From NCBI GenBank assembly GCA_963751455.1, contig CAVVUN010000009.1, positions 382,889 to 446,888 on the forward strand: DNA of 64,000 bases, given 5' to 3'. Below, one piece after another: positions 1 to 64,000 of this stretch. Source of the DNA: Nitrospirota bacterium. GTDB lineage: Bacteria; Nitrospirota; UBA9217. Numbering within the stretch: the stretch's first letter is position 1; every line of letters begins with the position of its first letter. The position numbers were made by a program, and so were the translations under genes. The notes beneath the pieces were generated by a model. The model was given only the letters and a program-made list of their open reading frames with translations, was not told the origin of the DNA and ran no database searches.

Positions 1-1
1 T

Positions 2-199
2 ACTGAACGACCAGAAGCGATAGAGGCCGGTACCGTCAAGCTGGTTGGAGCGGAAAGAAAGATGATTGTTGATCAAATATCATTACTTTTGCATAACCTG
101 CACATCCATCAAACTATGAGTATGGCGCACAATCCTTATGGAGATGGCAAAGCTGCGTCAAGAATCATCACCCATCTTGAAAGACCCATCTACATATGA
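2..199 (+). CDS. wecB: UDP-N-acetylglucosamine 2-epimerase, C-terminal part (truncated by window start)
   Basis: Frame 2 translated by hand: TERPEAIEAGTVKLVG...NPYGDGKAASRI, the conserved WecB C-terminal motifs; stop overlaps the next ATG (ATGA 196-199). Confidence 0.9.
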   Translation, partial: TERPEAIEAGTVKLVGAERKMIVDQISLLLHNLHIHQTMSMAHNPYGDGKAASRIITHLERPIYI

Positions 200-1719
200 A
201 TGATATGCCTTCCGATGAAATGAAATTAACCAGTGGACGCTTGCTTGCGAACAATGTTCTTTGGAATTTATTTGGTCGTATTGCCCCGCTGATTACCGCG
301 GTTGTTTCAATTCCGCTGCTAATCAGTAACCTCGGTATAGAACGATTTGGCATTTTGACTTTAGTTTGGATGATAATCGGCTACTTCAGCTTCTTTGATC
401 TTGGTCTTGGAAGAGCTTTAACGAAACTCATCTCGGAGCGAATCGGAAAGAACCAAAAAACAGATTTGCCCTCGCTTATCTGGACCGGCTTATTACTCAT
501 GTTAATCTTGGGGATGATCGGCGGAGTCATAAGTGCGATTTTATCTTCATGGCTTGTAAATAGTGCGTTGAAAATTCCTCTCTTATTGCGCATCGAAGCA
601 CAAACAGTATTTTATTTACTTTCTTTTTCCATACCGATTGTTATTACTGGGACTGGATTGAGGGGTATCTTGGAAGCATACCAGCGTTTTGCTCTTGTTA
701 ACTCAATCAATATCCCGATGGGAATGTTCAGTTTCTTAGCTCCTTTACTGGTCTTACCTTTTTCGAAAAGTCTCGTTCCAATAGTAGTGATACTAGTATT
801 TGGACGATTAGCAGGCTGGGGCATTTACTTATATTATTGTTACTCCATAATACCCGAAATGCGTCTTGGCGTTTTACTGGAAAAAAAGATGCTCAGCTTA
901 TTAATCCGATTCGGGGGATGGTTGACTGTGACGAACGTTATCGGTCCATTCATGGTCTATTTGGATAGATTCATGATTGGTGCATTTGTTTCCATGGCTT
1001 CTCTAGCGTATTACACAACACCGTATGAGGTTGTTACAAAATTATGGATCATCCCCGGCGCTATGGTCGGCGTTCTGTTTCCTGCTTTTGCCATGAGTTT
1101 TACACAGGATCGTAATCGAATGACCGCGCTTTTCGTCAAGTCAGTAAAATATATTTTCGTCATTTTTTTTCCAATAACGTTGATTATCGTATCATTAGCA
1201 CACAATATTCTCAATCTTTGGCTGGGAGCTGAATTTGCGAATAATAGCACACCAATACTTCAATGGTTAGCAGTAGGTGTTTTTATAAACAGCATAGGGC
1301 AAATACCGTACACTATGATACAAAGCACCGGGAGGCCGGACTTTACCGCAAAGCTCCATCTTGTTGAATTGCCGATCTATTTGCTGATGCTGTGGTTTAT
1401 GTTAAGCAAGTTCGGTATAATAGGCGCCGCAATTGCGTGGACAGTGCGCGTCAGCATCGACACTATGCTACTATTCCGCCTGGCACAATTATTTTTATCT
1501 CCAGATATATTTATCCATCATGTAAAAAAAGTTGCCTTTGGTGCCTTTATATCTTTCTCTCTTATTTATATATCGACCCTGATGAATGAGATGTTATTGG
1601 TTAAAGTGTTGTTTCTAATGTTCGTACTCATTCTATCTGCGGTAATTTCCTGGTTTATGATTCTATCGCCTGATGAACGAAAATTTGCCCAAACCTGGGG
1701 GAGTCTGATTCGATCATGA
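196..1719 (+). CDS. wzx: Wzx-type polysaccharide flippase (PST family)
   Basis: 507 aa, many hydrophobic segments, N-terminal LG.E.FG and FDLGLG.ALTK motifs, polysaccharide locus context. Confidence 0.88.
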   Translation: MNDMPSDEMKLTSGRLLANNVLWNLFGRIAPLITAVVSIPLLISNLGIERFGILTLVWMIIGYFSFFDLGLGRALTKLISERIGKNQKTDLPSLIWTGLLLMLILGMIGGVISAILSSWLVNSALKIPLLLRIEAQTVFYLLSFSIPIVITGTGLRGILEAYQRFALVNSINIPMGMFSFLAPLLVLPFSKSLVPIVVILVFGRLAGWGIYLYYCYSIIPEMRLGVLLEKKMLSLLIRFGGWLTVTNVIGPFMVYLDRFMIGAFVSMASLAYYTTPYEVVTKLWIIPGAMVGVLFPAFAMSFTQDRNRMTALFVKSVKYIFVIFFPITLIIVSLAHNILNLWLGAEFANNSTPILQWLAVGVFINSIGQIPYTMIQSTGRPDFTAKLHLVELPIYLLMLWFMLSKFGIIGAAIAWTVRVSIDTMLLFRLAQLFLSPDIFIHHVKKVAFGAFISFSLIYISTLMNEMLLVKVLFLMFVLILSAVISWFMILSPDERKFAQTWGSLIRS

Positions 1720-2726
1720 AAAATATGACTACAAAAGATGAGCATGATATAGAAATAGGGGCACATTCCTGCCCCAACTGCAATTTATGCAATTCAAACG
1801 GGGATTTTCTGTATCAAGCATTAAAGGAGCGATTATATGAAGTTCCCGGAAGCTGGAATTTCAGAAAATGCTCTAACCCGGAATGTGGGTTAGTATGGCT
1901 CGATCCGATGCCCTTTGAAAAAGAAATTGGTAAGGCTTACAGAACTTACTTCACGCATACTGATAGAGAGAATTCAAAAAACCGCTTCGAAGTCAATAAA
2001 TTAATTATGACTCTTTTGAGACGATCTTTTTATATTCTGTCAGGGGCATTGTCTCTACGGAGGATGCGGTCAGACTTAGTTAATATGTACCTTCCAAAAA
2101 CAACAGGTAAATTATTAGAAGTAGGGTGTGGAGACGGTTTCAGGTTGGCACGAATTCGTAATTCGGGTTGGGCGGTAGAAGGTCAGGAGGTCGATCCTAA
2201 TGCAGCCAAGAATGCATCGGAGACATATGGACTTTCTGTACATTTGGGCAAATTAGAGCAGCTTGCCTTGCCGGGCAACTCGTATGACGCCATTGTCATG
2301 GTACATGTAATTGAACATATTTATGATCCATTATTGTTCCTCAAAGAGTGTTATCGCCTTTTGAAGCCGAGCGGTTGTCTAGTGTGTGTCACCCCCAACA
2401 TCGAGAGCTACGGACATAACCATTTTAAGTCATCGTGGCTTCACTTGGATCCACCAAGACACATTTGGTTATTCTCTCTTAAGTCTATGGGTATGCTTCT
2501 TAAAAGACTGCCCTTTAAACAAAAAGACATTTTTACAACACCTGCAAATGCGGAACAAACATATTCAGGCAGCATGAGTATTAAATATACGGGAAGACAT
2601 CAGTTCAATGAACAGTTCAAATGGGATACGGCAATTCGCGAAATACTGTTCCAGCGAAGAGCATTGGCCAGCCATAAGAAGGACAACAGATCTGGAGAAG
2701 AAATCATCGTAATACTAAGAAAATGA
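1716..2726 (+). CDS. Class I SAM-dependent methyltransferase with N-terminal Cys motifs
   Basis: LLEVGCGDG motif I, HVIEH, LKPSG; N-terminal CNLC...C...CG. Confidence 0.85.
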   Translation: MKNMTTKDEHDIEIGAHSCPNCNLCNSNGDFLYQALKERLYEVPGSWNFRKCSNPECGLVWLDPMPFEKEIGKAYRTYFTHTDRENSKNRFEVNKLIMTLLRRSFYILSGALSLRRMRSDLVNMYLPKTTGKLLEVGCGDGFRLARIRNSGWAVEGQEVDPNAAKNASETYGLSVHLGKLEQLALPGNSYDAIVMVHVIEHIYDPLLFLKECYRLLKPSGCLVCVTPNIESYGHNHFKSSWLHLDPPRHIWLFSLKSMGMLLKRLPFKQKDIFTTPANAEQTYSGSMSIKYTGRHQFNEQFKWDTAIREILFQRRALASHKKDNRSGEEIIVILRK

Positions 2727-3715
2727 TACGTGTCCCTTTAAAAAAACATATTATATCCATAGCACTTGCCACATATAATGGCGAACGTTATCTCCATGAA
2801 CAACTCATGAGTTTTACATTCCAAACTCGTCTGCCTGATCAGCTTGTCATCTGCGATGACTGTTCTACGGATAAAACTATAAGTATTTTAGAGTCGTTCG
2901 CAGGGTCTGCCCCGTTTCCCACAATAATTTATCAAAATAAAAGTAAATTGGGAACTGGTGCAAATTTTGGAAAGGCAATAAACTTATGTGATGGAGATAT
3001 TGTCGCCTTTTCCGATCAGGACGATGTCTGGCTGCCGAATAAATTGGAGAAAATTGAACAGGCATTTAACGATCAGCCCTTGATTAGTTATGTAATCTCC
3101 GATGCAATGGTAGTTGATGAAAGACTAATTTCAGTTGGTTACACCCTTTGGGATCAAAGAAAATTTACCAACTATTGGCAAGCCCAGTTTGGGAAAGGCA
3201 ATGAATTAGAAGTGTTTCTTAGATTGAATATTACTACAGGGATGGCTACTGCAATTCGATCCGATTTACGGCTTTTCGGCCCACCGCCGAATTCCGTTAA
3301 TCATGATGCATGGTATATACCGTTAGCTGCGATATTCAATCATCATGGTTCGCTAATAAAAGAACCACTGATAAAATATCGGCAGCACACAAAGCAACAA
3401 TACGGCGCCTTAAAAACGCCATTTAAGAAAAGAATAATATCGGCATTTAAAAATAATATGTCAGCTATATCGCGGGATATCAAACTACTGGAATCACTGA
3501 TAGCTTATTCGGAACGTAAATGCAGTGACGGGAAAACGGATAACCCGTTCATTTATCGGCTTCAAGATAAGCTGACTCATTTATATGTAAGAAATGAAAT
3601 TAATACTATTTCTCCGTGGTTACGGCCATTAAAAATTTATAGTGAACTGAGACTTCAGCGTTATTTTAAATACGGCTCATGGAAAAATATTATTACGGAT
3701 GTGCTGTCTTATTAA
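2723..3715 (+). CDS. Glycosyltransferase family 2
   Basis: ISIALATYNGERY, DDCSTD, FSDQDDVW, HDAW, YRQH motifs. Confidence 0.9.
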   Translation: MIRVPLKKHIISIALATYNGERYLHEQLMSFTFQTRLPDQLVICDDCSTDKTISILESFAGSAPFPTIIYQNKSKLGTGANFGKAINLCDGDIVAFSDQDDVWLPNKLEKIEQAFNDQPLISYVISDAMVVDERLISVGYTLWDQRKFTNYWQAQFGKGNELEVFLRLNITTGMATAIRSDLRLFGPPPNSVNHDAWYIPLAAIFNHHGSLIKEPLIKYRQHTKQQYGALKTPFKKRIISAFKNNMSAISRDIKLLESLIAYSERKCSDGKTDNPFIYRLQDKLTHLYVRNEINTISPWLRPLKIYSELRLQRYFKYGSWKNIITDVLSY

Positions 3716-3739
3716 GGACCTGAGTATTGCACCGCAATT

Positions 3740-5008
3740 ATGAGAAAAACGATCATAACTGTAATCTGCTTAATTGAAATTGTATTTATGTCCCCAAGAA
3801 CATTTTCCTATATAGTAATTGATCTTTTGCCGTACCGTATTTTTTCATTGCCACTGATAACTTTTTCTTTTCTCATAACCATATCAGGATATTTAGTAAT
3901 AGAATTACTCTCACATCGCTATTTACTAAATAGATTAATCAAGTTTAGAATTGCAATTCTTGTTTGGTTTTTTTTTATAACTATTTCTGCTCTTAGGAGT
4001 CCTCTTCGTGACGTTGTTTTTGAGAGTCAAGGCTTGATAATATTCATGGTGAACGTTATCATATTCGCGAGTGCAAGTATCTATTTAGATAAGAAGCGAA
4101 AAACATTGATATGGGGGATCTTTTTATCGATTGCAATAACAATATTCATTCTCAATTTCATTCTGTTAACGAACCCGTCACTGCTGCCAACAGGATATGC
4201 TCAGGATGATATAAGATATGAAGGCCTTTATTCCTCCACACCAATAATGGCACTTGTAGCCATTTCTACAGCATTTATATTTTTGTATAAAAAAATCGTA
4301 ATTAAATTAACAGGTGTCGCAGGCATACTTATTTCTATTTCAGGCCTGGTTATGACTGCAACCAGAAGTGCCATGGCAGCATCACTGCTTACATTTGCTG
4401 TTGTGGTTTTTTATTCCGTAAGAACTCACAAATCTTTTAACAATATTCTGCTAAGCCTCATACCGATATTACTTGTAATGTTGCTATTAATAGCGAATAT
4501 AGGTAGATGGTTCCCGATGGTGGAAGGGAATATTGATTATGTAATTTCTAGATTCAGTATGTTGGGAGAATCACATTCTGATCAGTCCAGATTGGATGAA
4601 GCTTTACAGGAGATTGGCTTGTTTATTGAGTCACCGCTAATCGGACACGGCTACGGTCTTTTAAATAAATATTCTGTTGAGGGATGGGGAACAGAGATGT
4701 TCGGTCATAATTTTTTTACAAGTCTTCTTGCGAGAACCGGTCTGATTGGATTGATTGTCATTATTTGGTATGGTTTCAACTTGTATCGTAAATTGGCAAC
4801 TACCAGGAATATTTCTAGTGTCCAGGAAGGAATCATTGCTAAAGGTGCCTTGGCAGGTGCTCTTTTTTTGATCCTGATCAGCAATTTCAGTGGATTTCAA
4901 ACATTCGGAATATACGGGGCGCTCGCAGGGATTGCCTGTGGGGTAAGTATTGATCGTAAATTTCATGCTTCTAATAATTGTACTGATATCGGATATGAAC
5001 ATATCTAA
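3740..5008 (+). CDS. O-antigen polymerase/ligase family membrane protein (Wzy_C)
   Basis: 422 aa polytopic membrane protein with TATRSA, PLIGHGYG and GHN motifs; AT-rich. Confidence 0.75.
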   Translation: MRKTIITVICLIEIVFMSPRTFSYIVIDLLPYRIFSLPLITFSFLITISGYLVIELLSHRYLLNRLIKFRIAILVWFFFITISALRSPLRDVVFESQGLIIFMVNVIIFASASIYLDKKRKTLIWGIFLSIAITIFILNFILLTNPSLLPTGYAQDDIRYEGLYSSTPIMALVAISTAFIFLYKKIVIKLTGVAGILISISGLVMTATRSAMAASLLTFAVVVFYSVRTHKSFNNILLSLIPILLVMLLLIANIGRWFPMVEGNIDYVISRFSMLGESHSDQSRLDEALQEIGLFIESPLIGHGYGLLNKYSVEGWGTEMFGHNFFTSLLARTGLIGLIVIIWYGFNLYRKLATTRNISSVQEGIIAKGALAGALFLILISNFSGFQTFGIYGALAGIACGVSIDRKFHASNNCTDIGYEHI

Positions 5009-5762
5009 AATTTATAAAGCAATAAAAAACATAAGGCATCATACTCTGGGTAGATGTAATATTTGCGGTAACTATACGGTTTTCATATGTAGTAATATCC
5101 TGACCGCACGCAACAATATGATGTGCCTTTTTTGCGGCTCTTCATCCAGAAAGAGACACGTTGCATCGTTGATTATTGACAAGCTATTCAGAGATATAAA
5201 GTCTATTTCCCAGATTGCGAGCATAAATACTAATATACATATTTATAATGTCGCACTTGACGATCCTTTTTCGAAATATCTAAGCAAATATAAATATTAT
5301 TATTCGTCAGAATATTTGCCTGGTATTACACCTGGATCGGAGATCAGAAATAAAGTTTATTGCCAAAATGTCGAAGAAACAACATTCGATAGCGCTGCCT
5401 TTGATCTTGTAATAACAGAAGATGTATTTGAACATGTAAGGAATTGCAAAAAGGGATTCTTAGAGATTCATCGGATACTGAAGCCTGGTGGATATCACAT
5501 TTTTACTGTTCCATGCTATTTTGACAGGAAAACCATAGTGCGCGTAGATACTTCCGGTGAAATAGATGTAAATCTTCTTCCTGCTGAATATCACGGGGAT
5601 CCAGTACGAGGCAACATATTAGCATACAGAACCTTTGGCATTGATATTTTTGGAGTCTTGAAAACATACGGCTTTAGTACAGAATTGTTCATATCGAAAT
5701 ATATTGATAAAAACATAGGAATTTTTGACAGTTATGTGTTTGTTTCAAAAAAATTAGAGTGA
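4995..5762 (+). CDS. Class I SAM-dependent methyltransferase
   Basis: CNICG and CLFCGS..R.RH Zn-like motifs, FDLVITEDVFEHV, RILKPGG, EYHGDP; start taken at ATG 4995 (ORF track starts 4950). Confidence 0.8.
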   Translation: MNISKIYKAIKNIRHHTLGRCNICGNYTVFICSNILTARNNMMCLFCGSSSRKRHVASLIIDKLFRDIKSISQIASINTNIHIYNVALDDPFSKYLSKYKYYYSSEYLPGITPGSEIRNKVYCQNVEETTFDSAAFDLVITEDVFEHVRNCKKGFLEIHRILKPGGYHIFTVPCYFDRKTIVRVDTSGEIDVNLLPAEYHGDPVRGNILAYRTFGIDIFGVLKTYGFSTELFISKYIDKNIGIFDSYVFVSKKLE

Positions 5763-5771
5763 GCTTTATCT

Positions 5772-6914
5772 TTGAAAGGAATTAATCGAATTATGAAGGT
5801 TATATTCGCATTGGAAATGCCCCCGCTTCGCAATAGCGTAAAAGGCAGACGAGAACAAATATTTGAAAAATTATCAAAAGAATATAAGATTGTCCAGTTT
5901 TCGAAAATGGAAAACATATTATCGATCCTCAAAAATCACCCTAAAGAAGTTTTTAATAAATTGAAGTTAACAATTGATTTGCATAATAATAATTTAGTTC
6001 ATGTAGAGCTGCCCGCTATATTTTTACCAGCTGCCAATATCTTCAGGTTCATCAATAAAGTTAACAATGTTATTTTGGGTATTTTAATACGATATGTTCA
6101 AAGCAAATCTGAAATCGGCAAAGTCGATATATGGTGGGTAGGCTATCCTTTTGCGGTTGATTACGTAAGAAACAAATCAAATATTGTGTATGATTGTTTT
6201 GATGAGCACCTGGGTTGGAAGGGTTATTATCTGAAAAGTACAGTTCGTAAGATCGAAGAAGACTTATTGCAATTGGCTGATTTCTGCATTTTCAGCGCGT
6301 CGAAGCTGCTTGAAAATAAAGGAGGATATGCCAATAAATCTTTTTTGGTTCTTAACGGAGCCGATTATGATTACTTTTATATATCACCGGATAAATCACA
6401 TAATAATAACAAAATCGTTTTGTATTCCGGAGTTATTTCTCATTGGTTTGACATTGAACTTGCTGAGTATTGCATCCATAACATGCCGGAATTTACATTT
6501 TGGTTTGTAGGCCCCGACCGTGGAGGGTATCTTAAGCGCGTATCTAAACTGCCTAATGTAAAATATTTTGGACTTGTTGAATATAATAAACTGGCAAAAT
6601 ATTATCATGAATCAGGCGTATGTATTATTCCATTCAAGGTTGACAACCTTATCGAGAGCACAAACCCCATTAAGCTTTATGAATATTTGTCCGCTGGTAA
6701 GCCGGTTGTGACCACAAAATTTCGAGAAGCAGAAAAATATAGATCTGTAGTATATATTGCTGATGACAGGAAGACTTTTTCAAGTTTAATAGTAAAGGCG
6801 TTCGAGGAAAATGACATAAGCCAAATCATTCAGCGACAAAATATCGGGCAGGCTAATTCCTGGCAAAACAGGGTCGACGAAATTAAAGATGCACTTTTAT
6901 CATTAACATCGTAG
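5772..6914 (+). CDS. Glycosyltransferase, GT-B fold (GT4/TuaH-like)
   Basis: VYDCFDEH, NGADYDYF, NPIKLYEYLSAGKPVV motifs. Confidence 0.85.
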   Translation: MKGINRIMKVIFALEMPPLRNSVKGRREQIFEKLSKEYKIVQFSKMENILSILKNHPKEVFNKLKLTIDLHNNNLVHVELPAIFLPAANIFRFINKVNNVILGILIRYVQSKSEIGKVDIWWVGYPFAVDYVRNKSNIVYDCFDEHLGWKGYYLKSTVRKIEEDLLQLADFCIFSASKLLENKGGYANKSFLVLNGADYDYFYISPDKSHNNNKIVLYSGVISHWFDIELAEYCIHNMPEFTFWFVGPDRGGYLKRVSKLPNVKYFGLVEYNKLAKYYHESGVCIIPFKVDNLIESTNPIKLYEYLSAGKPVVTTKFREAEKYRSVVYIADDRKTFSSLIVKAFEENDISQIIQRQNIGQANSWQNRVDEIKDALLSLTS

Positions 6915-6954
6915 CTATTTTTTTATTTTTATTTTTTAATAAGGAATGTAAATC

Positions 6955-8211
6955 ATGAATAAGATTGAGCTGATTATTTATAATGTGGTAAAATCAAATC
7001 CTAAATTAAAACGTGTAATTGTTGAAACTTACCAAAATATGTTGTCATTAATACCCGTCAAAAAGGTTAGCTCTCAGTATCCGATTACCATTCGTGAGCG
7101 TTTCTTTTATGGATTTCATGATAAATGTCCGTGGTCTTTTGACAATAAATTACTTTTAGCTCATCATTTTAATATTCCTTATAGAAAAACATTGCCGCAT
7201 GATCAAATAGAAGTTGGTTACTTTTTCGGTCCTAAATATACAAATTATAAGGTGGTTGGAACAACGCGTGCATGGAGTTGGCAAATGGGTGCCATGCTGC
7301 AATGGGTCGGACAATCAAACAATATCGCATACAACGATTATGACGGAAAAGACTTGATAACAAAAATCGTTGATATTAACGGTACAGTACAAAAAATACT
7401 TTCACGCCCAGTCGGAGCAATAAGTCCTAATGGCCAATATGGGATTAGTTTTAACTTCAGGCGTTTTGAAACTGGCTTGCCTGGCTATGGATACATCAAT
7501 GGAGAAGACCATGATGCTGATGTTTTAATTCCATCGCGAAAAGGTGATGGCTTATTCATTATTGATGTATCGACAGGTCAAATCCGGGAATTATTTACTG
7601 TAGCTGATATAGCAGCTATTAATCCTCATCCTAGCATGATACATTCACTAAATTTTTTTAGTCACTGCCAATTTTCACCTTCCAATAATAGGTTTGTTTT
7701 TTTTCACAGATGGTTGGAGCATGAAAATCGTTTATGGACACGAATAATTTCCTGTAATTTGGATGGTAAAGATATGCATATATTTCCAACGTCCGGGATG
7801 GTATCCCATGTTGGATGGCGCGATGCTCAACATATTCTTGCTTATGCGAGAACAGATCAATTTGATGATAAATACTATCTCTTTACAGACAAATTGAATG
7901 AATACGAAATTATCGGGAAGCAAACTTTCAATTCTGACGGGCATCCCCAATATTCACCGGATAAAAGATATATTCTGACAGACACATATCCTGACCGATT
8001 TCGGTTACAGAATTTAATAATTTATGATACGTATAGCAATAAGCGTTATGACCTTGCACGGCTGAGACTCCCTCTGCAATTTAGGCGAGAGTTGCAAGTT
8101 GATCTTCATCCAAGATGGGATAGATTAGGAAAGATGATTTGTTTTGATTCGGGTCATACAGGCGAAAGATCAATGTGTACCATTAATGTAGATTTAAATA
8201 ATTTATCATGA
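6955..8211 (+). CDS. Hypothetical beta-propeller protein (TolB/oligogalacturonate-lyase-like) of polysaccharide loci
   Basis: Repeated HxxFSP/HPQYSPD/HPRW blade motifs, WQMGAMLQW, DTYPD. Confidence 0.6.
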   Translation: MNKIELIIYNVVKSNPKLKRVIVETYQNMLSLIPVKKVSSQYPITIRERFFYGFHDKCPWSFDNKLLLAHHFNIPYRKTLPHDQIEVGYFFGPKYTNYKVVGTTRAWSWQMGAMLQWVGQSNNIAYNDYDGKDLITKIVDINGTVQKILSRPVGAISPNGQYGISFNFRRFETGLPGYGYINGEDHDADVLIPSRKGDGLFIIDVSTGQIRELFTVADIAAINPHPSMIHSLNFFSHCQFSPSNNRFVFFHRWLEHENRLWTRIISCNLDGKDMHIFPTSGMVSHVGWRDAQHILAYARTDQFDDKYYLFTDKLNEYEIIGKQTFNSDGHPQYSPDKRYILTDTYPDRFRLQNLIIYDTYSNKRYDLARLRLPLQFRRELQVDLHPRWDRLGKMICFDSGHTGERSMCTINVDLNNLS

Positions 8212-9092
8212 CAAAAATCAATAAAATTGCATTAATTGGTGTCAACTATAACTCGGAGACATGTGCTATTCGATTTATTGAGGGCGTGTCAAAATTATTA
8301 TTAGACGACATAGAATTCACAATTATACTTATCGATAATACCGAGCGACTCAGTAGTGATGATTTCTTTAGTAAAATACACGCAATAAATAATAATGTGA
8401 TTTGTATTAAGGCGCTACGCAACTTGGGATATTTCGGAGGCGCGCGTCTTGGTTTATCAACACTTCTTAAAGATGATGAGTATCCTGATTGGCTTATTGT
8501 TACAAATGTTGACATAGAATTTAAAGATCGTTATTTTTTACAAATATTAAAAACGTTTAAAGATCATGTTGACAAACCAGGCGTTATTGCGCCTACTATT
8601 TGGTCTAATTTTTCAAAGCGTGATATAAACCCAAAAATCGTTAAAAGACCAAGTAAAAGAAAAATGGAATTTTACACATTGATATTTAGTACTTATTATT
8701 CCATGAATTTATACGAATTACTGTCAGCAGCTAAACTAACAATTAGACGCATGTTAAAATATATTTTAAAGAAAATGACCCTTAATTATCATAAAGATTC
8801 AACGAATTTAGCAGATAAATTTCAGGTCATCTATGCTCCTCATGGTTCATGCATCATTTTCTCAAAAGAATATTTTTTATCTGGAGGATCATTAAATTAT
8901 CCTCAATTCCTTTTCAATGAAGAAATATTTGTTGCAGAAACAGTTCGTGCATTAGGTCTTAATGTTGTTTATATTCCGAAATTGAAAGTTATTGATGATG
9001 AGCATGTCTCTACTGGTATTATTCGATCACGTAAAATGTTTTCATATATATCCGATTCTGCATGTTATATTACCAATACCTATTTTAAATAA
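8208..9092 (+). CDS. Glycosyltransferase family 2
   Basis: VNYNS, IDN, NLGYFGG, NVDI, FLFNEE motifs. Confidence 0.82.
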   Translation: MTKINKIALIGVNYNSETCAIRFIEGVSKLLLDDIEFTIILIDNTERLSSDDFFSKIHAINNNVICIKALRNLGYFGGARLGLSTLLKDDEYPDWLIVTNVDIEFKDRYFLQILKTFKDHVDKPGVIAPTIWSNFSKRDINPKIVKRPSKRKMEFYTLIFSTYYSMNLYELLSAAKLTIRRMLKYILKKMTLNYHKDSTNLADKFQVIYAPHGSCIIFSKEYFLSGGSLNYPQFLFNEEIFVAETVRALGLNVVYIPKLKVIDDEHVSTGIIRSRKMFSYISDSACYITNTYFK

Positions 9093-9108
9093 TTTTTCTA
9101 TAAAGCGG

Positions 9109-10444
9109 TATAGTGGACCCCAATTTTCGGACAATAGTTTAAGATGGTAACCTGCCGTTAAAAAGGAGCAGGTTTTGAGCGAAAAAAAGCGCAAAAATTT
9201 CAGCAGTCAGTTCAAAGCCAAGGTCGCGCTTGAGGCGATCCGAGGTGTCAAGACAGTAACCGAAATTGCCCAGGCGTTCGGCGTACATCCAACGCAAGTG
9301 GGGCAATGGAAAAAGGTTTTGCAAGATCAGGCTGCGGGCATATTTGACACTACGCGCGGTCCCGCGCCGGTAGATCCTGCTGCCAGTTCGGAGCGGCTCT
9401 ACTCCGAGATCGGACGGCTGAAGATGGAACTGGACTGGCTTAAAAAAAAGTCCGGGATCAGCCTATAGCGGACCGGCGGCACTGGGTAGATACCAAAAAC
9501 CCCTTGGCGCTGACCAAACAATGCGAACTGGCAGGTGTCAACCGGTCCACTTTCTATGCGCCGCATCTGACTGCCGACCCGGACGAGCTGGAATTGACCC
9601 TGCTGAGTGAGATTGACGCCGAATACACCCGGCATCCGTTCTACGGCAGCCGCAAAATAACCGTGTACTTGTGCGGCATAGGGCATCAGGTCAACCGAAA
9701 ACGGATACAGCGGCTAATGGGCATTCTGGGGCTGGCAGGCATGGCACCGGGACCGAACACCAGCCGCCCCAGCCCGCAGCACATGGTTTATCCATATCTG
9801 CTCAGAGGCGTATCGGTGACACGACCCAATCAGGTATGGAGCACTGACATCACCTACATCCGCCTGGCGCGGGGATTTGTGTACTTGGTGGCCGTGATCG
9901 ACTGGTACTCACGCAAAGTGCTGGCATGGCGATTATCAAACACGCTCGATAGCAGCTTCTGCGTGGACTGCCTAGAACAGGCATTACAGACATACGGCAT
10001 CCCCGAGATCTTCAACACCGATCAGGGCTGCCAGTTCACCTCTGAGGCCTTCACCGGCGTGCTCAAGGCGCACTGCATTAACATCAGCATGGACGGCCGC
10101 GGCCGTGCATTGGACAATATCTTCGTGGAACGGCTATGGCGGAGCGTAAAGCACGAAGACGTATATTTAAAAGGGTACGCCACAGTACCTGAAGCGCAAC
10201 TGGGGCTGACGAAATACTTTATGTTCTACAACACGGAAAGAACACATCAATCATTGGACTACAGCACACCGGATGTGATCTATCGAACAGCGAACGGCGG
10301 TGGAGCAAGGATTGTGGATAAATTCAAAGAGCGAAAAGAACCTCAGGGAGAGGTAGAAACCGGGGCAGCGCCATGCAGCTGCGGCTTGGTCGGTTACCAT
10401 CTTAATCTCACCCCTTTATTGTCTTGACAGAGGGGTCCACTTAA
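9109..10444 (+). mobile_element. IS3-family insertion sequence (1336 bp)
   Basis: Terminal inverted repeats TATAGTGGACCCC..GACAATA / TATTGTC..GGGGTCCACTTAA; CGG duplicated at 9106-9108 and 10445-10447; orfA/orfB layout. Confidence 0.92.
9175..10427 (+). CDS. IS3 transposase OrfAB (orfA 9175-9468; orfB joined by -1 frameshift at A8G 9442-9450)
   Basis: OrfA HTH (FKAKVALEAI); OrfB DDE (WSTDITY, NTDQGCQF, DNIFVERLWRSVK); -1 frame is open from 9444. Confidence 0.9.
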
Positions 10445-10489
10445 CGGCTTTTAAAGTAAAACTTATTTCTATAGAGGGAATGTTAATAT

Positions 10490-11551
10490 ATGATAACTAT
10501 TGATATAGCAATACCAGTTCTTGATGAAGAAGCATATTTGCAAGGCTGTCTTGACTCAGTGCTTGATTTTGATCTGCCAAAAAATGTTAGCACTGCTATT
10601 TATGTTCTTGATGGTGGTTCAGCCGATAAAACTCTGGAAATTGCTCATGACTACGCTCTCCGCCATAACAATATTATTGTGATGGACAATCCTGGCCGAA
10701 TTCAATCATGCGCGCTGAATATCGTTATTCGAAAAGGCAGAGGGGATTACATTCTAAGGCTGGATGCCCATTCTTTCTATCCGCCTAATTATCTACGTCT
10801 TTGCTTAGAGACCGCGAAGCGGACTGGGGCGGACAATGTTGGGGGGCTGTTCATTACTAAACCGGGTGGTTCCGGATTTGAAGCACGATTAGTGCAGGCC
10901 CTGACAACGCATCGTTTTGGCGTTGGAAATTCCGAATTTCGTTTGGACGCACAAGAGAAACCTGCTGATACAGTCCCTTACGGCTTCTTCAAACGAACGA
11001 TTTTTGATCGAATTGGGTTATATGATGAGAGACTTGTGCGTGCTCAGGATTATGAAATCAACCGGCGCATTATCGCGGCAGGCGGAACGGTATGGCTTAA
11101 CCCTCAAATTGAGGTTTATTACCACAATCAGCCTACTTTGATCAAATTTTATAAAAAACAAATTGTCAAGGAAGCACCATATAATGCATATCTTTGGTGG
11201 GTGGCTCCCTATGCTTTTGCTCCGCGTCATGCAATTACCGGTTTTTTTGCAGCTGGAGTTCTGGGTGGCTTGACATTCGGACCTTTGACCGCATGGATTG
11301 AGTTGCCGTTTCTGGCTGTGATGGCTCTTTACGGGCTGTTGGCTGCAATTTCGGCGGTTCAACAAGCAATTCGTTATCGATCGTTTCTCCATGCTCTGCT
11401 ATTGCCTGCCTGTTTTTTCCTATACCACTTCTTGCACGGTATAGGTGTCCTTTACGGTTTGCTTCGACTGGTGACACGAACCGCGCCGGTGCAAAAGACT
11501 AAAGAACCCTGGCTTGGTGCCGGTCGCTATAGGCCATGGCCATTTGCGTAA
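10490..11551 (+). CDS. Glycosyltransferase family 2 (ExoA-like)
   Basis: DGGSAD, RLDAHS, DTVPYG, QDYEIN.RI motifs; C-terminal TM helices. Confidence 0.88.
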   Translation: MITIDIAIPVLDEEAYLQGCLDSVLDFDLPKNVSTAIYVLDGGSADKTLEIAHDYALRHNNIIVMDNPGRIQSCALNIVIRKGRGDYILRLDAHSFYPPNYLRLCLETAKRTGADNVGGLFITKPGGSGFEARLVQALTTHRFGVGNSEFRLDAQEKPADTVPYGFFKRTIFDRIGLYDERLVRAQDYEINRRIIAAGGTVWLNPQIEVYYHNQPTLIKFYKKQIVKEAPYNAYLWWVAPYAFAPRHAITGFFAAGVLGGLTFGPLTAWIELPFLAVMALYGLLAAISAVQQAIRYRSFLHALLLPACFFLYHFLHGIGVLYGLLRLVTRTAPVQKTKEPWLGAGRYRPWPFA

Positions 11552-11576
11552 TAAAACTTATAAAAATTAATAATTC

Positions 11577-11800
11577 ATGGAGATTTATACATAAAAACGC
11601 AAATCGTTCCATCCCTCTTCAATTATCCCGCACTATTTGCTGAGAAGGAGCAGGATTATCTGGAGTTTTGATGGACATCTGCCGCCGAGGTACGTATATC
11701 CTGCAAGGATATATCATAGTTTGAAAAGAATCTGGTTGCGTAAATGGGTGTTAAAAATGCCTTTGGCCTTGCTAATGGCACAGACGCCATTTGGCTAGAG
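11577..11800 (+). pseudogene. Decayed 5' fragment of a DegT/DnrJ aminotransferase
   Basis: Pieces IPLFNYPALF, FEKNL and MGVKNAFGLANGTDAIWL in shifting frames with stops parallel the N-terminus of the intact gene downstream (VPFFNYPFLF...FEQHL...AIGVANATDAL). Confidence 0.75.
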
Positions 11801-11826
11801 TTAAATGGCCGTAGGAAGGAGATTTT

Positions 11827-12543
11827 ATGTCCGATAATGCTATTGTGGACGCGCAAGTACGGACGAAAGAGATTTACAACATTTACTACGCAAATAAATC
11901 CCAGGACCGAAACGATCTTCTGCTGAATCCGGAAGTGATGTTTCAATCTCTGGCTGTTCGACGCGCCTGGATTGAATCTCTGCGCGGTGTTTCCAGGGAA
12001 GTTCGCATACTTGATATAGGTGGAGGAGCGGGCAGCGAACTGGCACTTCTGCTTGAATTGGGTTTCCCTGCTGAACAACTTGCGATGGTCGACATTATTC
12101 CAGAACGGATTGAAGCTGCTAAACGTCGATTTCCAATTCAGGATATCCGATGTGAAGATGCACAGCATCTCACTTGGCCGGATGGCGCTTTTGACGTGGT
12201 GATGGAGGGCACCATCTTTCTCCAAATCACAGACGACCGATTGGCAAAAAATATTGCCAGGGAGATGTTACGCGTCTTACGACCTGGCGGTATTTTGCTC
12301 CTGGCCGATTGGCGTTATGATGGAGGACGCGAAGGGCTGTTGGCGGTTGACAGAAATCGAGTCAGGAGGCTATTCGCTATTAACCAAGGGCACTGTAGAC
12401 TTGAGAAGGTCGTAAATAGTGCACTCATTCCGCCGTTAGGGAGATTCCTTTCTTCGAAGTTACCCTCCCTATATTTTCTCGTGCAGAAAATTGTTCCGTT
12501 TTCGGTTGGGCATGTCATTTATGTATTAAGAAAAAGTCTGTGA
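11827..12543 (+). CDS. Class I SAM-dependent methyltransferase
   Basis: ILDIGGGAG motif I, FDVV, RVLRPGG. Confidence 0.85.
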   Translation: MSDNAIVDAQVRTKEIYNIYYANKSQDRNDLLLNPEVMFQSLAVRRAWIESLRGVSREVRILDIGGGAGSELALLLELGFPAEQLAMVDIIPERIEAAKRRFPIQDIRCEDAQHLTWPDGAFDVVMEGTIFLQITDDRLAKNIAREMLRVLRPGGILLLADWRYDGGREGLLAVDRNRVRRLFAINQGHCRLEKVVNSALIPPLGRFLSSKLPSLYFLVQKIVPFSVGHVIYVLRKSL

Positions 12544-12684
12544 GAAATAATTTAAAGGAGAGAATATTCTTATTAATCCTCGCATCAAATTTTTGAGAAC
12601 AGCGCTTGATAAAATAGATTTGATTCATGATGATGATGAATGGCTTGCAGAAGTGTAGAAACGTAATAAGCTTCTGGGTGTTCG

Positions 12685-13860
12685 ATGCCGAAAAGCCAAC
12701 CTATAAAATATTTCTCAATCGAGGAGACGCTTATGCCTACAAGTCAAAAAATGAAGTCTGTTCCATTTTTCAATTATCCTTTTCTTTTTGATTCTCAGAA
12801 GGAACAATTTTTAAGTGTTTTTCAAGACGTAGGGGCGCGTGGTGCCTTTATTACTCAGAAGGATCTGTCGGATTTCGAGCAGCATCTAGCAGAATTCAGT
12901 GGGGCTCGATACGCGATCGGCGTTGCCAATGCCACAGATGCCTTGGAAATGCTTGTAGACGCGGCTGGCATTGGTGCTGGAGACGAGGTAATTTTCTGTT
13001 CTCATACCATGCTGGCTACAGCCTCCGCCATTCAAATGAACGGGGCAGTCCCGGTGCCGGTTGAGGCAGGTGCAGATCATTTGATAGACCCTCTGTCTGT
13101 TGAGCAGGCTATTACTTCCAGAACAAAGGCTATCATGCCAACCCAACTCAATGGCCGTACTTGTAATATGGATGCAATATTAGAAATTGCTAATAAACAT
13201 AGGTTATTAGTTTTAGAGGATTCTGCACAAGCGCTTGGTTCCCGCTTTAAGGGACGTCATGCAGGCACCTTTGGGGTCGGCGGCTGTATTAGCTTTTATC
13301 CCGCAAAAGTATTAGGCTGTCTTGGTGACGGCGGTGCTGTTCTGTGCAATGACCAGAAGATTTATGAGAAAATTCGTCTCATGCGGGATCATGGTAGAAA
13401 CCCTCAGACAGGAGATGTTGAGCTCTGGGGCAGGAATAGCCGGCTGGACAATCTACAGGCGGCGTTTCTTGATATTCAATTTAAAAGTTATCAGAACGTA
13501 ATTGACCGTCGAAGAGCAATCGCATCACTTTATCAGAAACGTCTTCGGGATCTGGAACAAGTGATACTGCCGCCGGCTCCAGATAGTGATCCCGATCATT
13601 TCGATATTTATCAGAATTATGAAATTGAGGCTGAACGGCGCGATAAGTTAAAAAAATATCTTGCCGATAAAGGGGTAGGCACATTGATACAATGGGGCGG
13701 CAAGTCTGTCCATCAGTTTCAGAAGTTAGGTTTTAACAAGTCTCTCCCATACACTGAAAGACTGTTCGAGCGAATGCTCATGTTGCCGCTCAACATGTCG
13801 TTGTCTGATGACGATGTTCATTATGTAGGTGATTGTATCATTCGTTTTTACCAAAAATAA
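12685..13860 (+). CDS. DegT/DnrJ/EryC1/StrS PLP-dependent sugar aminotransferase
   Basis: EDSAQALG, SFYPAKVLG (PLP Lys), GDGGA, NSRLD; true start may be 12733 or 12751. Confidence 0.92.
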   Translation: MPKSQPIKYFSIEETLMPTSQKMKSVPFFNYPFLFDSQKEQFLSVFQDVGARGAFITQKDLSDFEQHLAEFSGARYAIGVANATDALEMLVDAAGIGAGDEVIFCSHTMLATASAIQMNGAVPVPVEAGADHLIDPLSVEQAITSRTKAIMPTQLNGRTCNMDAILEIANKHRLLVLEDSAQALGSRFKGRHAGTFGVGGCISFYPAKVLGCLGDGGAVLCNDQKIYEKIRLMRDHGRNPQTGDVELWGRNSRLDNLQAAFLDIQFKSYQNVIDRRRAIASLYQKRLRDLEQVILPPAPDSDPDHFDIYQNYEIEAERRDKLKKYLADKGVGTLIQWGGKSVHQFQKLGFNKSLPYTERLFERMLMLPLNMSLSDDDVHYVGDCIIRFYQK

Positions 13861-13952
13861 CAGTTAAATAAATTCGATTACTCGTAAAACAGCATAGCAG
13901 AGGAAATTTATATAAGTCAGGCATTGCAATCTAATTCAACTTATAGGACAAT

Positions 13953-14762
13953 ATGAATACAAAAGAACTAGCAAAAAAAATTAGGATCCACGCTTTAAAA
14001 ATGACCAGTTGCGGCGGAAGTTCCCATATCGGAGCTGCGCTAAGCATGGCTGATATTCTGGCGGTACTTTATGGCGGGATACTGAAAGTAAATCCTGCTG
14101 AGCCCCGGAGCCCCCAAAGGGATCGTTTTATCCTCAGCAAAGGGCACGGCGGCGCCGCTGTTTATGCGGCGCTCGCTGAAACCGGCTTTTTCCCACTCGA
14201 AAAGCTTGCAACACATTACCAAAATGGCTCTGATTTAAGTGGCCATGTCAGCCATAAAGGTATCCCCGGAGTTGAATTATCGACCGGCAGTTTGGGCCAT
14301 GGTCTCGGTGTTGGAGTAGGTATGGCGTTGGGAGCCAAGAAGGACAAACAAGATCATCGCGTAGTCGTATTACTATCAGATGGCGAATGCGATGAGGGGG
14401 CAAACTGGGAAGCTATTATGTTTGCCGGTCATCACAAATTGGACAATATGATTGCAATAATTGACTACAACAAATCTCAGGCTTTAGGCTCTGTTGCAGA
14501 AGTACTCGATCTGGAGCCTTTCGCCCAAAAATGGTCAGCATTTGGATGGGCTGTCCACGAAGTAGACGGCCATGATCACCAACAATTAGCTGCCGTATTA
14601 TCTAATATGCCAGCGAAGCAGGGTTTGCCAACAGTAATTATTGCTCATACTATTAAAGGCAAAGGTGTCTCTTTTATGGAAAAGGACAAGGTCCTATGGC
14701 ATTATCGATGCGCTAAAGGAAAAGAATTTGATTCAGCACTTAAAGAATTGGAGGCTTGTTGA
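13953..14762 (+). CDS. Transketolase, N-terminal TPP-binding subunit
   Basis: RDRFILSKGH, STGSLGHG, SDGECDEG TPP motif, TIKGKG. Confidence 0.92.
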   Translation: MNTKELAKKIRIHALKMTSCGGSSHIGAALSMADILAVLYGGILKVNPAEPRSPQRDRFILSKGHGGAAVYAALAETGFFPLEKLATHYQNGSDLSGHVSHKGIPGVELSTGSLGHGLGVGVGMALGAKKDKQDHRVVVLLSDGECDEGANWEAIMFAGHHKLDNMIAIIDYNKSQALGSVAEVLDLEPFAQKWSAFGWAVHEVDGHDHQQLAAVLSNMPAKQGLPTVIIAHTIKGKGVSFMEKDKVLWHYRCAKGKEFDSALKELEAC

Positions 14763-14768
14763 TACTAT

Positions 14769-15704
14769 ATGCGAGATCGTTTTATTAAAAGACTTTCCGA
14801 GCTGGCAGAAAGAAACTCGCGTATTACCCTGGTTACCGGTGATCTGGGTTTTGGTGTGCTGGACGATTTTCGAAGTCGTTTTCCTGATCAGTTTATTAAT
14901 GCTGGGGTTGCAGAACAGAATATGACTAGCCTTGCAACAGGCCTGGCAATGGAAGGCAGAATTGTCTTTACTTATTCTATTGCTAATTTTACAACATTGC
15001 GGTGTCTAGAGCAAATTCGTAATGATGCCTGCTATCATAACGCAAATGTCAAGATTGTCTCTATCGGTGGCGGTTTTAGTTATGGGCAACTTGGCATTTC
15101 TCATCATGCCACAGAAGATTTGGCGATTATGCGGAGTCTACCCGATATTTCAGTTGTCTCTCCATGCGGACTTTGGGAAGCAACGGAGGCAACAGAAGCA
15201 ATTGTTATGCAGCCAGGGACATGTTATTTGCGTCTTGATAAAACGTTTGGAAAAGATAGTCCCGTGTATGAAGGAGAAACTTTTAACATAGGCAAGGCAC
15301 GAGTACTGCGAGAAGGAGTGGATTGTACGATTATTGTAACTGGCGGAATTTTAGCTGAGGTTTGGCTGGCTTCTGAATTATTAAGCAAAAAAGGAATTAA
15401 CTCTGGAATTATCAGTGTTCATTCTTTGAAGCCATTTGACACAGAAACTATTATTCACGCTTGCCGGAATACCAGAAATATTATCACTGTAGAAGAACAC
15501 ACTCTTTATGGTGGGCTTGGTAGTGCGGTTGCCGAGGCTATGCTCGACAAAGGCATACTACCGAACAAATTTTTGCGTATAGGTTTAAATTCTGGTTTTT
15601 CTAGCATTGTTGGGTCGCAGGAATATTTAAGAAAACAATATAGTCTTGATAGCCACTCAATAAGTGAGCGGATTCAACTTATTTTAAGAAATGGCAGGTG
15701 TTGA
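14769..15704 (+). CDS. Transketolase, C-terminal subunit
   Basis: GVAEQN, EQIRND, SHHATED, TVEEH...GGLGSAV. Confidence 0.92.
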   Translation: MRDRFIKRLSELAERNSRITLVTGDLGFGVLDDFRSRFPDQFINAGVAEQNMTSLATGLAMEGRIVFTYSIANFTTLRCLEQIRNDACYHNANVKIVSIGGGFSYGQLGISHHATEDLAIMRSLPDISVVSPCGLWEATEATEAIVMQPGTCYLRLDKTFGKDSPVYEGETFNIGKARVLREGVDCTIIVTGGILAEVWLASELLSKKGINSGIISVHSLKPFDTETIIHACRNTRNIITVEEHTLYGGLGSAVAEAMLDKGILPNKFLRIGLNSGFSSIVGSQEYLRKQYSLDSHSISERIQLILRNGRC

Positions 15705-16464
15705 CTTTATGAAAACTTTCATGAAACGTTTTTTTGATATAACTGGGTCATTGGTTGGGTTATTGATCATGTCGCCTGTTTTACTACCCGTAATGATTCT
15801 TATCTGGTTGCAAGATTTTCATCATCCTTTTTATATTGCAGACCGTGTGGGTAAAGACCGAAAACCATTCAAGATGGTTAAGTTGCGTTCAATGATTGTC
15901 GGTGCTGATAAAAGCGGGGTTGACTCTACAGCGGGAGGAGACAAAAGAATTACAAAAGTTGGACATTTTGTTAGAAAATACAAATTAGATGAATTCACAC
16001 AACTTTGGAATGTTTTTTGGGGCCAGATGAGCTTAGTGGGACCTCGACCAAATGTCCCAAGAGACGTAAATTTATATACCAAGGAAGAGCTGCACCTGCT
16101 TGACGTCCGGCCTGGTATAACTGATTTTTCTTCGATCGTTTTTTCAGATGAGGGAGACATTCTTGCCGGCAGTGACGACCCGGATCTGAAATATAATCAG
16201 GTTATTCGTCCATGGAAGAGTCGACTCGGCCTTTTTTACGTTGAGAAACATAATTTTATATTGGACATTCGTTTAATTATATTGACTATAATAGCAATTA
16301 TTTCCAGGCAGCAAGCTCTTTTAGGTGTGCGAAAAATGTTGGAGCGTCTCAAGGCGGATCCACAATTAATTACAGTCGCAAGGCGTGAGCAAGTTCTACA
16401 AGCTTTCCCACCACCAGGTTCCGACAAAATCGTTGTAAGCAGAATGACCCAAATAACACCATAA
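15691..16464 (+). CDS. Bacterial sugar transferase (PglC/WcaJ-type phosphoglycosyl transferase)
   Basis: KRFFD, KLRSM, RKYKLDE, MSLVGPRP, RPGIT motifs; start may be 15709 or 15721. Confidence 0.9.
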   Translation: MAGVDFMKTFMKRFFDITGSLVGLLIMSPVLLPVMILIWLQDFHHPFYIADRVGKDRKPFKMVKLRSMIVGADKSGVDSTAGGDKRITKVGHFVRKYKLDEFTQLWNVFWGQMSLVGPRPNVPRDVNLYTKEELHLLDVRPGITDFSSIVFSDEGDILAGSDDPDLKYNQVIRPWKSRLGLFYVEKHNFILDIRLIILTIIAIISRQQALLGVRKMLERLKADPQLITVARREQVLQAFPPPGSDKIVVSRMTQITP

Positions 16465-16785
16465 TTTCTACATAAAATGAAAACTAACAGTCGCGAGTTG
16501 TTGAAACGACGCTTACTTAATGAGGCTTGACGCACTACCTGATTTTTATCTATGACGTTGAATGAACTGCAAAACGTCTGCATGTGAATAATACCTTTAC
16601 ATTAGCTGGACCGCTGATATAATACCTACCGTATTTTATCCTTCTTGGTCAATGCTTTGTTGTCTATAGTTGGAAATACCCTAAAAATACCCTGTCAAGG
16701 CTATTTACATCTTTCACGAAACCTAGTAATATATGTAACTTAAGTTCAATATTCAATTATTTCAATTACATGAAATTCATGGTTA

Positions 16786-18849
16786 TTGGCCACAAAAGAT
16801 AGACGAAGGAGTGCCCTTATGTTACATAACCGGTTAAAACAATATATGGTCTTCATCTGCGATGCTGTTCTCATATCAGTATCGATTTTTTTATCTTACG
16901 CTCTCCGCTTCAGTACTCTGCGACTCGATCCTCATATAGGGCAAATACTGGTTCTCATTCCCTTGGTACTTCTTGTCAGGCTGTCTATTTTTTGGTTAAA
17001 CGGGCTTTATAACGGGATGTGGCGTTTTGTAAGTACAAGCGACCTTATCTCTATCATACGGGCGGTTTCCCTGAGCACCCTCATCTATGTGTGTATCCTG
17101 TTTCTATTTCAGGCGGCACATGAATATCCTCGTTCTCTTTTTATTATCGACTGGTTCGTTATGATCGTCCTCATCGGCGGAAGTCGTTTTACCTACCGGC
17201 TGTACAGGTCGGGTTTTTACGACATGGTCCTTAACGGTCGGCCTAAAGAGTCGAGAGAGGCTAAAAAAGTTCTCATCGTGGGCGCAGGCAGGGCAGGGGA
17301 GATCATCCTCCGGGAAATACTCGGAAACTACCAATTGAAATACAGCCCTGTCGGTTTTGTTGATGATAACAGATCAAAACGTAATCAGACCATTCACGGC
17401 TACCCGGTGCTGGGAAATAGCCGGGACATACCGAATATAGCAAAAACAATGAATGTGGATAAGGTCTTTATCGCAACTCCCTCTGCCTCGCCCAAGGCCA
17501 AAAGAAGGATCATGCTGACCTGTAAAAGCGCAGGACTGAAAGTGAAGACCCTTCCCGGCGTCGGCGAACTGCTCAATGGCACCGTCAAGGTAAGCGCTCT
17601 TCGTGATTTTCAAATTGAGGACCTTCTCGGCAGACAACCCGTCAAGCTCGATATGGCTTCCATCAGGGACTATCTGCGCGACAAGACAGTTATGATCACC
17701 GGCGCCGGCGGGTCGATCGGGTCGGAACTATGTCGCCAGGTGGCCCATTTCAAGCCGAAGCGCCTTGTTCTGTTTGAACGCTCGGAGTTCAATCTCTACC
17801 AGATCGAAATGAACCTCCTGGAGCTGTTCCCTCAGCTCGAAACCTGCGCGGTCATCGGCGATATCTTGAATCAAAAGAGCGTAGAACGCACCCTCGTCAA
17901 ATACATGCCGGAAGTTATTTTCCACGCTGCTGCCTATAAGCACGTTCCTCTCATGGAAATGAACCCGATTGAAGCGTTGAGAAACAATGTGTTCGGGACC
18001 TGGACCATCGCGAATCTTGCCCAGACGTACGGCGTCCGCAAATTCGTTATGGTGTCCACCGATAAAGCGGTTCGTCCCACCAACATTATGGGCGCCAGCA
18101 AACGCATGGCAGAGCTTATCTGCCAGGCATTTTATCGCAACAGTAAAACGCAATTCGTAACCGTTCGGTTCGGCAATGTCCTGAACAGTGTGGGGAGCGT
18201 GATCCCCCTTTTTAAGCGCCAGATAGAAAAAGGCGGGCCGCTGACAGTAACTCATCCGGAAATTTATCGCTATTTTATGACCATTCCAGAGGCGGTTCAG
18301 CTTATCATGCAGGCCGGAGCAATGGGAAAAGGCGGCGAAATATTTATTCTGGACATGGGAGAGGCCATCAAGATCGTAGACCTTGCTCGCGACATGATCA
18401 CCCTTTCGGGTCTCGAACCAGAAAAAGACATCGAGATCGTTTTTACCGGCCTGAGGCCCGGAGAAAAACTGTATGAAGAGCTTTTGACGGAAGGGGAGGA
18501 GATAAAAGAAACTATCCATGAAAAAATAAAAGTGGCCAAAATGGAGGTAGTACAACAAGAGGAGCTGTTTTCCAGGCTCGATAAGCTTCTTTTTCAATTG
18601 CTGAAGAGTGGGTTCACGCAGGATATTGTTAAAAGAATCAAACAGATTGTGCCGGAATACCAGCCTGAAAAAGGAGGACCGAGCATCGAGAACAACGGAT
18701 CAATGCTCAAAAAACACAGTTACGAAGTTTCACGTAGCCCGGAGAGGCTGGAGCAGGATTCACCTGAAACTCGGGTGAATACAATCCCCATCAATAACAT
18801 TGAAATTACATCGCCCCTGCAGAGAGCTGCAGGCAATCTCGATTCTTAA
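16786..18849 (+). CDS. Nucleoside-diphosphate sugar 4,6-dehydratase (CapD/PglF/WbpM family)
   Basis: N-terminal TM helices, GAGRAG, TGAGGSIGSE, HAAAYKHVP, STDKAV, RFGNVL, RPGEKLYEEL. Confidence 0.92.
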   Translation: MATKDRRRSALMLHNRLKQYMVFICDAVLISVSIFLSYALRFSTLRLDPHIGQILVLIPLVLLVRLSIFWLNGLYNGMWRFVSTSDLISIIRAVSLSTLIYVCILFLFQAAHEYPRSLFIIDWFVMIVLIGGSRFTYRLYRSGFYDMVLNGRPKESREAKKVLIVGAGRAGEIILREILGNYQLKYSPVGFVDDNRSKRNQTIHGYPVLGNSRDIPNIAKTMNVDKVFIATPSASPKAKRRIMLTCKSAGLKVKTLPGVGELLNGTVKVSALRDFQIEDLLGRQPVKLDMASIRDYLRDKTVMITGAGGSIGSELCRQVAHFKPKRLVLFERSEFNLYQIEMNLLELFPQLETCAVIGDILNQKSVERTLVKYMPEVIFHAAAYKHVPLMEMNPIEALRNNVFGTWTIANLAQTYGVRKFVMVSTDKAVRPTNIMGASKRMAELICQAFYRNSKTQFVTVRFGNVLNSVGSVIPLFKRQIEKGGPLTVTHPEIYRYFMTIPEAVQLIMQAGAMGKGGEIFILDMGEAIKIVDLARDMITLSGLEPEKDIEIVFTGLRPGEKLYEELLTEGEEIKETIHEKIKVAKMEVVQQEELFSRLDKLLFQLLKSGFTQDIVKRIKQIVPEYQPEKGGPSIENNGSMLKKHSYEVSRSPERLEQDSPETRVNTIPINNIEITSPLQRAAGNLDS

Positions 18850-19003
18850 GAGAATATATCGTTGGCAGCAACCTTAAGAATAATTTAAAATCATTGATTT
18901 TCCAGCGAATGTCTGTTATACTTCCTCATTCTTTTTCAGTAATAATCGCAGCCCAAACTCTTAAATCGAAAGTATTAAGTATTTTTCGGAGGAATTTTAC
19001 GCA

Positions 19004-21307
19004 GTGAAACGAATTTTTTGCGGCTTTCTCTTTGCGATATTGATATCCCCATCAGCAGTTCTTGCCCAATCTCTGCAAAATCTAAATCTCCAAGGCATTA
19101 ATCCTCAGGCTGCTTCGGAAAATATTGTTCAGGAAATGCAAAAAACCGATTCCGATGCGGCGCAAGAATTCGAAGCTGCTACGAAGCGGGGCGATTATGC
19201 TGCGGCAAGAAAAATCTACGAAGACTTTAAAAGCAGGCAAGGGCTAGCCTCAACGCTTGATTCACGGACCGCCGGAGAGCTCACGCAGGCGATCCAGAGA
19301 GGCGACACGGCTACAGCTCAAAGGATTCTGACAGAACAGCAAAAACAGAAAAAAACCGAGGATACGACCCAAAAGCGCTCGATTTTCGAGCGAACTCTGT
19401 CGGGTAACATGCCAACCGCCGAAATTATGCTGAATGATCTTAGGCAGTTCGGGTATGAGGCATTCATGAAGACGACCGCCACTCTTGTCCCTTCATCGAA
19501 CGCGCCTGTCGGCCCTGACTATATTATCGGCCCGGGGGACCAGTTCACGCTTACCTTGTGGGGAACCACCGAAGGCATTTTTTCTCTTCGCGTCGCCAAA
19601 GAAGGCACAATCACGCTTCCTAAGGTGGGTGTAGTCGCCGTTGCAGGTCTTCGCTACGGAGATCTTGAGAACACCCTTCATCGCCACCTATCGCGCTATT
19701 ACAGCAACTTCAATCTCAGCGTAGCCATGGGAACGCTTAGAACCATTACGGTGTACGTGGTAGGAGAAATCAACTCGCCGGGCAGTTATACGGTCAGTTC
19801 ACTCACTTCCGCATACGGCGCACTGTTTGCCGCCGGCGGGCCAACCAAGAAGGGAACACTCCGTTCAATTCAGGTGCTCCGCGGCGGAAAAGTGATAAAA
19901 ACCCTCGATATTTACGACTTTTTACTTAAGGGTGACCGGAGCCAGGACCTCAGACTGCAGCAGGAAGATACGGTTTTTGTGCCGCTTATCGGCCCAATTG
20001 CTGGAGTTGCAGGTACCGTATACCGGCCGGCTATCTATGAGTTGAAGGGGAATGAGACCATTAACGACCTGCTCAGGACAGCGGGCGGCCTTATGCCGAT
20101 CGGCCTGGCAAGCACGCTCCAGTTGACCCGTTATTCCAATAACGAAAAAAAGGTGATCCTTGATATTAAGGTGCCGGCATCACGCATAGGCGATTCTGGC
20201 GCGGAAGATATGCTCCGCGCAAAGATTCAGAACATGGACGTACTGTCCGTCAGGCCGGTTTATGACCGGGTATGGGAGACCGTCAATCTCCAGGGGGACG
20301 TGCGCAATCCCGGGGATTATCAGTGGAGACAGGACCTGAAATTGAAGGAAATAATATCGGAAGGCCAGTTGTTGCCCACCGCTGATCTCAAAAAAGTCGA
20401 GATTATCCGCCTGACGGATGATTTTAAAGACCGCAAGATTATTCCGGTCAACCTTTCGAAACTCATCGAGGGTGATGAGTCCCTGAATATTCCGCTGATG
20501 CCCAAGGACCAGGTGAGGGTCTATACCTTGTACCGCGAAGTGGAGAAGGTGAGGGTCGACGGAGAGGTGATGAGCCCCGGCGAATATGAAATACAAAAGG
20601 GAGAGCGGCTGAGCGACATCCTGCGCAGGGCCGGCGGGTATACACGCGAGGCATACTCTTATGGGGCGATATTCAAGCGGATAGACGTGAAAAACAGCCA
20701 GGAGAAAAACCTTCAAAATTTTATCACCCGGATGCAGGGTCAGGTCCTACAAACCGCAGCGGGATCGGCAGTACAGGCGATAAGCCCTGAAGAGGCTGCC
20801 GCGTCAAAGGTAGAGCTTGGCTTGAACCAGAGTCTGCTTGAGAACCTCAAGAGCATGAAGGAGCAGTACGAGGGCAGAGTGGCGATCAATATTACGGATA
20901 ACATCGATGAATGGGCCGGAACCAAGGACGACCTGCTTCTCAAAAACGGCGACTCCGTCTTTTTTCCCAAAAGACCGCAGGAAGTTCTGGTTATGGGAGA
21001 AGTCCACAGTCCCAGCGCTCAAGTCTTCGTGCCGGGGCTCAAACTCAAAAATTACATTAACTTGACAGGGGGTTACACGAATCTTGCAGAAGAAGACCAG
21101 GTATACGTGCTGCAGGCGAACGGCTTTGCCTACAGCGGAGACTCACCATCTGTCGGGAAAATAGAAAATGTGAAATTGAACGCGGGTGATACGGTTTTTG
21201 TTCCTCAGAAAATGGAGCGAAACGCAGGACTCAGATTTTTCAAGGACATTATCGATATCATGTTCAAGACCGCGGTTGTACTCGCCACAATAAATGTGTT
21301 GTTTTAA
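19004..21307 (+). CDS. SLBB-domain polysaccharide export protein (Wza/KpsD-like)
   Basis: Signal peptide, DYIIGPGD Poly_export domain, several V.GEV..PG.Y...AGG SLBB repeats. Confidence 0.85.
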   Translation: MKRIFCGFLFAILISPSAVLAQSLQNLNLQGINPQAASENIVQEMQKTDSDAAQEFEAATKRGDYAAARKIYEDFKSRQGLASTLDSRTAGELTQAIQRGDTATAQRILTEQQKQKKTEDTTQKRSIFERTLSGNMPTAEIMLNDLRQFGYEAFMKTTATLVPSSNAPVGPDYIIGPGDQFTLTLWGTTEGIFSLRVAKEGTITLPKVGVVAVAGLRYGDLENTLHRHLSRYYSNFNLSVAMGTLRTITVYVVGEINSPGSYTVSSLTSAYGALFAAGGPTKKGTLRSIQVLRGGKVIKTLDIYDFLLKGDRSQDLRLQQEDTVFVPLIGPIAGVAGTVYRPAIYELKGNETINDLLRTAGGLMPIGLASTLQLTRYSNNEKKVILDIKVPASRIGDSGAEDMLRAKIQNMDVLSVRPVYDRVWETVNLQGDVRNPGDYQWRQDLKLKEIISEGQLLPTADLKKVEIIRLTDDFKDRKIIPVNLSKLIEGDESLNIPLMPKDQVRVYTLYREVEKVRVDGEVMSPGEYEIQKGERLSDILRRAGGYTREAYSYGAIFKRIDVKNSQEKNLQNFITRMQGQVLQTAAGSAVQAISPEEAAASKVELGLNQSLLENLKSMKEQYEGRVAINITDNIDEWAGTKDDLLLKNGDSVFFPKRPQEVLVMGEVHSPSAQVFVPGLKLKNYINLTGGYTNLAEEDQVYVLQANGFAYSGDSPSVGKIENVKLNAGDTVFVPQKMERNAGLRFFKDIIDIMFKTAVVLATINVLF

Positions 21308-21429
21308 TTAAGAAGCGACGGCGTAAAACGATATGGAGGCGTCCCACTAAATCAGAACATGAAACGGGAACACGGTTCCCTTGGTCCATATAAAACGAAT
21401 CTGAAAATAAGAAACAATTAAAAACAAAC

Positions 21430-22204
21430 ATGCCAAATGAAACAATAGAATACGTCAGCAAACGAAACAAACCGGAAATCATGCAACCCATTTATGAAGA
21501 CGACGAAATAAATCTACTCGAATACTGGAAGCGTTCTCTGGCGCAGAAAATACCTATTGATGGCTCTGTTTGTCGTCTGCGTTACGGCAACCATGGTAAT
21601 AAGCCTTCAACTTCCAAAGTTTTATCAGTCAGAAGCTATGATCATCACGTCGGGCTCCGAATCAGGCGGGCTTGGCGCCGCATTATCAGCCCTTCCTTTA
21701 GCGGGGGCCTTCGGGGGCCTAGGTGGCGTGCAGACGCCTGCTGATAAGATAATGGTCATACTGAAGAGTCGGACTATTGCCGTGGATGTGATCAATAAAT
21801 TCGGATTGATGAAGGTCTTTTTTGACAAAGAATGGGATTCAACCAGAGGGACCTGGATAAATCCTGATAAACATCCTGTCATGCAGGATGCTATAAAACA
21901 ACTGAACACGGGTGTCGCAAAATTCCACAAGAGTAAGGAAGGGGCCATCACGGTGAGTGTCGAGTGGAAGGACCCGAAGCTTGCTGCAGACATTGCCAAT
22001 TATTACATTACAGCTCTAACCGGCATCTTGAATGAAAAATCCATTAATGTAACTATTCAAATAGTGGACAAAGCCGTCCCTGCGGAGAGGAAGTCGCGGC
22101 CGAAGATAAGTCAAAATATGATGCTGGCAGGTGTTGCAAGCATTTTTATCGGCGTATTCATTGCATTCTTTCTAGAATATCTTTCAAAACAGAAAAAGCG
22201 GTAG
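21430..22204 (+). CDS. Wzz-family chain-length determinant, one frameshift near 21530
   Basis: EDDEINLLEYWK then, in another frame, VLWRRKYLLMALF; C-terminal DKAVPAERKSRPK plus TM helix. Confidence 0.78.
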
Positions 22205-22264
22205 GGATCAGTTGGATTGCTTAGACTAATTCGACCAAGATGAACCAATACAACCAATAAAACC

Positions 22265-23101
22265 TTGCTCAAATTCCTCATCACATCCGTTCTCATAATC
22301 CTTCCCTCCATTGCAGCCGCCGAAGACCTCGAGATAATCAACCGGCCGGTCAATTCATCCGGATTTACCGGTCTCTTGTTTACAACCGCTCCGTACACGG
22401 TCCCGGATCACACAGTAGAAGTAGCCAGCGCCGTCCTGTCTGAAAACAGCACTGTTCCGGATTACATCGTCACGGAAGTTCCAATGCTAAGCATAACTGC
22501 GGGAGTGTCGCCAGACCTGGAGATAGCCATAAAAGGGTCCTATTTCCGCAAAACACTGGATGGGGGGAGCAATAAAGAACGCGGGGCAGGGGACACGCAT
22601 ATATCGTGCAAGTGGAATTTCCTGCCTCATAAGGAATATTCTTCAAACCCTTCCCTTGCCTTGCTAATTACCGGAATAGCCCCTACCGCTGATGAAAAGC
22701 TTGGACTGAGCAGTATTGTTCACTGGGGGGCAAAAACAGGCCTTTCTGTGGGCACAGAGATGGACTGGGGAGAGCATATCGTCGGCATCTATGCTGATGG
22801 TCAGGTCGTCTTTCACGATCTCTCTGATAAGCGCTACCGGGACCGGTACGGCGAGGTTAACGCGGGCTTGCTGCTTCCTATAAGCAAACACCGGAATCTC
22901 CAGATGCTTATCGAATACAACCTGGTGTCGGGAATTGACAAAATATCGGCCCTCGGCGGTGATTATTCCGGGCTTACCTATGGCTTGAGGCTCGTTGGCG
23001 AGAGGTTTAATTTGTCGTTTGGAACGCAATTTCTGCATAAGAAGGAACCCGGTTTCGAAAAAGCAAACCGCGTAATAGGAATGGCCAGCATTAAGCTTTA
23101 A
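22265..23101 (+). CDS. Exported hypothetical protein, probable outer-membrane beta-barrel
   Basis: Signal peptide, GFTGLL..T N-terminal motif, GAGD, alternating beta-strand pattern. Confidence 0.5.
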   Translation: MLKFLITSVLIILPSIAAAEDLEIINRPVNSSGFTGLLFTTAPYTVPDHTVEVASAVLSENSTVPDYIVTEVPMLSITAGVSPDLEIAIKGSYFRKTLDGGSNKERGAGDTHISCKWNFLPHKEYSSNPSLALLITGIAPTADEKLGLSSIVHWGAKTGLSVGTEMDWGEHIVGIYADGQVVFHDLSDKRYRDRYGEVNAGLLLPISKHRNLQMLIEYNLVSGIDKISALGGDYSGLTYGLRLVGERFNLSFGTQFLHKKEPGFEKANRVIGMASIKL

Positions 23102-23517
23102 ATAGAAATAACGGCAAAACCTGCCGCAAGAAAATGTTTGTCGAATGCGAATGCTTTACTGATTTTTTGTCGTTTCATGATCGTAAAGCTCACCGCATCG
23201 GCATAGCTAAAATCCTGACCGGAGTATTTGCCCAGCATCGCCTGCGCTTCAGCTTCGATATCCTCGGTTGAATATACCCGCATAATCCTCGGACTTGTCT
23301 TCACTCGTTCAAGAAAGGCAAAAGCCGCTGCATGTCCCAATTCATTCAAAAGAATGACATACGCCTCGGCAATAACTAAATTGCTGGTTATCAGAGGGCT
23401 GTTCCTTGAGAGAAGAGAGGGATATACTGCTGCGGCTTTTTTATGGTTTGCATCGTCGGTGTCCGCCAGCGCAATCCACGCGCCGGCATCAACAAATACT
23501 GCCTCGTGAAGCCTCAT
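23098..23517 (-). CDS. vapC: VapC-family PIN-domain toxin
   Basis: VFVDAGAWIAL...D.NH, E, SYADAVSF, FAFDKHF PIN motifs. Confidence 0.9.
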   Translation of the reverse strand: MRLHEAVFVDAGAWIALADTDDANHKKAAAVYPSLLSRNSPLITSNLVIAEAYVILLNELGHAAAFAFLERVKTSPRIMRVYSTEDIEAEAQAMLGKYSGQDFSYADAVSFTIMKRQKISKAFAFDKHFLAAGFAVISI

Positions 23518-23807
23518 CTCCTGCCTGCTCTTTGGTACTTCACCAGGTATTTGTCGTGATGCTCGGAGATGTCTCCTTTGCCTGAGTTTCCGAGCCCGAC
23601 AAGGCCCATAGCCGGATCCTCCTCAACCGGGAGCGCGGTCAAATATTTCTCGATGCTTTCCCGTATCAACTCAGCCTTTGACACCCCGCGCTTCTTAGCC
23701 AGGACTGCGAGCGCCGCATCCTGAGCCGGCTCGATATACATTTGAATGGGCTTTTTCTTAAGATTTTTCATAAAGAAAATATATATCATAAATTGTGATA
23801 TGTCCAT
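23514..23807 (-). CDS. CopG/ribbon-helix-helix antitoxin (VapB-like)
   Basis: LAKKRGVSKAELIRESI RHH motif, C-terminal SEHHDKYL; overlaps the vapC start; true start likely 23771. Confidence 0.8.
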   Translation of the reverse strand: MDISQFMIYIFFMKNLKKKPIQMYIEPAQDAALAVLAKKRGVSKAELIRESIEKYLTALPVEEDPAMGLVGLGNSGKGDISEHHDKYLVKYQRAGRR

Positions 23808-24194
23808 AGGTAATATAGGTCAATTTATCGTCGAAGTTATCGTTGTTCGTCTCACGCATCGAGTCCCGTATCGAATAGATTCAGCGATGAGCACGAACCA
23901 CGTGACCATAAACCGAAACGGGCGTCAGAACCCTAGCCGGTTTACCACTTGACCATCCTTGAAACGGTAGTTCGTCTAAGGGAACGAAGCCCGTATCGTG
24001 GACCGTAAAAGCGGTTTACGGTTAAAGCCGAACAACGACCAACCGATCGCCGAAACGGGCATCCCAACCTTAACCTTTTTAATCTCAATTAATCAGCCTA
24101 CAAAAGAGACGGCATCACGGATGCCTCGATCCAAACAAACCAAACAAACAATGACTTAAACCTACAAATCTAACCTTAAACTTTATCTTTCCCA

Positions 24195-24222
24195 TTGTCC
24201 GATAATGTATATTATGTCAAAT
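24195..24222 (+). other. dif: dif site (XerC/XerD recombination site)
   Basis: TTGTCCGATAA-TGTATA-TTATGTCAAAT: 11-6-11 layout, central hexamer identical to and XerD arm one base from E. coli dif (GGTGCGCATAA TGTATA TTATGTTAAAT). Confidence 0.88.
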
Positions 24223-24268
24223 CATAATCCAATAAGCAAAAACACTTTAATTCACAATACTCCCTTCT

Positions 24269-25152
24269 CTAAATGTGTTTATTATGTATCAGACCGCTGC
24301 CGTAATCGGCAGCATGGTAGGAACTCCTGACGTGCGGTCCTGATGCAACCTGACGAAATCCCAAATCAAAAGCCATGTCGCGAAGCTGCTTGAATTCATC
24401 CGGGATGATAATACTTTTCCACCGGCAAACTGCTTTTCCCCGGCCTTAGGTACTGTCCGAGCGTTAAAAAAGTACAGCCGTTGTTGCGGAGTTCTTTCAT
24501 GACCCGGAGAACTTCTTCATTTCCCTCCCCTAATCCCAGCATTAAACCCGTTTTCGTCACAGCTCCCAATTTCACGTGCATTTGCGAGCAGTTCTATCGA
24601 ACGTCTATAATCAGCTCCCGGACGCACTCGTGAATACAGAGACGGCACTGTTTCAATGTTGTGATTGAGGATATCGGGTTTTGCGTCGAGGATGGTTCGA
24701 AGCGAGGCTGCAGAACCCTGGAAGTCCGGTATAAGAACTTCAACCCTGCATCCAGGAGATTTCGTTCGAATTGCCCGAATAGTTTCTGCGAAGAGAAACG
24801 CCCCGCCGTCAGCCAGATCGTCACGGGTCACGGATGTAATTACCGCATAGCGGAGACCGAGTGCTGCAACGGCATCGGCGATTCGATATGGTTCGTCGAA
24901 GTCGGCGTCGTCAGGTAGACCTTTCGGAACATTGCAGAAGCGGCACGATCGCGTGCAAATATTACCCAGGATCATGAATGTCGTTGTTCCCGCGTTCCAG
25001 CATTCCAGCCTGTTCGGGCAGGCAGCGCTTTCACAAACGGTGTGAAGTCTGCCCTCCTTGATCAATCTGCGGACCTTTGAGTGGCGCTCTCCTGCTTCGA
25101 TTCGTATCTTGAACCAGGGAGGAAGTCTTTTGATGGTCTGGGAAGAAGTCAT
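24269..25152 (-). CDS. lipA: Lipoyl synthase with two apparent frameshifts (~24570, ~24402)
   Basis: [12 protein letters not shown] and CTRSCRFC clusters, HNIETV, then [18 protein letters not shown] and VRSSYHA in successive frames. Confidence 0.88.
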
Positions 25153-25157
25153 TAAGT

Positions 25158-25208
25158 GGTTTGTTTGGTTTGTTTGGTTTGTTTGGTTTGTTTGGTTTGT
25201 TTGGTTTT
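25158..25208. repeat. 9-bp tandem repeat (GGTTTGTTT) x ~5
   Basis: Visible between the lon stop and lipA start; related CAAAC-type units at 24131-24150 and 25219-25247. Confidence 0.85.
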
Positions 25209-25251
25209 GGTTTCTGTAACCAAATAAACCCGACAAACCAAACAAACTTGA

Positions 25252-27687
25252 TCAGCTGCTCTTTTTCCCGTCAAGCGCCGCGGTGATCACCTGGTCGATC
25301 GTGTCCACAAAAACGAAATTCATTTCTTTGCGTAAATCCGCCGGAACATCGTCCAGGTCGTTTTTGTTCTTTTCAGGAAGGATCACCGTCTTGATGCCGG
25401 CGCGTCTCGCTGCCAGCACTTTTTCCTTTACGCCCCCGATCGGCATAACTTTGCCGCGCAGCGTTATCTCCCCGGTCATCGCGACGTCATGTTTCGCCAC
25501 CTTTCCGGTAATCATGGATACGATAGCGGTGGTCATCGTAACGCCTGCCGACGGCCCGTCCTTCGGTATCGCTCCTGCCGGAACATGGATATGTATGTCG
25601 GTCTTGTCAAAGAAGTCCTTGTTGATGCCGAGCTCCTGCGCCTGAGACCTGACGTAGCTCAGGGCTGCCTGGGCGGATTCCTTCATGACATCCCCGAGCT
25701 GGCCGGTCAGGGTCAGCTGTTTGTTGCCGGGCATCATGGAGGCCTCGATGAACAGGATGTCCCCTCCCGTGGGCGTCCACGCAAGCCCCGTAACAACACC
25801 GGGACGATCGATCCGGACCGCGGTTTCCGCGAAGAACCGGGGATTTCCCAGGTAGTCGTGCAGACTCTCGATCTTGATGGTTATCGGGACCGGTTTCCCT
25901 TCCGCAACGGCCTTGGCCACCTTGCGGCATACATTTGCGATTTCGCGTTCAAGATTACGAACCCCTGCCTCTCGCGTATAGTCCTTGATGATGCCTTGCA
26001 GCGCATCGTCCTCTATCACGATCTCATCCGGTTTCAGCGCGTTTGCCTGGATCTCCTTCGGGATAAGGTATTTTTTCGCTATATTCAGTTTTTCGTGCTC
26101 GGTGTACCCCGGCAAATGGAGCACTTCCATGCGGTCGAGCAGCGGCGGCGGAATCGTATCGAGCTGGTTTGCGGTGGTAATAAACATGACGCTCGAAAGA
26201 TCGAAAGACACATCGAGATAATTATCGCGAAAGTCCTTGTTTTGCTCGGGATCGAGCACCTCAAGGAGCGCGGAAGAAGGATCGCCGCGCCAGTCCGCGC
26301 CCACTTTATCGACCTCGTCGAGCATGATTACCGGGTCTTTCGTCTCGATGCGCTTGATGACCTGGATGATCCGGCCGGGCATCGCCCCTATATACGTGCG
26401 GCGATGGCCCCGGATCTCAGCCTCGTCATGCAATCCGCCAAGCGACAGGCGCATGAATTTCCTGTCCAGTGCCCGGGCAATGGACTGGCCGAGCGATGTC
26501 TTTCCCACTCCTGGAGGCCCCACAAAGCAGAGAATCGGCTCCCGCATGCGTGACTTATCTTTGGTCTCCCTCTCCTGCCCCAGCTTTTTTACAGCCAGAT
26601 ATTCAAGGATCCTGTCTTTTACTTTCTCGAGATCATAATGGTCCTCGTCAAGTATGATCCTCGCCTTCCCGATATCAATCGGAGACGCCGATGTCTTGTT
26701 CCACGGCAGCGTCGTCATCCATTCCAGATAGGTGCGGATGACTGAGTATTCCGGGGATGAAGCCGAAAGTTTTTCCATGCGGCCGAGCTCCCGCTTTGAC
26801 TCCTTCTCGGCTTCCGGAGGCATTTTTGCCGATTCAATTTTTTCCCGCAGGTTCTTCAGTTCCGAGCCCTCGTCGGTTTCTTCGCCCAGCTCTTTCCGTA
26901 TTGCCGAAAGCTGCTGACGGAGCAGGTACTCGCGTTCCGCCTTCTGCATCTGGTCCCTGGCCTGTCCCTGGATCTTTCGGCCGAGTTCGAGCACTTCGAC
27001 CTCGCGGTTCAAATAATGTATGATTTTGTTCAGTTTATTGAAGACCGATTCCGTCTCAAGGATCTCCTGGCGCTGCGGCAGTTCCATCCGGATATTCGTT
27101 GCTATGAGGTATGCCAGCTGGAGCGGCTCCTCGATGTTCACTGCAGCTGAAGACAGCTCTTCAGGCATGTTTGGCGTGAGCGAAACCATCTTCTGAAAGA
27201 CTTCCGATACGCCGCGCATGAGCGCTTCGAGCTGCACGGATTTTTCAATTTTGTCGGGCATGGGTTTTATCCGTGCCCTGATGTAAGGCTCAACCTGCGG
27301 GAAGTGCTCGATGCTGATCCGCTCGATGCCCTGCACGAGCACGCGCAGCGTCCCGTCGGGCACTTTCACCATCTGGAGGATGCGGGCCATCGTGCCGATT
27401 GGATAAATATCGGACACCCCGGACACTTCAATGTCCGTTTTTCGCTGCGCGGTGAGGGCCAGGATTTTGTCGCCCACGGTAACGTCGTTGATAAGCTTGA
27501 TCGATTTTTCTTTCCCAATCACGAGCGGGTAGACCGTCAGCGGGTAAACAACCGTGTCCTTCAGCGGCAGCAAAGGAAGCTCAGCCGGTACGACCGGTAT
27601 TTTTTCTGTCTCTGTTTCTGGACTTTCCATGGATTTGCTCCTAGTAAGATTCTTGAATAGTTTTTCAAAGAGACTTGAGATCTTCAA
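25252..27687 (-). CDS. lon: ATP-dependent Lon protease
   Basis: GPPGVGKTS Walker A, RGHRRTYIGAMPG, LLEVLDPEQN, PKDGPSAG catalytic Ser, IGGVKEK. Confidence 0.97.
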   Translation of the reverse strand: MKISSLFEKLFKNLTRSKSMESPETETEKIPVVPAELPLLPLKDTVVYPLTVYPLVIGKEKSIKLINDVTVGDKILALTAQRKTDIEVSGVSDIYPIGTMARILQMVKVPDGTLRVLVQGIERISIEHFPQVEPYIRARIKPMPDKIEKSVQLEALMRGVSEVFQKMVSLTPNMPEELSSAAVNIEEPLQLAYLIATNIRMELPQRQEILETESVFNKLNKIIHYLNREVEVLELGRKIQGQARDQMQKAEREYLLRQQLSAIRKELGEETDEGSELKNLREKIESAKMPPEAEKESKRELGRMEKLSASSPEYSVIRTYLEWMTTLPWNKTSASPIDIGKARIILDEDHYDLEKVKDRILEYLAVKKLGQERETKDKSRMREPILCFVGPPGVGKTSLGQSIARALDRKFMRLSLGGLHDEAEIRGHRRTYIGAMPGRIIQVIKRIETKDPVIMLDEVDKVGADWRGDPSSALLEVLDPEQNKDFRDNYLDVSFDLSSVMFITTANQLDTIPPPLLDRMEVLHLPGYTEHEKLNIAKKYLIPKEIQANALKPDEIVIEDDALQGIIKDYTREAGVRNLEREIANVCRKVAKAVAEGKPVPITIKIESLHDYLGNPRFFAETAVRIDRPGVVTGLAWTPTGGDILFIEASMMPGNKQLTLTGQLGDVMKESAQAALSYVRSQAQELGINKDFFDKTDIHIHVPAGAIPKDGPSAGVTMTTAIVSMITGKVAKHDVAMTGEITLRGKVMPIGGVKEKVLAARRAGIKTVILPEKNKNDLDDVPADLRKEMNFVFVDTIDQVITAALDGKKSS

Positions 27688-27786
27688 CGTTGTTTACCCC
27701 GTTAGAGAAAGCCGCCGACTCCCGCAATCTGTCATCGTTAGAGAACTTGTTCTCTAACGGGGTTTACCTGCATGCTGTCAACGGCA

Positions 27787-28182
27787 TCAATTAATTTTTC
27801 TGATAGTCACTTTGAGTAAACCATTTTTATATTCGGCTTTGACATTCTCACTATTCACGCTCACCGGAATATTGATCTCCGATCTGAACTGGCCGTATTT
27901 GATGCCCAACTGATGGCAGGCGTTCATCTCGCTGCATGGATATTGCTTTCGCTTCCCTTCCACCACGAGAAGATCGCTGAAAAGAGTGACTTCCATTTCG
28001 TCTTCCGCCATGCCGGCCAGTTCCATGACAATAATGAGTTCTTCCCGCGTTTCATACACATCTGTCGGAGGCCGCCACACGATTGCAGAGGGCTGGTTCC
28101 ATGTTCCGAATGATTCCCAACTCCGGAAGGAGCCCTCGGAGCCCTTGCGCGTATATTTATAGGCCAGATATTTGTATCGCAA
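27787..28182 (-). CDS. Hsp20/alpha-crystallin small heat-shock protein
   Basis: WRPPTDVYE, ELAGM, YGQF, AEYKNGLL; directly upstream of lon. Confidence 0.9.
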   Translation of the reverse strand: MRYKYLAYKYTRKGSEGSFRSWESFGTWNQPSAIVWRPPTDVYETREELIIVMELAGMAEDEMEVTLFSDLLVVEGKRKQYPCSEMNACHQLGIKYGQFRSEINIPVSVNSENVKAEYKNGLLKVTIRKIN

Positions 28183-28374
28183 CCAGCATGCCTCCCTTCA
28201 CGATCATAAGACTGTCAAACAGATACGAATAATTTTTCTTTAATTATTAACAACATAGCAAAGTAGATCTGGAATGTCAAGGTTGTTACGAAAAAGGCGT
28301 TGATCATCGTTTTCGAAAATTATTTGCTTCGTCGAGAAACGCGTATTTGCCTGTAAAACAAACAAATCCTTTTT

Positions 28375-28915
28375 GTAACTAGAGCCCGTATTTTAATTGC
28401 CGTTTTATTTAAGACCGTCACCTGCGAAGGCAGGAATCCAATCTTTTCAGAAACCTCTGGATGCCGGATCAAGTCCGGCATGACGAAAAAGGGCATTTAA
28501 ATACAGACTCTAATGTAGTGTCTCACAAACGACTGGTGTTATCATAGCGCAGCAGTAGGCCGCAGCCAAACTTGTAGGGCAAGGCTTTAGCCTTGCTGAA
28601 AGCGCCGGAACAGCAGCAACCCCAAAGGGTCGCCCTACAAATTCATCAGCAAATATTTATGCGAAGATAAGTTTTCGATGAAATCATCATAACACCGTCC
28701 ATTTAAGAGACACTACACTAACTACTCAGGTCTTTTTTTATCCGCAGATTACGCAGATTTCGCAGATAAAAACAAAACCAGAATTCCGGCTTTAGAATCT
28801 GCGTCAATCTGCTTGTGCCCGCGCTTTGGCAACAGCAGGGTACGAAATCTGCGGATAGAAGGGCTTTTTCTCAGATTTGTCTTAATGCCGTTCTGAAAAG
28901 AAGCTGAATAGTTAC
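28375..28915. mobile_element. Nested MITE-like cluster: outer GTAACTA..TAGTTAC element containing two further inverted-repeat elements
   Basis: TCCTTTTT duplicated at 28367-28374 and 28916-28923; inner elements 28382-28510 and 28514-28717 have their own TIRs and duplications. Confidence 0.8.
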
Positions 28916-29191
28916 TCCTTTTTAAACAGCCAAAGCATAGTGTTTCTGAACACCGAAACTGTTTGAATGCCGTCTAATTTTCTCGACAACAAAACGTTTC
29001 TCTGATATATTTGAAACGTTAATTATATAATTAAATTTATTAATTTACTTTCTTTTCCCAATGAATATTTTTCTCTTTGATACGGGCTGAATTCCCGTTC
29101 TCATCTTGTTTCATTTCATGCCGGAACTGTCACATAAATTGTTCACTTCTGATCAGTAAATTGAATTTAGCCGCTTAAAAAGGAGGTTCCT

Positions 29192-32100
29192 ATGGGGGTA
29201 TCGAGACGGGATTTTATGAAGATCTCGGGCAGTACGGTTCTGCTCAGTTCCCTGGGCATCAATCTTGACCCGGCAAAGGCCTACGCACAAGGGCTCCGGA
29301 TCAAGGATGCCAAGGAGACGCAAACGATCTGTCCCTACTGTTCGGTAGGCTGCGGAATCGTGGTCCACGCGAAAGACGGCAAGGTCATTTACACTGAGGG
29401 CGATCCTGATCATCCCATCAACGAAGGCGCGCTCTGTTCGAAGGGAGCATCTCTGTTCCAGGTTATAAACAATACGAACAGGCTGACGAAACCGAAATAC
29501 CGGGCTGCCGGCGCCGCTGAATGGAAGGATGTTGAATGGGACTGGGCGCTCGACGAGATCGCGAAGCGGGTAAAGGCAACTCGTGACAGGACCTTCAAGC
29601 TGACGTCAAAATCGAAAGTGAAGGAGAAACAGCCGGACGGCGCCGAGAAAGATGTCGAGAAGGAGTTCAGCGTCAACCGTACCGACGGCATTGCCCATGT
29701 TGGGAGCGCCGCACTCGACAATGAAGAATGCTACATGCTTCAGAAAATGCTCCGGTCATGGGGCCTCGTATACATAGAACACCAGGCCCGTATCTGACAC
29801 TCCGCTACTGTAGCGGCTCTGGGAGAGTCGTTCGGGCGCGGTGCAATGACGAATCACTGGATCGATGTACGAAATGCAGACGTCGTCCTCGTAATGGGGA
29901 GCAACCCTGCATCGAACCATCCCATTTCCATGAAATGGGTCATGAAAGCAAAAGAGCGGGGCGGAAAGCTTATTGTCGTCGACCCCCGCTTTACACAGAC
30001 TGCTGCAAAGGCTGATGTCTATGCCCCGATGCGTTCGGGCACCGACATCGCCTTCCTCGGAGGAATGATCAAGTACATCCTGGACAAGAATCTCTACTTC
30101 AAAGAATATGTGGTCAAGTACACAAATGCTCCTTTCCTCCTGAACCCCGATTTCAAAGGCCCGGGCGAATTGAACGGCCTGTTCTCGGGTTATGATGAGA
30201 AGACCAGGAAATATGACAAAAAGACCTGGTCGTATCAGATGGATGAGAGCGGGATCCCGAAAAAAGATGCTTCCCTCCAAAACCCCAACAGTGTGTACCA
30301 GCAGCTGAAGAAGCATTATTCCCGGTATACGCTCGATAAGGTTTCCTCCATTACAGGCACGCCAAAGGACAAACTCGTAGAGGTTTACAAGCTTTACGGC
30401 TCGACAGGAAAACCCAACCGGGCGGGTACGGAACTCTATGCCATGGGCTGGACTCAGCACACGGTCGGGACCCAGAATATCCGCGCCATGAGCGTTATCC
30501 AGCTGCTGCTTGGCAATATGGGAATGGCAGGCGGCGGCATCAATGCGCTCCGCGGCGAAAGCAACGTCCAGGGGTCAACGGACCAGGGGCTGCTGTTCCA
30601 TATTCTGCCCGGCTACCTGCCGGTACCGACAGCTTCCATCGCGAACCTTACTGCTTACATCGAAAAGCACACGCCCAAGACGAAGGAGCCCAAGAGTGTG
30701 AACTGGTGGTCCAACCGGGGAAAGTACGTTACCAGTTACCTCAAGGCTGTCTACGGCAATAAAGCGCAGAAGGACAATGACTTCGGTTATGCATGGCTCC
30801 CGAAACTGGACGAAGGCATGAACGCCTCCTGGCTCATGCTGTTTGACAAGATGCTCAAAGGCCAGTTCGAAGGTTTCTTCGCCTGGGGCCAGAACCCCGC
30901 CTGCTCGGGCGCAAATTCGAACAAGACCAGAAAAGCCCTCGCCAACCTGAAATGGATGGTGAACGTTAATCTCTATGACAATGAGACAGGGTCCTTCTGG
31001 AAGGGTCCCGGCCTGAACCCCAAGGACATCCAGACCGAGGTCTTCCTGCTCCCCGCGGCTTCGTCAGTCGAAAAAGAAGGAAGCCTTTCGAACTCGGGCC
31101 GCTGGGCACAATGGAGATATAAAGCCATAGAGCCCATCGGCGAGTCCAAGCCGGACTCGGAGATCATGAACGAACTCCAGTTCAGGGTGAAGAGCCTTTA
31201 CCAGAAGCAGGGCGGCAAGTTCCCGGAACCTATTGTGAACCTGACGTGGAACTTCGGGGATAAAGACGCTTCGGGCAAGGTAAAGGCAGTAAACATCCAT
31301 AACGTCGCGAAGGAGATAAACGGTTACTATCTCGAAGACGTCTACGACAAAACTCAAACGCCACCCAAGCTTCTGGGCAAAAAAGGCGATCTTTGCGCTT
31401 CCTTCGTCCATTTGCAGGCGGACGGAACCACTTCGTGCGGCTCCTGGATCTATTCACAGAGCTATACGCAGAAGGAAGGCAAAATCATCAATATGATGGC
31501 CCGGAGAGGCAAAAACGATCCCACCGGCCTCGGCCTGTATAACGAATGGGCCTGGGCATGGCCGGTCAACAGGCGGATCATCTACAATCGGGCATCCTGT
31601 GACCCCCAGGGGAAGCCGTGGGACCCCAAGCGCGCAGTCGTAAAGTGGGACCCCAACAAGCTGGACGCGGCAACCAAGAAACCGGGCGCCTGGGCCGGAG
31701 ATGTGCCGGACGGACCGGCTCCGCCCATGGCAACGGAAAAAGGCAAGCTGCCGTTCATTATGATGGCCACGGGTGTCGGCGGTCTCTTCGGCCCCGGGCT
31801 TGTCGACGGGCCCTTCCCTGAGCACTATGAGGCTCTTGAATGTCCTCTCGAAGCAAATCTCATGTCAAAGCAGAGAGTAAATCCGGCGGTTAAGATGTTC
31901 AATGAAAAAGATGATGCCTTCTCCTCGTGCGACACGCGCTATCCCTTTGTCGCGACTACCTACCGCGTTGCGGAGCACTGGCAGACCGGGGTCATGACGC
32001 GCCATCTGTCCTGGCAGCTCGAGATGCAGCCGCAGATATTTGTCGAGCTGAGTCAGGAACTGGCAAAGGAAAAGGGCATCCGGAACGGCGAAAAAGTGAC

Positions 32101-32338
32101 CGTTAAGTCGGCTCGGGGCGAGCTCTGGGCCATTGCGATGGTTACGGACCGGTTCAAACCTTTCAAAATCGGCGGATCGACGGTGCACCAGGTCGGGCTC
32201 CCCTGGCACTTCGGCTGGCAGTTCCCCGAGGACGGCAGCGGCGGAGACAGCGCGAATCTGCTTACGCCGAACGTGGGCGACGCCAATACCATGATACCCG
32301 AATCCAAGGCCTTTATGGTCAACGTCGTGAAGGCATAG
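29192..32338 (+). CDS. fdnG: Formate dehydrogenase alpha subunit, selenocysteine-containing, Tat-exported (Mo/W-bisPGD)
   Basis: SRRDFMK Tat motif, CPYCSVGC, in-frame TGA at 29795-29797 in HQARI-U-HSATV joins two ORF-track pieces; GAMTNHW, LRGESNVQG; 1048 aa. Confidence 0.95.
29798..29830 (+). promoter_or_regulatory. Putative SECIS hairpin
   Basis: Self-complementary CCGCTA..TAGCGG and GACACTC..GAGAGTC directly 3' of the Sec UGA. Confidence 0.65.
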
Positions 32339-32348
32339 GGGGGAAATT

Positions 32349-33125
32349 ATGACAACGACAACAACGGAAAATAAAAAAGCATTGCTCATTTCACCGGAGT
32401 TGTGCATCGGATGCAGGGGGTGTCAGACCGCCTGCAAGAATTGGAACCAGCTCTCCTCAGAGAAAACCAGGAACTCGGGGACGTATCAGAACCCCCCGGA
32501 CCTCGCGCCTACTGCGTTTAATATTATTCGCTACAGCGAGGTGCCGTCCGAGTCCAACCCGGTACGGTGGCTTTTTGTCAGCCGCCGCTGCATGCATTGC
32601 GGCGATGCGGGCTGCATGAAGATCTGTCCCGCTCCCGGCGCGCTTTACCGGACAAGGGAAGGCGCAGTCGCATACGACAGAGAAAAATGCATCGGATGCA
32701 AGTTGTGTGTGGCGGGCTGCCCGTTTGATGTGCCGCGCTATGACAGCAGCTCCAAAGTTGCCAAATGCGACCTGTGCGCGAACCGGATTTCCGAGGGCCT
32801 TTCCCCTGCCTGCGCAAAGACCTGCCCGACCGGCGCCATTCAGTACGGTGACCGGAACGCCCTGCTCTCTTCGGCGAAAAAGGCCGGCTACGCCAAGGTC
32901 TACGGAGAAGCGGACCTTACCGGGCTCGGCACTTTGTACGCTTTTAAGGATGCGCCGAAACTCTACGGCATGAACGAGAACCCTGCAATTCCGGAAAGCG
33001 TCATCTTCTGGAACAATGTGCTCAAACCGCTGACCGTAATCGGCCTTGGAGGAGCGCTGGCCGGTGCGCTCATCCATTACGCCGCCATCGGGCCGCACAA
33101 GGATGATGAGGAGGTGAAAAAATAA
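32349..33125 (+). CDS. fdnH: Formate dehydrogenase iron-sulfur (beta) subunit
   Basis: CIGCRGCQTAC, CMHC..C...CP, CIGCKLC...CP, CDLC..C...CP clusters and a C-terminal TM anchor. Confidence 0.92.
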   Translation: MTTTTTENKKALLISPELCIGCRGCQTACKNWNQLSSEKTRNSGTYQNPPDLAPTAFNIIRYSEVPSESNPVRWLFVSRRCMHCGDAGCMKICPAPGALYRTREGAVAYDREKCIGCKLCVAGCPFDVPRYDSSSKVAKCDLCANRISEGLSPACAKTCPTGAIQYGDRNALLSSAKKAGYAKVYGEADLTGLGTLYAFKDAPKLYGMNENPAIPESVIFWNNVLKPLTVIGLGGALAGALIHYAAIGPHKDDEEVKK

Positions 33126-33730
33126 TGAGTACGATGATCAGAAAAGCAAGCACGGGAGAGATCGTCAATCACTGGCTCCTGGCCGGAAGCTGCATCATCC
33201 TGATTGTGACCGGCTATGGTTTTGTTTTTAAAATGGAGTCGATCTACGCGGTTTTCGGAACAAACGAGGCCATGAAGATCGTCCACAACTGGAGCGGCGT
33301 GATATTCACGCTCTCTCTGGCCGGAACAATGTTCAACTACCTTGGCGAAGCCATGGACCTGAGCAAGGATGACTGGAACTGGTTAAAAATGGGCGGTGGT
33401 TACCTCTCGAAAAAACACGTAGTGGTGCCTCCGATGGGCAAGATAAACACAGGGCAAAAGCTTTATTATTTTGCGATCCTGGCAGGAGGCGCGGCGATCG
33501 CTGTAACCGGGTTTGCTATATGGCTCGTTCCCGGAAGCAGAATGCTGATCCTGGTATCGCACTTTGTCCATAACCTGGCGTTTATCTTCTTCGTGGTGGC
33601 CGTTCCGGTTCACGCCTATCTCGGCACTCTGGCAAATCCGGGAACATTCCGGATCATGGTATACGGAACAGTGCCTGTGGAATTTGCAAAGAAGAAATAT
33701 CCCAAATGGATGAAGGAAACGCGGATGTAA
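33125..33730 (+). CDS. fdnI: Formate dehydrogenase cytochrome b (gamma) subunit
   Basis: NHW, VHNWSG, KINTGQK, VH motifs; four TM helices. Confidence 0.9.
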   Translation: MSTMIRKASTGEIVNHWLLAGSCIILIVTGYGFVFKMESIYAVFGTNEAMKIVHNWSGVIFTLSLAGTMFNYLGEAMDLSKDDWNWLKMGGGYLSKKHVVVPPMGKINTGQKLYYFAILAGGAAIAVTGFAIWLVPGSRMLILVSHFVHNLAFIFFVVAVPVHAYLGTLANPGTFRIMVYGTVPVEFAKKKYPKWMKETRM

Positions 33731-33744
33731 TAGACTCCTGAATC

Positions 33745-33780
33745 AAAAGGCCCGCTTTCAATTCTGAAAGCGGGCCTTTT
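33745..33780. terminator. Bidirectional intrinsic terminator between fdnI and htpX
   Basis: AAAAGGCCCGCTTTCA-ATTC-TGAAAGCGGGCCTTTT perfect stem with A/T tails. Confidence 0.9.
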
Positions 33781-33807
33781 GATTTCTCAATCCGAAATCG
33801 GAAATCG

Positions 33808-34662
33808 TTACCTTCCTCTCGCCATCTCCTGCAGCCGCTGGACTCTCTCGGCAATCGGAGGATGAGTACTGAACAGCTTGAGCAGGCCGCCCCCATGCAG
33901 CGGGTTTACGATGAACATATGCGCTGTAGCCGGCTTTGCGTCATGCATCGGTATTACCTGGGAACCCCGTTCAAGTTTTTGAAGCGCGCTGGCCAGGGCC
34001 AGGGGGTTTCCATGCAGTCCGGCCCCGCCTTTGTCGGCTTCATACTCCCTCGTACGGGAAATAGCCATCTGGACGAGCATGGCCGCAATCGGCGCCACGA
34101 TCATCATAACAAGCGCAGCAATCGGGTTCCCTTGGCCTTCGTCGTCGTCTCTGCGCCCACCGCCGAAGATCATGGCCCACTGGGCCATTTGAGCCAGCAT
34201 GCTGATAGCACCGGCGATTGTAGCCACGATCGTGCCGGTGAGCATGTCCCGGTGCCTGATATGCGCCAGCTCGTGCGCTATCACTCCGGCAAGTTCCTCG
34301 CGGGACAGGATCTTCATAATGCCTTGCGTTACAGCAACGACCGCATGTTCCGGGTTTCTGCCTGTCGCAAAGGCGTTCGGGGTCTCATCCGGCATGATAT
34401 AGACTTTCGGCATAGGCATACTTGCCTTTCGAGACAGGTTACGGACTATGGAGTACAGTTCCGGCGCCTCTGCTTCATTGACCGGCTGCGCATGGTACAT
34501 CCGGAGCACAATCTTGTCGCTGAACCAGTAAGAGCCGAAATTCATGATCACAGCCAGGCCAAACGCGAAGACCATTCCTCCGCGACCGCCTATGGCCGCT
34601 CCTACGAACACGAGGAGCACTGTCATAAACACCATTAAACCGATTGTTTTTACCGTATTCAC
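33808..34662 (-). CDS. htpX: Zinc metalloprotease HtpX (M48)
   Basis: [14 protein letters not shown] zinc motif, [15 protein letters not shown]. Confidence 0.95.
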
Positions 34663-34913
34663 GCTTATTTACCCTCCAAAACCTGCAGTTATCACTGCTT
34701 AAATAACAATACCACAACGAAAAATCAGAGTCAACAAAAACAGGTTTTGCGGCCCTGGCGATTCCGGAAAGCGCGTGCCCTTGATGTGCGCATCACTGCA
34801 GCAGTCCATGCTCTAAACATCTGGTGACCAATTCGTGTCCACACCCTCCAGATCTGATGCTGTGCGCGTTTTGTCATAAAGCGTCTCTTAGAACTGCCTT
34901 CTCAATTTTATGG

Positions 34914-34942
34914 TTGACAAGAAAAGACTGGTTTGTTATATT
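34914..34942 (+). promoter_or_regulatory. Sigma70 promoter of tRNA-Gly
   Basis: TTGACA-17 bp-TATATT with extended TG, 27 nt upstream of the tRNA. Confidence 0.7.
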
Positions 34943-34969
34943 TGCGAAGTCTTAAGCAGGAACTACCAT

Positions 34970-35045
34970 GCGGGTGTAGCTCAGTTGGTAGAGCACAACC
35001 TTGCCAAGGTTGGGGTCACGAGTTCGAGTCTCGCCACCCGCTCCA
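34970..35045 (+). tRNA. tRNA-Gly (GCC)
   Basis: 76 nt cloverleaf: GCGGGTG acceptor, AGCTCAGTTGGTAGAGC D-arm, CAACC-TTGCCAA-GGTTG anticodon arm, GTTCGAG T-loop, encoded CCA. Confidence 0.97.
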
Positions 35046-35069
35046 TTTAAGGCATAGAATATCAGGGAG

Positions 35070-36293
35070 TTAAGCGACACTGCTTAGCTCCTTTTCTATT
35101 TGTTGTGAAGGCTGAGCGGTCGACTGTGCTAGTTTTGTGTCAGTTGGAAGGGCGTATACTTCGTCCATAACGTGAACTGCTTTGGTGAGGTGTGCTGGGG
35201 CGAGATGAGCATACTTCATCGTCTGTTTGAGGCTCTTGTGTCCTAACAGCTTCGAGAGTGTAGCGATATCGATTTTCCCGGACATCATAGCGAGACTTGC
35301 AAACGTATGTCTTAGGTCGTGGAAGTGAAAATCACTTATCTTCGCATTCTTGACCGCAGTATTGAAACTCCGCTTCACACTGTCAAATGGCTTTAAGGTA
35401 AGCGGATCATGGAAGACGTAGGGCGCCAGCTCCTTCTTACCGTCCTTCTCAATAAAGTTGCGAGGGAGCTTGTTTAAGGTTGCCCGGAGAGTCGTATTGA
35501 TCGGTATTTCTCTCCTTTCCCCGTTCTTCGTCTTTTCCAGAAGAATAAATCCGTGCTGCAGGTCCACGTTATCCCATTTCAGCTTTAGGATCTCCCCTTT
35601 CCGCATTCCAGTATGGAGGGCGGTAATAACGACCGGCTGTAAATGAGGATCGCATACGCTGACAAGCTCCTGGGCCTCTTTCGCCGATAGATACCGCAAC
35701 CGGCCGACTTCCTTCGGGAGCTTTACCTTACGGATCTTCTTCAAGACCGTTTCCTCGACCATATCCCACTCGACGGCCTTCGTGAACATATTCTTGACCG
35801 TGTTCATTATCCGGTTGACACTTGAATCTTCCATTGGTCCGGGGGCGAGAGTTTTACCGGATTTAAAGACCTTCGGTTTTCGAAGCCCCTTCTTTCCAAG
35901 GCTTCTCTGTAACTCTTCCATTATATGAAGGTTGAAGCGTCTTATCAGTGTATTCCCTAGTTTGATTATCTCCGGTCTTCCGTTCGCGTCGATAATTGTA
36001 AGTTCACGTTCTTTAAGCCGGTCAATCATGTATCCCTTGACCGTACCAGAGCCCTGGCCTTCGACGGATTGTTTGTATCTGTCTGCCAGTATGTCAAAGC
36101 GATAATCTATAATCTTCTTCGGCTGCTCTGGTTCCTTCCCGGCCTTGATCGAAGCTACTGCCTTTGCTCTCGCGTCTACAGCGTCGGCTTGCTTTGAGGA
36201 AAAAGATGATTTTCGAATCATCTTCCCGGTATGGTCCGGGTAACGATACCACCAAGCGCCGCCGCGTTTATAAACTCCGCGATACTTCGCCAT
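35070..36293 (-). CDS. Tyrosine integrase
   Basis: N-terminal arm-binding-like region, TGMRKGE, TKNG, FHDLRHTFAS, LLGH, TMKYAH; complete R-K-H-R-H-Y set. Confidence 0.95.
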   Translation of the reverse strand: MAKYRGVYKRGGAWWYRYPDHTGKMIRKSSFSSKQADAVDARAKAVASIKAGKEPEQPKKIIDYRFDILADRYKQSVEGQGSGTVKGYMIDRLKERELTIIDANGRPEIIKLGNTLIRRFNLHIMEELQRSLGKKGLRKPKVFKSGKTLAPGPMEDSSVNRIMNTVKNMFTKAVEWDMVEETVLKKIRKVKLPKEVGRLRYLSAKEAQELVSVCDPHLQPVVITALHTGMRKGEILKLKWDNVDLQHGFILLEKTKNGERREIPINTTLRATLNKLPRNFIEKDGKKELAPYVFHDPLTLKPFDSVKRSFNTAVKNAKISDFHFHDLRHTFASLAMMSGKIDIATLSKLLGHKSLKQTMKYAHLAPAHLTKAVHVMDEVYALPTDTKLAQSTAQPSQQIEKELSSVA

Positions 36294-36310
36294 AGGACCT
36301 CCTTTCCTTT

Positions 36311-36616
36311 TTACTTTTCGACTCTAAAAACCACATCCGAAATCTTTTTTAAAATGGCTACAGACTCGGCATCCCGGGTAATGACAACCCTCTTCCCTGA
36401 TTTAATGAGTTCCGATATAATTCGAGTTGATTGTAACTTCAGGCTGGATACCGTCTCTTTCCGGCCTGTCACTGTACCGCTTATCGGTTCCAAGAGTGCC
36501 ACAGGTTTACCGTGTTTGGTAATTATAATCTGCAGCTTTCCCTTTTCCACCTCTGCGACAAGTTGAGTGGCCTTTCTCTCAATCTCGGAGACAGTGACAA
36601 ATTTCACACCGGTCAT
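36311..36616 (-). CDS. Phd/YefM-family protein with two tandem Phd domains
   Basis: VTVSE...IIITKHGKPVALL and ETVSSLK...VVITRDAESVAIL repeats. Confidence 0.7.
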   Translation of the reverse strand: MTGVKFVTVSEIERKATQLVAEVEKGKLQIIITKHGKPVALLEPISGTVTGRKETVSSLKLQSTRIISELIKSGKRVVITRDAESVAILKKISDVVFRVEK

Positions 36617-36699
36617 TCCCTCACCTCCCTTCTAGCCTGGTCCGATTATAGGTAAATCATTACTTAATGTCAATATAATAAAACGGTCTATAAAGATAC

Positions 36700-36984
36700 T
36701 CACTGAATAGAATTCGGCCTTCTCGTTGGGATTTCTTCGAAAAGACGATCAATAGGCTTTTTCCTGAACCGATAAATACCGTCCTTCTTTAAATGAGGGA
36801 GTTCATGGATATGGTTATATACCCATTTGGGCGTCGTAAGAAGATATTCGGCAAGGGTTTCGACCGTGAAGATAGTGTCTTGGGAAGTCTCGAGCTGATT
36901 TGCAGTAAATAAATACGGTTTAAGTATCTCCGCAACCTCGCGGGCGATCGCTTTTACATCCTCATCTTGGAATTCGATCTTCAT
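36700..36984 (-). CDS. Excisionase-like helix-turn-helix protein
   Basis: FTVETLAEYL...WVY...LPH.K.....RF.K..ID HTH_17 pattern; near the integrase. Confidence 0.78.
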   Translation of the reverse strand: MKIEFQDEDVKAIAREVAEILKPYLFTANQLETSQDTIFTVETLAEYLLTTPKWVYNHIHELPHLKKDGIYRFRKKPIDRLFEEIPTRRPNSIQ

Positions 36985-37016
36985 GTAAAATCCTTATCCA
37001 TCTTCTTCAACTTGAG

Positions 37017-37601
37017 TCAAAACAGAGTATCCTTGTTAATCACCGCTTGAAACGTGTTTGTGTTCATTGAGGGATTGATTTTAGCGAAAGCGTCATTCAA
37101 TAACTTCTGAGCACGGAGCGTTTGCGCCGGAGTCCGATAGTTTGTTATTCCCAAGAACTTTATCAGTTCGCTCTGCAGGTCCATCTCGTATCCGTCAAGG
37201 CTAAAGAAGCAGAAGCTTATATCATCGCCCTTCGGTAAAAAATGCCGTGTTTCCGTGTTGCCGGTCCCGAGGGCATAAAATTCTATCTGCCCGTTGGAAT
37301 TGACGCCGCCGAAACCGACAAAGACCTTGCCATGCCGATACGGTTTCTCTCGCAATTTGGCCTGTACATGATCGGCGACGGCCTGAAAATCCCCGTTGTT
37401 AGGTTCGAGCAATCCCGTTTCTCCGAGGAAATTTAGAATCAAGGCACGATCCGCGCCGCCGAAACCAACAATGAAATGCGGACTCACGCGAAAGAACTTT
37501 TTAAAATCTTCTTCACCGGTTGGTTTGCCCTCGCGTGAGACACGCCCCTCGCTCATTACGGTTAGGAAATTCTCCCGGGCAATAATAGAAATGAATGACA
37601 T
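37017..37601 (-). CDS. Hypothetical protein, possible Ntn-hydrolase/proteasome-beta-like fold
   Basis: Start MSFISII...VMSEGRV...KKFFRVS..FIVGFGG resembles the proteasome-beta N-terminal pattern; ORF track start 37694 overlaps the upstream gene. Confidence 0.45.
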   Translation of the reverse strand: MSFISIIARENFLTVMSEGRVSREGKPTGEEDFKKFFRVSPHFIVGFGGADRALILNFLGETGLLEPNNGDFQAVADHVQAKLREKPYRHGKVFVGFGGVNSNGQIEFYALGTGNTETRHFLPKGDDISFCFFSLDGYEMDLQSELIKFLGITNYRTPAQTLRAQKLLNDAFAKINPSMNTNTFQAVINKDTLF

Positions 37602-37603
37602 AA

Positions 37604-38524
37604 TTATTCTTCCTGCCAGAAGATAGCCTCTGAAACGGTAAGCTGTGCCATATCCGCCCCTGCAGTCTCTTTGCAGTAAAATCCGGCCACACAATCCGCG
37701 TTCGTAGACCCGGAGGGGATGCCGGTCGTGATTGACCCCTTTAAAACGTCGTCCACATAAAAGCCAACGTTATTAGATGCCGTTCTTTTGATCTCATATT
37801 TCTTCGTGGCGCCGGATACGGTTGTACTCAGATCGACTGTAGTCTCACCGCTGCCGTTGTTGACCACCCCGTAAAGTGTGGTGCCTACGAGTTTGAACGC
37901 AATCATCCGGGCAGAAACAGACGCAGCATCTATCATGCCCCAATAAGCAAGAAAATTTGCATCATTGCTGAATATTCTAACTTTCGATTTCCAGCGCCGG
38001 TTTTTGTCCCATGTGTAATCGAGAAGAGGCAGGCTCATCTTTTTGGTTGCGCCTGCCACATCACTGCCGGTGTTCACCGTTAAGATGATATCATTCCCGC
38101 CGGCTGTAACAGAGCCGCCGGCCGTAGTATTGACTGACAGAGAGTCAACATCCCCGAAAAGCAAATGGAGAAATATAGAAGTGTTGTCGTATGCGTTCGC
38201 ACCCAGGATACGGGTTTCCGGACCGATTGAGACATTTGTTCCATCGAATTGAAGATACTGTTTTTCGGATCCAATAAAGAACTTGGGCTTGTTGCTGTCA
38301 TCGTCGTCTATGCCGATGATAAAACCGGAGGCTGCGCCGCTGTTGGCAAAATCGCCGGTTGCGATGCCCGCTCGGATTTCTACGTCTCCTGTGCCGTCAG
38401 AAACTTCAAGCGTTATGGTTTTGCTCGTTATAGATCCGGCGGTGAGCTTATTTACATTGAGGGCGACAATGGCACTTCCAATCAAAAGCGATTTGAAAAA
38501 TTTCTTAATCTTCATGAAATACAT
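37604..38524 (-). CDS. Phage tail-fibre/receptor-binding-like protein
   Basis: LNVNKLTAGSIT tail-protein repeat, Gly/Thr-rich beta region, C-terminal lectin-like segment (YEI...VGFYVDDVL). Confidence 0.55.
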   Translation of the reverse strand: MYFMKIKKFFKSLLIGSAIVALNVNKLTAGSITSKTITLEVSDGTGDVEIRAGIATGDFANSGAASGFIIGIDDDDSNKPKFFIGSEKQYLQFDGTNVSIGPETRILGANAYDNTSIFLHLLFGDVDSLSVNTTAGGSVTAGGNDIILTVNTGSDVAGATKKMSLPLLDYTWDKNRRWKSKVRIFSNDANFLAYWGMIDAASVSARMIAFKLVGTTLYGVVNNGSGETTVDLSTTVSGATKKYEIKRTASNNVGFYVDDVLKGSITTGIPSGSTNADCVAGFYCKETAGADMAQLTVSEAIFWQEE

Positions 38525-38551
38525 ACCTCCGTCTGCGTCTCCTGATCGAAG

Positions 38552-38890
38552 TTATAATTTGCCATACCGAGCGCGGCTTTCATTTATTTTTGATATAGCC
38601 AGCTCAGCCAGAATATCAGTCAATATTTCGCTATATCTGGTTGCTATCGCTTGAACGGCGGTTTCGATGGACTGAACTTCATCGGGAGTTAATCTTGAGG
38701 GAAGGTCTATTTCATATTTGAGATTATTTAATCCATGCTTCTCAACAAGAGCCAGGACCTCATCACGTTTACTTTTCAGATCCCGTGCGAGTGCCATGTT
38801 TTTCGCTTCAAGAACATCGTCCAAAATAACTTTGAAGGCATCGATTATCGTCTTATTCAGTTTCTCCGGGAACTGAAAAACTTGTGCCAT
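38552..38890 (-). CDS. Hypothetical protein
   Basis: 112 aa ORF with GGAG RBS, tightly spaced in the minus-strand operon. Confidence 0.6.
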   Translation of the reverse strand: MAQVFQFPEKLNKTIIDAFKVILDDVLEAKNMALARDLKSKRDEVLALVEKHGLNNLKYEIDLPSRLTPDEVQSIETAVQAIATRYSEILTDILAELAISKINESRARYGKL

Positions 38891-38904
38891 ACAGTGGTCT
38901 CCTT

Positions 38905-40488
38905 TTAATTGTTATTCATTGTGTCGTAAATGGGTCCATGATCGTGGTATTCTTCAGCAACGGCCGTGGCCGCTTTCTTTTTAAATTCATCGTAGCCGTA
39001 TACGTCGCCGCCGATATGATAATGAATCTCTGTTTTTCTGTTCTGCCCCTCTCCCGGACGCCAGCCGGTGCCGCCGGACTGCGGGTTCCGGGGATCCTGC
39101 TCGTAGAAGTATTGATAGCCCCGGCCCTCGGCAAGACCGGTTGCTGAATTGGCGGCATAGGTGCCGACTGCGCCGCCTCCGCCTGCACCTCCGTCGAAGG
39201 TTTGTGCCCGAATCTTTGCAACCTGGGCAAGGCCAAGGGCAACCACCGACGCAGCAAGTGCCCAACCATATACGCCGCCCTGCGCAATGGCTTTAGATGC
39301 TCCTTGATATGTGTTGATAATTGCCTCGCTGATTGCTGCAGTCTTGTATATCGAGAACCATTTTCGAGCATGGGCGCCGCCCTCCTGGTACATAAGCGCG
39401 GCTGTCTGAGATATGTTGCCAGCAGTAGCTTGAGCCGACTGAAGCTTCATTTGATCGGACGCCTTCTGGTGTTTTAAAAGGAGCGACTGGCGGGCCATTT
39501 CATTACTGACAAAAAAGGCCGATCTCTCATCTTCGGTCTTGAGCGTGTCGTATTTCAATGCGGCCACGGCGGCGAAGGCTGCAATCTCCACTTGCTGTAC
39601 CTCTTCCATCCTTGCACCGTAGGCCCGATAGAGATCGACCCGTGATTGTTGATATGACACCTCATCGTTCAATGCCTTTTTTCTAGCGTTTTCCTGAAGC
39701 GTAAATTCACGGATCTGGGCGAATTCGAATTCGGAGTAGGCAGGCGACGACGAGGGGGATGGGCCTTTTTCTGATGCCGCAAGGCGTTCACGCATTACTT
39801 TGGTTTTCTTTTCTTCAAGATCAAGTTGGCGTCTGTCTTGTTCGGTAATGAGTCTGGACTGCAGGAGCGACTGTCCGCGAAAAGTAGCTTCTGCAGCAGA
39901 AAAAAGCGTCAATTTATTTCTCATATCGAGAACCTTCTGCTCTTGTTCGAATATGCCGCGCTCAAGCTGATCCTGGTTCCGTCTATATTCAGCTTTTCTA
40001 AGCTCCTCCTCGGCACTTATAAGTTCCTTTGTTTTTTGCAGAGACTTGTCTGCCTGCCCTATCCAAGTCATCGCGGCATCGGCCGCTTTCAGTATTTCAT
40101 CCCGAAGCTTCAGCTTCGCTTCTGCTGCTTTTTTTGCTTCTTCGGCTAGTTTATTGTTACGATCAATCAAGTGAGTAATTACGCTCACTGCGGCTGTGCC
40201 TGCGAGCACCCCAACGCCCAGGGCAGCGCCCCATGCGGGGAAGACCGAGAAGGCCATGCGTTCAACCGAATTCCCGAGTTGACGGGAGGCCTGGCCGTGA
40301 ATACCAATGGCCTGAGCGCTGTTCTGGACGGCGTCGCCGAAGGCGATGATGCCGAGGCGCGAGGCCTCGCTCTGCTTGCCGGCTTTCTCAGTGGCCTTGC
40401 CGGCGTCTTCGACGTGCTTCTTGAAGTTCTGGACTTTGATGGTCCCGTTGTCGTCGACTTCAAGAGTCATGAGGAAGGTTTCTGACAT
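38905..40488 (-). CDS. Tail tape-measure-like protein (527 aa)
   Basis: N-terminal LEVDDNG, Ala/Gly-rich hydrophobic stretch, long coiled coil, C-terminal K.AAISEAIINTYQGASKAIA...AQVAKIRAQ typical of tape measure proteins. Confidence 0.7.
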   Translation of the reverse strand: MSETFLMTLEVDDNGTIKVQNFKKHVEDAGKATEKAGKQSEASRLGIIAFGDAVQNSAQAIGIHGQASRQLGNSVERMAFSVFPAWGAALGVGVLAGTAAVSVITHLIDRNNKLAEEAKKAAEAKLKLRDEILKAADAAMTWIGQADKSLQKTKELISAEEELRKAEYRRNQDQLERGIFEQEQKVLDMRNKLTLFSAAEATFRGQSLLQSRLITEQDRRQLDLEEKKTKVMRERLAASEKGPSPSSSPAYSEFEFAQIREFTLQENARKKALNDEVSYQQSRVDLYRAYGARMEEVQQVEIAAFAAVAALKYDTLKTEDERSAFFVSNEMARQSLLLKHQKASDQMKLQSAQATAGNISQTAALMYQEGGAHARKWFSIYKTAAISEAIINTYQGASKAIAQGGVYGWALAASVVALGLAQVAKIRAQTFDGGAGGGGAVGTYAANSATGLAEGRGYQYFYEQDPRNPQSGGTGWRPGEGQNRKTEIHYHIGGDVYGYDEFKKKAATAVAEEYHDHGPIYDTMNNN

Positions 40489-40494
40489 AAAATT

Positions 40495-40686
40495 TTACTC
40501 CTCGTTGAGGTGTAAAAGCTCGTTCAGTTGGGCATTTAATTCGCGATCTAGTTGCTGGATCTCTTCAGCCGTGGGACGCGGATCAAAGTCCTTGCACCCG
40601 GGCCCGGAGCACAGCACTTGACGACCTGGCTGACTGATATCGAATCCGCAGATACCCTTGGCGTTCCAGATGCACGCAGTGTTCAT
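40495..40686 (-). CDS. Small Cys-containing hypothetical protein
   Basis: 63 aa with four Cys; start overlaps the upstream stop. Confidence 0.5.
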   Translation of the reverse strand: MNTACIWNAKGICGFDISQPGRQVLCSGPGCKDFDPRPTAEEIQQLDRELNAQLNELLHLNEE

Positions 40687-41279
40687 GCCTGTTTTTTGGT
40701 TAGGCCATCGAGTTCCTTCACCAGCGCATCAAAATCTGTTCGACGAGGCACCGGTAGCCGCAAAGCCTCAATCAAAAACCGGGAAAAATCCACATCCGGT
40801 AAACCGATCAGCATCATACCGGACGACAACTTCTCGGCCGCGTATGCCGCATAGATATCCGGGAGTGCCCGCAGACATCGCACACGAAGAGTATTAAATA
40901 TTTTCGAGTAGAGAATTGATTTTGCCACTGCTATTGGATGGCCCGCCCCCGGATTGCCTTCAGCCTCGATCGCGGCAAGAGCCTCTTTGACCGCATCTAT
41001 TTGGATGGTCGTTTCCTCGATTGAATTTTTGAGTTTGGTTCGCTGGCGCGATATAGTGGCTTGATGTTCAGAATCTATTGGCAATATCGCGATTGCACTC
41101 TGTTTGAACTGCTCTGCATTTTCTTCCAGCAGACTTACATTGTTTGTTGAGATTTTCTCCAACTCGACAAGTCGGGCACAGAGCGCCTTCTTTTTTTCGG
41201 TGCGGTTGTACTCACCATCCTCAACTTTGTGATATGCGTTGAGAGCTTGCTCAATGTCGGGCGTTATCGTTATTTTCAT
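40683..41279 (-). CDS. Hypothetical coiled-coil protein
   Basis: 198 aa, strong AGGAGG RBS, heptad-rich N-terminal half. Confidence 0.65.
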   Translation of the reverse strand: MKITITPDIEQALNAYHKVEDGEYNRTEKKKALCARLVELEKISTNNVSLLEENAEQFKQSAIAILPIDSEHQATISRQRTKLKNSIEETTIQIDAVKEALAAIEAEGNPGAGHPIAVAKSILYSKIFNTLRVRCLRALPDIYAAYAAEKLSSGMMLIGLPDVDFSRFLIEALRLPVPRRTDFDALVKELDGLTKKQA

Positions 41280-41306
41280 TGTTCCTCCTTTGATGGAATC
41301 GCAAAG

Positions 41307-42245
41307 TTACTTTTTCGGCGCGAGTGGGTTTTTTGTTCGTGCTTCCTGCTCCGCAAGTCTCGCAGCGCGGCGTTCTGCGAGCGTCTTCGGTTTTAACAAA
41401 TTTCCGAGCCGCATGGGTTTATTTGTCTCAGATTTTTCTATGGTTTGTTCGGGAATTTTATTTGTCCGTGCTTCTCGCTCCGCGAGTCTCTCCGCGCGGC
41501 GTTCTTTGAGTGTCTTCGGTTTAAGCAAGTTACCTAACCGTACGGGTTTTTTTGTCTCCTCTTTTTCGGTCTGTTCGGGTGCTTCGCCGTATGTTTTGAC
41601 GCTCATGCCGTGCTGGGCCCCGAGGTAGACGAGCGAGCCTTCGGTCATCTCGGTACGCGGGCCGCTGCCGCGGTACTCCCAGAACAGGATCGAGTCGTCC
41701 TTCTCATTTCTCATTGGGACGAGGTTCTCTGCGCGAAAACCGATGGAGGCGAAGTCATATATGCCTGTGTCGATGCCGACAATTACCGATTCGGGTACGA
41801 ACTTGACCGGGATGTAGAACGAGCAGGTGAGGAACCAGACCTCGGACTTGCCTGCCGGCAGCTGAAAGCTTTCTCCGGTCTCTGCATTCGCCTGCTGGAG
41901 CGGGAGCTTTTCGATCGTGCAGTCGAAGAACTTTCCGACGCCGCTCATCTGGACGTTTCGTCCGTGGTCGAACATCATGGTCTTCCGGAGCGCCGTGGCC
42001 GCGAAGCGGGTGAGCACCTCCTCGGAGAAGCGCTCGTTGTCGCGGTCGATCGCGTTGTTCGCCATGCGGATCTGGCCGACATAAAAATCTTCGGCTTTAT
42101 AATCCTTGCGCGTGAACTGGTTGATCAGGGCGAGATGCTCGGGCGTGGGTCTGGATGGCGACGACTTGAGGCCAGCAAACTTTATTTGTTTGCTGCCGAT
42201 AATATTCTGGATCGTTTTGCCGCTGCTCTTTGCGTTGTTGTTCAT
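41307..42245 (-). CDS. Phage prohead protease/scaffold-like protein with duplicated basic C-terminal repeat
   Basis: NAIDRDNERFS, FDH, ASIGF, EGSLVYLGAQ resemble caudoviral prohead protease H/S/E motifs. Confidence 0.65.
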   Translation of the reverse strand: MNNNAKSSGKTIQNIIGSKQIKFAGLKSSPSRPTPEHLALINQFTRKDYKAEDFYVGQIRMANNAIDRDNERFSEEVLTRFAATALRKTMMFDHGRNVQMSGVGKFFDCTIEKLPLQQANAETGESFQLPAGKSEVWFLTCSFYIPVKFVPESVIVGIDTGIYDFASIGFRAENLVPMRNEKDDSILFWEYRGSGPRTEMTEGSLVYLGAQHGMSVKTYGEAPEQTEKEETKKPVRLGNLLKPKTLKERRAERLAEREARTNKIPEQTIEKSETNKPMRLGNLLKPKTLAERRAARLAEQEARTKNPLAPKK

Positions 42246-42589
42246 GTAGTCCTCCAGTTGGGTTTGTCGTTGCGGAAAAGCGGCGTCAGTATTTGGCTCT
42301 TCTGTATTTTCACGTTTTGCATGATTTCATCTTTAACCAAACGAAGAGTCTCGACAAAACGCTGTATCTTTTCGTCGCCACAAAATTCTTTGATTAACCT
42401 CTCTACTTCAGCAGTCCTCGAAAAAACAAATTTGACTTCGACAGTTGCGCCAAAACTCTGCCTGACAGTCCGATACGGGATATCAGGAACACCGCTCTTG
42501 ACGAACGCCCACAATTCGTAACTCGTGGTACTGTACGTTCTCTCACCCTCGATTAGTTTGTATTTCATATATGCTCCGTGCTCTCTCAA
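42242..42589 (-). CDS. Hypothetical phage protein
   Basis: 115 aa ORF whose stop overlaps the next start; first gene of the structural-like operon. Confidence 0.6.
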   Translation of the reverse strand: MREHGAYMKYKLIEGERTYSTTSYELWAFVKSGVPDIPYRTVRQSFGATVEVKFVFSRTAEVERLIKEFCGDEKIQRFVETLRLVKDEIMQNVKIQKSQILTPLFRNDKPNWRTT

Positions 42590-42705
42590 ATATTAACGGG
42601 CCCCATCAGAGCCGAGCAGCTGCATATGGACCGGATGGTTGCTTGCGGCGTCAACACCCGGTAAGAAGGAGGACGCTGCTCGGCTCTGATCGAACCCGCT
42701 CCTCA

Positions 42706-42762
42706 AAAAATAAAAAAGCCGAAGACATCGGTCCATCGAACTGGAACCGACGAAACTTCGGC
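42706..42762 (-). terminator. Intrinsic terminator-like hairpin upstream of the structural-like operon
   Basis: Minus strand GCCGAAG...CTTCGGC followed by TTTTTTATTTTTT. Confidence 0.55.
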
Positions 42763-43068
42763 TGCGGTATTTTCTTTTTTTTTGTTCATTGTCGCCCCTC
42801 TATATGGCTATGACGCCAGAAGTTATCATTTCGCTACCACACAAGGCAAGCGAACCTTTTCGAGGAGTTTCGTAAGTCCTCAAAAAAAATAATTAGAAAA
42901 TGGCACAAGTTTTGCTTTTTTGTGGTAAAAATATGTAGGCTTTGAGGGTAAAGATGAACCTTCGGTTAGTTACTTGGCGATAGTCCTGCGGTATGGCGTT
43001 CAATGAGGCGGTGAAGTACGATCGCTGCTTGGTGTAGAATTCGATCTCAATTAATGGGAGGGACTTTA

Positions 43069-44367
43069 TTAGCCATGATGAGCATCCTTTGCAGCACGTT
43101 TTAGGCGCGTCACAATATCTACGGTTTCTTCGCTTAATCTCGTTTTAATTCTTTGACTGGTGCAATTCAATGTTTCGGGCAGCACTGTTTCAATGATGTA
43201 GGTCTCCGGATCATCTAATAAATTACCTAACTCGCTTTTTTCGACATCGATGAGTGGCACAAGTCGACGGTCGATTGATTTCACTTTTATCTTCTTTTTA
43301 TTCCAGTCATTATCAACCCTGTGAATTATTGTTTCGCCGAATGCGTCTTTGTATCGATCGCGAATATCCCATGCAATCGCTAACAGAAAATGCTTAAGGC
43401 CTGTCACATATAACAACTCAGGAATGTCGCGCCTTTTCTTGTTCCCATCATAATGATTCTCAATTTGCTGTATTAAAGGATAGGCAGCTTTCTGCTCATC
43501 AACCGTCCCATGAAAATAATCCCGAAGCCTTCTCTCAAATTGCACCCGTAAAAAAACGATATTGTCATCTTGCGATTGAAAAAAATCAGGCAGTCTTTGC
43601 AGAGCGTCAAATATGTCTTTGTCTACTCAAGCACGTCCGAGCTCATATTCTTTTTGTTGTTCAGTAGTAAGGCCCTTAGTACTTTTGGTTTTTTCCATAT
43701 AATCGAAAAGCTTTTGGTAATGCAATCTCGGAAACCTAAAAGAATATCGAGGGGTCATAGAAGTATACGTGCCGTCAGCGATATCGCGCCGGATTTGTTT
43801 TTGAACATCCTCAAAACTAAAATCCGCCTCAAATCCATCGCTAATACCGTATCTAAAATACAGTGGTTTCCAATAGCCATCCTTAATCATTTTTACAGCT
43901 TCCTGATTTTTGGCAAGGTCATTAATATTTTTTTTAGCGATGATACTTGGGGTGAATGTTGCGTGACATTGTTTATGGGCCGATGATGACGACATCAACA
44001 CAAACCCATCGGAATGAAATTTTTCTATTGCCTTATTCGTGCCGCCATACCACGCACGCTCTTGAGGCAAAGCTACACGTGAAAGGAGTTTTATTGTTTT
44101 GTGCCACGTAGCAACAGGCAGGGATAACGCACTACTATGGAAAAATATTTTTATGAGGTCTTTTCGTTTACTCTTACTGTATGGACCTTTAAGTATTTCT
44201 TGTAATTTTACATTTGCATCAGTAAGGTTGCGCGCTGTTTGTTTTTCATAGTCTGCTGCAATTTCATCGATGATGTTTTCTACAAATTTATCGTGACTAA
44301 TTTTTTTATTACGTAAAAGTGTAAAATTTCTGTCATATATCTCTTCAGCTCTCTCGGTATCTATCAT
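43069..44367 (-). pseudogene. AT-rich cargo gene interrupted by one in-frame TGA (43627-43629)
   Basis: ORFs 43627-44367 and 43069-43545 share a frame; the gap reads ELGRA*VDKDIFDALQRLPDFFQSQDDNIVFLRVQFE with no other stop. Confidence 0.6.
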
Positions 44368-44518
44368 CTCCGCCTCCGTGCGGTCTCCGAGTGGAAGGAA
44401 CAGGGGAAGGCCGATCGGAGTTTCGGCCGTGTCGTCCGGGGTTCGAAGTCCCGGACTATCCCCCTTTGCTACACAACTCTATCATAAACAGAAATTCAGT
44501 TCAATAAAAACTCCTACG

Positions 44519-45544
44519 TCAAACGTGATTCGTTGCGCTGCCTGAAACGTGTCCCGCGTGATTGTGCGTGACAGGCTCTGCATTGCTGATATTAATAGCG
44601 GATTCTGGCTCAGTCCATACGCGGCCAAATTCAAGCCAGTACTCGTGCCAGGACCGGTATTCTTTATGTATCCTCTCGCGCCGCGTGATGTATCGCGCTG
44701 CGGTCTCCAGGTTCTCCCATCCCATGCGCTGCATGATCGCGAACACGTCATAGCCGCGCACGTGCCGCGCGTCGCAGGCATGCGATGCACGGAGCATATG
44801 ACATTTTATTTTCGCCTTCCGAAGCCCTGCCCGTTTTGCAAGTTTCTTGATCAGCATATCGAGAGACCTCGTGGTCAGTCGTTTGCCGCTGGACCGGCCG
44901 CTATGACTAACCAGCAGGGGATCTCCGGTCCTTGCTCCGGCTGAAACGCGCGCGATAAGCAGTTGCCGGATGAACATGGACGGCGCGCGCCACAGATAGA
45001 CGGATCTGCCGGCGCCGCGCTTGGTTTTTGGAATTACCAGATCCATCTCCTTGCCGTCGTCCTGGATATGATCGATATTAAAATTTACGATTTCGGAAAC
45101 GCGAAATCCGGCGAACGCTCCGAATATTAAAAAGCAGGCATCCCTAAGGCCCATATCTGTTGTGACGTCGATCGTACCGAACAGCCGCAAGATTTCTTCG
45201 CGTGTGAAAGTCTGCATGAACGGTTTAGTCGACCGCATACGCGGGATCGAAGCTGAGGGATCATCATTCATTTCTCCCGTGTATCGTAAAAATCTGAAAT
45301 AAGATTGTAACGCTATCAGCTTCGTGGTTCGTGTTTGGTTTCCATTGCCGCGGAGAAAACAATATTCAAGATACCTTTCGATATCGCCTCGGGTTGCCGG
45401 TCCGTCCAGTGCATTGCCATCTCTCCAGTTTAGGAACTCTTCGACATGTCGACGATAGGCGGACACGGAAGAGGAAGCGAGTCCTTTAAGAACGGCCAGG
45501 TGCTTTTCAAAATTTTGAAGCACTAAATTCCGGTCCGTCATCAC
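44519..45544 (-). CDS. XerC/XerD-like tyrosine recombinase (catalytic residues intact)
   Basis: SAM-like N-domain, GFRVSE, TKRG, CHMLRASH, MGW...TAARY. Confidence 0.9.
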   Translation of the reverse strand: MMTDRNLVLQNFEKHLAVLKGLASSSVSAYRRHVEEFLNWRDGNALDGPATRGDIERYLEYCFLRGNGNQTRTTKLIALQSYFRFLRYTGEMNDDPSASIPRMRSTKPFMQTFTREEILRLFGTIDVTTDMGLRDACFLIFGAFAGFRVSEIVNFNIDHIQDDGKEMDLVIPKTKRGAGRSVYLWRAPSMFIRQLLIARVSAGARTGDPLLVSHSGRSSGKRLTTRSLDMLIKKLAKRAGLRKAKIKCHMLRASHACDARHVRGYDVFAIMQRMGWENLETAARYITRRERIHKEYRSWHEYWLEFGRVWTEPESAINISNAEPVTHNHAGHVSGSATNHV

Positions 45545-45996
45545 TGTTTCTCCGCCTCGTTGATGATATTGTTAATTTGCGTCTTGCTGAGCCTGAAGCG
45601 TTCGATCAATTCCTGGTAATTTTTCCCATGATAAAGATTACGAATCTTCGTGTTGCGTTCGATCCGGAATAGAACTTCGTGATCGGGGAAACGGATCCTG
45701 GTCCCGCCAAGTTCGACCATGATCTTGTTCATGATCGCCCGGCCCGATGCGCGGCCGAACTCCTCGCAGGTGCTGCGCCACAGTTGCTTAAAATTAGACC
45801 CGCTGGAAGCAAGCGGGTCCGGCCCGGGCTTCGGGACCCAAATCCTGCATCGGCCGGCCTGGGCAACAATATGCCGTATGATTTTTTTCCCTGGCTCATC
45901 TCCAAAATCAGCGACGATGCTCTGAAACAGCCGCCTGACTGCTTCGCGGTTACGTCGTTGTGAAACGATTTTAGCTCCGATCGGCACGCCCTCCAT
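45541..45996 (-). CDS. Mor/C-family transcription activator-like protein
   Basis: ELGGTRIRFP...ERN.KI...Y.G.N..EL..RF.LS..QI..II Mor signature; dimerisation segment appears duplicated (FG...G..I....G..RI..P twice); start uncertain. Confidence 0.75.
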   Translation of the reverse strand: MEGVPIGAKIVSQRRNREAVRRLFQSIVADFGDEPGKKIIRHIVAQAGRCRIWVPKPGPDPLASSGSNFKQLWRSTCEEFGRASGRAIMNKIMVELGGTRIRFPDHEVLFRIERNTKIRNLYHGKNYQELIERFRLSKTQINNIINEAEKQ

Positions 45997-46942
45997 GGGA
46001 CCATAATTTTGAAAACTCAGACCAGTAGTCCTCAAGTGAGTTAAATTTATCTTTTTGATCAACGTGGGGAAAGTCCTGGAAAGCCCGGTCAATCTGCGTG
46101 TAGCTCTTGTACCCCATACGTTCTTTTATCTGCGGTGCATCAAAGCCGATAATATACCGAAGGTCCCAAAGATGCGATATGCGGAGCATATTTGTTTTTA
46201 TTACCGGCTTCATGATGCCTGCGGACTGGGCGAGCGACTTAATACAATCGTCAAGGGCGTGCGGTGTCAGCCGGCGATTGCCTCGAGGCTCGCCACTCTT
46301 TTTGTAGCTTACCAGGAGCGGATCTCTAAATCCCGCTCCTTTGTCCATGCGAGCATGTGTTAACGAGCGAACAATTGCGCTCGGTTGTTCCCAAAGCGAA
46401 ACACTGCGTCCGTTTACGGCAAGATCGATGCATCTTCCACGTTGAAGCAAATGAACGTTCTGGAGATTCGCTGAAACAATTTCTCCGAGACACAAGCCTG
46501 CCATTGCTCCCAGAACCAGGAAGACGGCATCCCGGAGACCTTTCTCCCGGGTAATATCGCAGGCCGCGAACATTTTTAAGATCTCGCTCTGCTCGAATAC
46601 TGCCAGGGGTCCATTCTTTCGCGGCGGCCGGCGGATGCTGCCAATTGGATTTGCAGGGATAACCCCGGTCTCAACCAGGTGTCGGAAGTAGTTTTCTATG
46701 CCCGCCATTTTGCGCGAGAGGGTAGAATTTCCGTTTCCATGCCGCTGCAGGTAGCGAAAGAACCCCTCGGCATCCTTGCGCAGTTCTAAGGGCTCCAGAG
46801 ACGCAAGCGAGGGTTTCCCCTGACGCCATGCCAGGTATTCCGCTGCACTTCTCCGGTAAGAGCCGGTAGACGAGGCCAATAAGCCATCTGCCAGCAACTG
46901 TTTTTCAAATTGGTCAAGATGTTCGTTCTGTTCACTGTTCAT
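45971..46942 (-). CDS. XerC/XerD-like tyrosine recombinase paralog with degenerate active site
   Basis: Collinear with 44519-45544 but has GLCLGE (R to C), TNMLR (H to N) and MGY...IDRAF (no Tyr at the nucleophile position). Confidence 0.82.
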   Translation of the reverse strand: MNSEQNEHLDQFEKQLLADGLLASSTGSYRRSAAEYLAWRQGKPSLASLEPLELRKDAEGFFRYLQRHGNGNSTLSRKMAGIENYFRHLVETGVIPANPIGSIRRPPRKNGPLAVFEQSEILKMFAACDITREKGLRDAVFLVLGAMAGLCLGEIVSANLQNVHLLQRGRCIDLAVNGRSVSLWEQPSAIVRSLTHARMDKGAGFRDPLLVSYKKSGEPRGNRRLTPHALDDCIKSLAQSAGIMKPVIKTNMLRISHLWDLRYIIGFDAPQIKERMGYKSYTQIDRAFQDFPHVDQKDKFNSLEDYWSEFSKLWSHGGRADRS

Positions 46943-47380
46943 AGTTTCCGCTCCCCCCGCGCCCCCCACTTTTTCAAAAAAAGAAGCATTAAAAAATCAC
47001 TTTCAAAAAAGGTTTTAGATATACCCCCAATTTATAACCAGCAATGAGGGCGCTTGTCGACAAATAATCAAATATTTTTCAAGGGGGGTGGTCCTGAGAA
47101 CCGGACCACCGACCACCAAATTCAAAACGAACCGCACAATTCTAAATAAATAAACCATGTAAATCATTGAAATTGTGTTCTCAATAAACCTGCAACCGCA
47201 CAGTTTAATAATTATGTGCGGTAACAATTCGGCTGAATTTCGGCTGAATTCCCCTCATGAGAGGATATCACCAAGACAGACAGCGCACAGATAACAAAGT
47301 TGACCAATGCTGATGCTAAAATAATAAAAAAAATTATAATTAAATTTAACTTCTTAGAATCAGTTTTATAAGAAATCTAA

Positions 47381-48181
47381 TCAATTAAAAGTCTTCAGCT
47401 GCCTACCCATCGCATCGCCTGACGGATTGTTGCCGCCGTGGCTCGCCTTGAAGTTTGCCACTTCGAGCACAACATACCGACTAACAAACTCCTTGTGTAA
47501 TCGATCACCGTTTTGGCCGTGTAATTCGATAATCTTTTCACGTCCGCCAAGATCGAAAAAGATCTTTGCTGACAAAGTGTCACTGAGAATGACCTTGTCG
47601 GTTGATTTCACAACAATCGTCTCGAAAGTGGTCCAGGCTTCTTCCGCTTTTTCGAAAGCAATTTTTTCAATACTGGTTGGGCGCTTCCCCCCTTCTTTTG
47701 GAGAAGGAGAAGGAGAAGGAGAAGGAGAAGGAGAAGGAGAAGGAGCATTGCTAATTGCATGTGGAACTTGTGCCGCTTGCATGCCATTGGCATTATTATT
47801 TTTTGCTTTGTTATTCCATCTCTTAGAGGCGTTTTGACGGGCAATCTTTGAACGCTTCTTGAAAGAAACAACCCACGGTTGATGTTCCTTCCAATCGTGT
47901 ACTTTTAAGAATTTTTTACCGGATTTTTCGCCTTTATCTAGAAATTTCACCTGATCGCTGGCAAGGAATTCTATGAATTGCGAGCAATCGGCATCCCGGC
48001 CGCAAGCCAGTTGCATGCGGTATTCATCCCATCCGCTCAGGTCTCCGTCTTGCTGATGCTCAGCACAGTATCTCCATAGCTTCAAGAGCGAAACTATCCC
48101 GCTATCGCCGTATTCTTTATGGAGTCTCTTGGTTTTATGGTGATCGAAAAAAGACAGTTTGACCCGAAAGTCATCGAGCAT
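47381..48181 (-). CDS. Phage replication initiator/replisome-organiser-like protein
   Basis: FFDHHKT.RL...G...L.KLW N-domain, VHDWKEHQP, A.KRW, then NAPSPSPSPSPSPSP linker typical of phage initiators. Confidence 0.7.
   Translation of the reverse strand: MLDDFRVKLSFFDHHKTKRLHKEYGDSGIVSLLKLWRYCAEHQQDGDLSGWDEYRMQLACGRDADCSQFIEFLASDQVKFLDKGEKSGKKFLKVHDWKEHQPWVVSFKKRSKIARQNASKRWNNKAKNNNANGMQAAQVPHAISNAPSPSPSPSPSPSPSPKEGGKRPTSIEKIAFEKAEEAWTTFETIVVKSTDKVILSDTLSAKIFFDLGGREKIIELHGQNGDRLHKEFVSRYVVLEVANFKASHGGNNPSGDAMGRQLKTFN
47702..47744. repeat. (GAAGGA)n hexamer repeat encoding the Pro-Ser linker
   Basis: About seven tandem copies, directly visible. Confidence 0.85.
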
Positions 48182-48467
48182 AGGACTCTTTCCTCCGTTG
48201 GCCGACAGTTCCCCTCGATCCCGTGCCGCACCGATCGCTCATGGCCATGACGTGTAGCTTTCCTGAACCATTGATCGTCTGAATAATGGCTGCCTCGTGC
48301 TCCAATGCCAGGTCCGGGTGCAGCCGTCGGACTTCTTCGCCTGCTTTGCGAGCTGTAGCGGCCATGCGTGAAAAATGCTCAGGGCAAGAATTAATGACCG
48401 GCCGCGGTGTTTCACGGTGCCAGAATGCGTAATGCTCGGCTTCTTTGTCGCAGTATGAGCACTTCAT
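48171..48467 (-). CDS. Small hypothetical protein with CxxC...CxxH motif
   Basis: MKCSYC...SCPEH; GGAGG RBS before ATG 48467. Confidence 0.55.
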   Translation of the reverse strand: MKCSYCDKEAEHYAFWHRETPRPVINSCPEHFSRMAATARKAGEEVRRLHPDLALEHEAAIIQTINGSGKLHVMAMSDRCGTGSRGTVGQRRKESYAR

Positions 48468-48478
48468 TGTTGCCTCCC

Positions 48479-49213
48479 TTAAATCGCGGCTAATTCCGCC
48501 ACATCGGCCATTTCTTCGTCCGTTGGCCCCTGATATATCGCTGTGGACTGAATCGATTTGTGCCGTGCGAATTTCTGGATCTCGGTCAACGAAGCGCCGC
48601 GTTCCTTCAGTCGCTTCAGGCAAGCGTGACGAAGCGAATGGACCGTATAGAGCGCCATCTGTCTGCCGTCGACCTCGACACACAGACCCGCCCGGATCAT
48701 CCAGAATTCAACAAGCTCATTGATGGACCGTAAGGAAAGCCGGACACCTCTACGGGAAACAAACAAGGGAGCATCATCGCTGATGGATTCCCTCCGGGTG
48801 TTCAGTTTGTGCCCGATGAACGTCTTCAGTACCCGCTGGATGTGTCTATTGATAGGCACATGGCCGCAGCTCCCCATCTTCGCAATTTCAGGCTTCACCC
48901 ACAGCCTGGCTTGGTTCCTCACATCGCCGACACTCAACCCGGCAAGTTCTGCCCGCCGGAGCGCCAAATTCAGGAACGTCTCGATGATCACGTAATCACG
49001 CTCTGCCTGGCGCCCGATCGTGGTATCACTGCCCCTTACTTCCTTGATCGTTTTGAGAAGCTGCCGCTGCTCATCGGCGGAAAGAAATTTGTACTGAGCT
49101 CTGTTTCGCTGCTTCCGGATCCGGCCAGGCTCCAGGACAAGCCTTTCGTTTGGGCCATAGATGCCTTTGAATTCCGCTGACGTTTCTCTGCTTGTCGCTA
49201 ATATCGTTGTCAT
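48479..49213 (-). CDS. Tyrosine recombinase, catalytic domain only
   Basis: LALRRAEL, AKMG, VHSLRH, ARH.SIQSTAIY; lacks the N-terminal SAM-like domain; GGAGG RBS before ATG 49213. Confidence 0.88.
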   Translation of the reverse strand: MTTILATSRETSAEFKGIYGPNERLVLEPGRIRKQRNRAQYKFLSADEQRQLLKTIKEVRGSDTTIGRQAERDYVIIETFLNLALRRAELAGLSVGDVRNQARLWVKPEIAKMGSCGHVPINRHIQRVLKTFIGHKLNTRRESISDDAPLFVSRRGVRLSLRSINELVEFWMIRAGLCVEVDGRQMALYTVHSLRHACLKRLKERGASLTEIQKFARHKSIQSTAIYQGPTDEEMADVAELAAI

Positions 49214-49243
49214 GATTGCCTCCATATCATGTGCCTCAGATTA

Positions 49244-49299
49244 CTCTCCGGCCCAGGCCGAGGCGGGCTTTTCGGGCTGCAGACCCTATGACCGGAGAG
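49244..49299 (-). ncRNA. Structured leader RNA, copy A (C4/CI antisense-like)
   Basis: CTCTCCGG/CCGGAGAG closing stem enclosing two hairpins; near-identical to copy B. Confidence 0.55.
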
Positions 49300-49339
49300 C
49301 GTGACAATGTGACACGCGTGACTGCGCGTTACGCTGCCT

Positions 49340-49912
49340 TTACGGCTGTTCCTTGAACTGTTTGTCCACGATCACTTTTACCAATACGGATAAATCCTCA
49401 AAGCGGATCCCTAACAACTCCAGAGCTTGCCACACGTGTTTTTTGAAGAACGATTCGTCGACATTGTCACTTTCGCATGACACCTGGATTACTTCGATAA
49501 GTGATTGGATTTCAATCAGCCTGATCGGAACAGCGTTCAGAATGTCATAGTCGTTTTGACTCATCAGAACAGGATGGAGAATATCCGCTACCTCGTGCTG
49601 CTTTTCTGTTCCGGACGAAGGGCGAGATGCCGGCGATAAGCTTTCCGCCGTGGCCATCTTCGAGCTGGTACGATTTATAATTTCTGTGAATTCATCATCA
49701 GGCATTCCAGCGACAGATGCCGCGATTAAAATAATGTACGCGCTCTCGCTAAACTGTGTTTTTTTGTTGCTGCTGATTTTGTCTTTGATACGGTGACGCT
49801 GTTCGTGAGACAACGTCGCCAAAAATGAAATCATGTTCTTCAATCGCGTAATTGCCTTTTCGTCACTGCTGACAGCCTTTGAATCTTTACTCGTTTTAAC
49901 TTTGCTTTTCAT
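49340..49912 (-). CDS. Hypothetical protein
   Basis: 190 aa, GGAGG RBS, first gene of the element's minus-strand array. Confidence 0.65.
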   Translation of the reverse strand: MKSKVKTSKDSKAVSSDEKAITRLKNMISFLATLSHEQRHRIKDKISSNKKTQFSESAYIILIAASVAGMPDDEFTEIINRTSSKMATAESLSPASRPSSGTEKQHEVADILHPVLMSQNDYDILNAVPIRLIEIQSLIEVIQVSCESDNVDESFFKKHVWQALELLGIRFEDLSVLVKVIVDKQFKEQP

Positions 49913-49944
49913 GGTAGCCTCCGTATCATGATTGCCTCAGGTTA

Positions 49945-50001
49945 CTCTCCGGCCCAGGCCGAGGCAGGGCTTTTCGGGTTGCAATCCCTAGGACCGGAGA
50001 G
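49945..50001 (-). ncRNA. Structured leader RNA, copy B (C4/CI antisense-like)
   Basis: Same closing stem and hairpins as 49244-49299. Confidence 0.55.
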
Positions 50002-50167
50002 ATCAATAAGTTTCAAATTACACAAAGCAACTGTGCTACTTGCTGTGTTAGTAGAGGGGTTCCAAAAGAAGGAAAATAGGTACATCCCCTCTTTTCGTCT
50101 AAAGCAGCAAGGTCAATAAAAGCACATAGAAGGGAAAGGCGGGGAGTTACAGCGGGTTATTTGGGCG

Positions 50168-50230
50168 ACCTTGCCAAGGTTGGGGTCACGAGTTCGAGTC
50201 TCGCCACCCGCTCCATTCAAGGCATAGAAT
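50168..50230 (+). repeat. att site: duplicated 3' part of tRNA-Gly plus 15 downstream bases
   Basis: ACCTTGCCAAGG...CCCGCTCCATTCAAGGCATAGAAT matches 34998-35060. Confidence 0.95.
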
Positions 50231-50492
50231 GACGGAGTTAACCACATCGGTTAACTCCTTTTCTATTTGCATGTCAGTTTTGTGCTTGAGTATGTTCCCT
50301 TTCAACGCGCCAGTCACCTATCGCTCAGTCTATCTTTTATCTCCTCTAAAGCGCATGCCTTCGTAAAAATGCAACAACCCATTCTGACTCTGCCCGAGTC
50401 GGATTGCTTCCCATGGCATAACATCATCAAGACCTTTTCCAATGAGCGATCTATTTGTACAGCAATAAAGAATAGGCAACCCGTCAACACAA

Positions 50493-50632
50493 CATTAAGA
50501 CAAATCTAAGAAAAAGCCCTTCTATCCGCAGATTTCGCAGATTGACGCAGATTCTAAAACCGGAATTCTGGTTTTGTTTTTATCTGCGAAATCTGCGTAA
50601 TCTGCGGATAAAAAAATGACCTGAGTAGTTAC
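50493..50632 (-). repeat. Partial second copy of the GTAACTACTCAG MITE-like element
   Basis: Reverse complement aligns to 28719-28887 with few mismatches and without the 31-bp insert. Confidence 0.85.
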
Positions 50633-51236
50633 AAAATAATCATAGTATTTCAAAATTAATTGTCTTGACGGTGATGGTTAGCCGGAGTTATTTATTAGTA
50701 TATCTGGTGATCAATCGACTCTGCGACCATTTTATGACTTCGTTTTTTTTGGTTATACTATTTGGTTATACTAACTGAACAGTAACACGCTTTCGCCGGA
50801 CACCGAGTGCCGATAACTCAGGAGTCGGCAATGAAACTGACAAGAACGAAATTATTTATAGTATTTACTGCTATTATTGCCGGGGTTGTGCTTGGCTTCC
50901 TGTTTGTTCTTCGCCCCCATAGGGAATAGGGAATTGGCAAATCAAGCACTTCACAGCACCATGGAAGCCGTGGAAGCGATTTTGGCAATTCTTATGGCGC
51001 TTTTCCTGCTCCACAGAAAGGAAGATGACCCTTCCGACAACAGCACTGTACTTGCCTTGGGATTTCTCGGAATGGGCATTCTGAATGCGGCACATGCAGC
51101 TACAGGGCCGGGAAATCAGTTTGTTTTCCTGAGAGCGGCAGCAAGTTTTGCCGGCGGACTCGGGTTCAGCCTCGTCTGGCTGCCTGTACAGTACAAGGCC
51201 ATTCTTAACAAGGCGTGGCTGTTCTGGACGGTCATA

Positions 51237-52344
51237 TTAACTGTCTCAAAATAGTGTTTACATAATTACGCACTTATGCTATGCTGTTTCGCATGAAAAA
51301 GACAGATGCGAGACGACTTGATCACAAGACTCTGACAGAACTGAGAAAACGTGCGGTAGCCAGTGTGCAGGAAGGTCAAAGCCCTGAGCTTGTAGCCAAA
51401 GCACTGAGTATTCACCGGGTAACCATCTATGGATGGCTGTCTCGATACCGCAACGGCGGCTGGGGTGCTCTGGACGCAAGCAAGCGCGGCGGACGCCCTA
51501 CGAAATTGGACGCTAAAGCCATGCAATGGATCTATCGCACCGTGACGATGAAGAACCCTCTTCAGATGAAGTTTACCTACGCCTTGTGGACGGCAAAGAT
51601 GATCGGCCAGATAATCTATCAGAGATTCGGTGTGCGATTGAGCAAGTCTTCTGTGTGCCGCTTGTTGGCGCAACTGGGACTGACGCCGCAGCGTCCTGTC
51701 TGGCGGGCCTATCAGCAAAAACCGGAGGAAGTTCAGCGCTGGCTGGAGAAAGAATATCCGAAGATTCGCAGCCTTGCACGCAAAGAAAAGGCGCAAATAT
51801 TCTTTGGAGATGAAGCTGGTGTTCGCTCTGATCATCATGCAGGCACCACCTGGGCAGTAAAAGGCAAGACTCCCGTTGTGAGCAGCACAGGAGCGCGCTT
51901 TAGTCTGAATATGATCTCGGCGGTAAGCGCACAAGGAGAATTCCGCTTCATGGTCGTCAAGGGGCGGGTAGGAGCGCAGCAATTTATTGAGTTTATCAAA
52001 CGATTGATTCATGGCACTGATCGAATGATTTTTCTGATTGTCGATGGGCATCCTGCCCATAAGGCCAAAAAGGTTTCGAAATTTGTTGAATCCATTAAGA
52101 AGCGCTTTCGACTGTTTTTTCTACCGCCCTATTCACCTGAGTTGAACCCCGACGAGCGGGTCTGGAACGATCTGAAGAATAACGCAATCGGCCAACAGGT
52201 TATTACCTCGCGCGATCAAATGCATGGGGCGGTAATAAGCCACCTGCGATTTATCCAGAAATCACCCGACCGTGTGCGGGCTTACTTCAATAACGAAACA
52301 ACCAAGTACGCGGTTTAATGTTGTTTCTATTATGGGACCGTTAA
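51237..52344 (+). mobile_element. IS630-family insertion sequence
   Basis: TIRs TTAACTGTCTCAAAATAG / CTATTATGGGACCGTTAA; TA duplicated at 51235-51236 and 52345-52346. Confidence 0.92.
51281..52318 (+). CDS. IS630 transposase
   Basis: HTH, FGDEAG, IVDGHPAH, LPPYSPELNPDERVW DDE motifs. Confidence 0.95.
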   Translation: MLFRMKKTDARRLDHKTLTELRKRAVASVQEGQSPELVAKALSIHRVTIYGWLSRYRNGGWGALDASKRGGRPTKLDAKAMQWIYRTVTMKNPLQMKFTYALWTAKMIGQIIYQRFGVRLSKSSVCRLLAQLGLTPQRPVWRAYQQKPEEVQRWLEKEYPKIRSLARKEKAQIFFGDEAGVRSDHHAGTTWAVKGKTPVVSSTGARFSLNMISAVSAQGEFRFMVVKGRVGAQQFIEFIKRLIHGTDRMIFLIVDGHPAHKAKKVSKFVESIKKRFRLFFLPPYSPELNPDERVWNDLKNNAIGQQVITSRDQMHGAVISHLRFIQKSPDRVRAYFNNETTKYAV

Positions 52345-53975
52345 TAACAGGCTCGCTCGTCATATGCAGCGTCGCGTTTCTTTTTCCTGCGGCGATACCC
52401 GCCATGCTGCACGGAACGAAATTCACTACTCCTGCCGCCGTAATCAACCTTGTTGCCGGCATGCTCTTCGTTTCAGGCGCCTTGCGCATGATGCTCGCCC
52501 TGTACCATTCAAATGCTCTCGAAGATCTGCTGTTCAGCCTCATCGGAATATTTTTCGGTCTGTCAGGTTTGACCTTTCAATACTCGATGCTCTGGTCCGA
52601 ATCCTGGTGGTATTGGCATGCATTGCGGCTCATGGGTTCGCTGTTGCTTCTGAGTTTATTGGTTCACCGGCATCTACAGGCGGTCACCAGTCTTAAAACG
52701 TCCCTTATCGAAAGGAACAAGGCGGAAAAATCGCTCAAACGTTCCTATGCATTTACCAAAACCGTACTCGACAGCATGAACGATGCAATCTCGCTCATCG
52801 ACGTCCGCGATTTCAGAATCATCGGCGTTAACAGCGTTTTCCTGAAAGAATACGGGCTTTCCGATGAATCGGAGGTAGTTGGAAAGCATTGTTACGAGAT
52901 AACGCACCGACGGCGTGACGTCTGCGCGGCCCCGGACGACATATGCCCGCTCGCAGAGACCGTAAAGAGCGGAAAGCACTTTGCGGTAGACCATGTACAT
53001 TACGACAGTCACGGAGAGAAGAAATTCGTTGAGGTCTCGACCTCTCCCATAAAGGACGAGGACGGTCAGGTCGTACAGGTGGTTCATGTCGCTAAAGATA
53101 TTACCGGCCGCAAGCGGGCGGAAGAAGAACGGGAGCTGCTGCTAGCGGATATCGCGCGCTCAAATAAGGAGCTCGAACAATTCGCTTATGTTGCTTCTCA
53201 TGATCTCAGGGAACCGCTTCGAATGGTGTCGTCGTTCGTCCAGCTCCTGGAGCAGAAGTACAAGGGGCAATTGGACGATAAGGCGGATAAATACATCCGG
53301 TTTGCCGTTGACGGTGCAGACCGGATGCAGAAGCTGATCGAAGGCCTGCTCGCATATTCACGCATTACCCGTGGCGCCGCTCAATTCGGTCCGGTTGACA
53401 CCAACAGGATATTCTCTCTGGCTGTTTCCAATCTTTCGGCTTCGATTCAGGAATGCAGCGCCCTGGTCAACAAAGACGACCTGCCCATGGTCCTGGGCGA
53501 TGAAACCCAGCTGTTGCAGCTATTTCAAAATCTTATCGGCAACGCCGTTAAGTATCGAAGGCCCCGGACACAGCCGCACGTACATATTTCCTCAGCACGA
53601 GAAGGAACTCACTATGTCTTCTCGGTTCGGGATAACGGTATAGGCATTGAACCGGATAGTTACGACCGGATATTTCAGATCTTCCAGAGGCTCCATTCGC
53701 ATGATGAATACGCGGGGGCCGGGATAGGACTTGCTGTCTGCAAACGTATCGTGGAGCGGCACCATGGCCGAATCTGGATCGAATCGGCTCCCGGCAAGGG
53801 ATCAACGTTTTATTTCACGGTCCCGGCGGCCAAGAAGGAAAAGAAATACGAACTGGAACTGCAGGCCGCATCCCGTTGACCGCCTGTGTTGCTTTTCAAT
53901 CATAAAACCGGAGTTGACCGGGATCGGTTATCTCCTTTTCTGTTTGGCGGCCGTTTATTTTCGTGCGCAGGCATA

Positions 53976-54320
53976 TCAGCATGTTAAATGAAGCACCGCG
54001 ATGACATGCTTTTTCTTTCCCTGCAAGCCGTTGAACAGATCAACCGCTTTCCCTGTTTTGTCAACTTTGACGTCAACCCCATGTGAAGCGACATACTCTA
54101 TTGTCTTCTTCGGCACCGTCATCACTCCCGAGTATCCGGTTCCTATGATCAGGATGTCCGGGAGGGCATTGAGAACGTCCGCAATATCTTCCGGATAAAG
54201 TCGATGCCCCTCTTTTCGCCGCCAGGTTGCATCCACCCGGTCACTGAAGATAATAACATCCGACCCGTAGGCCTGCCCGTCGATTACAATGCGCCCGAAT
54301 GAGTAAGAATCTATCTTCAT
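53976..54320 (-). CDS. Mth938-like domain protein
   Basis: IDSYSFG.I.IDG..Y..DVII, IIGTG..G, C-terminal LHLTC. Confidence 0.85.
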   Translation of the reverse strand: MKIDSYSFGRIVIDGQAYGSDVIIFSDRVDATWRRKEGHRLYPEDIADVLNALPDILIIGTGYSGVMTVPKKTIEYVASHGVDVKVDKTGKAVDLFNGLQGKKKHVIAVLHLTC

Positions 54321-54344
54321 GCCGGTCAGCCCTTTCCTCCGGCC

Positions 54345-55544
54345 TCAGCATACAGGATACTTTCCCTCGCTTAATTCCCTGCACAATTTGTCGATTGCAG
54401 ATAATTCACGAACGATGATCTCTTCGACTTGACGTGCGACATCTTTTATCTCCAGTCCATCCTGAGGCAGTATCTGTGCGGCGGCAATTTGCGGCCTGTC
54501 GATCGGTGTGCCGATCCTGCTCACAAGAAAGACATACACTTCGCGCGTGCCCTCGATCTCGTTAAAAAGTGTCTGAGCGATCCGATGCGAAAGCACGTTA
54601 TAGATTTTTCCCGCATGGCTTACGGGATTTTTCCCTGCAGCAGCCTCGGTGCCCATGGGCCTGTTCACCGATATGACTCCGTTCACCCGGTTGCCGCGCC
54701 CTACCTGCCCGGAATCAGCATCTTCTGCCGAGGTGCCGGTGAGGCTCAGATAAATGCCTTCCATCCCCTTCCCGCGCTCGTCCAGGGTATTGTAGTGGAT
54801 GCTGATATCGTCAAACTCCTCGAATTGCCGTACGAACCCGGCCATCTCTCTGGTCAGAACTTCTTTCCGGTCAAAATAGTCCTGCTCTGACGATATAAAG
54901 CCACACAGCAACGGCATGGCGACGGTCAGATCCAGGTCCTTTTCCCGCCTTAACGCCATAACCTTTATGTCCTCGCCTGTTTCGGGATGAATCTGCTTGA
55001 ATTCAAGCGAGTTCAGATGCCTTTCCAGTGCAAGGACTGCCTGTTCAGTCGGGCTGAGAGGATAATAGCCTACCGTGGCTGAGGTATCGTTGGCCACTTT
55101 TATACCGGGCCGCGAAAATATGTTCGTGAGTTCCTCAGAGCCCGGTGCAAGCATGACCCGGTAGGACAGATGTTGTACCGGATCCACGTGTCGCATGTTT
55201 GTCGCAAGCCACGTGCGAGCCGCAGCAACGGCGATATCCGCGATTGGAATACTCCTGCCGCCGGCTTCACTCGTTGCCCGGTCACCGATCGTAAATTCCA
55301 TGGGCCGCAGCACCCGACCTCCTTTGAAATGCTTCTCGACGCTTCCCGCCGCAAGCAGGCCTTTGTCTATATTATGATGGAGGATGGTCCCGAACTCCTT
55401 CAGATACGCCTGGGAGAGTGCAACAGAAATGGCATCCATCATGGAATCGCACAGAAAATCGGGATGGCCCCTGCCTTTCCGCTCAACAATTTCGAGGCGC
55501 TGGTCAACGATCGGTAGTCCCGGGTATGGTTCAACGATGATCAT
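54345..55544 (-). CDS. Archaeal-type S-adenosylmethionine synthetase (methionine adenosyltransferase)
   Basis: IVERKGRGHPD, HHNIDK, ANDTS, GEDIKVM, DSGQVGRGNRVNG, EAAAGKNPVSH.GK.YN. Confidence 0.9.
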   Translation of the reverse strand: MIIVEPYPGLPIVDQRLEIVERKGRGHPDFLCDSMMDAISVALSQAYLKEFGTILHHNIDKGLLAAGSVEKHFKGGRVLRPMEFTIGDRATSEAGGRSIPIADIAVAAARTWLATNMRHVDPVQHLSYRVMLAPGSEELTNIFSRPGIKVANDTSATVGYYPLSPTEQAVLALERHLNSLEFKQIHPETGEDIKVMALRREKDLDLTVAMPLLCGFISSEQDYFDRKEVLTREMAGFVRQFEEFDDISIHYNTLDERGKGMEGIYLSLTGTSAEDADSGQVGRGNRVNGVISVNRPMGTEAAAGKNPVSHAGKIYNVLSHRIAQTLFNEIEGTREVYVFLVSRIGTPIDRPQIAAAQILPQDGLEIKDVARQVEEIIVRELSAIDKLCRELSEGKYPVC

Positions 55545-55730
55545 ACTAAAGCAAACGCATTAATTTGTGTTAAATCTCCCCCCCCTCTTTTTTCCGAAGA
55601 GGGGAATAAAATGATCTCCCCCTTTGAAAAAGGGGGATTAAGGGGGATTTAAGCATCCGCGATTCAACAAACAGGTAACAATATTAAGTGCGTCTATTAA
55701 AAGCAAACGCATTAATTTGTATTAAATTTC

Positions 55731-57017
55731 TGTGCAACATGCACATGGGTTACATTTTAACCTGTGGACATGGGTTACACTTTTTTTAACTTAGGTTCCA
55801 CTTTTCCGAGCTTGACGTCGAGTATGCCGATAGGATGGAAACCGAAGCGAATTTCGTATTTTCCATCGGCAGTCTCGATAAGGCCGATTCTCGCTCCGGC
55901 CAGGAGCTCGGAGATGAAGTAGTAAGTTCCGTTAAACCGGATCTCGCCGTGAAGGCGGATCTTGCGGACCTTGATGCCATGATCGTACTCAGGTTCGCGG
56001 AGTTTTTCCGGGAACCTCCTGGGTGATGGTTCGTAAACGCTCGCGGGCGTCTTTTTATTGAGCGCCTCATGCGGGCGGTCGTAATTGTACTCGTGCCGGA
56101 ACTCATCAAACCGGATTTGCTGCCGGTCCATATTGGCCTTAGGCGGCTTGGCGGTGTCCTGTTTCAGGGTCCGGTGCATCCGCTCGTGGCGCCCGTTCTG
56201 CTGGGGCTTGCCGGATTCTATCCGTTCCGGCCTAATACCGAGTTTGATGAGCCATACCGACAATCGGCTGAGGCCCGTTACCCCGCGTCCGGCAAACGGC
56301 GTCCCGTTGTCGGTACGAATCGCTTCCGGCAGGCCGAACTCCCGGAACGCCCACTCGAACCAGGGCTGGGTGTCCGCATGGCAAGGGGAATAAAGGCCCT
56401 TGCACGTAAGCAGGTAACGGCTCATGTTGTCGGTGATGGTCAAGGGATAACACCATCGGCCGTCGCCTGTCTTGAACTGGCCCTTGTAGTCTGCGCTCCA
56501 GACTTTGTTCGGTGCATCGCAGGCCAGGAACGGCTCACTGTATTTCGGCGTTTTCTTGCGCAGCCGCCGGTCCTTGACAAGGCCGTGTCGTTTAAGCCAT
56601 TTCTCGGCGGTACAGACAGAGGGCCATTTAATCTGGGGCTCGTCCCGGTTTAAGAGGTCTAACAGCTTCTCGGGACCCCAGGTCATATGCAGCAGCTTTG
56701 CTTCAACCAGACGGTTGATGATTTCCTCATCGGTCTGGTTCGGGTGAACGATTGGAGCTCGGCAGAGCTCTTTCAGGCCGTCTTGGCCGAGACTGTCGTA
56801 ACGCTCGGTCCACTTATAAATTGTCTTGCGGCTTACTCCGTAGATCACCGACAGATCGGTGATACTGTAGCCGTTAAGCCAGTCGGCTATTAGCTTTAAA
56901 CGCTCTTCCATGGGCTCCGTCTTTCTCCAGGGCATAGGATGATCCTCCTAGCCCTGCAGTTTAACGTGTTACCCATGTCCATAGGTTAGTTTGTTACCTA
57001 TGTTAGCAGGTTGTACC
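55731..57017 (-). mobile_element. IS481-family insertion sequence
   Basis: Ends TGTGCAACATGC / GCAGGTTGTACC with repeated ACATGGGT(T/A)ACA subterminal motifs; no clear target duplication. Confidence 0.85.
55775..56935 (-). CDS. IS481 transposase
   Basis: MPW start, GVSRKT.YKW HTH, WSADYKG, RTDNGTPF, PQQNGRHERMHRTLK. Confidence 0.93.
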   Translation of the reverse strand: MPWRKTEPMEERLKLIADWLNGYSITDLSVIYGVSRKTIYKWTERYDSLGQDGLKELCRAPIVHPNQTDEEIINRLVEAKLLHMTWGPEKLLDLLNRDEPQIKWPSVCTAEKWLKRHGLVKDRRLRKKTPKYSEPFLACDAPNKVWSADYKGQFKTGDGRWCYPLTITDNMSRYLLTCKGLYSPCHADTQPWFEWAFREFGLPEAIRTDNGTPFAGRGVTGLSRLSVWLIKLGIRPERIESGKPQQNGRHERMHRTLKQDTAKPPKANMDRQQIRFDEFRHEYNYDRPHEALNKKTPASVYEPSPRRFPEKLREPEYDHGIKVRKIRLHGEIRFNGTYYFISELLAGARIGLIETADGKYEIRFGFHPIGILDVKLGKVEPKLKKV

Positions 57018-57402
57018 CTCCCCTCGCCCCTCTTTTCCAAAGAGGGGAATAAAATGAGCTCCCCCTTTGAAAAAGGGGGATTAAGGAGGATTTAAGCAAC
57101 AGCGATTCAACAAACAGGTAACAATATTAAATGCGTCTGTATTAGTTACTGCAAAATCAATTTCTATAAAAAAGGCCCGTCAACGATCTCCCGGGGAAAT
57201 CTGCCTCTGCGTTTCCCTTGACGAAATCACCCATAATATTTCCGAGCAGAGAGCGGTGTGCTGTCCGATAAAAACATATGTGCCGGGTAATACATATATT
57301 GAGGATTTTTTGCGGCGCATGCGGAAATAGAGCTGCTTGGCAGCTCTATCCCTTATCGCACACGACGAGGTATGGGCGTGTTTCGTTGTATTTTTCCCTA
57401 TT

Positions 57403-57825
57403 TCATGAGTGTTTTGCATAGGCTTCTTCGAGGCTGATGAACTCGTCGAACTCTTCTTTTATCTCAGCAGCGAGATCGGATGAAGATAAGAGGCCGACAA
57501 CTTTTCCGTCTTCCATAACAGGAAGTCTCCGGACATTTGCCTTGCTCATTGTCTTCAATGCGTCATTAACATCGGCAGACAAGTTGATCGAGATCGGGTC
57601 CGGCTTCATTATATCCGCCACAATCGTTGTCTGAGGGTCTTTCGATTCCGCTGCTACATTCAAGGCAATGTCCCTGTCCGTCAATATCCCCTTGAGCTTC
57701 GAGCCGTCTTCGACGATCAGTATCGAACCGATATTATATTCTTTCATCTTGGCGGCCGCATCATGAATTGACTCGGACGGCGAGCAGGTCACCAGGTTCT
57801 TCTGCATAATTTGTTTGACTGTCAT
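57403..57825 (-). CDS. CBS-domain protein
   Basis: Two CBS repeats (VKQIM...GILTDRDI; VADIM...VRRLPV...VGLLS); AGGAGG RBS. Confidence 0.9.
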   Translation of the reverse strand: MTVKQIMQKNLVTCSPSESIHDAAAKMKEYNIGSILIVEDGSKLKGILTDRDIALNVAAESKDPQTTIVADIMKPDPISINLSADVNDALKTMSKANVRRLPVMEDGKVVGLLSSSDLAAEIKEEFDEFISLEEAYAKHS

Positions 57826-57910
57826 AACGACCTCCTTTCATAAGGTCTCCCCTCGCCTCGCCGGTAATTGAGACATAAAAGAAAAAGCCGGGCTTGCCGG
57901 AAGATTGTCC

Positions 57911-57990
57911 TTCGGCAGCTCGGCCGTCTTTTCGTGAAGACCCGCCGCTTTCCTTTCCCCTCGTTCAGAGAGGTTTGGCTTTGTCGGGAG
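57911..57990 (-). ncRNA. Cyclic di-GMP-I (GEMM) riboswitch with overlapping terminator (to ~57877)
   Basis: Minus strand GCCAAACC..P2..GGAAAGC.GCGGGTCT..AGACGGCCGAGCTGCCGA fits GEMM-I; followed by GCCGAGCTGCCG/CGGCAAGCCCGGC-TTTTT. Confidence 0.78.
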
Positions 57991-58102
57991 TACTCTCTAT
58001 TTAAAATATAACACGGACTATTTCGCTTGTCGAATCACAAGAAATCGGTACCAACATCGACACGGAGTGAGAGTGAGCGACTTTGGTTATAAATCGGCCG
58101 CT

Positions 58103-58750
58103 TCACGCTGCTGCCCTCTCCCGGAAATCCTCAATAAGTCGAACAACTTCCGCATCGGTTATCTGCGGGAATTCAAGATAGTAAGCGCCGACCGCCATGA
58201 AATCCTCAGGGGTCTCCAAGCAGATGAAAATATCGACCATTCCTCTGACTTCGGACGCGGTGCTCAGCGGTGCAACTGGAACGGCAACAATTAATTTCTC
58301 GATCTTTTCCAGTTTCAGCGTGGTGATGGCAGACTTCATTGTCGCGCCGGTTGCGATGCCGTCATCGACGAGAATAATGATTTTGCCCTTCAAGCCGTCC
58401 AATTTTCCCCCAGCCCGGTACAGCTGCTGCCGTCGTTTGATCTCCTCTTTTTGTTCCGCAGCTTCGGAGCGCAGATATTCTTTAGTAACGCCCGGGCTGG
58501 ATACCACATCTTCGTTATAGACCACAGCCCCGGTTTCCGATATCGCACCCACGGCAAGCTCCGGCTGCCAGGGATGGCCTATTTTCCTGACTATTAGCAC
58601 ATCAAGAGGAGAATTGAGGCGTCGTGCAATTTCGGCACCGGTGACAACCCCTCCTCTCGGAAGCGCGAGAACGAGTACGTTACGCTGTCCTCTAAAATCT
58701 GTAAGTTTTTCTGCCAGTTGAATTCCGGCGTATTTTCTGTCTTTAAACAC
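58103..58750 (-). CDS. Phosphoribosyltransferase family protein
   Basis: MFKDR..AG, LALPRGGV, VRKIG.P..PELAVGA, LVDDGIATGAT PRPP motif. Confidence 0.9.
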   Translation of the reverse strand: MFKDRKYAGIQLAEKLTDFRGQRNVLVLALPRGGVVTGAEIARRLNSPLDVLIVRKIGHPWQPELAVGAISETGAVVYNEDVVSSPGVTKEYLRSEAAEQKEEIKRRQQLYRAGGKLDGLKGKIIILVDDGIATGATMKSAITTLKLEKIEKLIVAVPVAPLSTASEVRGMVDIFICLETPEDFMAVGAYYLEFPQITDAEVVRLIEDFRERAAA

Positions 58751-58898
58751 AATACATCATCTCCCTGATTTAATTTTAGCAAAATAAGCTTCTCTAACTC
58801 GTGAATGTTTTAATTGAATGGCCAACGTCGATCATTTGTATTGCGAACTGACCAAACTTAGTATTAAATTAAATTGAGAGAGATGTCCATTAGCCCCG

Positions 58899-59327
58899 TC
58901 ACGACCGTGCTTGCGCACGCTTTCGCCTGCGCAGCCAGTCTTCTTTTATCATCCTTTCAATGTAGAGCTCCGCAACCGGAGTGATAACCGTCTCACGGCT
59001 ATGCAGATTTTTATAAACAATGTCGATATAATCGTCGAGGCCGGTTTTGGAATAAATATTCCAGTTCTTCGACAAAAAATGGTCGTAAATAACATCAATG
59101 ATAATACCCGAGAATCTGCATCGTACTTTGCTGATTAATCTCTTGCTCGATGAGACAGTGGAGTGGGTGTCCGTAAAATGATCGATTCTGCGGTGGCGAA
59201 TGATCCCGTCGACAATCTCCTGCGGGAAAAGGCCCTCTACGTTGCCTTTGACGAAATCCCCCATAAAATCCCCGAGCATCGAGGCAGGCGTATTATCGGA
59301 TAAGTACATATGCGCCAGGTAATTCAT
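58899..59327 (-). pseudogene. acpH: ACP phosphodiesterase (AcpH/DUF479), C-terminally truncated
   Basis: MNYLAH, DFVKG, HRRID.FTD.H, D..YDHFL; family similarity ends after EDWL. Confidence 0.75.
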
Positions 59328-59508
59328 TTTTTCCGACACCTTCCGTCACTTCACCCTTTATCAAAAGGGCATCGCTTCTTCATTGCCTGTGTTATAAATC
59401 TGACCCTTGCGCGTACTGGGCGAGAGTCTTCTTCAACTCATTCAGCTTCTCGCTGAAAGCACGCGCACGAAGAAACGAATGAACAATGCAATGTTTAGAG
59501 ACAATCCG

Positions 59509-61231
59509 TTACCCCTGCCGTGTGTCGGCTCTTCTCTCGACCCGCTCGAGCACGTAACGTGTCATGCTCAGCGCAAGCTCATGCTCTCCGATGAACACTT
59601 TTCCGGCTTTTTCTTTCCTGAGCAACTCCGCCTCCTCCTCGCTATGAGTTCGTAGGACCGTTTCCACGTCCGGTTTCAGCATGCGGGCGATTTCGATCAT
59701 TTTTTGTGCGCGAAACGTGTCCGAGATGGCGATCACGAGCGTCCGTGCCCGGGCGATATGCGCCTGGATCAGCACAGCAGGTTCGGAAGCATCACCGGAA
59801 ACAGCCGGTATTTCGCGCTCTCTCAGCAGCTCGACAATTTCACGGTTTTGCTCGGCCACGACAACCGGTACGCCGCTCCGTACCAACTCGTCAGCTATAC
59901 GGCCGCCGACGCGGCCATACCCCACGATAACGACATGCCCGGTAAGACGAGCCTCGTCAACAGTCATCGGAAGCTCCGCGAGCGGGTCATCCGGCCGCTC
60001 CATCGTCCGGGCAAGCCTCGAGCGGGACCGGATCCAGGCCTGCAAGGGCTCGATCGCATTGAAAACCAGGGGATTGAACGCGATCGAAATGAGCGCCCCC
60101 GCAAGAATGAGGCTCTGGCCTTCGCCAGGCAGAAGCTTCAGAGAAACACCCAGGCTTGCGAGGATGAACGAAAATTCACCTATTTGCGCCAGGCTTGCCG
60201 ACACCGTGAGCGCCGTGTTGAGCGGGTAGCGGAAGGCAAGGACGATAAGAAAAGCTGCCAGCGACTTGCCGAAAATGATGATGGCAACGACGACGAGCAC
60301 GCGCACAGGGTCCCGAACCAGCAGCGCTGGGTCAAACAGCATTCCAACGGATACGAAGAATAGAACCGAGAAAGCATCCCTGAGAGGCAAAGACTCGTCC
60401 GCAGCGCGACGACTGAGTGCCGACTCCCTCATGACCATTCCGGCAATAAAAGCCCCGAGCGCGAAAGAAACGCCGAACAGCGCGGCCGAGCCGTAAGCGA
60501 TGCCGACCGCGGCGGCGATCACGCAGAGGATAAACAACTCCCGCGAGCCGGTACGGGTAACCTGCCAGAGAAGCCAGGGAAACAGCCGCCGGCCCACAAC
60601 GAGCATCAGCGCAATAAAGACCGAAACCCGGCCGAGCGAGAGCGCAAGTGTTTTCAGGAGGTTCCCTTCTGCTCCCCCGGCAATGCCGGACCCGGCCCCG
60701 CCGTTCAACAATGCCGAAAGGGACGGCAACAGTACGAGGACCAGAACCATAACCAGGTCCTCGACAACCAGCCATCCCACGGCAATGCGGCCGTTGATGG
60801 ATTCAAGGGCAGCGCGGCCCTCAAGCGCCCGCAGCGAGCACTACCGTGCTCGCCACGGAGAGCGCGAGACCGAACACGATTCCGGCGCCAAAGCTCCAGC
60901 CCCAGAGAGATGAGACAACCATGCCCAGCGTGGTTGCAACCGCTATTTGGGCAATTGCGCCCGGCAGGGCGATCCGGCGGACAGTCAGCAGGTCGTCCAG
61001 GGAAAAGTGCAGTCCCACACCGAACATAAGCAGCATGACGCCGATCTCGGCAAGCTGGCGAGTAAGTTCGAGGTCTGCTACGAAGCCGGGCGTGCCGGGT
61101 CCCAGGATGACGCCGGCAACCAGGTAGCCTACGAGAGCAGGCATCTTAAGACGAACGGCAATAAAGCCCAGAATCAGTGCAAGCCCGAAAGCGGCGGCAA
61201 TCGTGGTTATAAGAGGAACGCTATGATGCAA
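59509..61231 (-). CDS. ybaL: YbaL-like CPA2/Kef cation:proton antiporter with TrkA-N domain; frameshift near 60835
   Basis: LAEIGVMLLMFGVGLHFS, ASTVVL/LRALE across the shift, PLRDAFSVLFF, QIGEFSFI, GYGRVG. Confidence 0.85.
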
Positions 61232-61600
61232 TGAAATTCTCCGTCCCGAGTAGAGCCGCCTCCGGCGGGGAGTGGAGGCTCGGTACCTTTATCACATCAT
61301 TTCAAATCGCTATTTCCGGACTCGACATTAAAAGGCTTCGGCAGGAACTCCCAAAAAACAAGAAACACTGCAATACCGAGCCTGGACATACTCTTCTTTC
61401 TTTATCTGTGTAATAAAATCTACGAGTAGATACATGGTCTTATTCACCTCTTTTCGTCACGACAACGACATCTCTATATTAGTATTTCCAGGCGCACTGT
61501 TCCTTGACTGTCCACCTCTGCGTTTGACGATATATAATTATTCTAACACCCGCTCCTCATCACAATGCGCACAGTCTTTTACTCCAGGAAGGTGATAGAA

Positions 61601-63580
<1,980 letters not shown>

Positions 63581-63723
63581 ACAGGGTTGCACGGAAGCTC
63601 CTGTAGAGAGCCGTTTTGTCTTGTCAGCGGCAGAGACAGAAGAGGAAAGCTCATTCGCTCTTCGAACTCTATTTCAATGCCGCTGAGCCCCGTGCACGGA
63701 ATGCCCGTGCTAAAATAGAAGTA

Positions 63724-64000
63724 TGCCTTCCTCGTACGATGTGATCATCGTCGGCTCAGGGCCGGCCGGATCTTTGCCGCGCTCGAACTTATCAAAAATC
63801 CCCGCCTCAGGATCCTTATGATAGAAAAGGGCAGCGACATTCAGGACCGGGCCTGCCCCATGCTCGAATCGTCCGTTCCCTGCGCGCGCTGCAGCGTCTG
63901 CGGCATCCTCTGCGGATGGGGCGGCGCAGGCGCGTACAGCGACGGCAAACTGACGCTGACCTCTGATTTCGGCGGGTGGCTCAAGGATTATCTGTCGGCT
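63724..64000 (+). CDS. FAD-dependent oxidoreductase, N-terminal part (frameshift near 63768; runs off window)
   Basis: YDVIIVGSGPAG Rossmann motif, then FAALEL...IEKG...CP...C..C..C...CGWGGAGAYSDGKL. Confidence 0.75.

Follow-up and report, generated by a model that had tools for sequence, protein, structure and literature searches.

Capsid redirection by SaPIs involves CpmB and Rcm, as described in parts of PMC5644958 and PMC12409344. CpmB of SaPI1 shares the C-terminal motif of the scaffold, a capsid-binding hook that competes with the scaffold (same part of PMC5644958). PLE of Vibrio cholerae puts its own tape measure in helper tails, and its outer scaffold, TcaP, forms filaments (excerpts of PMC12987554 and PMC10945586). 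The EPIPs of Mycolicibacterium are satellites of ∼11 kb with tape measure and scaffolding genes (PMC12822802). cf-PICIs encode their own capsid, portal, and terminases (PMC10085698, in part), and a tape measure is found in some of them (PMC12987554, Extended Data Fig. 10, as excerpted). A preliminary description of the locus reported here proposed a candidate new satellite type; since PLEs, EPIPs, and some cf-PICIs have tape measures (excerpts of PMC12987554; PMC12822802), the type is not new throughout.

The window, a 64,000-nucleotide stretch of DNA from a Nitrospirota bacterium, contains an island of 15,233 bp in tRNA-Gly (Table 1). It is flanked by 63-bp repeats that overlap the 3' part of tRNA-Gly(gcc), are identical at 62 of 63 positions, in line with the earlier call of intact att repeats, and have no further copy anywhere in the host genome. 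The island is a member of a capsid-less lineage that integrates at tRNA genes. We regard it as probably a satellite of long-tailed temperate phages, with a putative scaffold-mimic protease and its own tape measure.

Table 1. Features of the island, with positions in the window
Feature	Positions	Strand	Remarks
tRNA-Gly(gcc), integration target	34970..35045	+	
attL, 63-bp direct repeat	34998..35060		
Tyrosine integrase, 407 aa, full catalytic residue set	35070..36293	-	PF00589
Lone Phd/YefM antitoxin-like gene	36311..36616	-	Homologues in G249 and G174
Candidate sigma-70 promoter, 5' of phd-int	36645..36673	-	12/12 consensus match only
Xis-like HTH_17 protein	36700..36984	-	
194-aa ORF, likely cargo	37017..37601	-	phrog_13232, E = 6e-5; absent from siblings
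306-aa tail-tip fragment (fibre repeat and ConA-like lectin head)	37604..38524	-	Absent from siblings
112-aa ORF	38552..38890	-	Absent from siblings
Tape measure protein, 527 aa, intact	38905..40488	-	
63-aa Cys-rich ORF, chaperone slot ahead of tape measure	40495..40686	-	
198-aa long helical hairpin	40683..41279	-	Conserved in G240 and G249
Prohead protease domain and three scaffold terminal motifs	41307..42245	-	
129-bp tandem duplication, multiplies terminal motif	41329..41567		
DUF5659 protein, opens structural operon	42242..42565	-	Also in G249 and G016
Long hairpin preceding structural operon; arms of 24 nt, z = -7.1	42597..42698		
432-codon core gene, split by in-frame TGA (43627-43629)	43069..44367	-	
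int-alpA-like RNA motif	44385..44466	-	
341-aa Xer-like tyrosine recombinase with full catalytic set	44519..45544	-	
Mor-family late activator	45541..46038	-	63% identical to G249 copy
323-aa recombinase paralog that has lost Arg, His, and Tyr of the catalytic set	45971..46942	-	
Conserved non-coding region	46945..47380		73% identical to G249 across 423 nt
Replication initiator-like protein	47381..48181	-	41% identical to G240, 48% to G249
99-aa ORF with Cys motif	48171..48470	-	
Third extra tyrosine recombinase, catalytic domain alone	48479..49225	-	
Leader repeat copy 1	49218..49299	-	Weak int-alpA RNA match, E = 0.03, under cut-off
190-aa ORF	49340..49912	-	C-terminal half conserved in G240 and G249
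Leader repeat copy 2	49917..50001	-	89% identical to copy 1
attR, 63-bp direct repeat	50168..50230		

Profile searches bore out the earlier calls of an integrase (PF00589, E = 3e-29), an Xis-like protein (HTH_17, E = 2e-5), a replication initiator (phrog_9474, E = 2e-10), and a Mor activator (PF08765, E = 1e-13). The earlier calls had overlooked a Phd antitoxin and another three tyrosine recombinases. The 341-aa recombinase is kin of the one that precedes Mor in related phages, and the clade of the third extra recombinase occurs in satellite-like loci only. No partner toxin for Phd is present in the element. The only candidate regulator found by Pfam search next to the integrase is the HTH_17 protein, and no primase or helicase was matched in the element, which has an initiator-type gene in their stead. 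The conserved non-coding region is likely to be an origin and resolution site; it holds a 28-bp palindrome (47195-47222) that also lies 5' of 9 of 39 related recombinase genes. G240 has a copy of the int-alpA-like motif that scores above the Rfam cut-off, and the motif of the element is 81% identical to it. Where the element has its long hairpin, G240 and G249 bear long inverted repeats of different sequence. The ORFs of 246 and 158 aa are a single 432-codon gene cut by a TGA; it is one uninterrupted ORF in both G240 and G249. The lone stop might be an assembly error.

Siblings were found by searching 401 genomes with tape-measure and protease profiles; a query with the 341-aa recombinase over 61 relatives gave no close sibling. 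The two recovered, G240 (13,868 bp, in tRNA-Arg) and G249 (15,972 bp, in tRNA-Gly(ccc)), are syntenic elements of the kind the preliminary description proposed to look for, and they have no head genes. The element, G240, and G249 share the initiator, recombinases, Mor, 432-codon gene, 198-aa gene, and tape measure in mostly the same order, with the initiator-recombinase-Mor block placed first in G249. Together with the element, the siblings represent three genera and three different tRNA sites, and the integrases are less than 30% identical. Looser relatives also exist. The recombinases of these elements fall into two clades, supported at 99 and 100, with no phage locus inside, and the split between these paralogs is older than the elements themselves. 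None of the 198-aa, 432-codon, 190-aa, and third recombinase genes turned up in the phage loci.

Searches of the element with Pfam, PHROGs, NCBIfam, and 13 profiles made from related phages returned no gene for a large terminase, portal, capsid, decoration, connector, terminator, or tube, in line with the earlier remark that capsid, portal, terminase, and tube are not recognisable. The same 13 structural profiles matched none of eight repeat-bounded elements, which suggests that lack of the complete virion gene set is a trait of the lineage. Profile searches also matched no small terminase in the element; G016, G174, and G005 do carry one (phrog_57). There is no clear tail assembly chaperone in the element, and chaperone-like genes are present in G240. 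The 63-aa ORF in the chaperone slot has a weak look-alike in G016 (E = 0.5). With tube, terminator, distal tail, and hub all missing, the element cannot build a tail, so the idea of a reverse cf-PICI that makes tails is not supported. No helper phage was located in the host genome.

The protease gave no Pfam match and no PDB sequence match. Its Atlas neighbors fall in Peptidase_S78 clusters (score 0.93-0.94), which serves only as a lead, and its full-length kin in phages sit between the portal and decoration/capsid genes; these two observations favor the prohead-protease call. The domain spans approximately residues 1-220, within which His94 and Ser167 are invariant in 55 sequences; we take these to be the catalytic residues. 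As judged from sequence comparison, the gene derives from a phage protease-scaffold gene by deletion of the scaffold coil and multiplication of the terminal motif to three copies. A full-length protein of 444 aa is its sister on the tree, and the 85% identity to a full-length protein makes the capture look recent. On a tree of 122 rows, the short forms call for 14 changes, no fewer than 5 of them forced; they arose at least five times. Terminase, portal, and capsid are missing from all seven short-protease loci with enough flank, versus 2 of 83 full-length loci. The motif is present in two or more copies in 15 of 27 short proteins versus 1 of 82 long ones. The same slot is filled in G240 by a 46-aa peptide made of three motifs and in G249 by a 135-aa piece of scaffold that bears two; neither has the protease.

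The terminal motif, common to the element's protease and phage scaffolds, is presumably the capsid-binding end of the scaffold. Within the duplicated repeat we counted 5 silent and 0 replacement changes inside the motif and 3 silent and 9 replacement changes outside it, using motif boundaries picked after the data were seen. Co-variation of motif and capsid was considered as a pointer to the capsid partner and set aside as confounded by shared descent; the motif follows the tree of the protease no less than that of the capsid, and its co-variation thus does not point to the capsid in particular. L055, one of the seven short-form loci, is a lone gene without the motif.

The tape measure (phrog_1506, E = 5.5e-14, as first called) belongs to a family common to satellites and full phages. 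Single tape-measure queries matched nothing in viral contigs. It had been described as short, but at 527 aa it is not clearly below the 565, 567, 647, and ∼740 aa of related phages. The 306-aa product called tail-fibre-like does align to J-like tail-tip proteins, over their last ∼280 aa; it is a fragment without attachment domains. Its absence from all other fetched loci makes it private to this element, and the proposed adhesin is therefore no family trait. The structure model predicts a ConA-like lectin fold for its head. Neurotoxin binding domains among the fold matches reflect a generic lectin fold (8%-11% identity) and do not imply toxicity. A signal peptide was dropped as a candidate because the start of the fragment aligns with fibre repeats. 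None of the three ORFs after the tape measure has a match in any fetched locus.

The 198-aa hairpin is, from its model, a candidate external scaffold. Fold searches with the model returned generic coiled coils only, with Psu, Sid, and TcaP absent among the matches listed. A family spanning five elements was rejected: leave-one-out searches support G000 (E = 4e-5), G240 (E = 2e-15), and G249 (E = 2e-18) but not G174 (E = 0.28) or G016 (E = 1.8), and the profile returned nothing beyond its own input sequences.

We propose the following scheme. Infection by a phage of the L010 or L156 kind would lead to excision of the element by Int and Xis. Replication would start from the initiator and adjoining conserved region, the Xer-like recombinase would resolve multimers at the palindrome, and Mor would switch on the structural operon. 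The tripled motif would occupy the site on the helper capsid protein that is used by the end of the scaffold; it would then compete with the helper scaffold and alter the size or curvature of the shell, which the attached protease would still mature. Loss of the scaffold coil and tripling of the motif fit well with the earlier suggestion of a protease/scaffold that remodels helper virions. The 198-aa hairpin may serve as outer scaffold, and the element's tape measure would be incorporated in helper tails. As no small terminase was found, packaging would rely on the helper terminase. This copy may be partly worn, given the stop in its 432-codon core gene.

Could the island instead be a full temperate prophage that shrank by deletions after integration? 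Recombinase-Mor, protease, and tape measure follow the gene order of phages, in which each of them has close kin, and the lineage itself likely arose by an earlier deletion. Yet siblings at different tRNAs show the same losses, four genes (198-aa, 432-codon, 190-aa, third recombinase) have no counterpart in the phage loci, and decay would not triple a motif and hold it under selection. The att-bounded siblings, with the same order, no head genes, and a spread over three genera, largely refute this reading, as the preliminary description had argued, and we consider it highly improbable. It is less far-fetched, but still unlikely, that the lineage is one of satellites and this copy is defunct, with the fibre fragment and neighboring ORFs as passengers. 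The in-frame stop in the 432-codon gene, the catalytically dead recombinase, the orphaned antitoxin, and the three unmatched ORFs after the tape measure are in its favor. The att repeats nevertheless differ at a single base, the integrase, initiator, Mor, protease, and tape measure are all intact, the protease seems a recent capture, and the stop could be an artifact of assembly.

An equally doubtful reading makes the island a defence island, whose motif protein, tape measure, and fibre fragment act as dominant-negative decoys that ruin the heads and tails of phages, and which does not itself travel in remodelled particles. Loss of the coil with multiplication of the end motifs suits a sink for capsid protein, and the fibre end, which has no attachment domains, could poison assembly of the tail tip, a step that Tai systems block (PMC11364771, in the part available). 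Some short-protease loci, L013 and L014, have neither tape measure nor small terminase. Against this reading, the siblings retain replication, late-activator, and excision genes, the protease active site is invariant, and the lineage is spread over three genera and three tRNA sites; PADLOC gave no match better than E = 0.002 for 12 proteins scanned.

A broader proposal, which we offer tentatively and rate somewhat below even, is that satellites in several phyla repeatedly converted the protease-scaffold gene of their helper to a multivalent hook for capsid protein, in some cases with the protease and in others without it. This would be an undescribed general route of capsid remodelling, with the satellite as the source of a size determinant and of the maturation enzyme; here, with tape-measure exchange, both head and tail would be re-specified. 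Its repeated capture singles out the short terminal peptide as the part by which a so far unstudied family of scaffolds probably binds capsid, and the natural series from protease with motifs through coil with motifs to motifs by themselves offers a test of how valency sets capsid size. The element also adds satellites of temperate phages from environmental bacteria to the carriers of tape measures and points to satellite families overlooked by current detectors, which would miss them because tail genes are forbidden and small terminase and primase are absent.

Like SaPI CpmB, the element's protein bears the C-terminal motif of a helper scaffold. The proposed mimic differs in that it comes straight from a protease-scaffold gene, retains the protease domain, and has two or three motifs per chain; the element also lacks the primase-helicase and small terminase of SaPIs. 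With PLE, as far as the excerpts describe it, it shares the form of a capsid-less integrated satellite with its own tape measure. Its presumed helpers are, in contrast, temperate phages with non-contractile-type tail genes, it has no clear chaperone or baseplate hub, and its tape measure is just modestly shorter than those of phage kin. PLE depends on ICP1 and resides in Vibrio, to which the element's host does not belong, as judged from its nearest named homologues. EPIPs likewise combine a tape measure with a scaffold-type gene, but their genes include a serine integrase, a small terminase, and head-tail connectors, and their host is unrelated. Size, tRNA integration, an integrase with a replication module, and the lack of lysis and large terminase genes recall PICI and P4-like satellites as defined for SatelliteFinder (PMC10085698, in part). 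The element departs from both in having no primase-replicase, small terminase, or capsid matches; from P4-like satellites in having no match to AlpA, Ash, or the alpha primase-helicase; and from the PICI model in the same partial source, which forbids tail genes, in having a tape measure and tail-tip fragment. Profile searches gave no AlpA/MerR/Stl match other than the HTH_17 protein as a candidate regulator, and Pfam gave none to Psu, Delta, or Sid. It lacks the capsid, portal, and terminases of cf-PICIs, but resembles them as a satellite with virion genes, a head protease among them.

The element had been described as bounded by intact att repeats, and these proved to be 63-bp direct repeats overlapping the 3' part of tRNA-Gly(gcc), with no further copy in the rest of the 5.7-Mb genome. 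All 20 ORFs called in it lie on the minus strand, and most of the nearest named homologues of its proteins belong to Nitrospirota, probably the phylum of the host. The preliminary description had nearly all ORFs uninterrupted, to which the 432-codon core gene, cut by an in-frame stop, is an exception; the 323-aa recombinase is, judged by its sequence, catalytically dead. Neither a small terminase nor a clear chaperone was found in the element. Among 39 related recombinase genes, 9 have a copy of the 28-bp palindrome 70–313 nt upstream (0/780 shuffles, 0/178 control regions); its 11-6-11 layout resembles that of Xer sites. Three int-alpA-like RNA leaders each precede a gene; those in the window do not reach the Rfam cut-off, and a copy in the related genome G240 exceeds it. 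The integrase fragment on C1, elsewhere in this genome, is a remnant of a related element.

Features of the element in order from attR, followed by neighboring features and related loci
Feature	Position	Remark
Element	34998–50230	
190-aa unknown	49340–49912	
Recombinase, 248 aa	48479–49225	
99-aa unknown		
Initiator		
Recombinase, 323 aa	45971–46942	
Mor		
Recombinase, 341 aa	44519–45544	
432-codon gene	43069–44367	Broken
DUF5659		
Protease	41307–42245	
198-aa gene	40683–41279	
63-aa gene		
Tape measure, 527 aa	38905–40488	
112-aa gene		
Fibre fragment, 306 aa	37604–38524	
194-aa gene		
Xis-like		
Phd		
Integrase		
28-bp palindrome	47195	
Transposase	51281–52318	IS630-like (family presumed); immediately beyond attR, within the region of a sensor kinase gene
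Low-GC block	1–9000	32–41% against 50% for contig; possibly another island
Terminator-like hairpin	53910–53946	Third, resembling those after attL and attR; no tRNA remnant
Integrase C-terminal fragment	C1 635224–635520	100 aa, 83% identical to element integrase; among IS elements near tRNA-Ala
tRNA-Leu island	L191 4987–13926	Recombinase, small-terminase-like gene, short protease, chaperone, 962-aa tape measure; 69-aa peptide with scaffold motif; half-site of the 28-bp palindrome
Scalindua rubra island, 14.8 kb	L039 1294–16112	tRNA-Thr; primase, helicase, chaperone-like genes, 537-aa tape measure; short protease with several motifs
Geobacteraceae-type islands	L017 4292–5083; L018 9674–10765; L154 1209–2174; L158 73–861	Short proteases, motif at both ends; head decoration gene also in L154

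Across the 401 genomes of the phylum, the tape-measure profile matched nine and the protease profile ten; of the nine other protease-profile genomes, G249 alone was inspected. Four tape-measure matches (G027, G225, G135, G208) lie in phage structural modules, and small islands were recovered from G240, G016, G174 and G005 by the tape-measure search and from G249 by the protease search. Repeats bound those of G240 (13,868 bp), G249 (15,972), G016 (11,301) and G174 (10,234), as well as homologue loci L039 (14,819), L041 (8,267) and L014 (14,871; 22-bp repeat, no tRNA there); the G005 island extends past its contig end. Thirteen profiles (large terminase, portal, capsid, decoration, connector, terminator, Mu-type protease, tube) gave no match in the window element or these seven repeat-bounded ones, which upholds the original impression that capsid, portal and terminase were not recognizable. 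L041 does carry a small terminase; an HK97 gp10-like gene occurs in both G240 and G249.

The window element shares its initiator with G240 (41%) and G249 (48%), together with the recombinases, Mor and the 190-aa, 432-codon and 198-aa genes, and the region after the initiator is 73% identical to that of G249 at the DNA level. By this gene content, G240 and G249 are true siblings. The recombinases of the three form clades that contain no phage sequence, and the duplication behind the 341- and 323-aa copies is older than the split of the three. They occupy three tRNA sites in three genera, with integrases less than 30% identical, and the lineage has moved without head genes. A single decayed prophage is largely ruled out by such head-gene-less siblings, and these syntenic elements in related genomes bear out the preliminary description, which had argued against decay. 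The islands of G016, G174 and G005 (L222, L231, L228) are looser relatives, in which the tape measure is paired with a Nu1-like small terminase (phrog_57).

Most of the 114 homologues of the window protease are 350–450 aa long and alignable only to its first 220 residues. In phages (e.g., L010) the gene is flanked by portal and decoration/capsid genes and often follows a recombinase-Mor pair and the terminases. The C-terminal half of full-length homologues is a coiled-coil scaffold that terminates in a short motif, commonly Asn-Pro-Leu-x-Pro; the window protease is missing this coil, and a 129-bp duplication has produced three motif-like copies. Within the duplicated motif, whose boundaries were set after viewing the data, there are five silent and no replacement changes, compared with three silent and nine replacement changes outside it (Fisher p 0.009). 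The domain end could be placed in 109 of the 114, giving 27 short forms (about four probably contig-end fragments) and 82 long; at least two motif copies occur in 15/27 and 1/82, respectively, by our own loose pattern. In a quickly built tree with 122 domains, including one mislabelled fragment row (P0016), the short label changes 14 times, at least five forced by strong branches, and the window protease groups as sister of a 444-aa full-length protein.

Of 170 distinct loci, 90 had a complete gene and enough flank to be kept, and 80 were dropped. All seven short-protease loci lack terminase, portal and capsid, whereas 81 of 83 long-protease loci have at least one; the two exceptions resemble divergent phages on visual inspection. 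Small islands of Kuenenia, Scalindua, Geobacteraceae, Nitrospirae and metagenomes harbor the short forms, and several of these islands have primase genes as well as a tRNA-associated integrase. In L039 and L191 there is also a tape measure, together with a chaperone or chaperone-like gene; the L055 short form stands alone and has no motif. The Brocadiales-type islands L013 and L014 combine a short protease with primase-helicase and DNA methylase, and no tape measure was seen in them.

The protease slot of G240 holds a 46-aa peptide consisting of three motif copies, and that of G249 a 135-aa scaffold-coil piece with two copies and no protease. On this comparison, the motif is the unit retained across the lineage, whose motif proteins may play a CpmB-like role, binding a capsid site and redirecting size. 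Motif type tracks the capsid tree, but the protease tree as well. In one capsid clade (phage loci such as L085, L110 and L128), 19/20 members have a different scaffold end motif, with Glu-Leu-Phe-type residues last. In its model the 198-aa protein forms a long helical hairpin, as would befit an outer scaffold of the Sid or TcaP kind (PMC10945586); fold searches with the model returned generic coils only.

The tape measure is intact and alignable to its family over its length, and its C terminus agrees with the family consensus, unlike that of P0115, a near-identical cluster representative from another assembly (12,711-bp contig) with its C-terminal frame shifted. Its description as short is weak, because island tape measures span 452, 516, 527, 527, 537 and 650 aa against 565, 567, 647 and about 740 aa in phages of the same family. 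The 306-aa fibre gene is equivalent to the last ~280 aa of 1,200–2,000-aa proteins; gpJ tip domains occur in 2 of 19 long relatives scanned. Modeling (pLDDT 85.6) gives a ConA-like sandwich close to Shewanella protein SO2946; attachment domains are absent, and no other fetched locus has a match. G249 has an unrelated 228-aa gene at this position. The fragment is a recent capture; it may provide a swapped tip, act as a decoy or be a passenger.

No capsid, portal or large terminase of related phages was found anywhere in the window's genome, and a helper must therefore come from outside. The element is likely a phage satellite. Tape-measure satellites and scaffold mimics are already known; our literature search, which covered papers outside subscription, found no account of satellites whose protease-scaffold derivatives have their terminal motif repeated. 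By the definitions in PMC10085698, the element fits none of PICI, P4 and cf-PICI. It carries a tape measure, as do EPIPs (PMC12822802) and PLEs, which incorporate their own in helper tails (PMC12987554). CpmB of SaPI1 has the C-terminal hook of the scaffold; it attaches to the capsid at the site that the scaffold uses and redirects capsid size (PMC5644958), and Rcm is proposed to act like it (PMC12409344). The window lineage likewise carries a scaffold C-terminal motif.

What the first reader, a model, noticed from the sequence alone, without database searches (positions are those of the whole stretch)
44519..49213. Three extra tyrosine recombinases in the element, including an active/dead paralog pair flanking a Mor-like activator
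Seen: besides the integrase, 44519-45544 keeps R, HxxR, W and Y; 45971-46942 is a full-length paralog lacking R, H and the Tyr nucleophile; both share an unusual aromatic C-terminal tail (YRSWHEYWLEFGRVW vs FNSLEDYWSEFSKLW); 48479-49213 is a catalytic-domain-only enzyme. The pair and the activator overlap as one translational unit. Known: XerC/XerD work as a heteromer and RIT elements carry three adjacent recombinases, but this layout matches neither. Inference: a heteromeric recombinase with a non-catalytic partner, or a recombinase fold reused as a regulator or genome-processing factor in place of a terminase.
Basis: partly seen in the sequence, partly recalled or inferred. Interest (0 to 1): 0.8.

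Follow-up and report, generated by a model that had tools for sequence, protein, structure and literature searches.

The report
Live and dead recombinase pair around Mor
A 15-kb mobile element in a tRNA gene carries two related recombinase genes on either side of a Mor-type activator gene, one intact and one stripped of its catalytic residues, and the two likely act together on a three-part DNA site just upstream to separate copies of the element and to control their own operon; this is a variant of known recombinase systems, not a new kind.

Summary
On the minus strand of a 15.2-kb element in tRNA-Gly (attL 34998-35060, attR 50168-50230) lie recB (45971-46942), Mor (about 45541-45996) and recA (44519-45541), translationally coupled, with a short recombinase, recC (48479-49213), upstream.

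recA and recC keep the full catalytic set. recB keeps only the second Arg, yet its fold is predicted intact (pLDDT 91.5).

- The recB-Mor-recA layout recurs in 3 other loci, and the A and B copies form two well-supported clades.
- The other 7 B-clade proteins keep Tyr and both Arg, so full catalytic death is private to this element.
- The aromatic tail is family-wide.
- The commoner layout is a single rec followed by Mor, including full phages with ordinary terminases, so a role in place of a terminase is not supported.

A conserved control region lies upstream of the operon: a 28-bp dyad, an IHF-like site and a third half-site 64-65 nt on. Half-sites co-vary between loci.

My reading, inferred at about 0.4: a TnpI/IRS- or Cre/lox-like resolution and autoregulation module, with recB as a non-catalytic DNA-binding subunit. 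No binding or recombination was tested.

The parts
34970..35060 (+). tRNA-Gly(GCC) 34970-35045 and attL, the 63-nt direct repeat 34998-35060
   Evidence: ARAGORN; Rfam tRNA 65.3 bits; repeat family D2, 98% identical to 50168-50230
35070..36293 (-). the element's integrase (407 aa)
   Evidence: phrog_1 integrase E=2e-63
44519..45544 (-). recA: intact Xer-like tyrosine recombinase of the A clade, downstream of Mor
   Evidence: Pfam PF00589 and PF02899; catalytic R, K, HxxR, W, Y; A clade support 100/99
45541..46092 (-). Mor-family activator; the ORF runs to 46092, the likely start is the ATG at 45996
   Evidence: PF08765 E=1.4e-13, 51.2 bits against a cut-off of 24.9; phrog_532 late activator; start and stop overlaps; in L017 the upstream frame carries a stop, so the N-terminal extension is not coding there
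45971..46942 (-). recB: full-length paralog of the B clade without Arg-I, the Lys hairpin, His-II, Trp or Tyr; Arg-II kept
   Evidence: 38% identity to recA, E=6e-67; residue table; AF2 model pLDDT 91.5, best PDB matches Cre, XerA, XerH and lambda Int over about 300 columns
46953..47110 (-). conserved leader and promoter region: G6-CGC-G6 with GGAG (46953-46967), TATAAAT (47030-47036), TTGAAAAA (47075-47082), and a hairpin with C-run (47083-47110)
   Evidence: alignment of 15 loci; the G-run occurs once per locus, at the start of the operon; RNAalifold finds only the invariant C-run:G-run pairing, with no covariation
47131..47138 (-). third half-site (TGTGCGGT), 64 nt after the right arm of the dyad
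47160..47172 (-). IHF-like site TTTCAATGATTTA, one mismatch to WATCAANNNNTTR, midway between the dyad and the third half-site
   Evidence: 8 of 10 loci with at most 1 mismatch at a fixed offset, against 0.73 expected in shuffles; the consensus itself is recalled
47195..47222 (-). 28-bp dyad ACCGCACATAA-TTATTA-AACTGTGCGGT, the candidate core site
   Evidence: the only copy in the 5.7-Mb genome
47227..47248 (-). two 11-nt direct repeats, TTCAGCCGAAA and TTCAGCCGAAT (CGGAAT-type repeats, present in most related loci)
47381..48181 (-). replication initiator-like protein (RepI)
   Evidence: phrog_9474 E=2.1e-10; homologs precede the control region in L016, L017, L020, L048 and L049
48479..49225 (-). 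recC: short tyrosine recombinase with the catalytic domain only, catalytic residues intact
   Evidence: PF00589 E=2.9e-23; alignment to XerD; 78 relatives at E<=1e-10, all 168-254 aa
49233..49296 (-). int-alpA-like RNA motif directly upstream of recC; a second copy at 49933-50001, a weaker third at 44385-44466
   Evidence: RF02996 27.8 and 23.0 bits, below the gathering score of 35.8; repeats D5 and D8; relatives above the gathering score: L013 50.4 bits, L049 43.2 bits
50168..50230 (+). attR, a repeat of the tRNA 3' end

Best explanation
The operon encodes an intact Xer-like recombinase (recA) and a catalytically dead but structurally intact paralog (recB). They likely act together on the conserved three-part site just upstream (dyad 47195-47222, IHF-like site, third half-site 47131-47138). 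recA would do the strand exchange that resolves replicated or multimeric copies of the element. recB would serve as a DNA-binding accessory subunit that also would regulate the recB-Mor-recA promoter.

Shown by calls or sequence:
- the genes and their catalytic states;
- the conserved recB-Mor-recA order;
- the two clades;
- the conserved site architecture, with half-sites that co-vary between loci;
- the single copy of the dyad in the genome.

Inferred:
- that the rec proteins, rather than Mor or another factor, bind these sites;
- that the reaction is resolution between two copies of the element;
- that recA and recB work in one complex;
- that site occupancy controls transcription.

Context: the module comes from a family of uncultured phages in which a single rec sits in the recB position, between the replication genes and the late (terminase, portal) genes. 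The window's element and its small relatives lack recognisable terminase, portal and capsid genes, and are probably satellites or reduced derivatives of such phages.
For: 1. Catalytic states.
- recA and recC are intact. recB has lost 5 of the 6 catalytic positions.

2. recB is maintained, not decaying.
- The ORF is open.
- It keeps 34 of 42 non-catalytic columns that are at least 90% conserved, like its sisters (36/42, 38/43, 36/41).
- Catalytic positions kept, 1 of 6, against 34 of 42: Fisher p=0.004. With only the 3 catalytic columns that pass the 90% rule, p=0.12.
- Under neutral substitution the ORF stays open in 8.5% of simulations at 90% identity and in 0.5% at 60%.
- The AF2 model has pLDDT 91.5 and matches two-domain recombinases (Cre, XerA, XerH, lambda Int), prob 1.00, TM about 0.55.

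3. The pair is conserved.
- B-type, Mor and A-type in this order in the window, L017, L020 and L048.
- Mor followed by A-type in L022 and L023, where the contig is cut upstream.
- B clade 99/98 and A clade 100/99, 8 rows each, in a tree of 37 rows. Four partial rows were left out.

4. The B clade is relaxed.
- Longer end branches: 0.32-1.12 against 0.003-0.44.
- His-II replaced in 4 of 8 B rows and Trp in 3 of 8. In the A clade only L022 differs.

5. Site architecture.
- A dyad plus a third direct half-site at 64-65 nt in 5 of 19 control regions under strict rules (0.05 expected) and in 10 of 19 under relaxed rules (0.95 expected).
- The half-site sequence changes together at all three positions between loci: TGTGCGGT, CGCGGTT, TATGGTA, GTGAAGTA.
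- An IHF-like site at a fixed offset in 8 of 10 loci.
- The dyad geometry, 11-6-11 or 8-bp arms 12-13 bp apart, fits a tyrosine-recombinase core. It does not fit the 16-bp, 5-bp-arm Mor site of Mu (abstract of PMC4390567).

6. The sites travel with rec, not with the replication protein.
- The same half-site occurs next to RepI (window, L016, L048) and next to a 1000-aa primase (L011, L013, L021).

7. Mor is a poor candidate for the binder.
- Its recognition-helix stretch is the same in the window and in L049 (TQINNII), although their half-sites differ (TGTGCGGTT against GCGCCATT).
- B-type N-domains are the fastest-diverging part: mean pairwise identity 39%, against 62% in the A clade.

8. The likely partner site is another copy of the element.
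- The dyad is unique in the genome.
- It is not used as attP. The control-region-to-rec junction is contiguous in the window, which is flanked by att repeats, and in L020, whose integrase lies beside tRNA-Thr. It is also contiguous in L003, L021, L048 and L049, which lie inside contigs of 80 kb to 2.35 Mb.

9. Precedent.
- In TnpI/IRS of Tn4430, a core IR1-IR2 and accessory DR motifs share one 9-bp sequence, and the accessory motifs are bound by additional, regulatory TnpI subunits (abstract and introduction passages of PMC2847244).
Against: - No binding, recombination or expression data exist.
- The two arms of the window's dyad are the same in their outer 8 bp. This gives no sign of two different proteins on one core, as in XerC/XerD.
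- Two of the four recB-Mor-recA loci (L017, L020) show no clear dyad, only direct repeats of other motifs.
- In L010 the control region and leader lie 2.5 kb upstream of rec, at the start of the operon. This fits a transcriptional operator as well as, or better than, a recombination site.
- A B-type protein works without an A copy in L049, so the pairing is not obligatory.
- The centre of the dyad is itself conserved between loci, which a crossover region need not be.
- Half-site class does not follow either rec clade cleanly. Three classes occur within one tight B subclade.
- The tripartite pattern was found in only 10 of 19 regions.
- The shuffles used were mononucleotide shuffles.
Confidence: 0.4

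Rival explanations
1. recB is a stand-alone transcription regulator, a recombinase fold that kept DNA binding and lost chemistry, like MrpR of SPbeta. It would bind the dyad and the third half-site to repress or time the recB-Mor-recA operon. recA would work independently of it, as resolvase or as a second integrase.
For: The sites always sit at the start of the operon, upstream of the putative -10, even where rec lies 2.5 kb downstream (L010). recB is the first gene after the sites. The fold is retained and the catalysis lost. MrpR is a published case of a recombinase fold that lost its recombinase function and acts as master repressor on a repeated element (abstract of PMC10516654).
Against: 39 of the 40 family rows in which the position can be read keep the Tyr nucleophile, and 40 of 41 keep Arg-I, including the 7 other B-clade rows. 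The family as a whole is therefore under selection for catalysis at some site, and the only candidate site seen is this one. MrpR is not detectably related by sequence.
Confidence: 0.25
2. The three-part site is bound by another factor (Mor, a host protein or an unidentified element protein) and is only a promoter control element. The recombinases act on sites not identified here.
For: There is no direct evidence of who binds. No canonical sigma-70 promoter is found there, which suggests an activator-dependent promoter. Mor is co-inherited with rec in 20 of 24 loci. GTCAC-type repeats lie just after the A gene in L017 and L048.
Against: The Mor recognition helix is invariant where the half-sites differ. 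The Mu Mor site is a 16-bp element with 5-bp arms (abstract of PMC4390567). No consistent 5-6-5 dyad lies upstream of the -10 in the 15 loci. L002 and L010 have a rec and the leader but no detectable Mor. The motif does not recur upstream of late genes in L011, L012, L013 or L021.
Confidence: 0.17
3. recB is a redundant duplicate on its way to loss, a young pseudogene whose frame happens to be still open, and it has no function.
For: Full catalytic loss is private to this element: 1 of the 8 B-clade rows. recA can supply the chemistry. L003 shows that rec genes of this family do decay; there the gene is broken into pieces.
Against: The 323-codon frame is open. Conserved non-catalytic positions are kept as well as in catalytic sisters. 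Five separate active-site changes, including an in-frame deletion of the hairpin, with no damage elsewhere, are unlikely under neutrality. The model is confident. The conserved ribosome-binding G-run lies in front of the gene.
Confidence: 0.08
4. The recombinases replace a terminase as the genome-processing factor for packaging.
For: No terminase, portal or capsid family was detected among the element ORFs that were scanned: 19 of the 20 ORFs I list for the element, together.
Against: Full-phage relatives with the same rec-Mor module have a portal, and L011 a matched large terminase, directly downstream. Lack of packaging genes is the usual state of a satellite or a reduced element.
Confidence: 0.02

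Closest known systems
[quoted passage not shown]
   Same: A tyrosine recombinase whose site is an inverted-repeat core plus adjacent accessory copies of the same binding motif. The extra subunits on the accessory motifs are regulatory, not catalytic. The proposed reaction is resolution between directly repeated sites.
   Different: Here there is one accessory half-site, 64-65 nt away, with an IHF-like site between. TnpI has two tandem DR motifs and, in the passages read, no host bending protein. Here the accessory role may have passed to a separate, dead paralog. The setting is a phage or satellite, not a Tn3-family transposon. No sequence membership was tested.
XerC/XerD at dif, cer and psi
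   Same: The closest solved and curated relatives by sequence: XerD, XerA and XerC-like. Two paralogous recombinases. The dyad can be read as 11-6-11, like dif (recalled).
   Different: Scores lie far below the NCBIfam cut-offs (112.6 bits against 329.6 for XerD). The arms of the dyad are alike, so there is no evident two-protein core. The genes lie on a mobile element, with a Mor gene between them. That one Xer partner alone can suffice for catalysis is recalled, not tested here.
Cre / loxP of phage P1
   Same: A phage-borne recombinase with a single site next to its own gene. Cre structures are the best fold matches of the recB model. Phages with plasmid prophages carry 1-3 Xer-like recombinases that are believed to resolve dimers (passages of PMC8026635).
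   Different: 13-14% identity in the fold alignment. Accessory half-site and IHF-like site. Coupled to a Mor activator. The elements here integrate through a separate integrase.
MrpR (YopR), master repressor of SPbeta (PMC10516654; abstract read)
   Same: A tyrosine-recombinase fold in a prophage that has lost recombinase function and binds a repeated DNA element.
   Different: Not detectably related by sequence. recB has close catalytic relatives and an intact paralog in the same operon. A repressor role is not shown here.
RIT (recombinase in trio) elements
   Same: Several tyrosine recombinases in one element.
   Different: The three genes are not adjacent: Mor lies between two of them, and RepI and the control region separate the third. 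recC has the catalytic domain only. The definition of RIT elements is recalled, not tested.
Short tyrosine recombinases (FimB/FimE-type invertases) and the Rfam int-alpA motif
   Same: recC is about 245 aa and consists of the catalytic domain only. It has a weak match to the tyrosine-type DNA invertase models (36 bits). An int-alpA-like motif lies directly upstream.
   Different: It is far below the invertase cut-off of 222 bits. No flanking inverted repeats were seen. The window's motif copies are below the Rfam gathering score.

Membership tests
Tyrosine recombinase superfamily (Pfam PF00589) | Catalytic domain detected above the Pfam gathering score | tested here: met
   recA 67.6 bits and recC 82.9 bits against a cut-off of 27.1. 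recB scores only 22.1 bits, below the cut-off. Its membership rests on 38% identity to recA and on the fold.
Tyrosine recombinase superfamily (active enzyme) | Catalytic residues R-K-H-R-H/W-Y all present | tested here: met
   recA and recC: all present.
Tyrosine recombinase superfamily (active enzyme), applied to recB | Catalytic residues R-K-H-R-H/W-Y all present | tested here: not met
   recB has C, a deleted hairpin, N, R, Y and A at these positions. Only Arg-II is kept.
XerC / XerD equivalogs (TIGR02224, TIGR02225) | Score above the curated NCBIfam cut-off | tested here: not met
   recA 112.6 bits against 329.6 (XerD) and 93.2 against 335.15 (XerC). recB 67.2 bits, recC 63.0 bits.
Mor/C transcription activators (PF08765) | Mor domain above the gathering score | tested here: met
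   51.2 bits against 24.9, residues 111-182; phrog_532 and phrog_836 late transcriptional activator.
TnpI/IRS-type resolution site | Inverted-repeat core plus accessory copies of the same motif next to the recombinase gene | tested here: met
   Dyad plus third half-site in 10 of 19 control regions against 0.95 expected, with spacing 64-65 nt; window 47131-47222.
TnpI/IRS-type resolution site | The recombinase binds the motifs and resolves directly repeated sites | not testable with these tools
   Needs binding and two-site recombination assays.
Dead-recombinase regulators (MrpR-like) | Recombinase fold with lost catalysis | tested here: met
   recB.
Dead-recombinase regulators (MrpR-like) | Sequence or family relation to MrpR; repressor activity on a repeated operator | tested here: inconclusive
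   No MrpR chain appears among the PDB sequence hits of recA or of the B-clade profile, nor among the Foldseek rows shown. Repressor activity cannot be tested here.
Heteromeric recombinase (XerC/XerD-like pair) | The two paralogs are conserved together | tested here: met
   4 loci with both copies around Mor, and two clades of 8 rows each. One B-type protein stands without an A copy (L049).
Heteromeric recombinase (XerC/XerD-like pair) | The two proteins bind each other and bind different arms of one core | not tested
   The complex prediction was never accepted. The arms of the window's dyad are alike.
RIT elements | Three adjacent recombinase genes in one unit (definition recalled) | tested here: not met
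   The order is recC, a small ORF, RepI, the control region, recB, Mor, recA.
Rfam int-alpA RNA (RF02996) | Score above the gathering score of 35.8 bits | tested here: not met
   Window copies 27.8 and 23.0 bits. Relatives pass: L013 50.4 bits, L049 43.2 bits.
Phage satellite (P4- or PICI-like, in the broad sense) | Integrase, own replication protein and regulator, but no terminase, portal or major capsid; related full phages exist | tested here: inconclusive
   No packaging or capsid family was found among the element ORFs scanned. Full-phage relatives were found. No helper was found in the same genome. Mobilisation cannot be tested here.

The most novel reading that the evidence does not exclude
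A so-far undescribed module of uncultured phages and their satellites joins a Xer-like recombinase to a Mor activator behind one IHF-bent, three-part site. The same nucleoprotein complex would both resolve genome copies and gate the switch to late transcription. In one lineage the job has been split between a catalytic paralog and a dedicated non-catalytic paralog that reads the fast-changing half-sites. That would be a natural example of a tyrosine recombinase evolving a separate regulatory subunit.
Probability: 0.25. Interest if true: 0.7.

Novelty: new variant of a known kind. Interest (0 to 1): 0.5.

Why it matters
Paralogous recombinase pairs, accessory non-catalytic subunits and dead recombinase folds used as regulators are each known. 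What is new here is their combination.

- **An unnamed recombinase family.** It is small: 25 proteins at E<=1e-20 in a 5.8-billion-protein search. In most loci seen, it is wired to a Mor activator and a conserved control region.
- **A step caught in progress.** In one lineage a second copy has taken over the chemistry. The first copy is shedding catalytic residues but keeps its fold.

If the model is right, the system would show how a regulatory subunit of a recombinase arises. It would also offer a compact recombinase/site pair with a built-in accessory site, and it would mark a family of satellite-like elements in poorly studied bacteria.

If it is wrong, the finding reduces to a redundant duplicate in a mobile element.

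Tried and rejected

- Complex prediction of recA with recB (alignments A5, A6): never accepted, because the queue was full. No verdict exists.
- The search of protein representatives: not open.
- The look-up of sequencing runs for 44400-50300: none was listed and no RNA holder was listed.
- Earlier findings of the scan: nothing on record.

**Searches that found little**
- First viral scan with recB alone: no relative. The alignment-based scans then worked.
- tblastn of recA against 50,697 phage records: one weak hit, 29.8% identity over 69% of the query. The family has no close relative in that collection of deposited phage genomes.
- Rfam search of the element: no family matches the conserved leader.

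**Structure and folding**
- First AF2 model of recB, from 8 sequences: poor, pLDDT 52.8. Replaced by the 37-sequence model.
- RNAalifold on the leader of 15 loci: only the invariant C-run:G-run pairing, with 0 compensatory pairs. An RNA structure is neither supported nor excluded.

**Ideas rejected**
- A Mu-type Mor site (5-6-5 dyad) upstream of the -10: seen by eye in the window, but found at a comparable position in no other of the 15 loci. Treated as chance.
- Sigma-70 consensus scan: no promoter listed in the control region. A -35-like TCGACA 18 nt before TATAAA was seen by eye only.
- The idea that the two int-alpA-like repeats flanking 49340-49912 are recombination sites for recC. Dropped because the motif also precedes unrelated operons (L049) and its consensus ends in a ribosome-binding site, which fits a 5' leader.
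- Half-sites as replication iterons. Rejected because the same half-site occurs with unrelated replication proteins.
- rec as the element's integrase. Rejected for the window and for the 5 relatives taken as integrated, where the site-to-gene junction is uninterrupted.

Full report
**The element.** The window holds a 15.2-kb element inserted in tRNA-Gly(GCC). The tRNA lies at 34970-35045. A 63-nt direct repeat of its 3' end, 98% identical, marks attL at 34998-35060 and attR at 50168-50230. A 407-aa integrase lies next to attL at 35070-36293 (phrog_1, E=2e-63). All element genes I assign run on the minus strand.

In transcription order they are:
- a 190-aa ORF (49340-49912);
- recC (48479-49213/49225);
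- a small ORF (its homolog in L020 has 91 aa);
- a replication-initiator-like gene (47381-48181; phrog_9474);
- a 410-nt non-coding region;
- recB (45971-46942);
- Mor (ORF 45541-46092; PF08765 at 51.2 bits against a cut-off of 24.9);
- recA (44519-45544);
- unknown ORFs;
- a protein related to a head-region protein of full phages (41307-42245; phrog_16951);
- a tape-measure-like protein (38905-40488);
- the integrase.

No terminase, portal or capsid family was found among the element ORFs scanned.

**The observation.** recA has the SAM-like N-domain and the catalytic domain. Aligned to XerD and XerA and to its own family, it has Arg-I, the hairpin Lys, HxxR, Trp and Tyr.

recB is 38% identical to recA over 322 residues (E=6e-67). 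It has Cys for Arg-I, a deleted Lys hairpin, Asn for His-II, Tyr for Trp and Ala for the nucleophile.

recC is a catalytic domain with about 45 extra N-terminal residues and a full catalytic set.

The Mor stop overlaps the recA ATG. The likely Mor ATG lies 26 nt inside recB. The longer Mor ORF that the ORF finder lists is probably not real, because the same frame carries a stop in L017.

**Relatives and layout.** I found relatives with a protein search, scans of genome, viral and metagenome contigs with an alignment, and a search of 401 genomes of the window's phylum, of which 8 had a match at E<=1e-30, the window's own included.

The common layout is one rec gene followed by Mor. Of 24 loci with readable downstream sequence:
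- 20 have Mor within about 600 nt;
- 1 has it 2 kb further, after two inserted ORFs (L016);
- 3 show none (L002, L010, L019).

In full phages (L011, L012, L021) the module sits between a primase-helicase of about 1000 aa and the head genes: portal in all three, a matched large terminase in L011, then a homolog of 41307-42245. This speaks against the idea that the recombinases stand in for a terminase.

The order recB-type, Mor, recA-type is found in the window, L017, L020 and L048. L022 and L023 show Mor followed by an A-type gene, with the upstream side cut by the contig end. P0009 and P0010 probably share one 7.8-kb contig, but I did not see that contig.

L049, an element of the same bacterial family with the same gene order as the window, has a B-type gene and Mor but no A copy.

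The window's genome holds no further family member, Mor or 41307-type gene, so no resident helper phage was found.

**Phylogeny and catalytic residues.** I built a maximum-likelihood tree of 37 full-length rows, leaving out four partial rows. The A copies form one clade (8 rows, support 100/99) and the B copies another (8 rows, 99/98).

Each clade is nearest to single-copy rec genes that sit upstream of Mor in their own elements. The pair is therefore old, or was assembled from two lineages. It is not a recent tandem duplicate.

B end branches are longer (0.32-1.12) than A end branches (0.003-0.44).

In the table of 41 rows:

| Position | Rows with the residue | Exceptions |
|---|---|---|
| Tyr nucleophile | 39 of 40 readable rows | the window's recB |
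| Arg-I | 40 of 41 rows | the window's recB |
| His-II | 36 of 41 rows | 4 B rows (N, R, D, T) and L022 (Q) |
| Trp/His-III | 36 of 40 rows | 3 B rows (Y, F, F) and P0012 (V) |

So the B clade is relaxed at auxiliary catalytic positions, but complete death is private to this window.

**Is recB decaying?** The evidence says no:
- It keeps 34 of 42 non-catalytic columns that are at least 90% conserved in the family. Its catalytic sisters keep 36/42, 38/43 and 36/41.
- The contrast with 1 of 6 catalytic positions kept gives Fisher p=0.004. With only the three catalytic columns that pass the same 90% rule, p=0.12.
- In neutral substitution simulations the frame stays open in 8.5% of runs at 90% identity and in 0.5% at 60%.
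- With a 37-sequence alignment, AlphaFold2 gives a confident two-domain model (mean pLDDT 91.5). An 8-sequence alignment had failed (pLDDT 52.8).
- Foldseek matches the model to Cre, XerA, XerH, IntI and lambda Int over about 300 columns (prob 1.00, TM about 0.55).

**The control region.** The 410-nt region upstream of recB is conserved in architecture across loci whose rec proteins are only 30-45% identical. From 5' to 3' in the window it holds:

| Feature | Window coordinates |
|---|---|
| Two 11-nt CGGAAT-type direct repeats | 47248-47227 |
| 28-bp dyad ACCGCACATAA-TTATTA-AACTGTGCGGT | 47222-47195 |
| IHF-like site | 47172-47160 |
| Third half-site, in the orientation of the right arm | 47138-47131 |
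| Hairpin ending in a C-run | 47110-47083 |
| TTGAAAAA | 47082-47075 |
| TATAAAT | 47036-47030 |
| G6-CGC-G6 followed by GGAG and the ATG | 46967-46953 |

All three copies of the 8-mer in the 64-kb window lie in 47131-47222. The count alone is not unusual, since 21 of 100 shuffles have three or more copies somewhere. The clustering is what stands out. The gapped dyad occurs once in the 5.7-Mb genome.

The pattern 'dyad plus third copy' was found:
- in 5 of 19 control regions under strict rules (0.05 expected from shuffles);
- in 10 of 19 under relaxed rules (0.95 expected).

The third copy always lies 64-65 nt after the right arm. The half-site differs between loci (TGTGCGGT, CGCGGTT, TATGGTA, GTGAAGTA) but changes at all three positions together.

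A match to the IHF consensus lies at a fixed offset of 21-23 nt after the right arm in 8 of 10 loci, with at most one mismatch, against 0.73 expected. The consensus (WATCAANNNNTTR) is recalled.

**Who binds the sites?** This is inferred. Four lines of evidence bear on it:
- The half-sites do not follow the replication protein. The same motif stands next to RepI in the window, L016 and L048, and next to a primase in L011, L013 and L021. L011, L018 and others have separate iteron-like repeats further upstream.
- They do not recur before late genes.
- Mor is a weak candidate. The Mu Mor site is a 16-bp element with 5-bp arms (abstract of PMC4390567). No such dyad is conserved before the -10. The Mor recognition-helix stretch is the same in the window and in L049, although their half-sites differ.
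- The N-domains of B-type proteins are the fastest-changing part of the family: mean pairwise identity 39%, against 62% in the A clade. This fits a protein that tracks changing half-sites.

The geometry, with 8-9-bp arms 12-13 bp apart (11-6-11 in the window), is that of a tyrosine-recombinase core.

Points against this reading:
- L017 and L020 lack a clear dyad.
- In L010 the whole region lies 2.5 kb before rec, at the operon start.
- The centre of the dyad is itself conserved.
- Half-site classes do not follow the rec clades cleanly.

**Mechanism proposed.** The best-fitting known model is TnpI/IRS of Tn4430. There a core of inverted motifs is flanked by accessory copies of the same motif. 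Additional regulatory TnpI subunits bind those copies and impose resolution selectivity (PMC2847244, abstract and introduction).

Cre/loxP is the phage counterpart. Phages with plasmid prophages often carry 1-3 Xer-like recombinases that are believed to resolve dimers (PMC8026635, passages).

I propose that the ancestral single rec bound the core and the accessory half-site, with a host bending protein between them. It would have resolved multimers of the replicating genome and, by occupying the region upstream of its own promoter, tuned rec-Mor expression at the switch to late genes.

In the window the intact recA would do the chemistry. recB would be the non-catalytic DNA-binding subunit. 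The partner site would be another copy of the element, because the dyad is unique in the genome.

The dyad is not the attP. The control-region-to-rec junction is uninterrupted in the window, which is flanked by att repeats, and in L020, whose integrase lies beside tRNA-Thr. It is also uninterrupted in L003, L021, L048 and L049, which lie in contigs of 80 kb to 2.35 Mb. MrpR of SPbeta shows that a recombinase fold can end up as a pure repressor (PMC10516654, abstract), and that is the main rival reading for recB.

**recC.** It belongs to a broad family of short recombinases: 78 proteins at E<=1e-10, all 168-254 aa. The lack of an N-domain is therefore a family trait.

recC-like genes accompany the rec module in L003, L011, L013, L048, L049 and L050.

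An int-alpA-like RNA motif lies directly upstream. It is below the Rfam gathering score in the window (27.8 bits), but above it in L013 before the recC homolog (50.4 bits) and in L049 before another operon (43.2 bits). The function of recC remains open.

**Limits.**
- No experiment or expression data exist.
- The heteromer could not be modelled.
- Sample sizes are small: 8 B rows and 4 loci with the full recB-Mor-recA order.
- The shuffles were mononucleotide shuffles.
- The names IHF consensus, XerD residue numbers, dif geometry and RIT definition are recalled.
- I found no description of a rec-Mor module in print with the searches. Those searches cover open-access papers and bioRxiv only.

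Noticed in passing
window 46953-47110: A conserved leader upstream of recB. It has a hairpin ending in a run of 6-7 C, then TTGAAAA, TATAAAT about 46 nt further on, AAAACC(C)TTTTT, and an invariant G5-6-N3-G5-6 just before the start codon. It is present once per locus in 19 loci. No Rfam family matches it and no covariation was found. What the C-run and G-run do is unexplained.
   Followed up: partly
window 49233-49296, 49933-50001, 44385-44466 (minus strand): Three int-alpA-like (RF02996) motifs stand before three transcription units: recC, the 190-aa ORF, and the ORF at 43627-44367. The first two are about 90% identical direct repeats flanking the 190-aa ORF. The window copies are below the gathering score; relatives L013 and L049 score above it.
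   Followed up: partly
window 41307-42245: The first 218 residues are 60% identical to a 420-aa protein that follows the portal in the full phage L012 (phrog_16951; the L011 homolog has a weak major-head match). The C-terminal part is replaced by two tandem copies of a basic unit encoded by 110-nt repeats (41329-41438 and 41458-41567). It could be a truncated head or scaffold protein kept by a satellite.
   Followed up: partly
window 34998-50230; L020; L049; L048: A family of 13-15-kb integrative elements shares RepI, the control region, rec, Mor, a tape-measure-like gene and an integrase, but has no recognisable terminase, portal or capsid. L020 sits at tRNA-Thr and the window's element at tRNA-Gly. 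They are likely satellites of the phage family represented by L011, L012 and L021. No helper phage was found in the window's genome.
   Followed up: partly
window 45541-46092 (Mor): By eye, the protein holds two similar units (FGDEPGKKIIRHIVAQAGRCRIWVP and FGRASGRAIMNKIMVELGGTRIRFP) before the helix-turn-helix. This suggests an internal duplication of the Mor N-terminal subdomain. The units are shared by the closer relatives in the alignment.
   Followed up: no
L003 9998-11039: In this Thermodesulfovibrionales MAG the rec gene is broken into two or three pieces while Mor and the leader remain. It is a decayed copy of the module.
   Followed up: no
L019 3233-4579: A full rec gene is followed at once by a 113-aa ORF that is only a SAM-like N-domain of a second rec, and then by an HTH_3 protein instead of Mor.
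   Followed up: no
L017 3406-3460; L048 11936-11990: Just after the A-type gene, both loci carry three or four GTCAC(G/A) repeats within about 45 nt. This could be a binding site specific to the A copy. It is not seen in the window.
   Followed up: no
L021 12676-13830: A 384-aa protein joins a second Mor-like domain to a repressor-like domain (phrog_836 and phrog_4738), two genes downstream of the first Mor.
   Followed up: no
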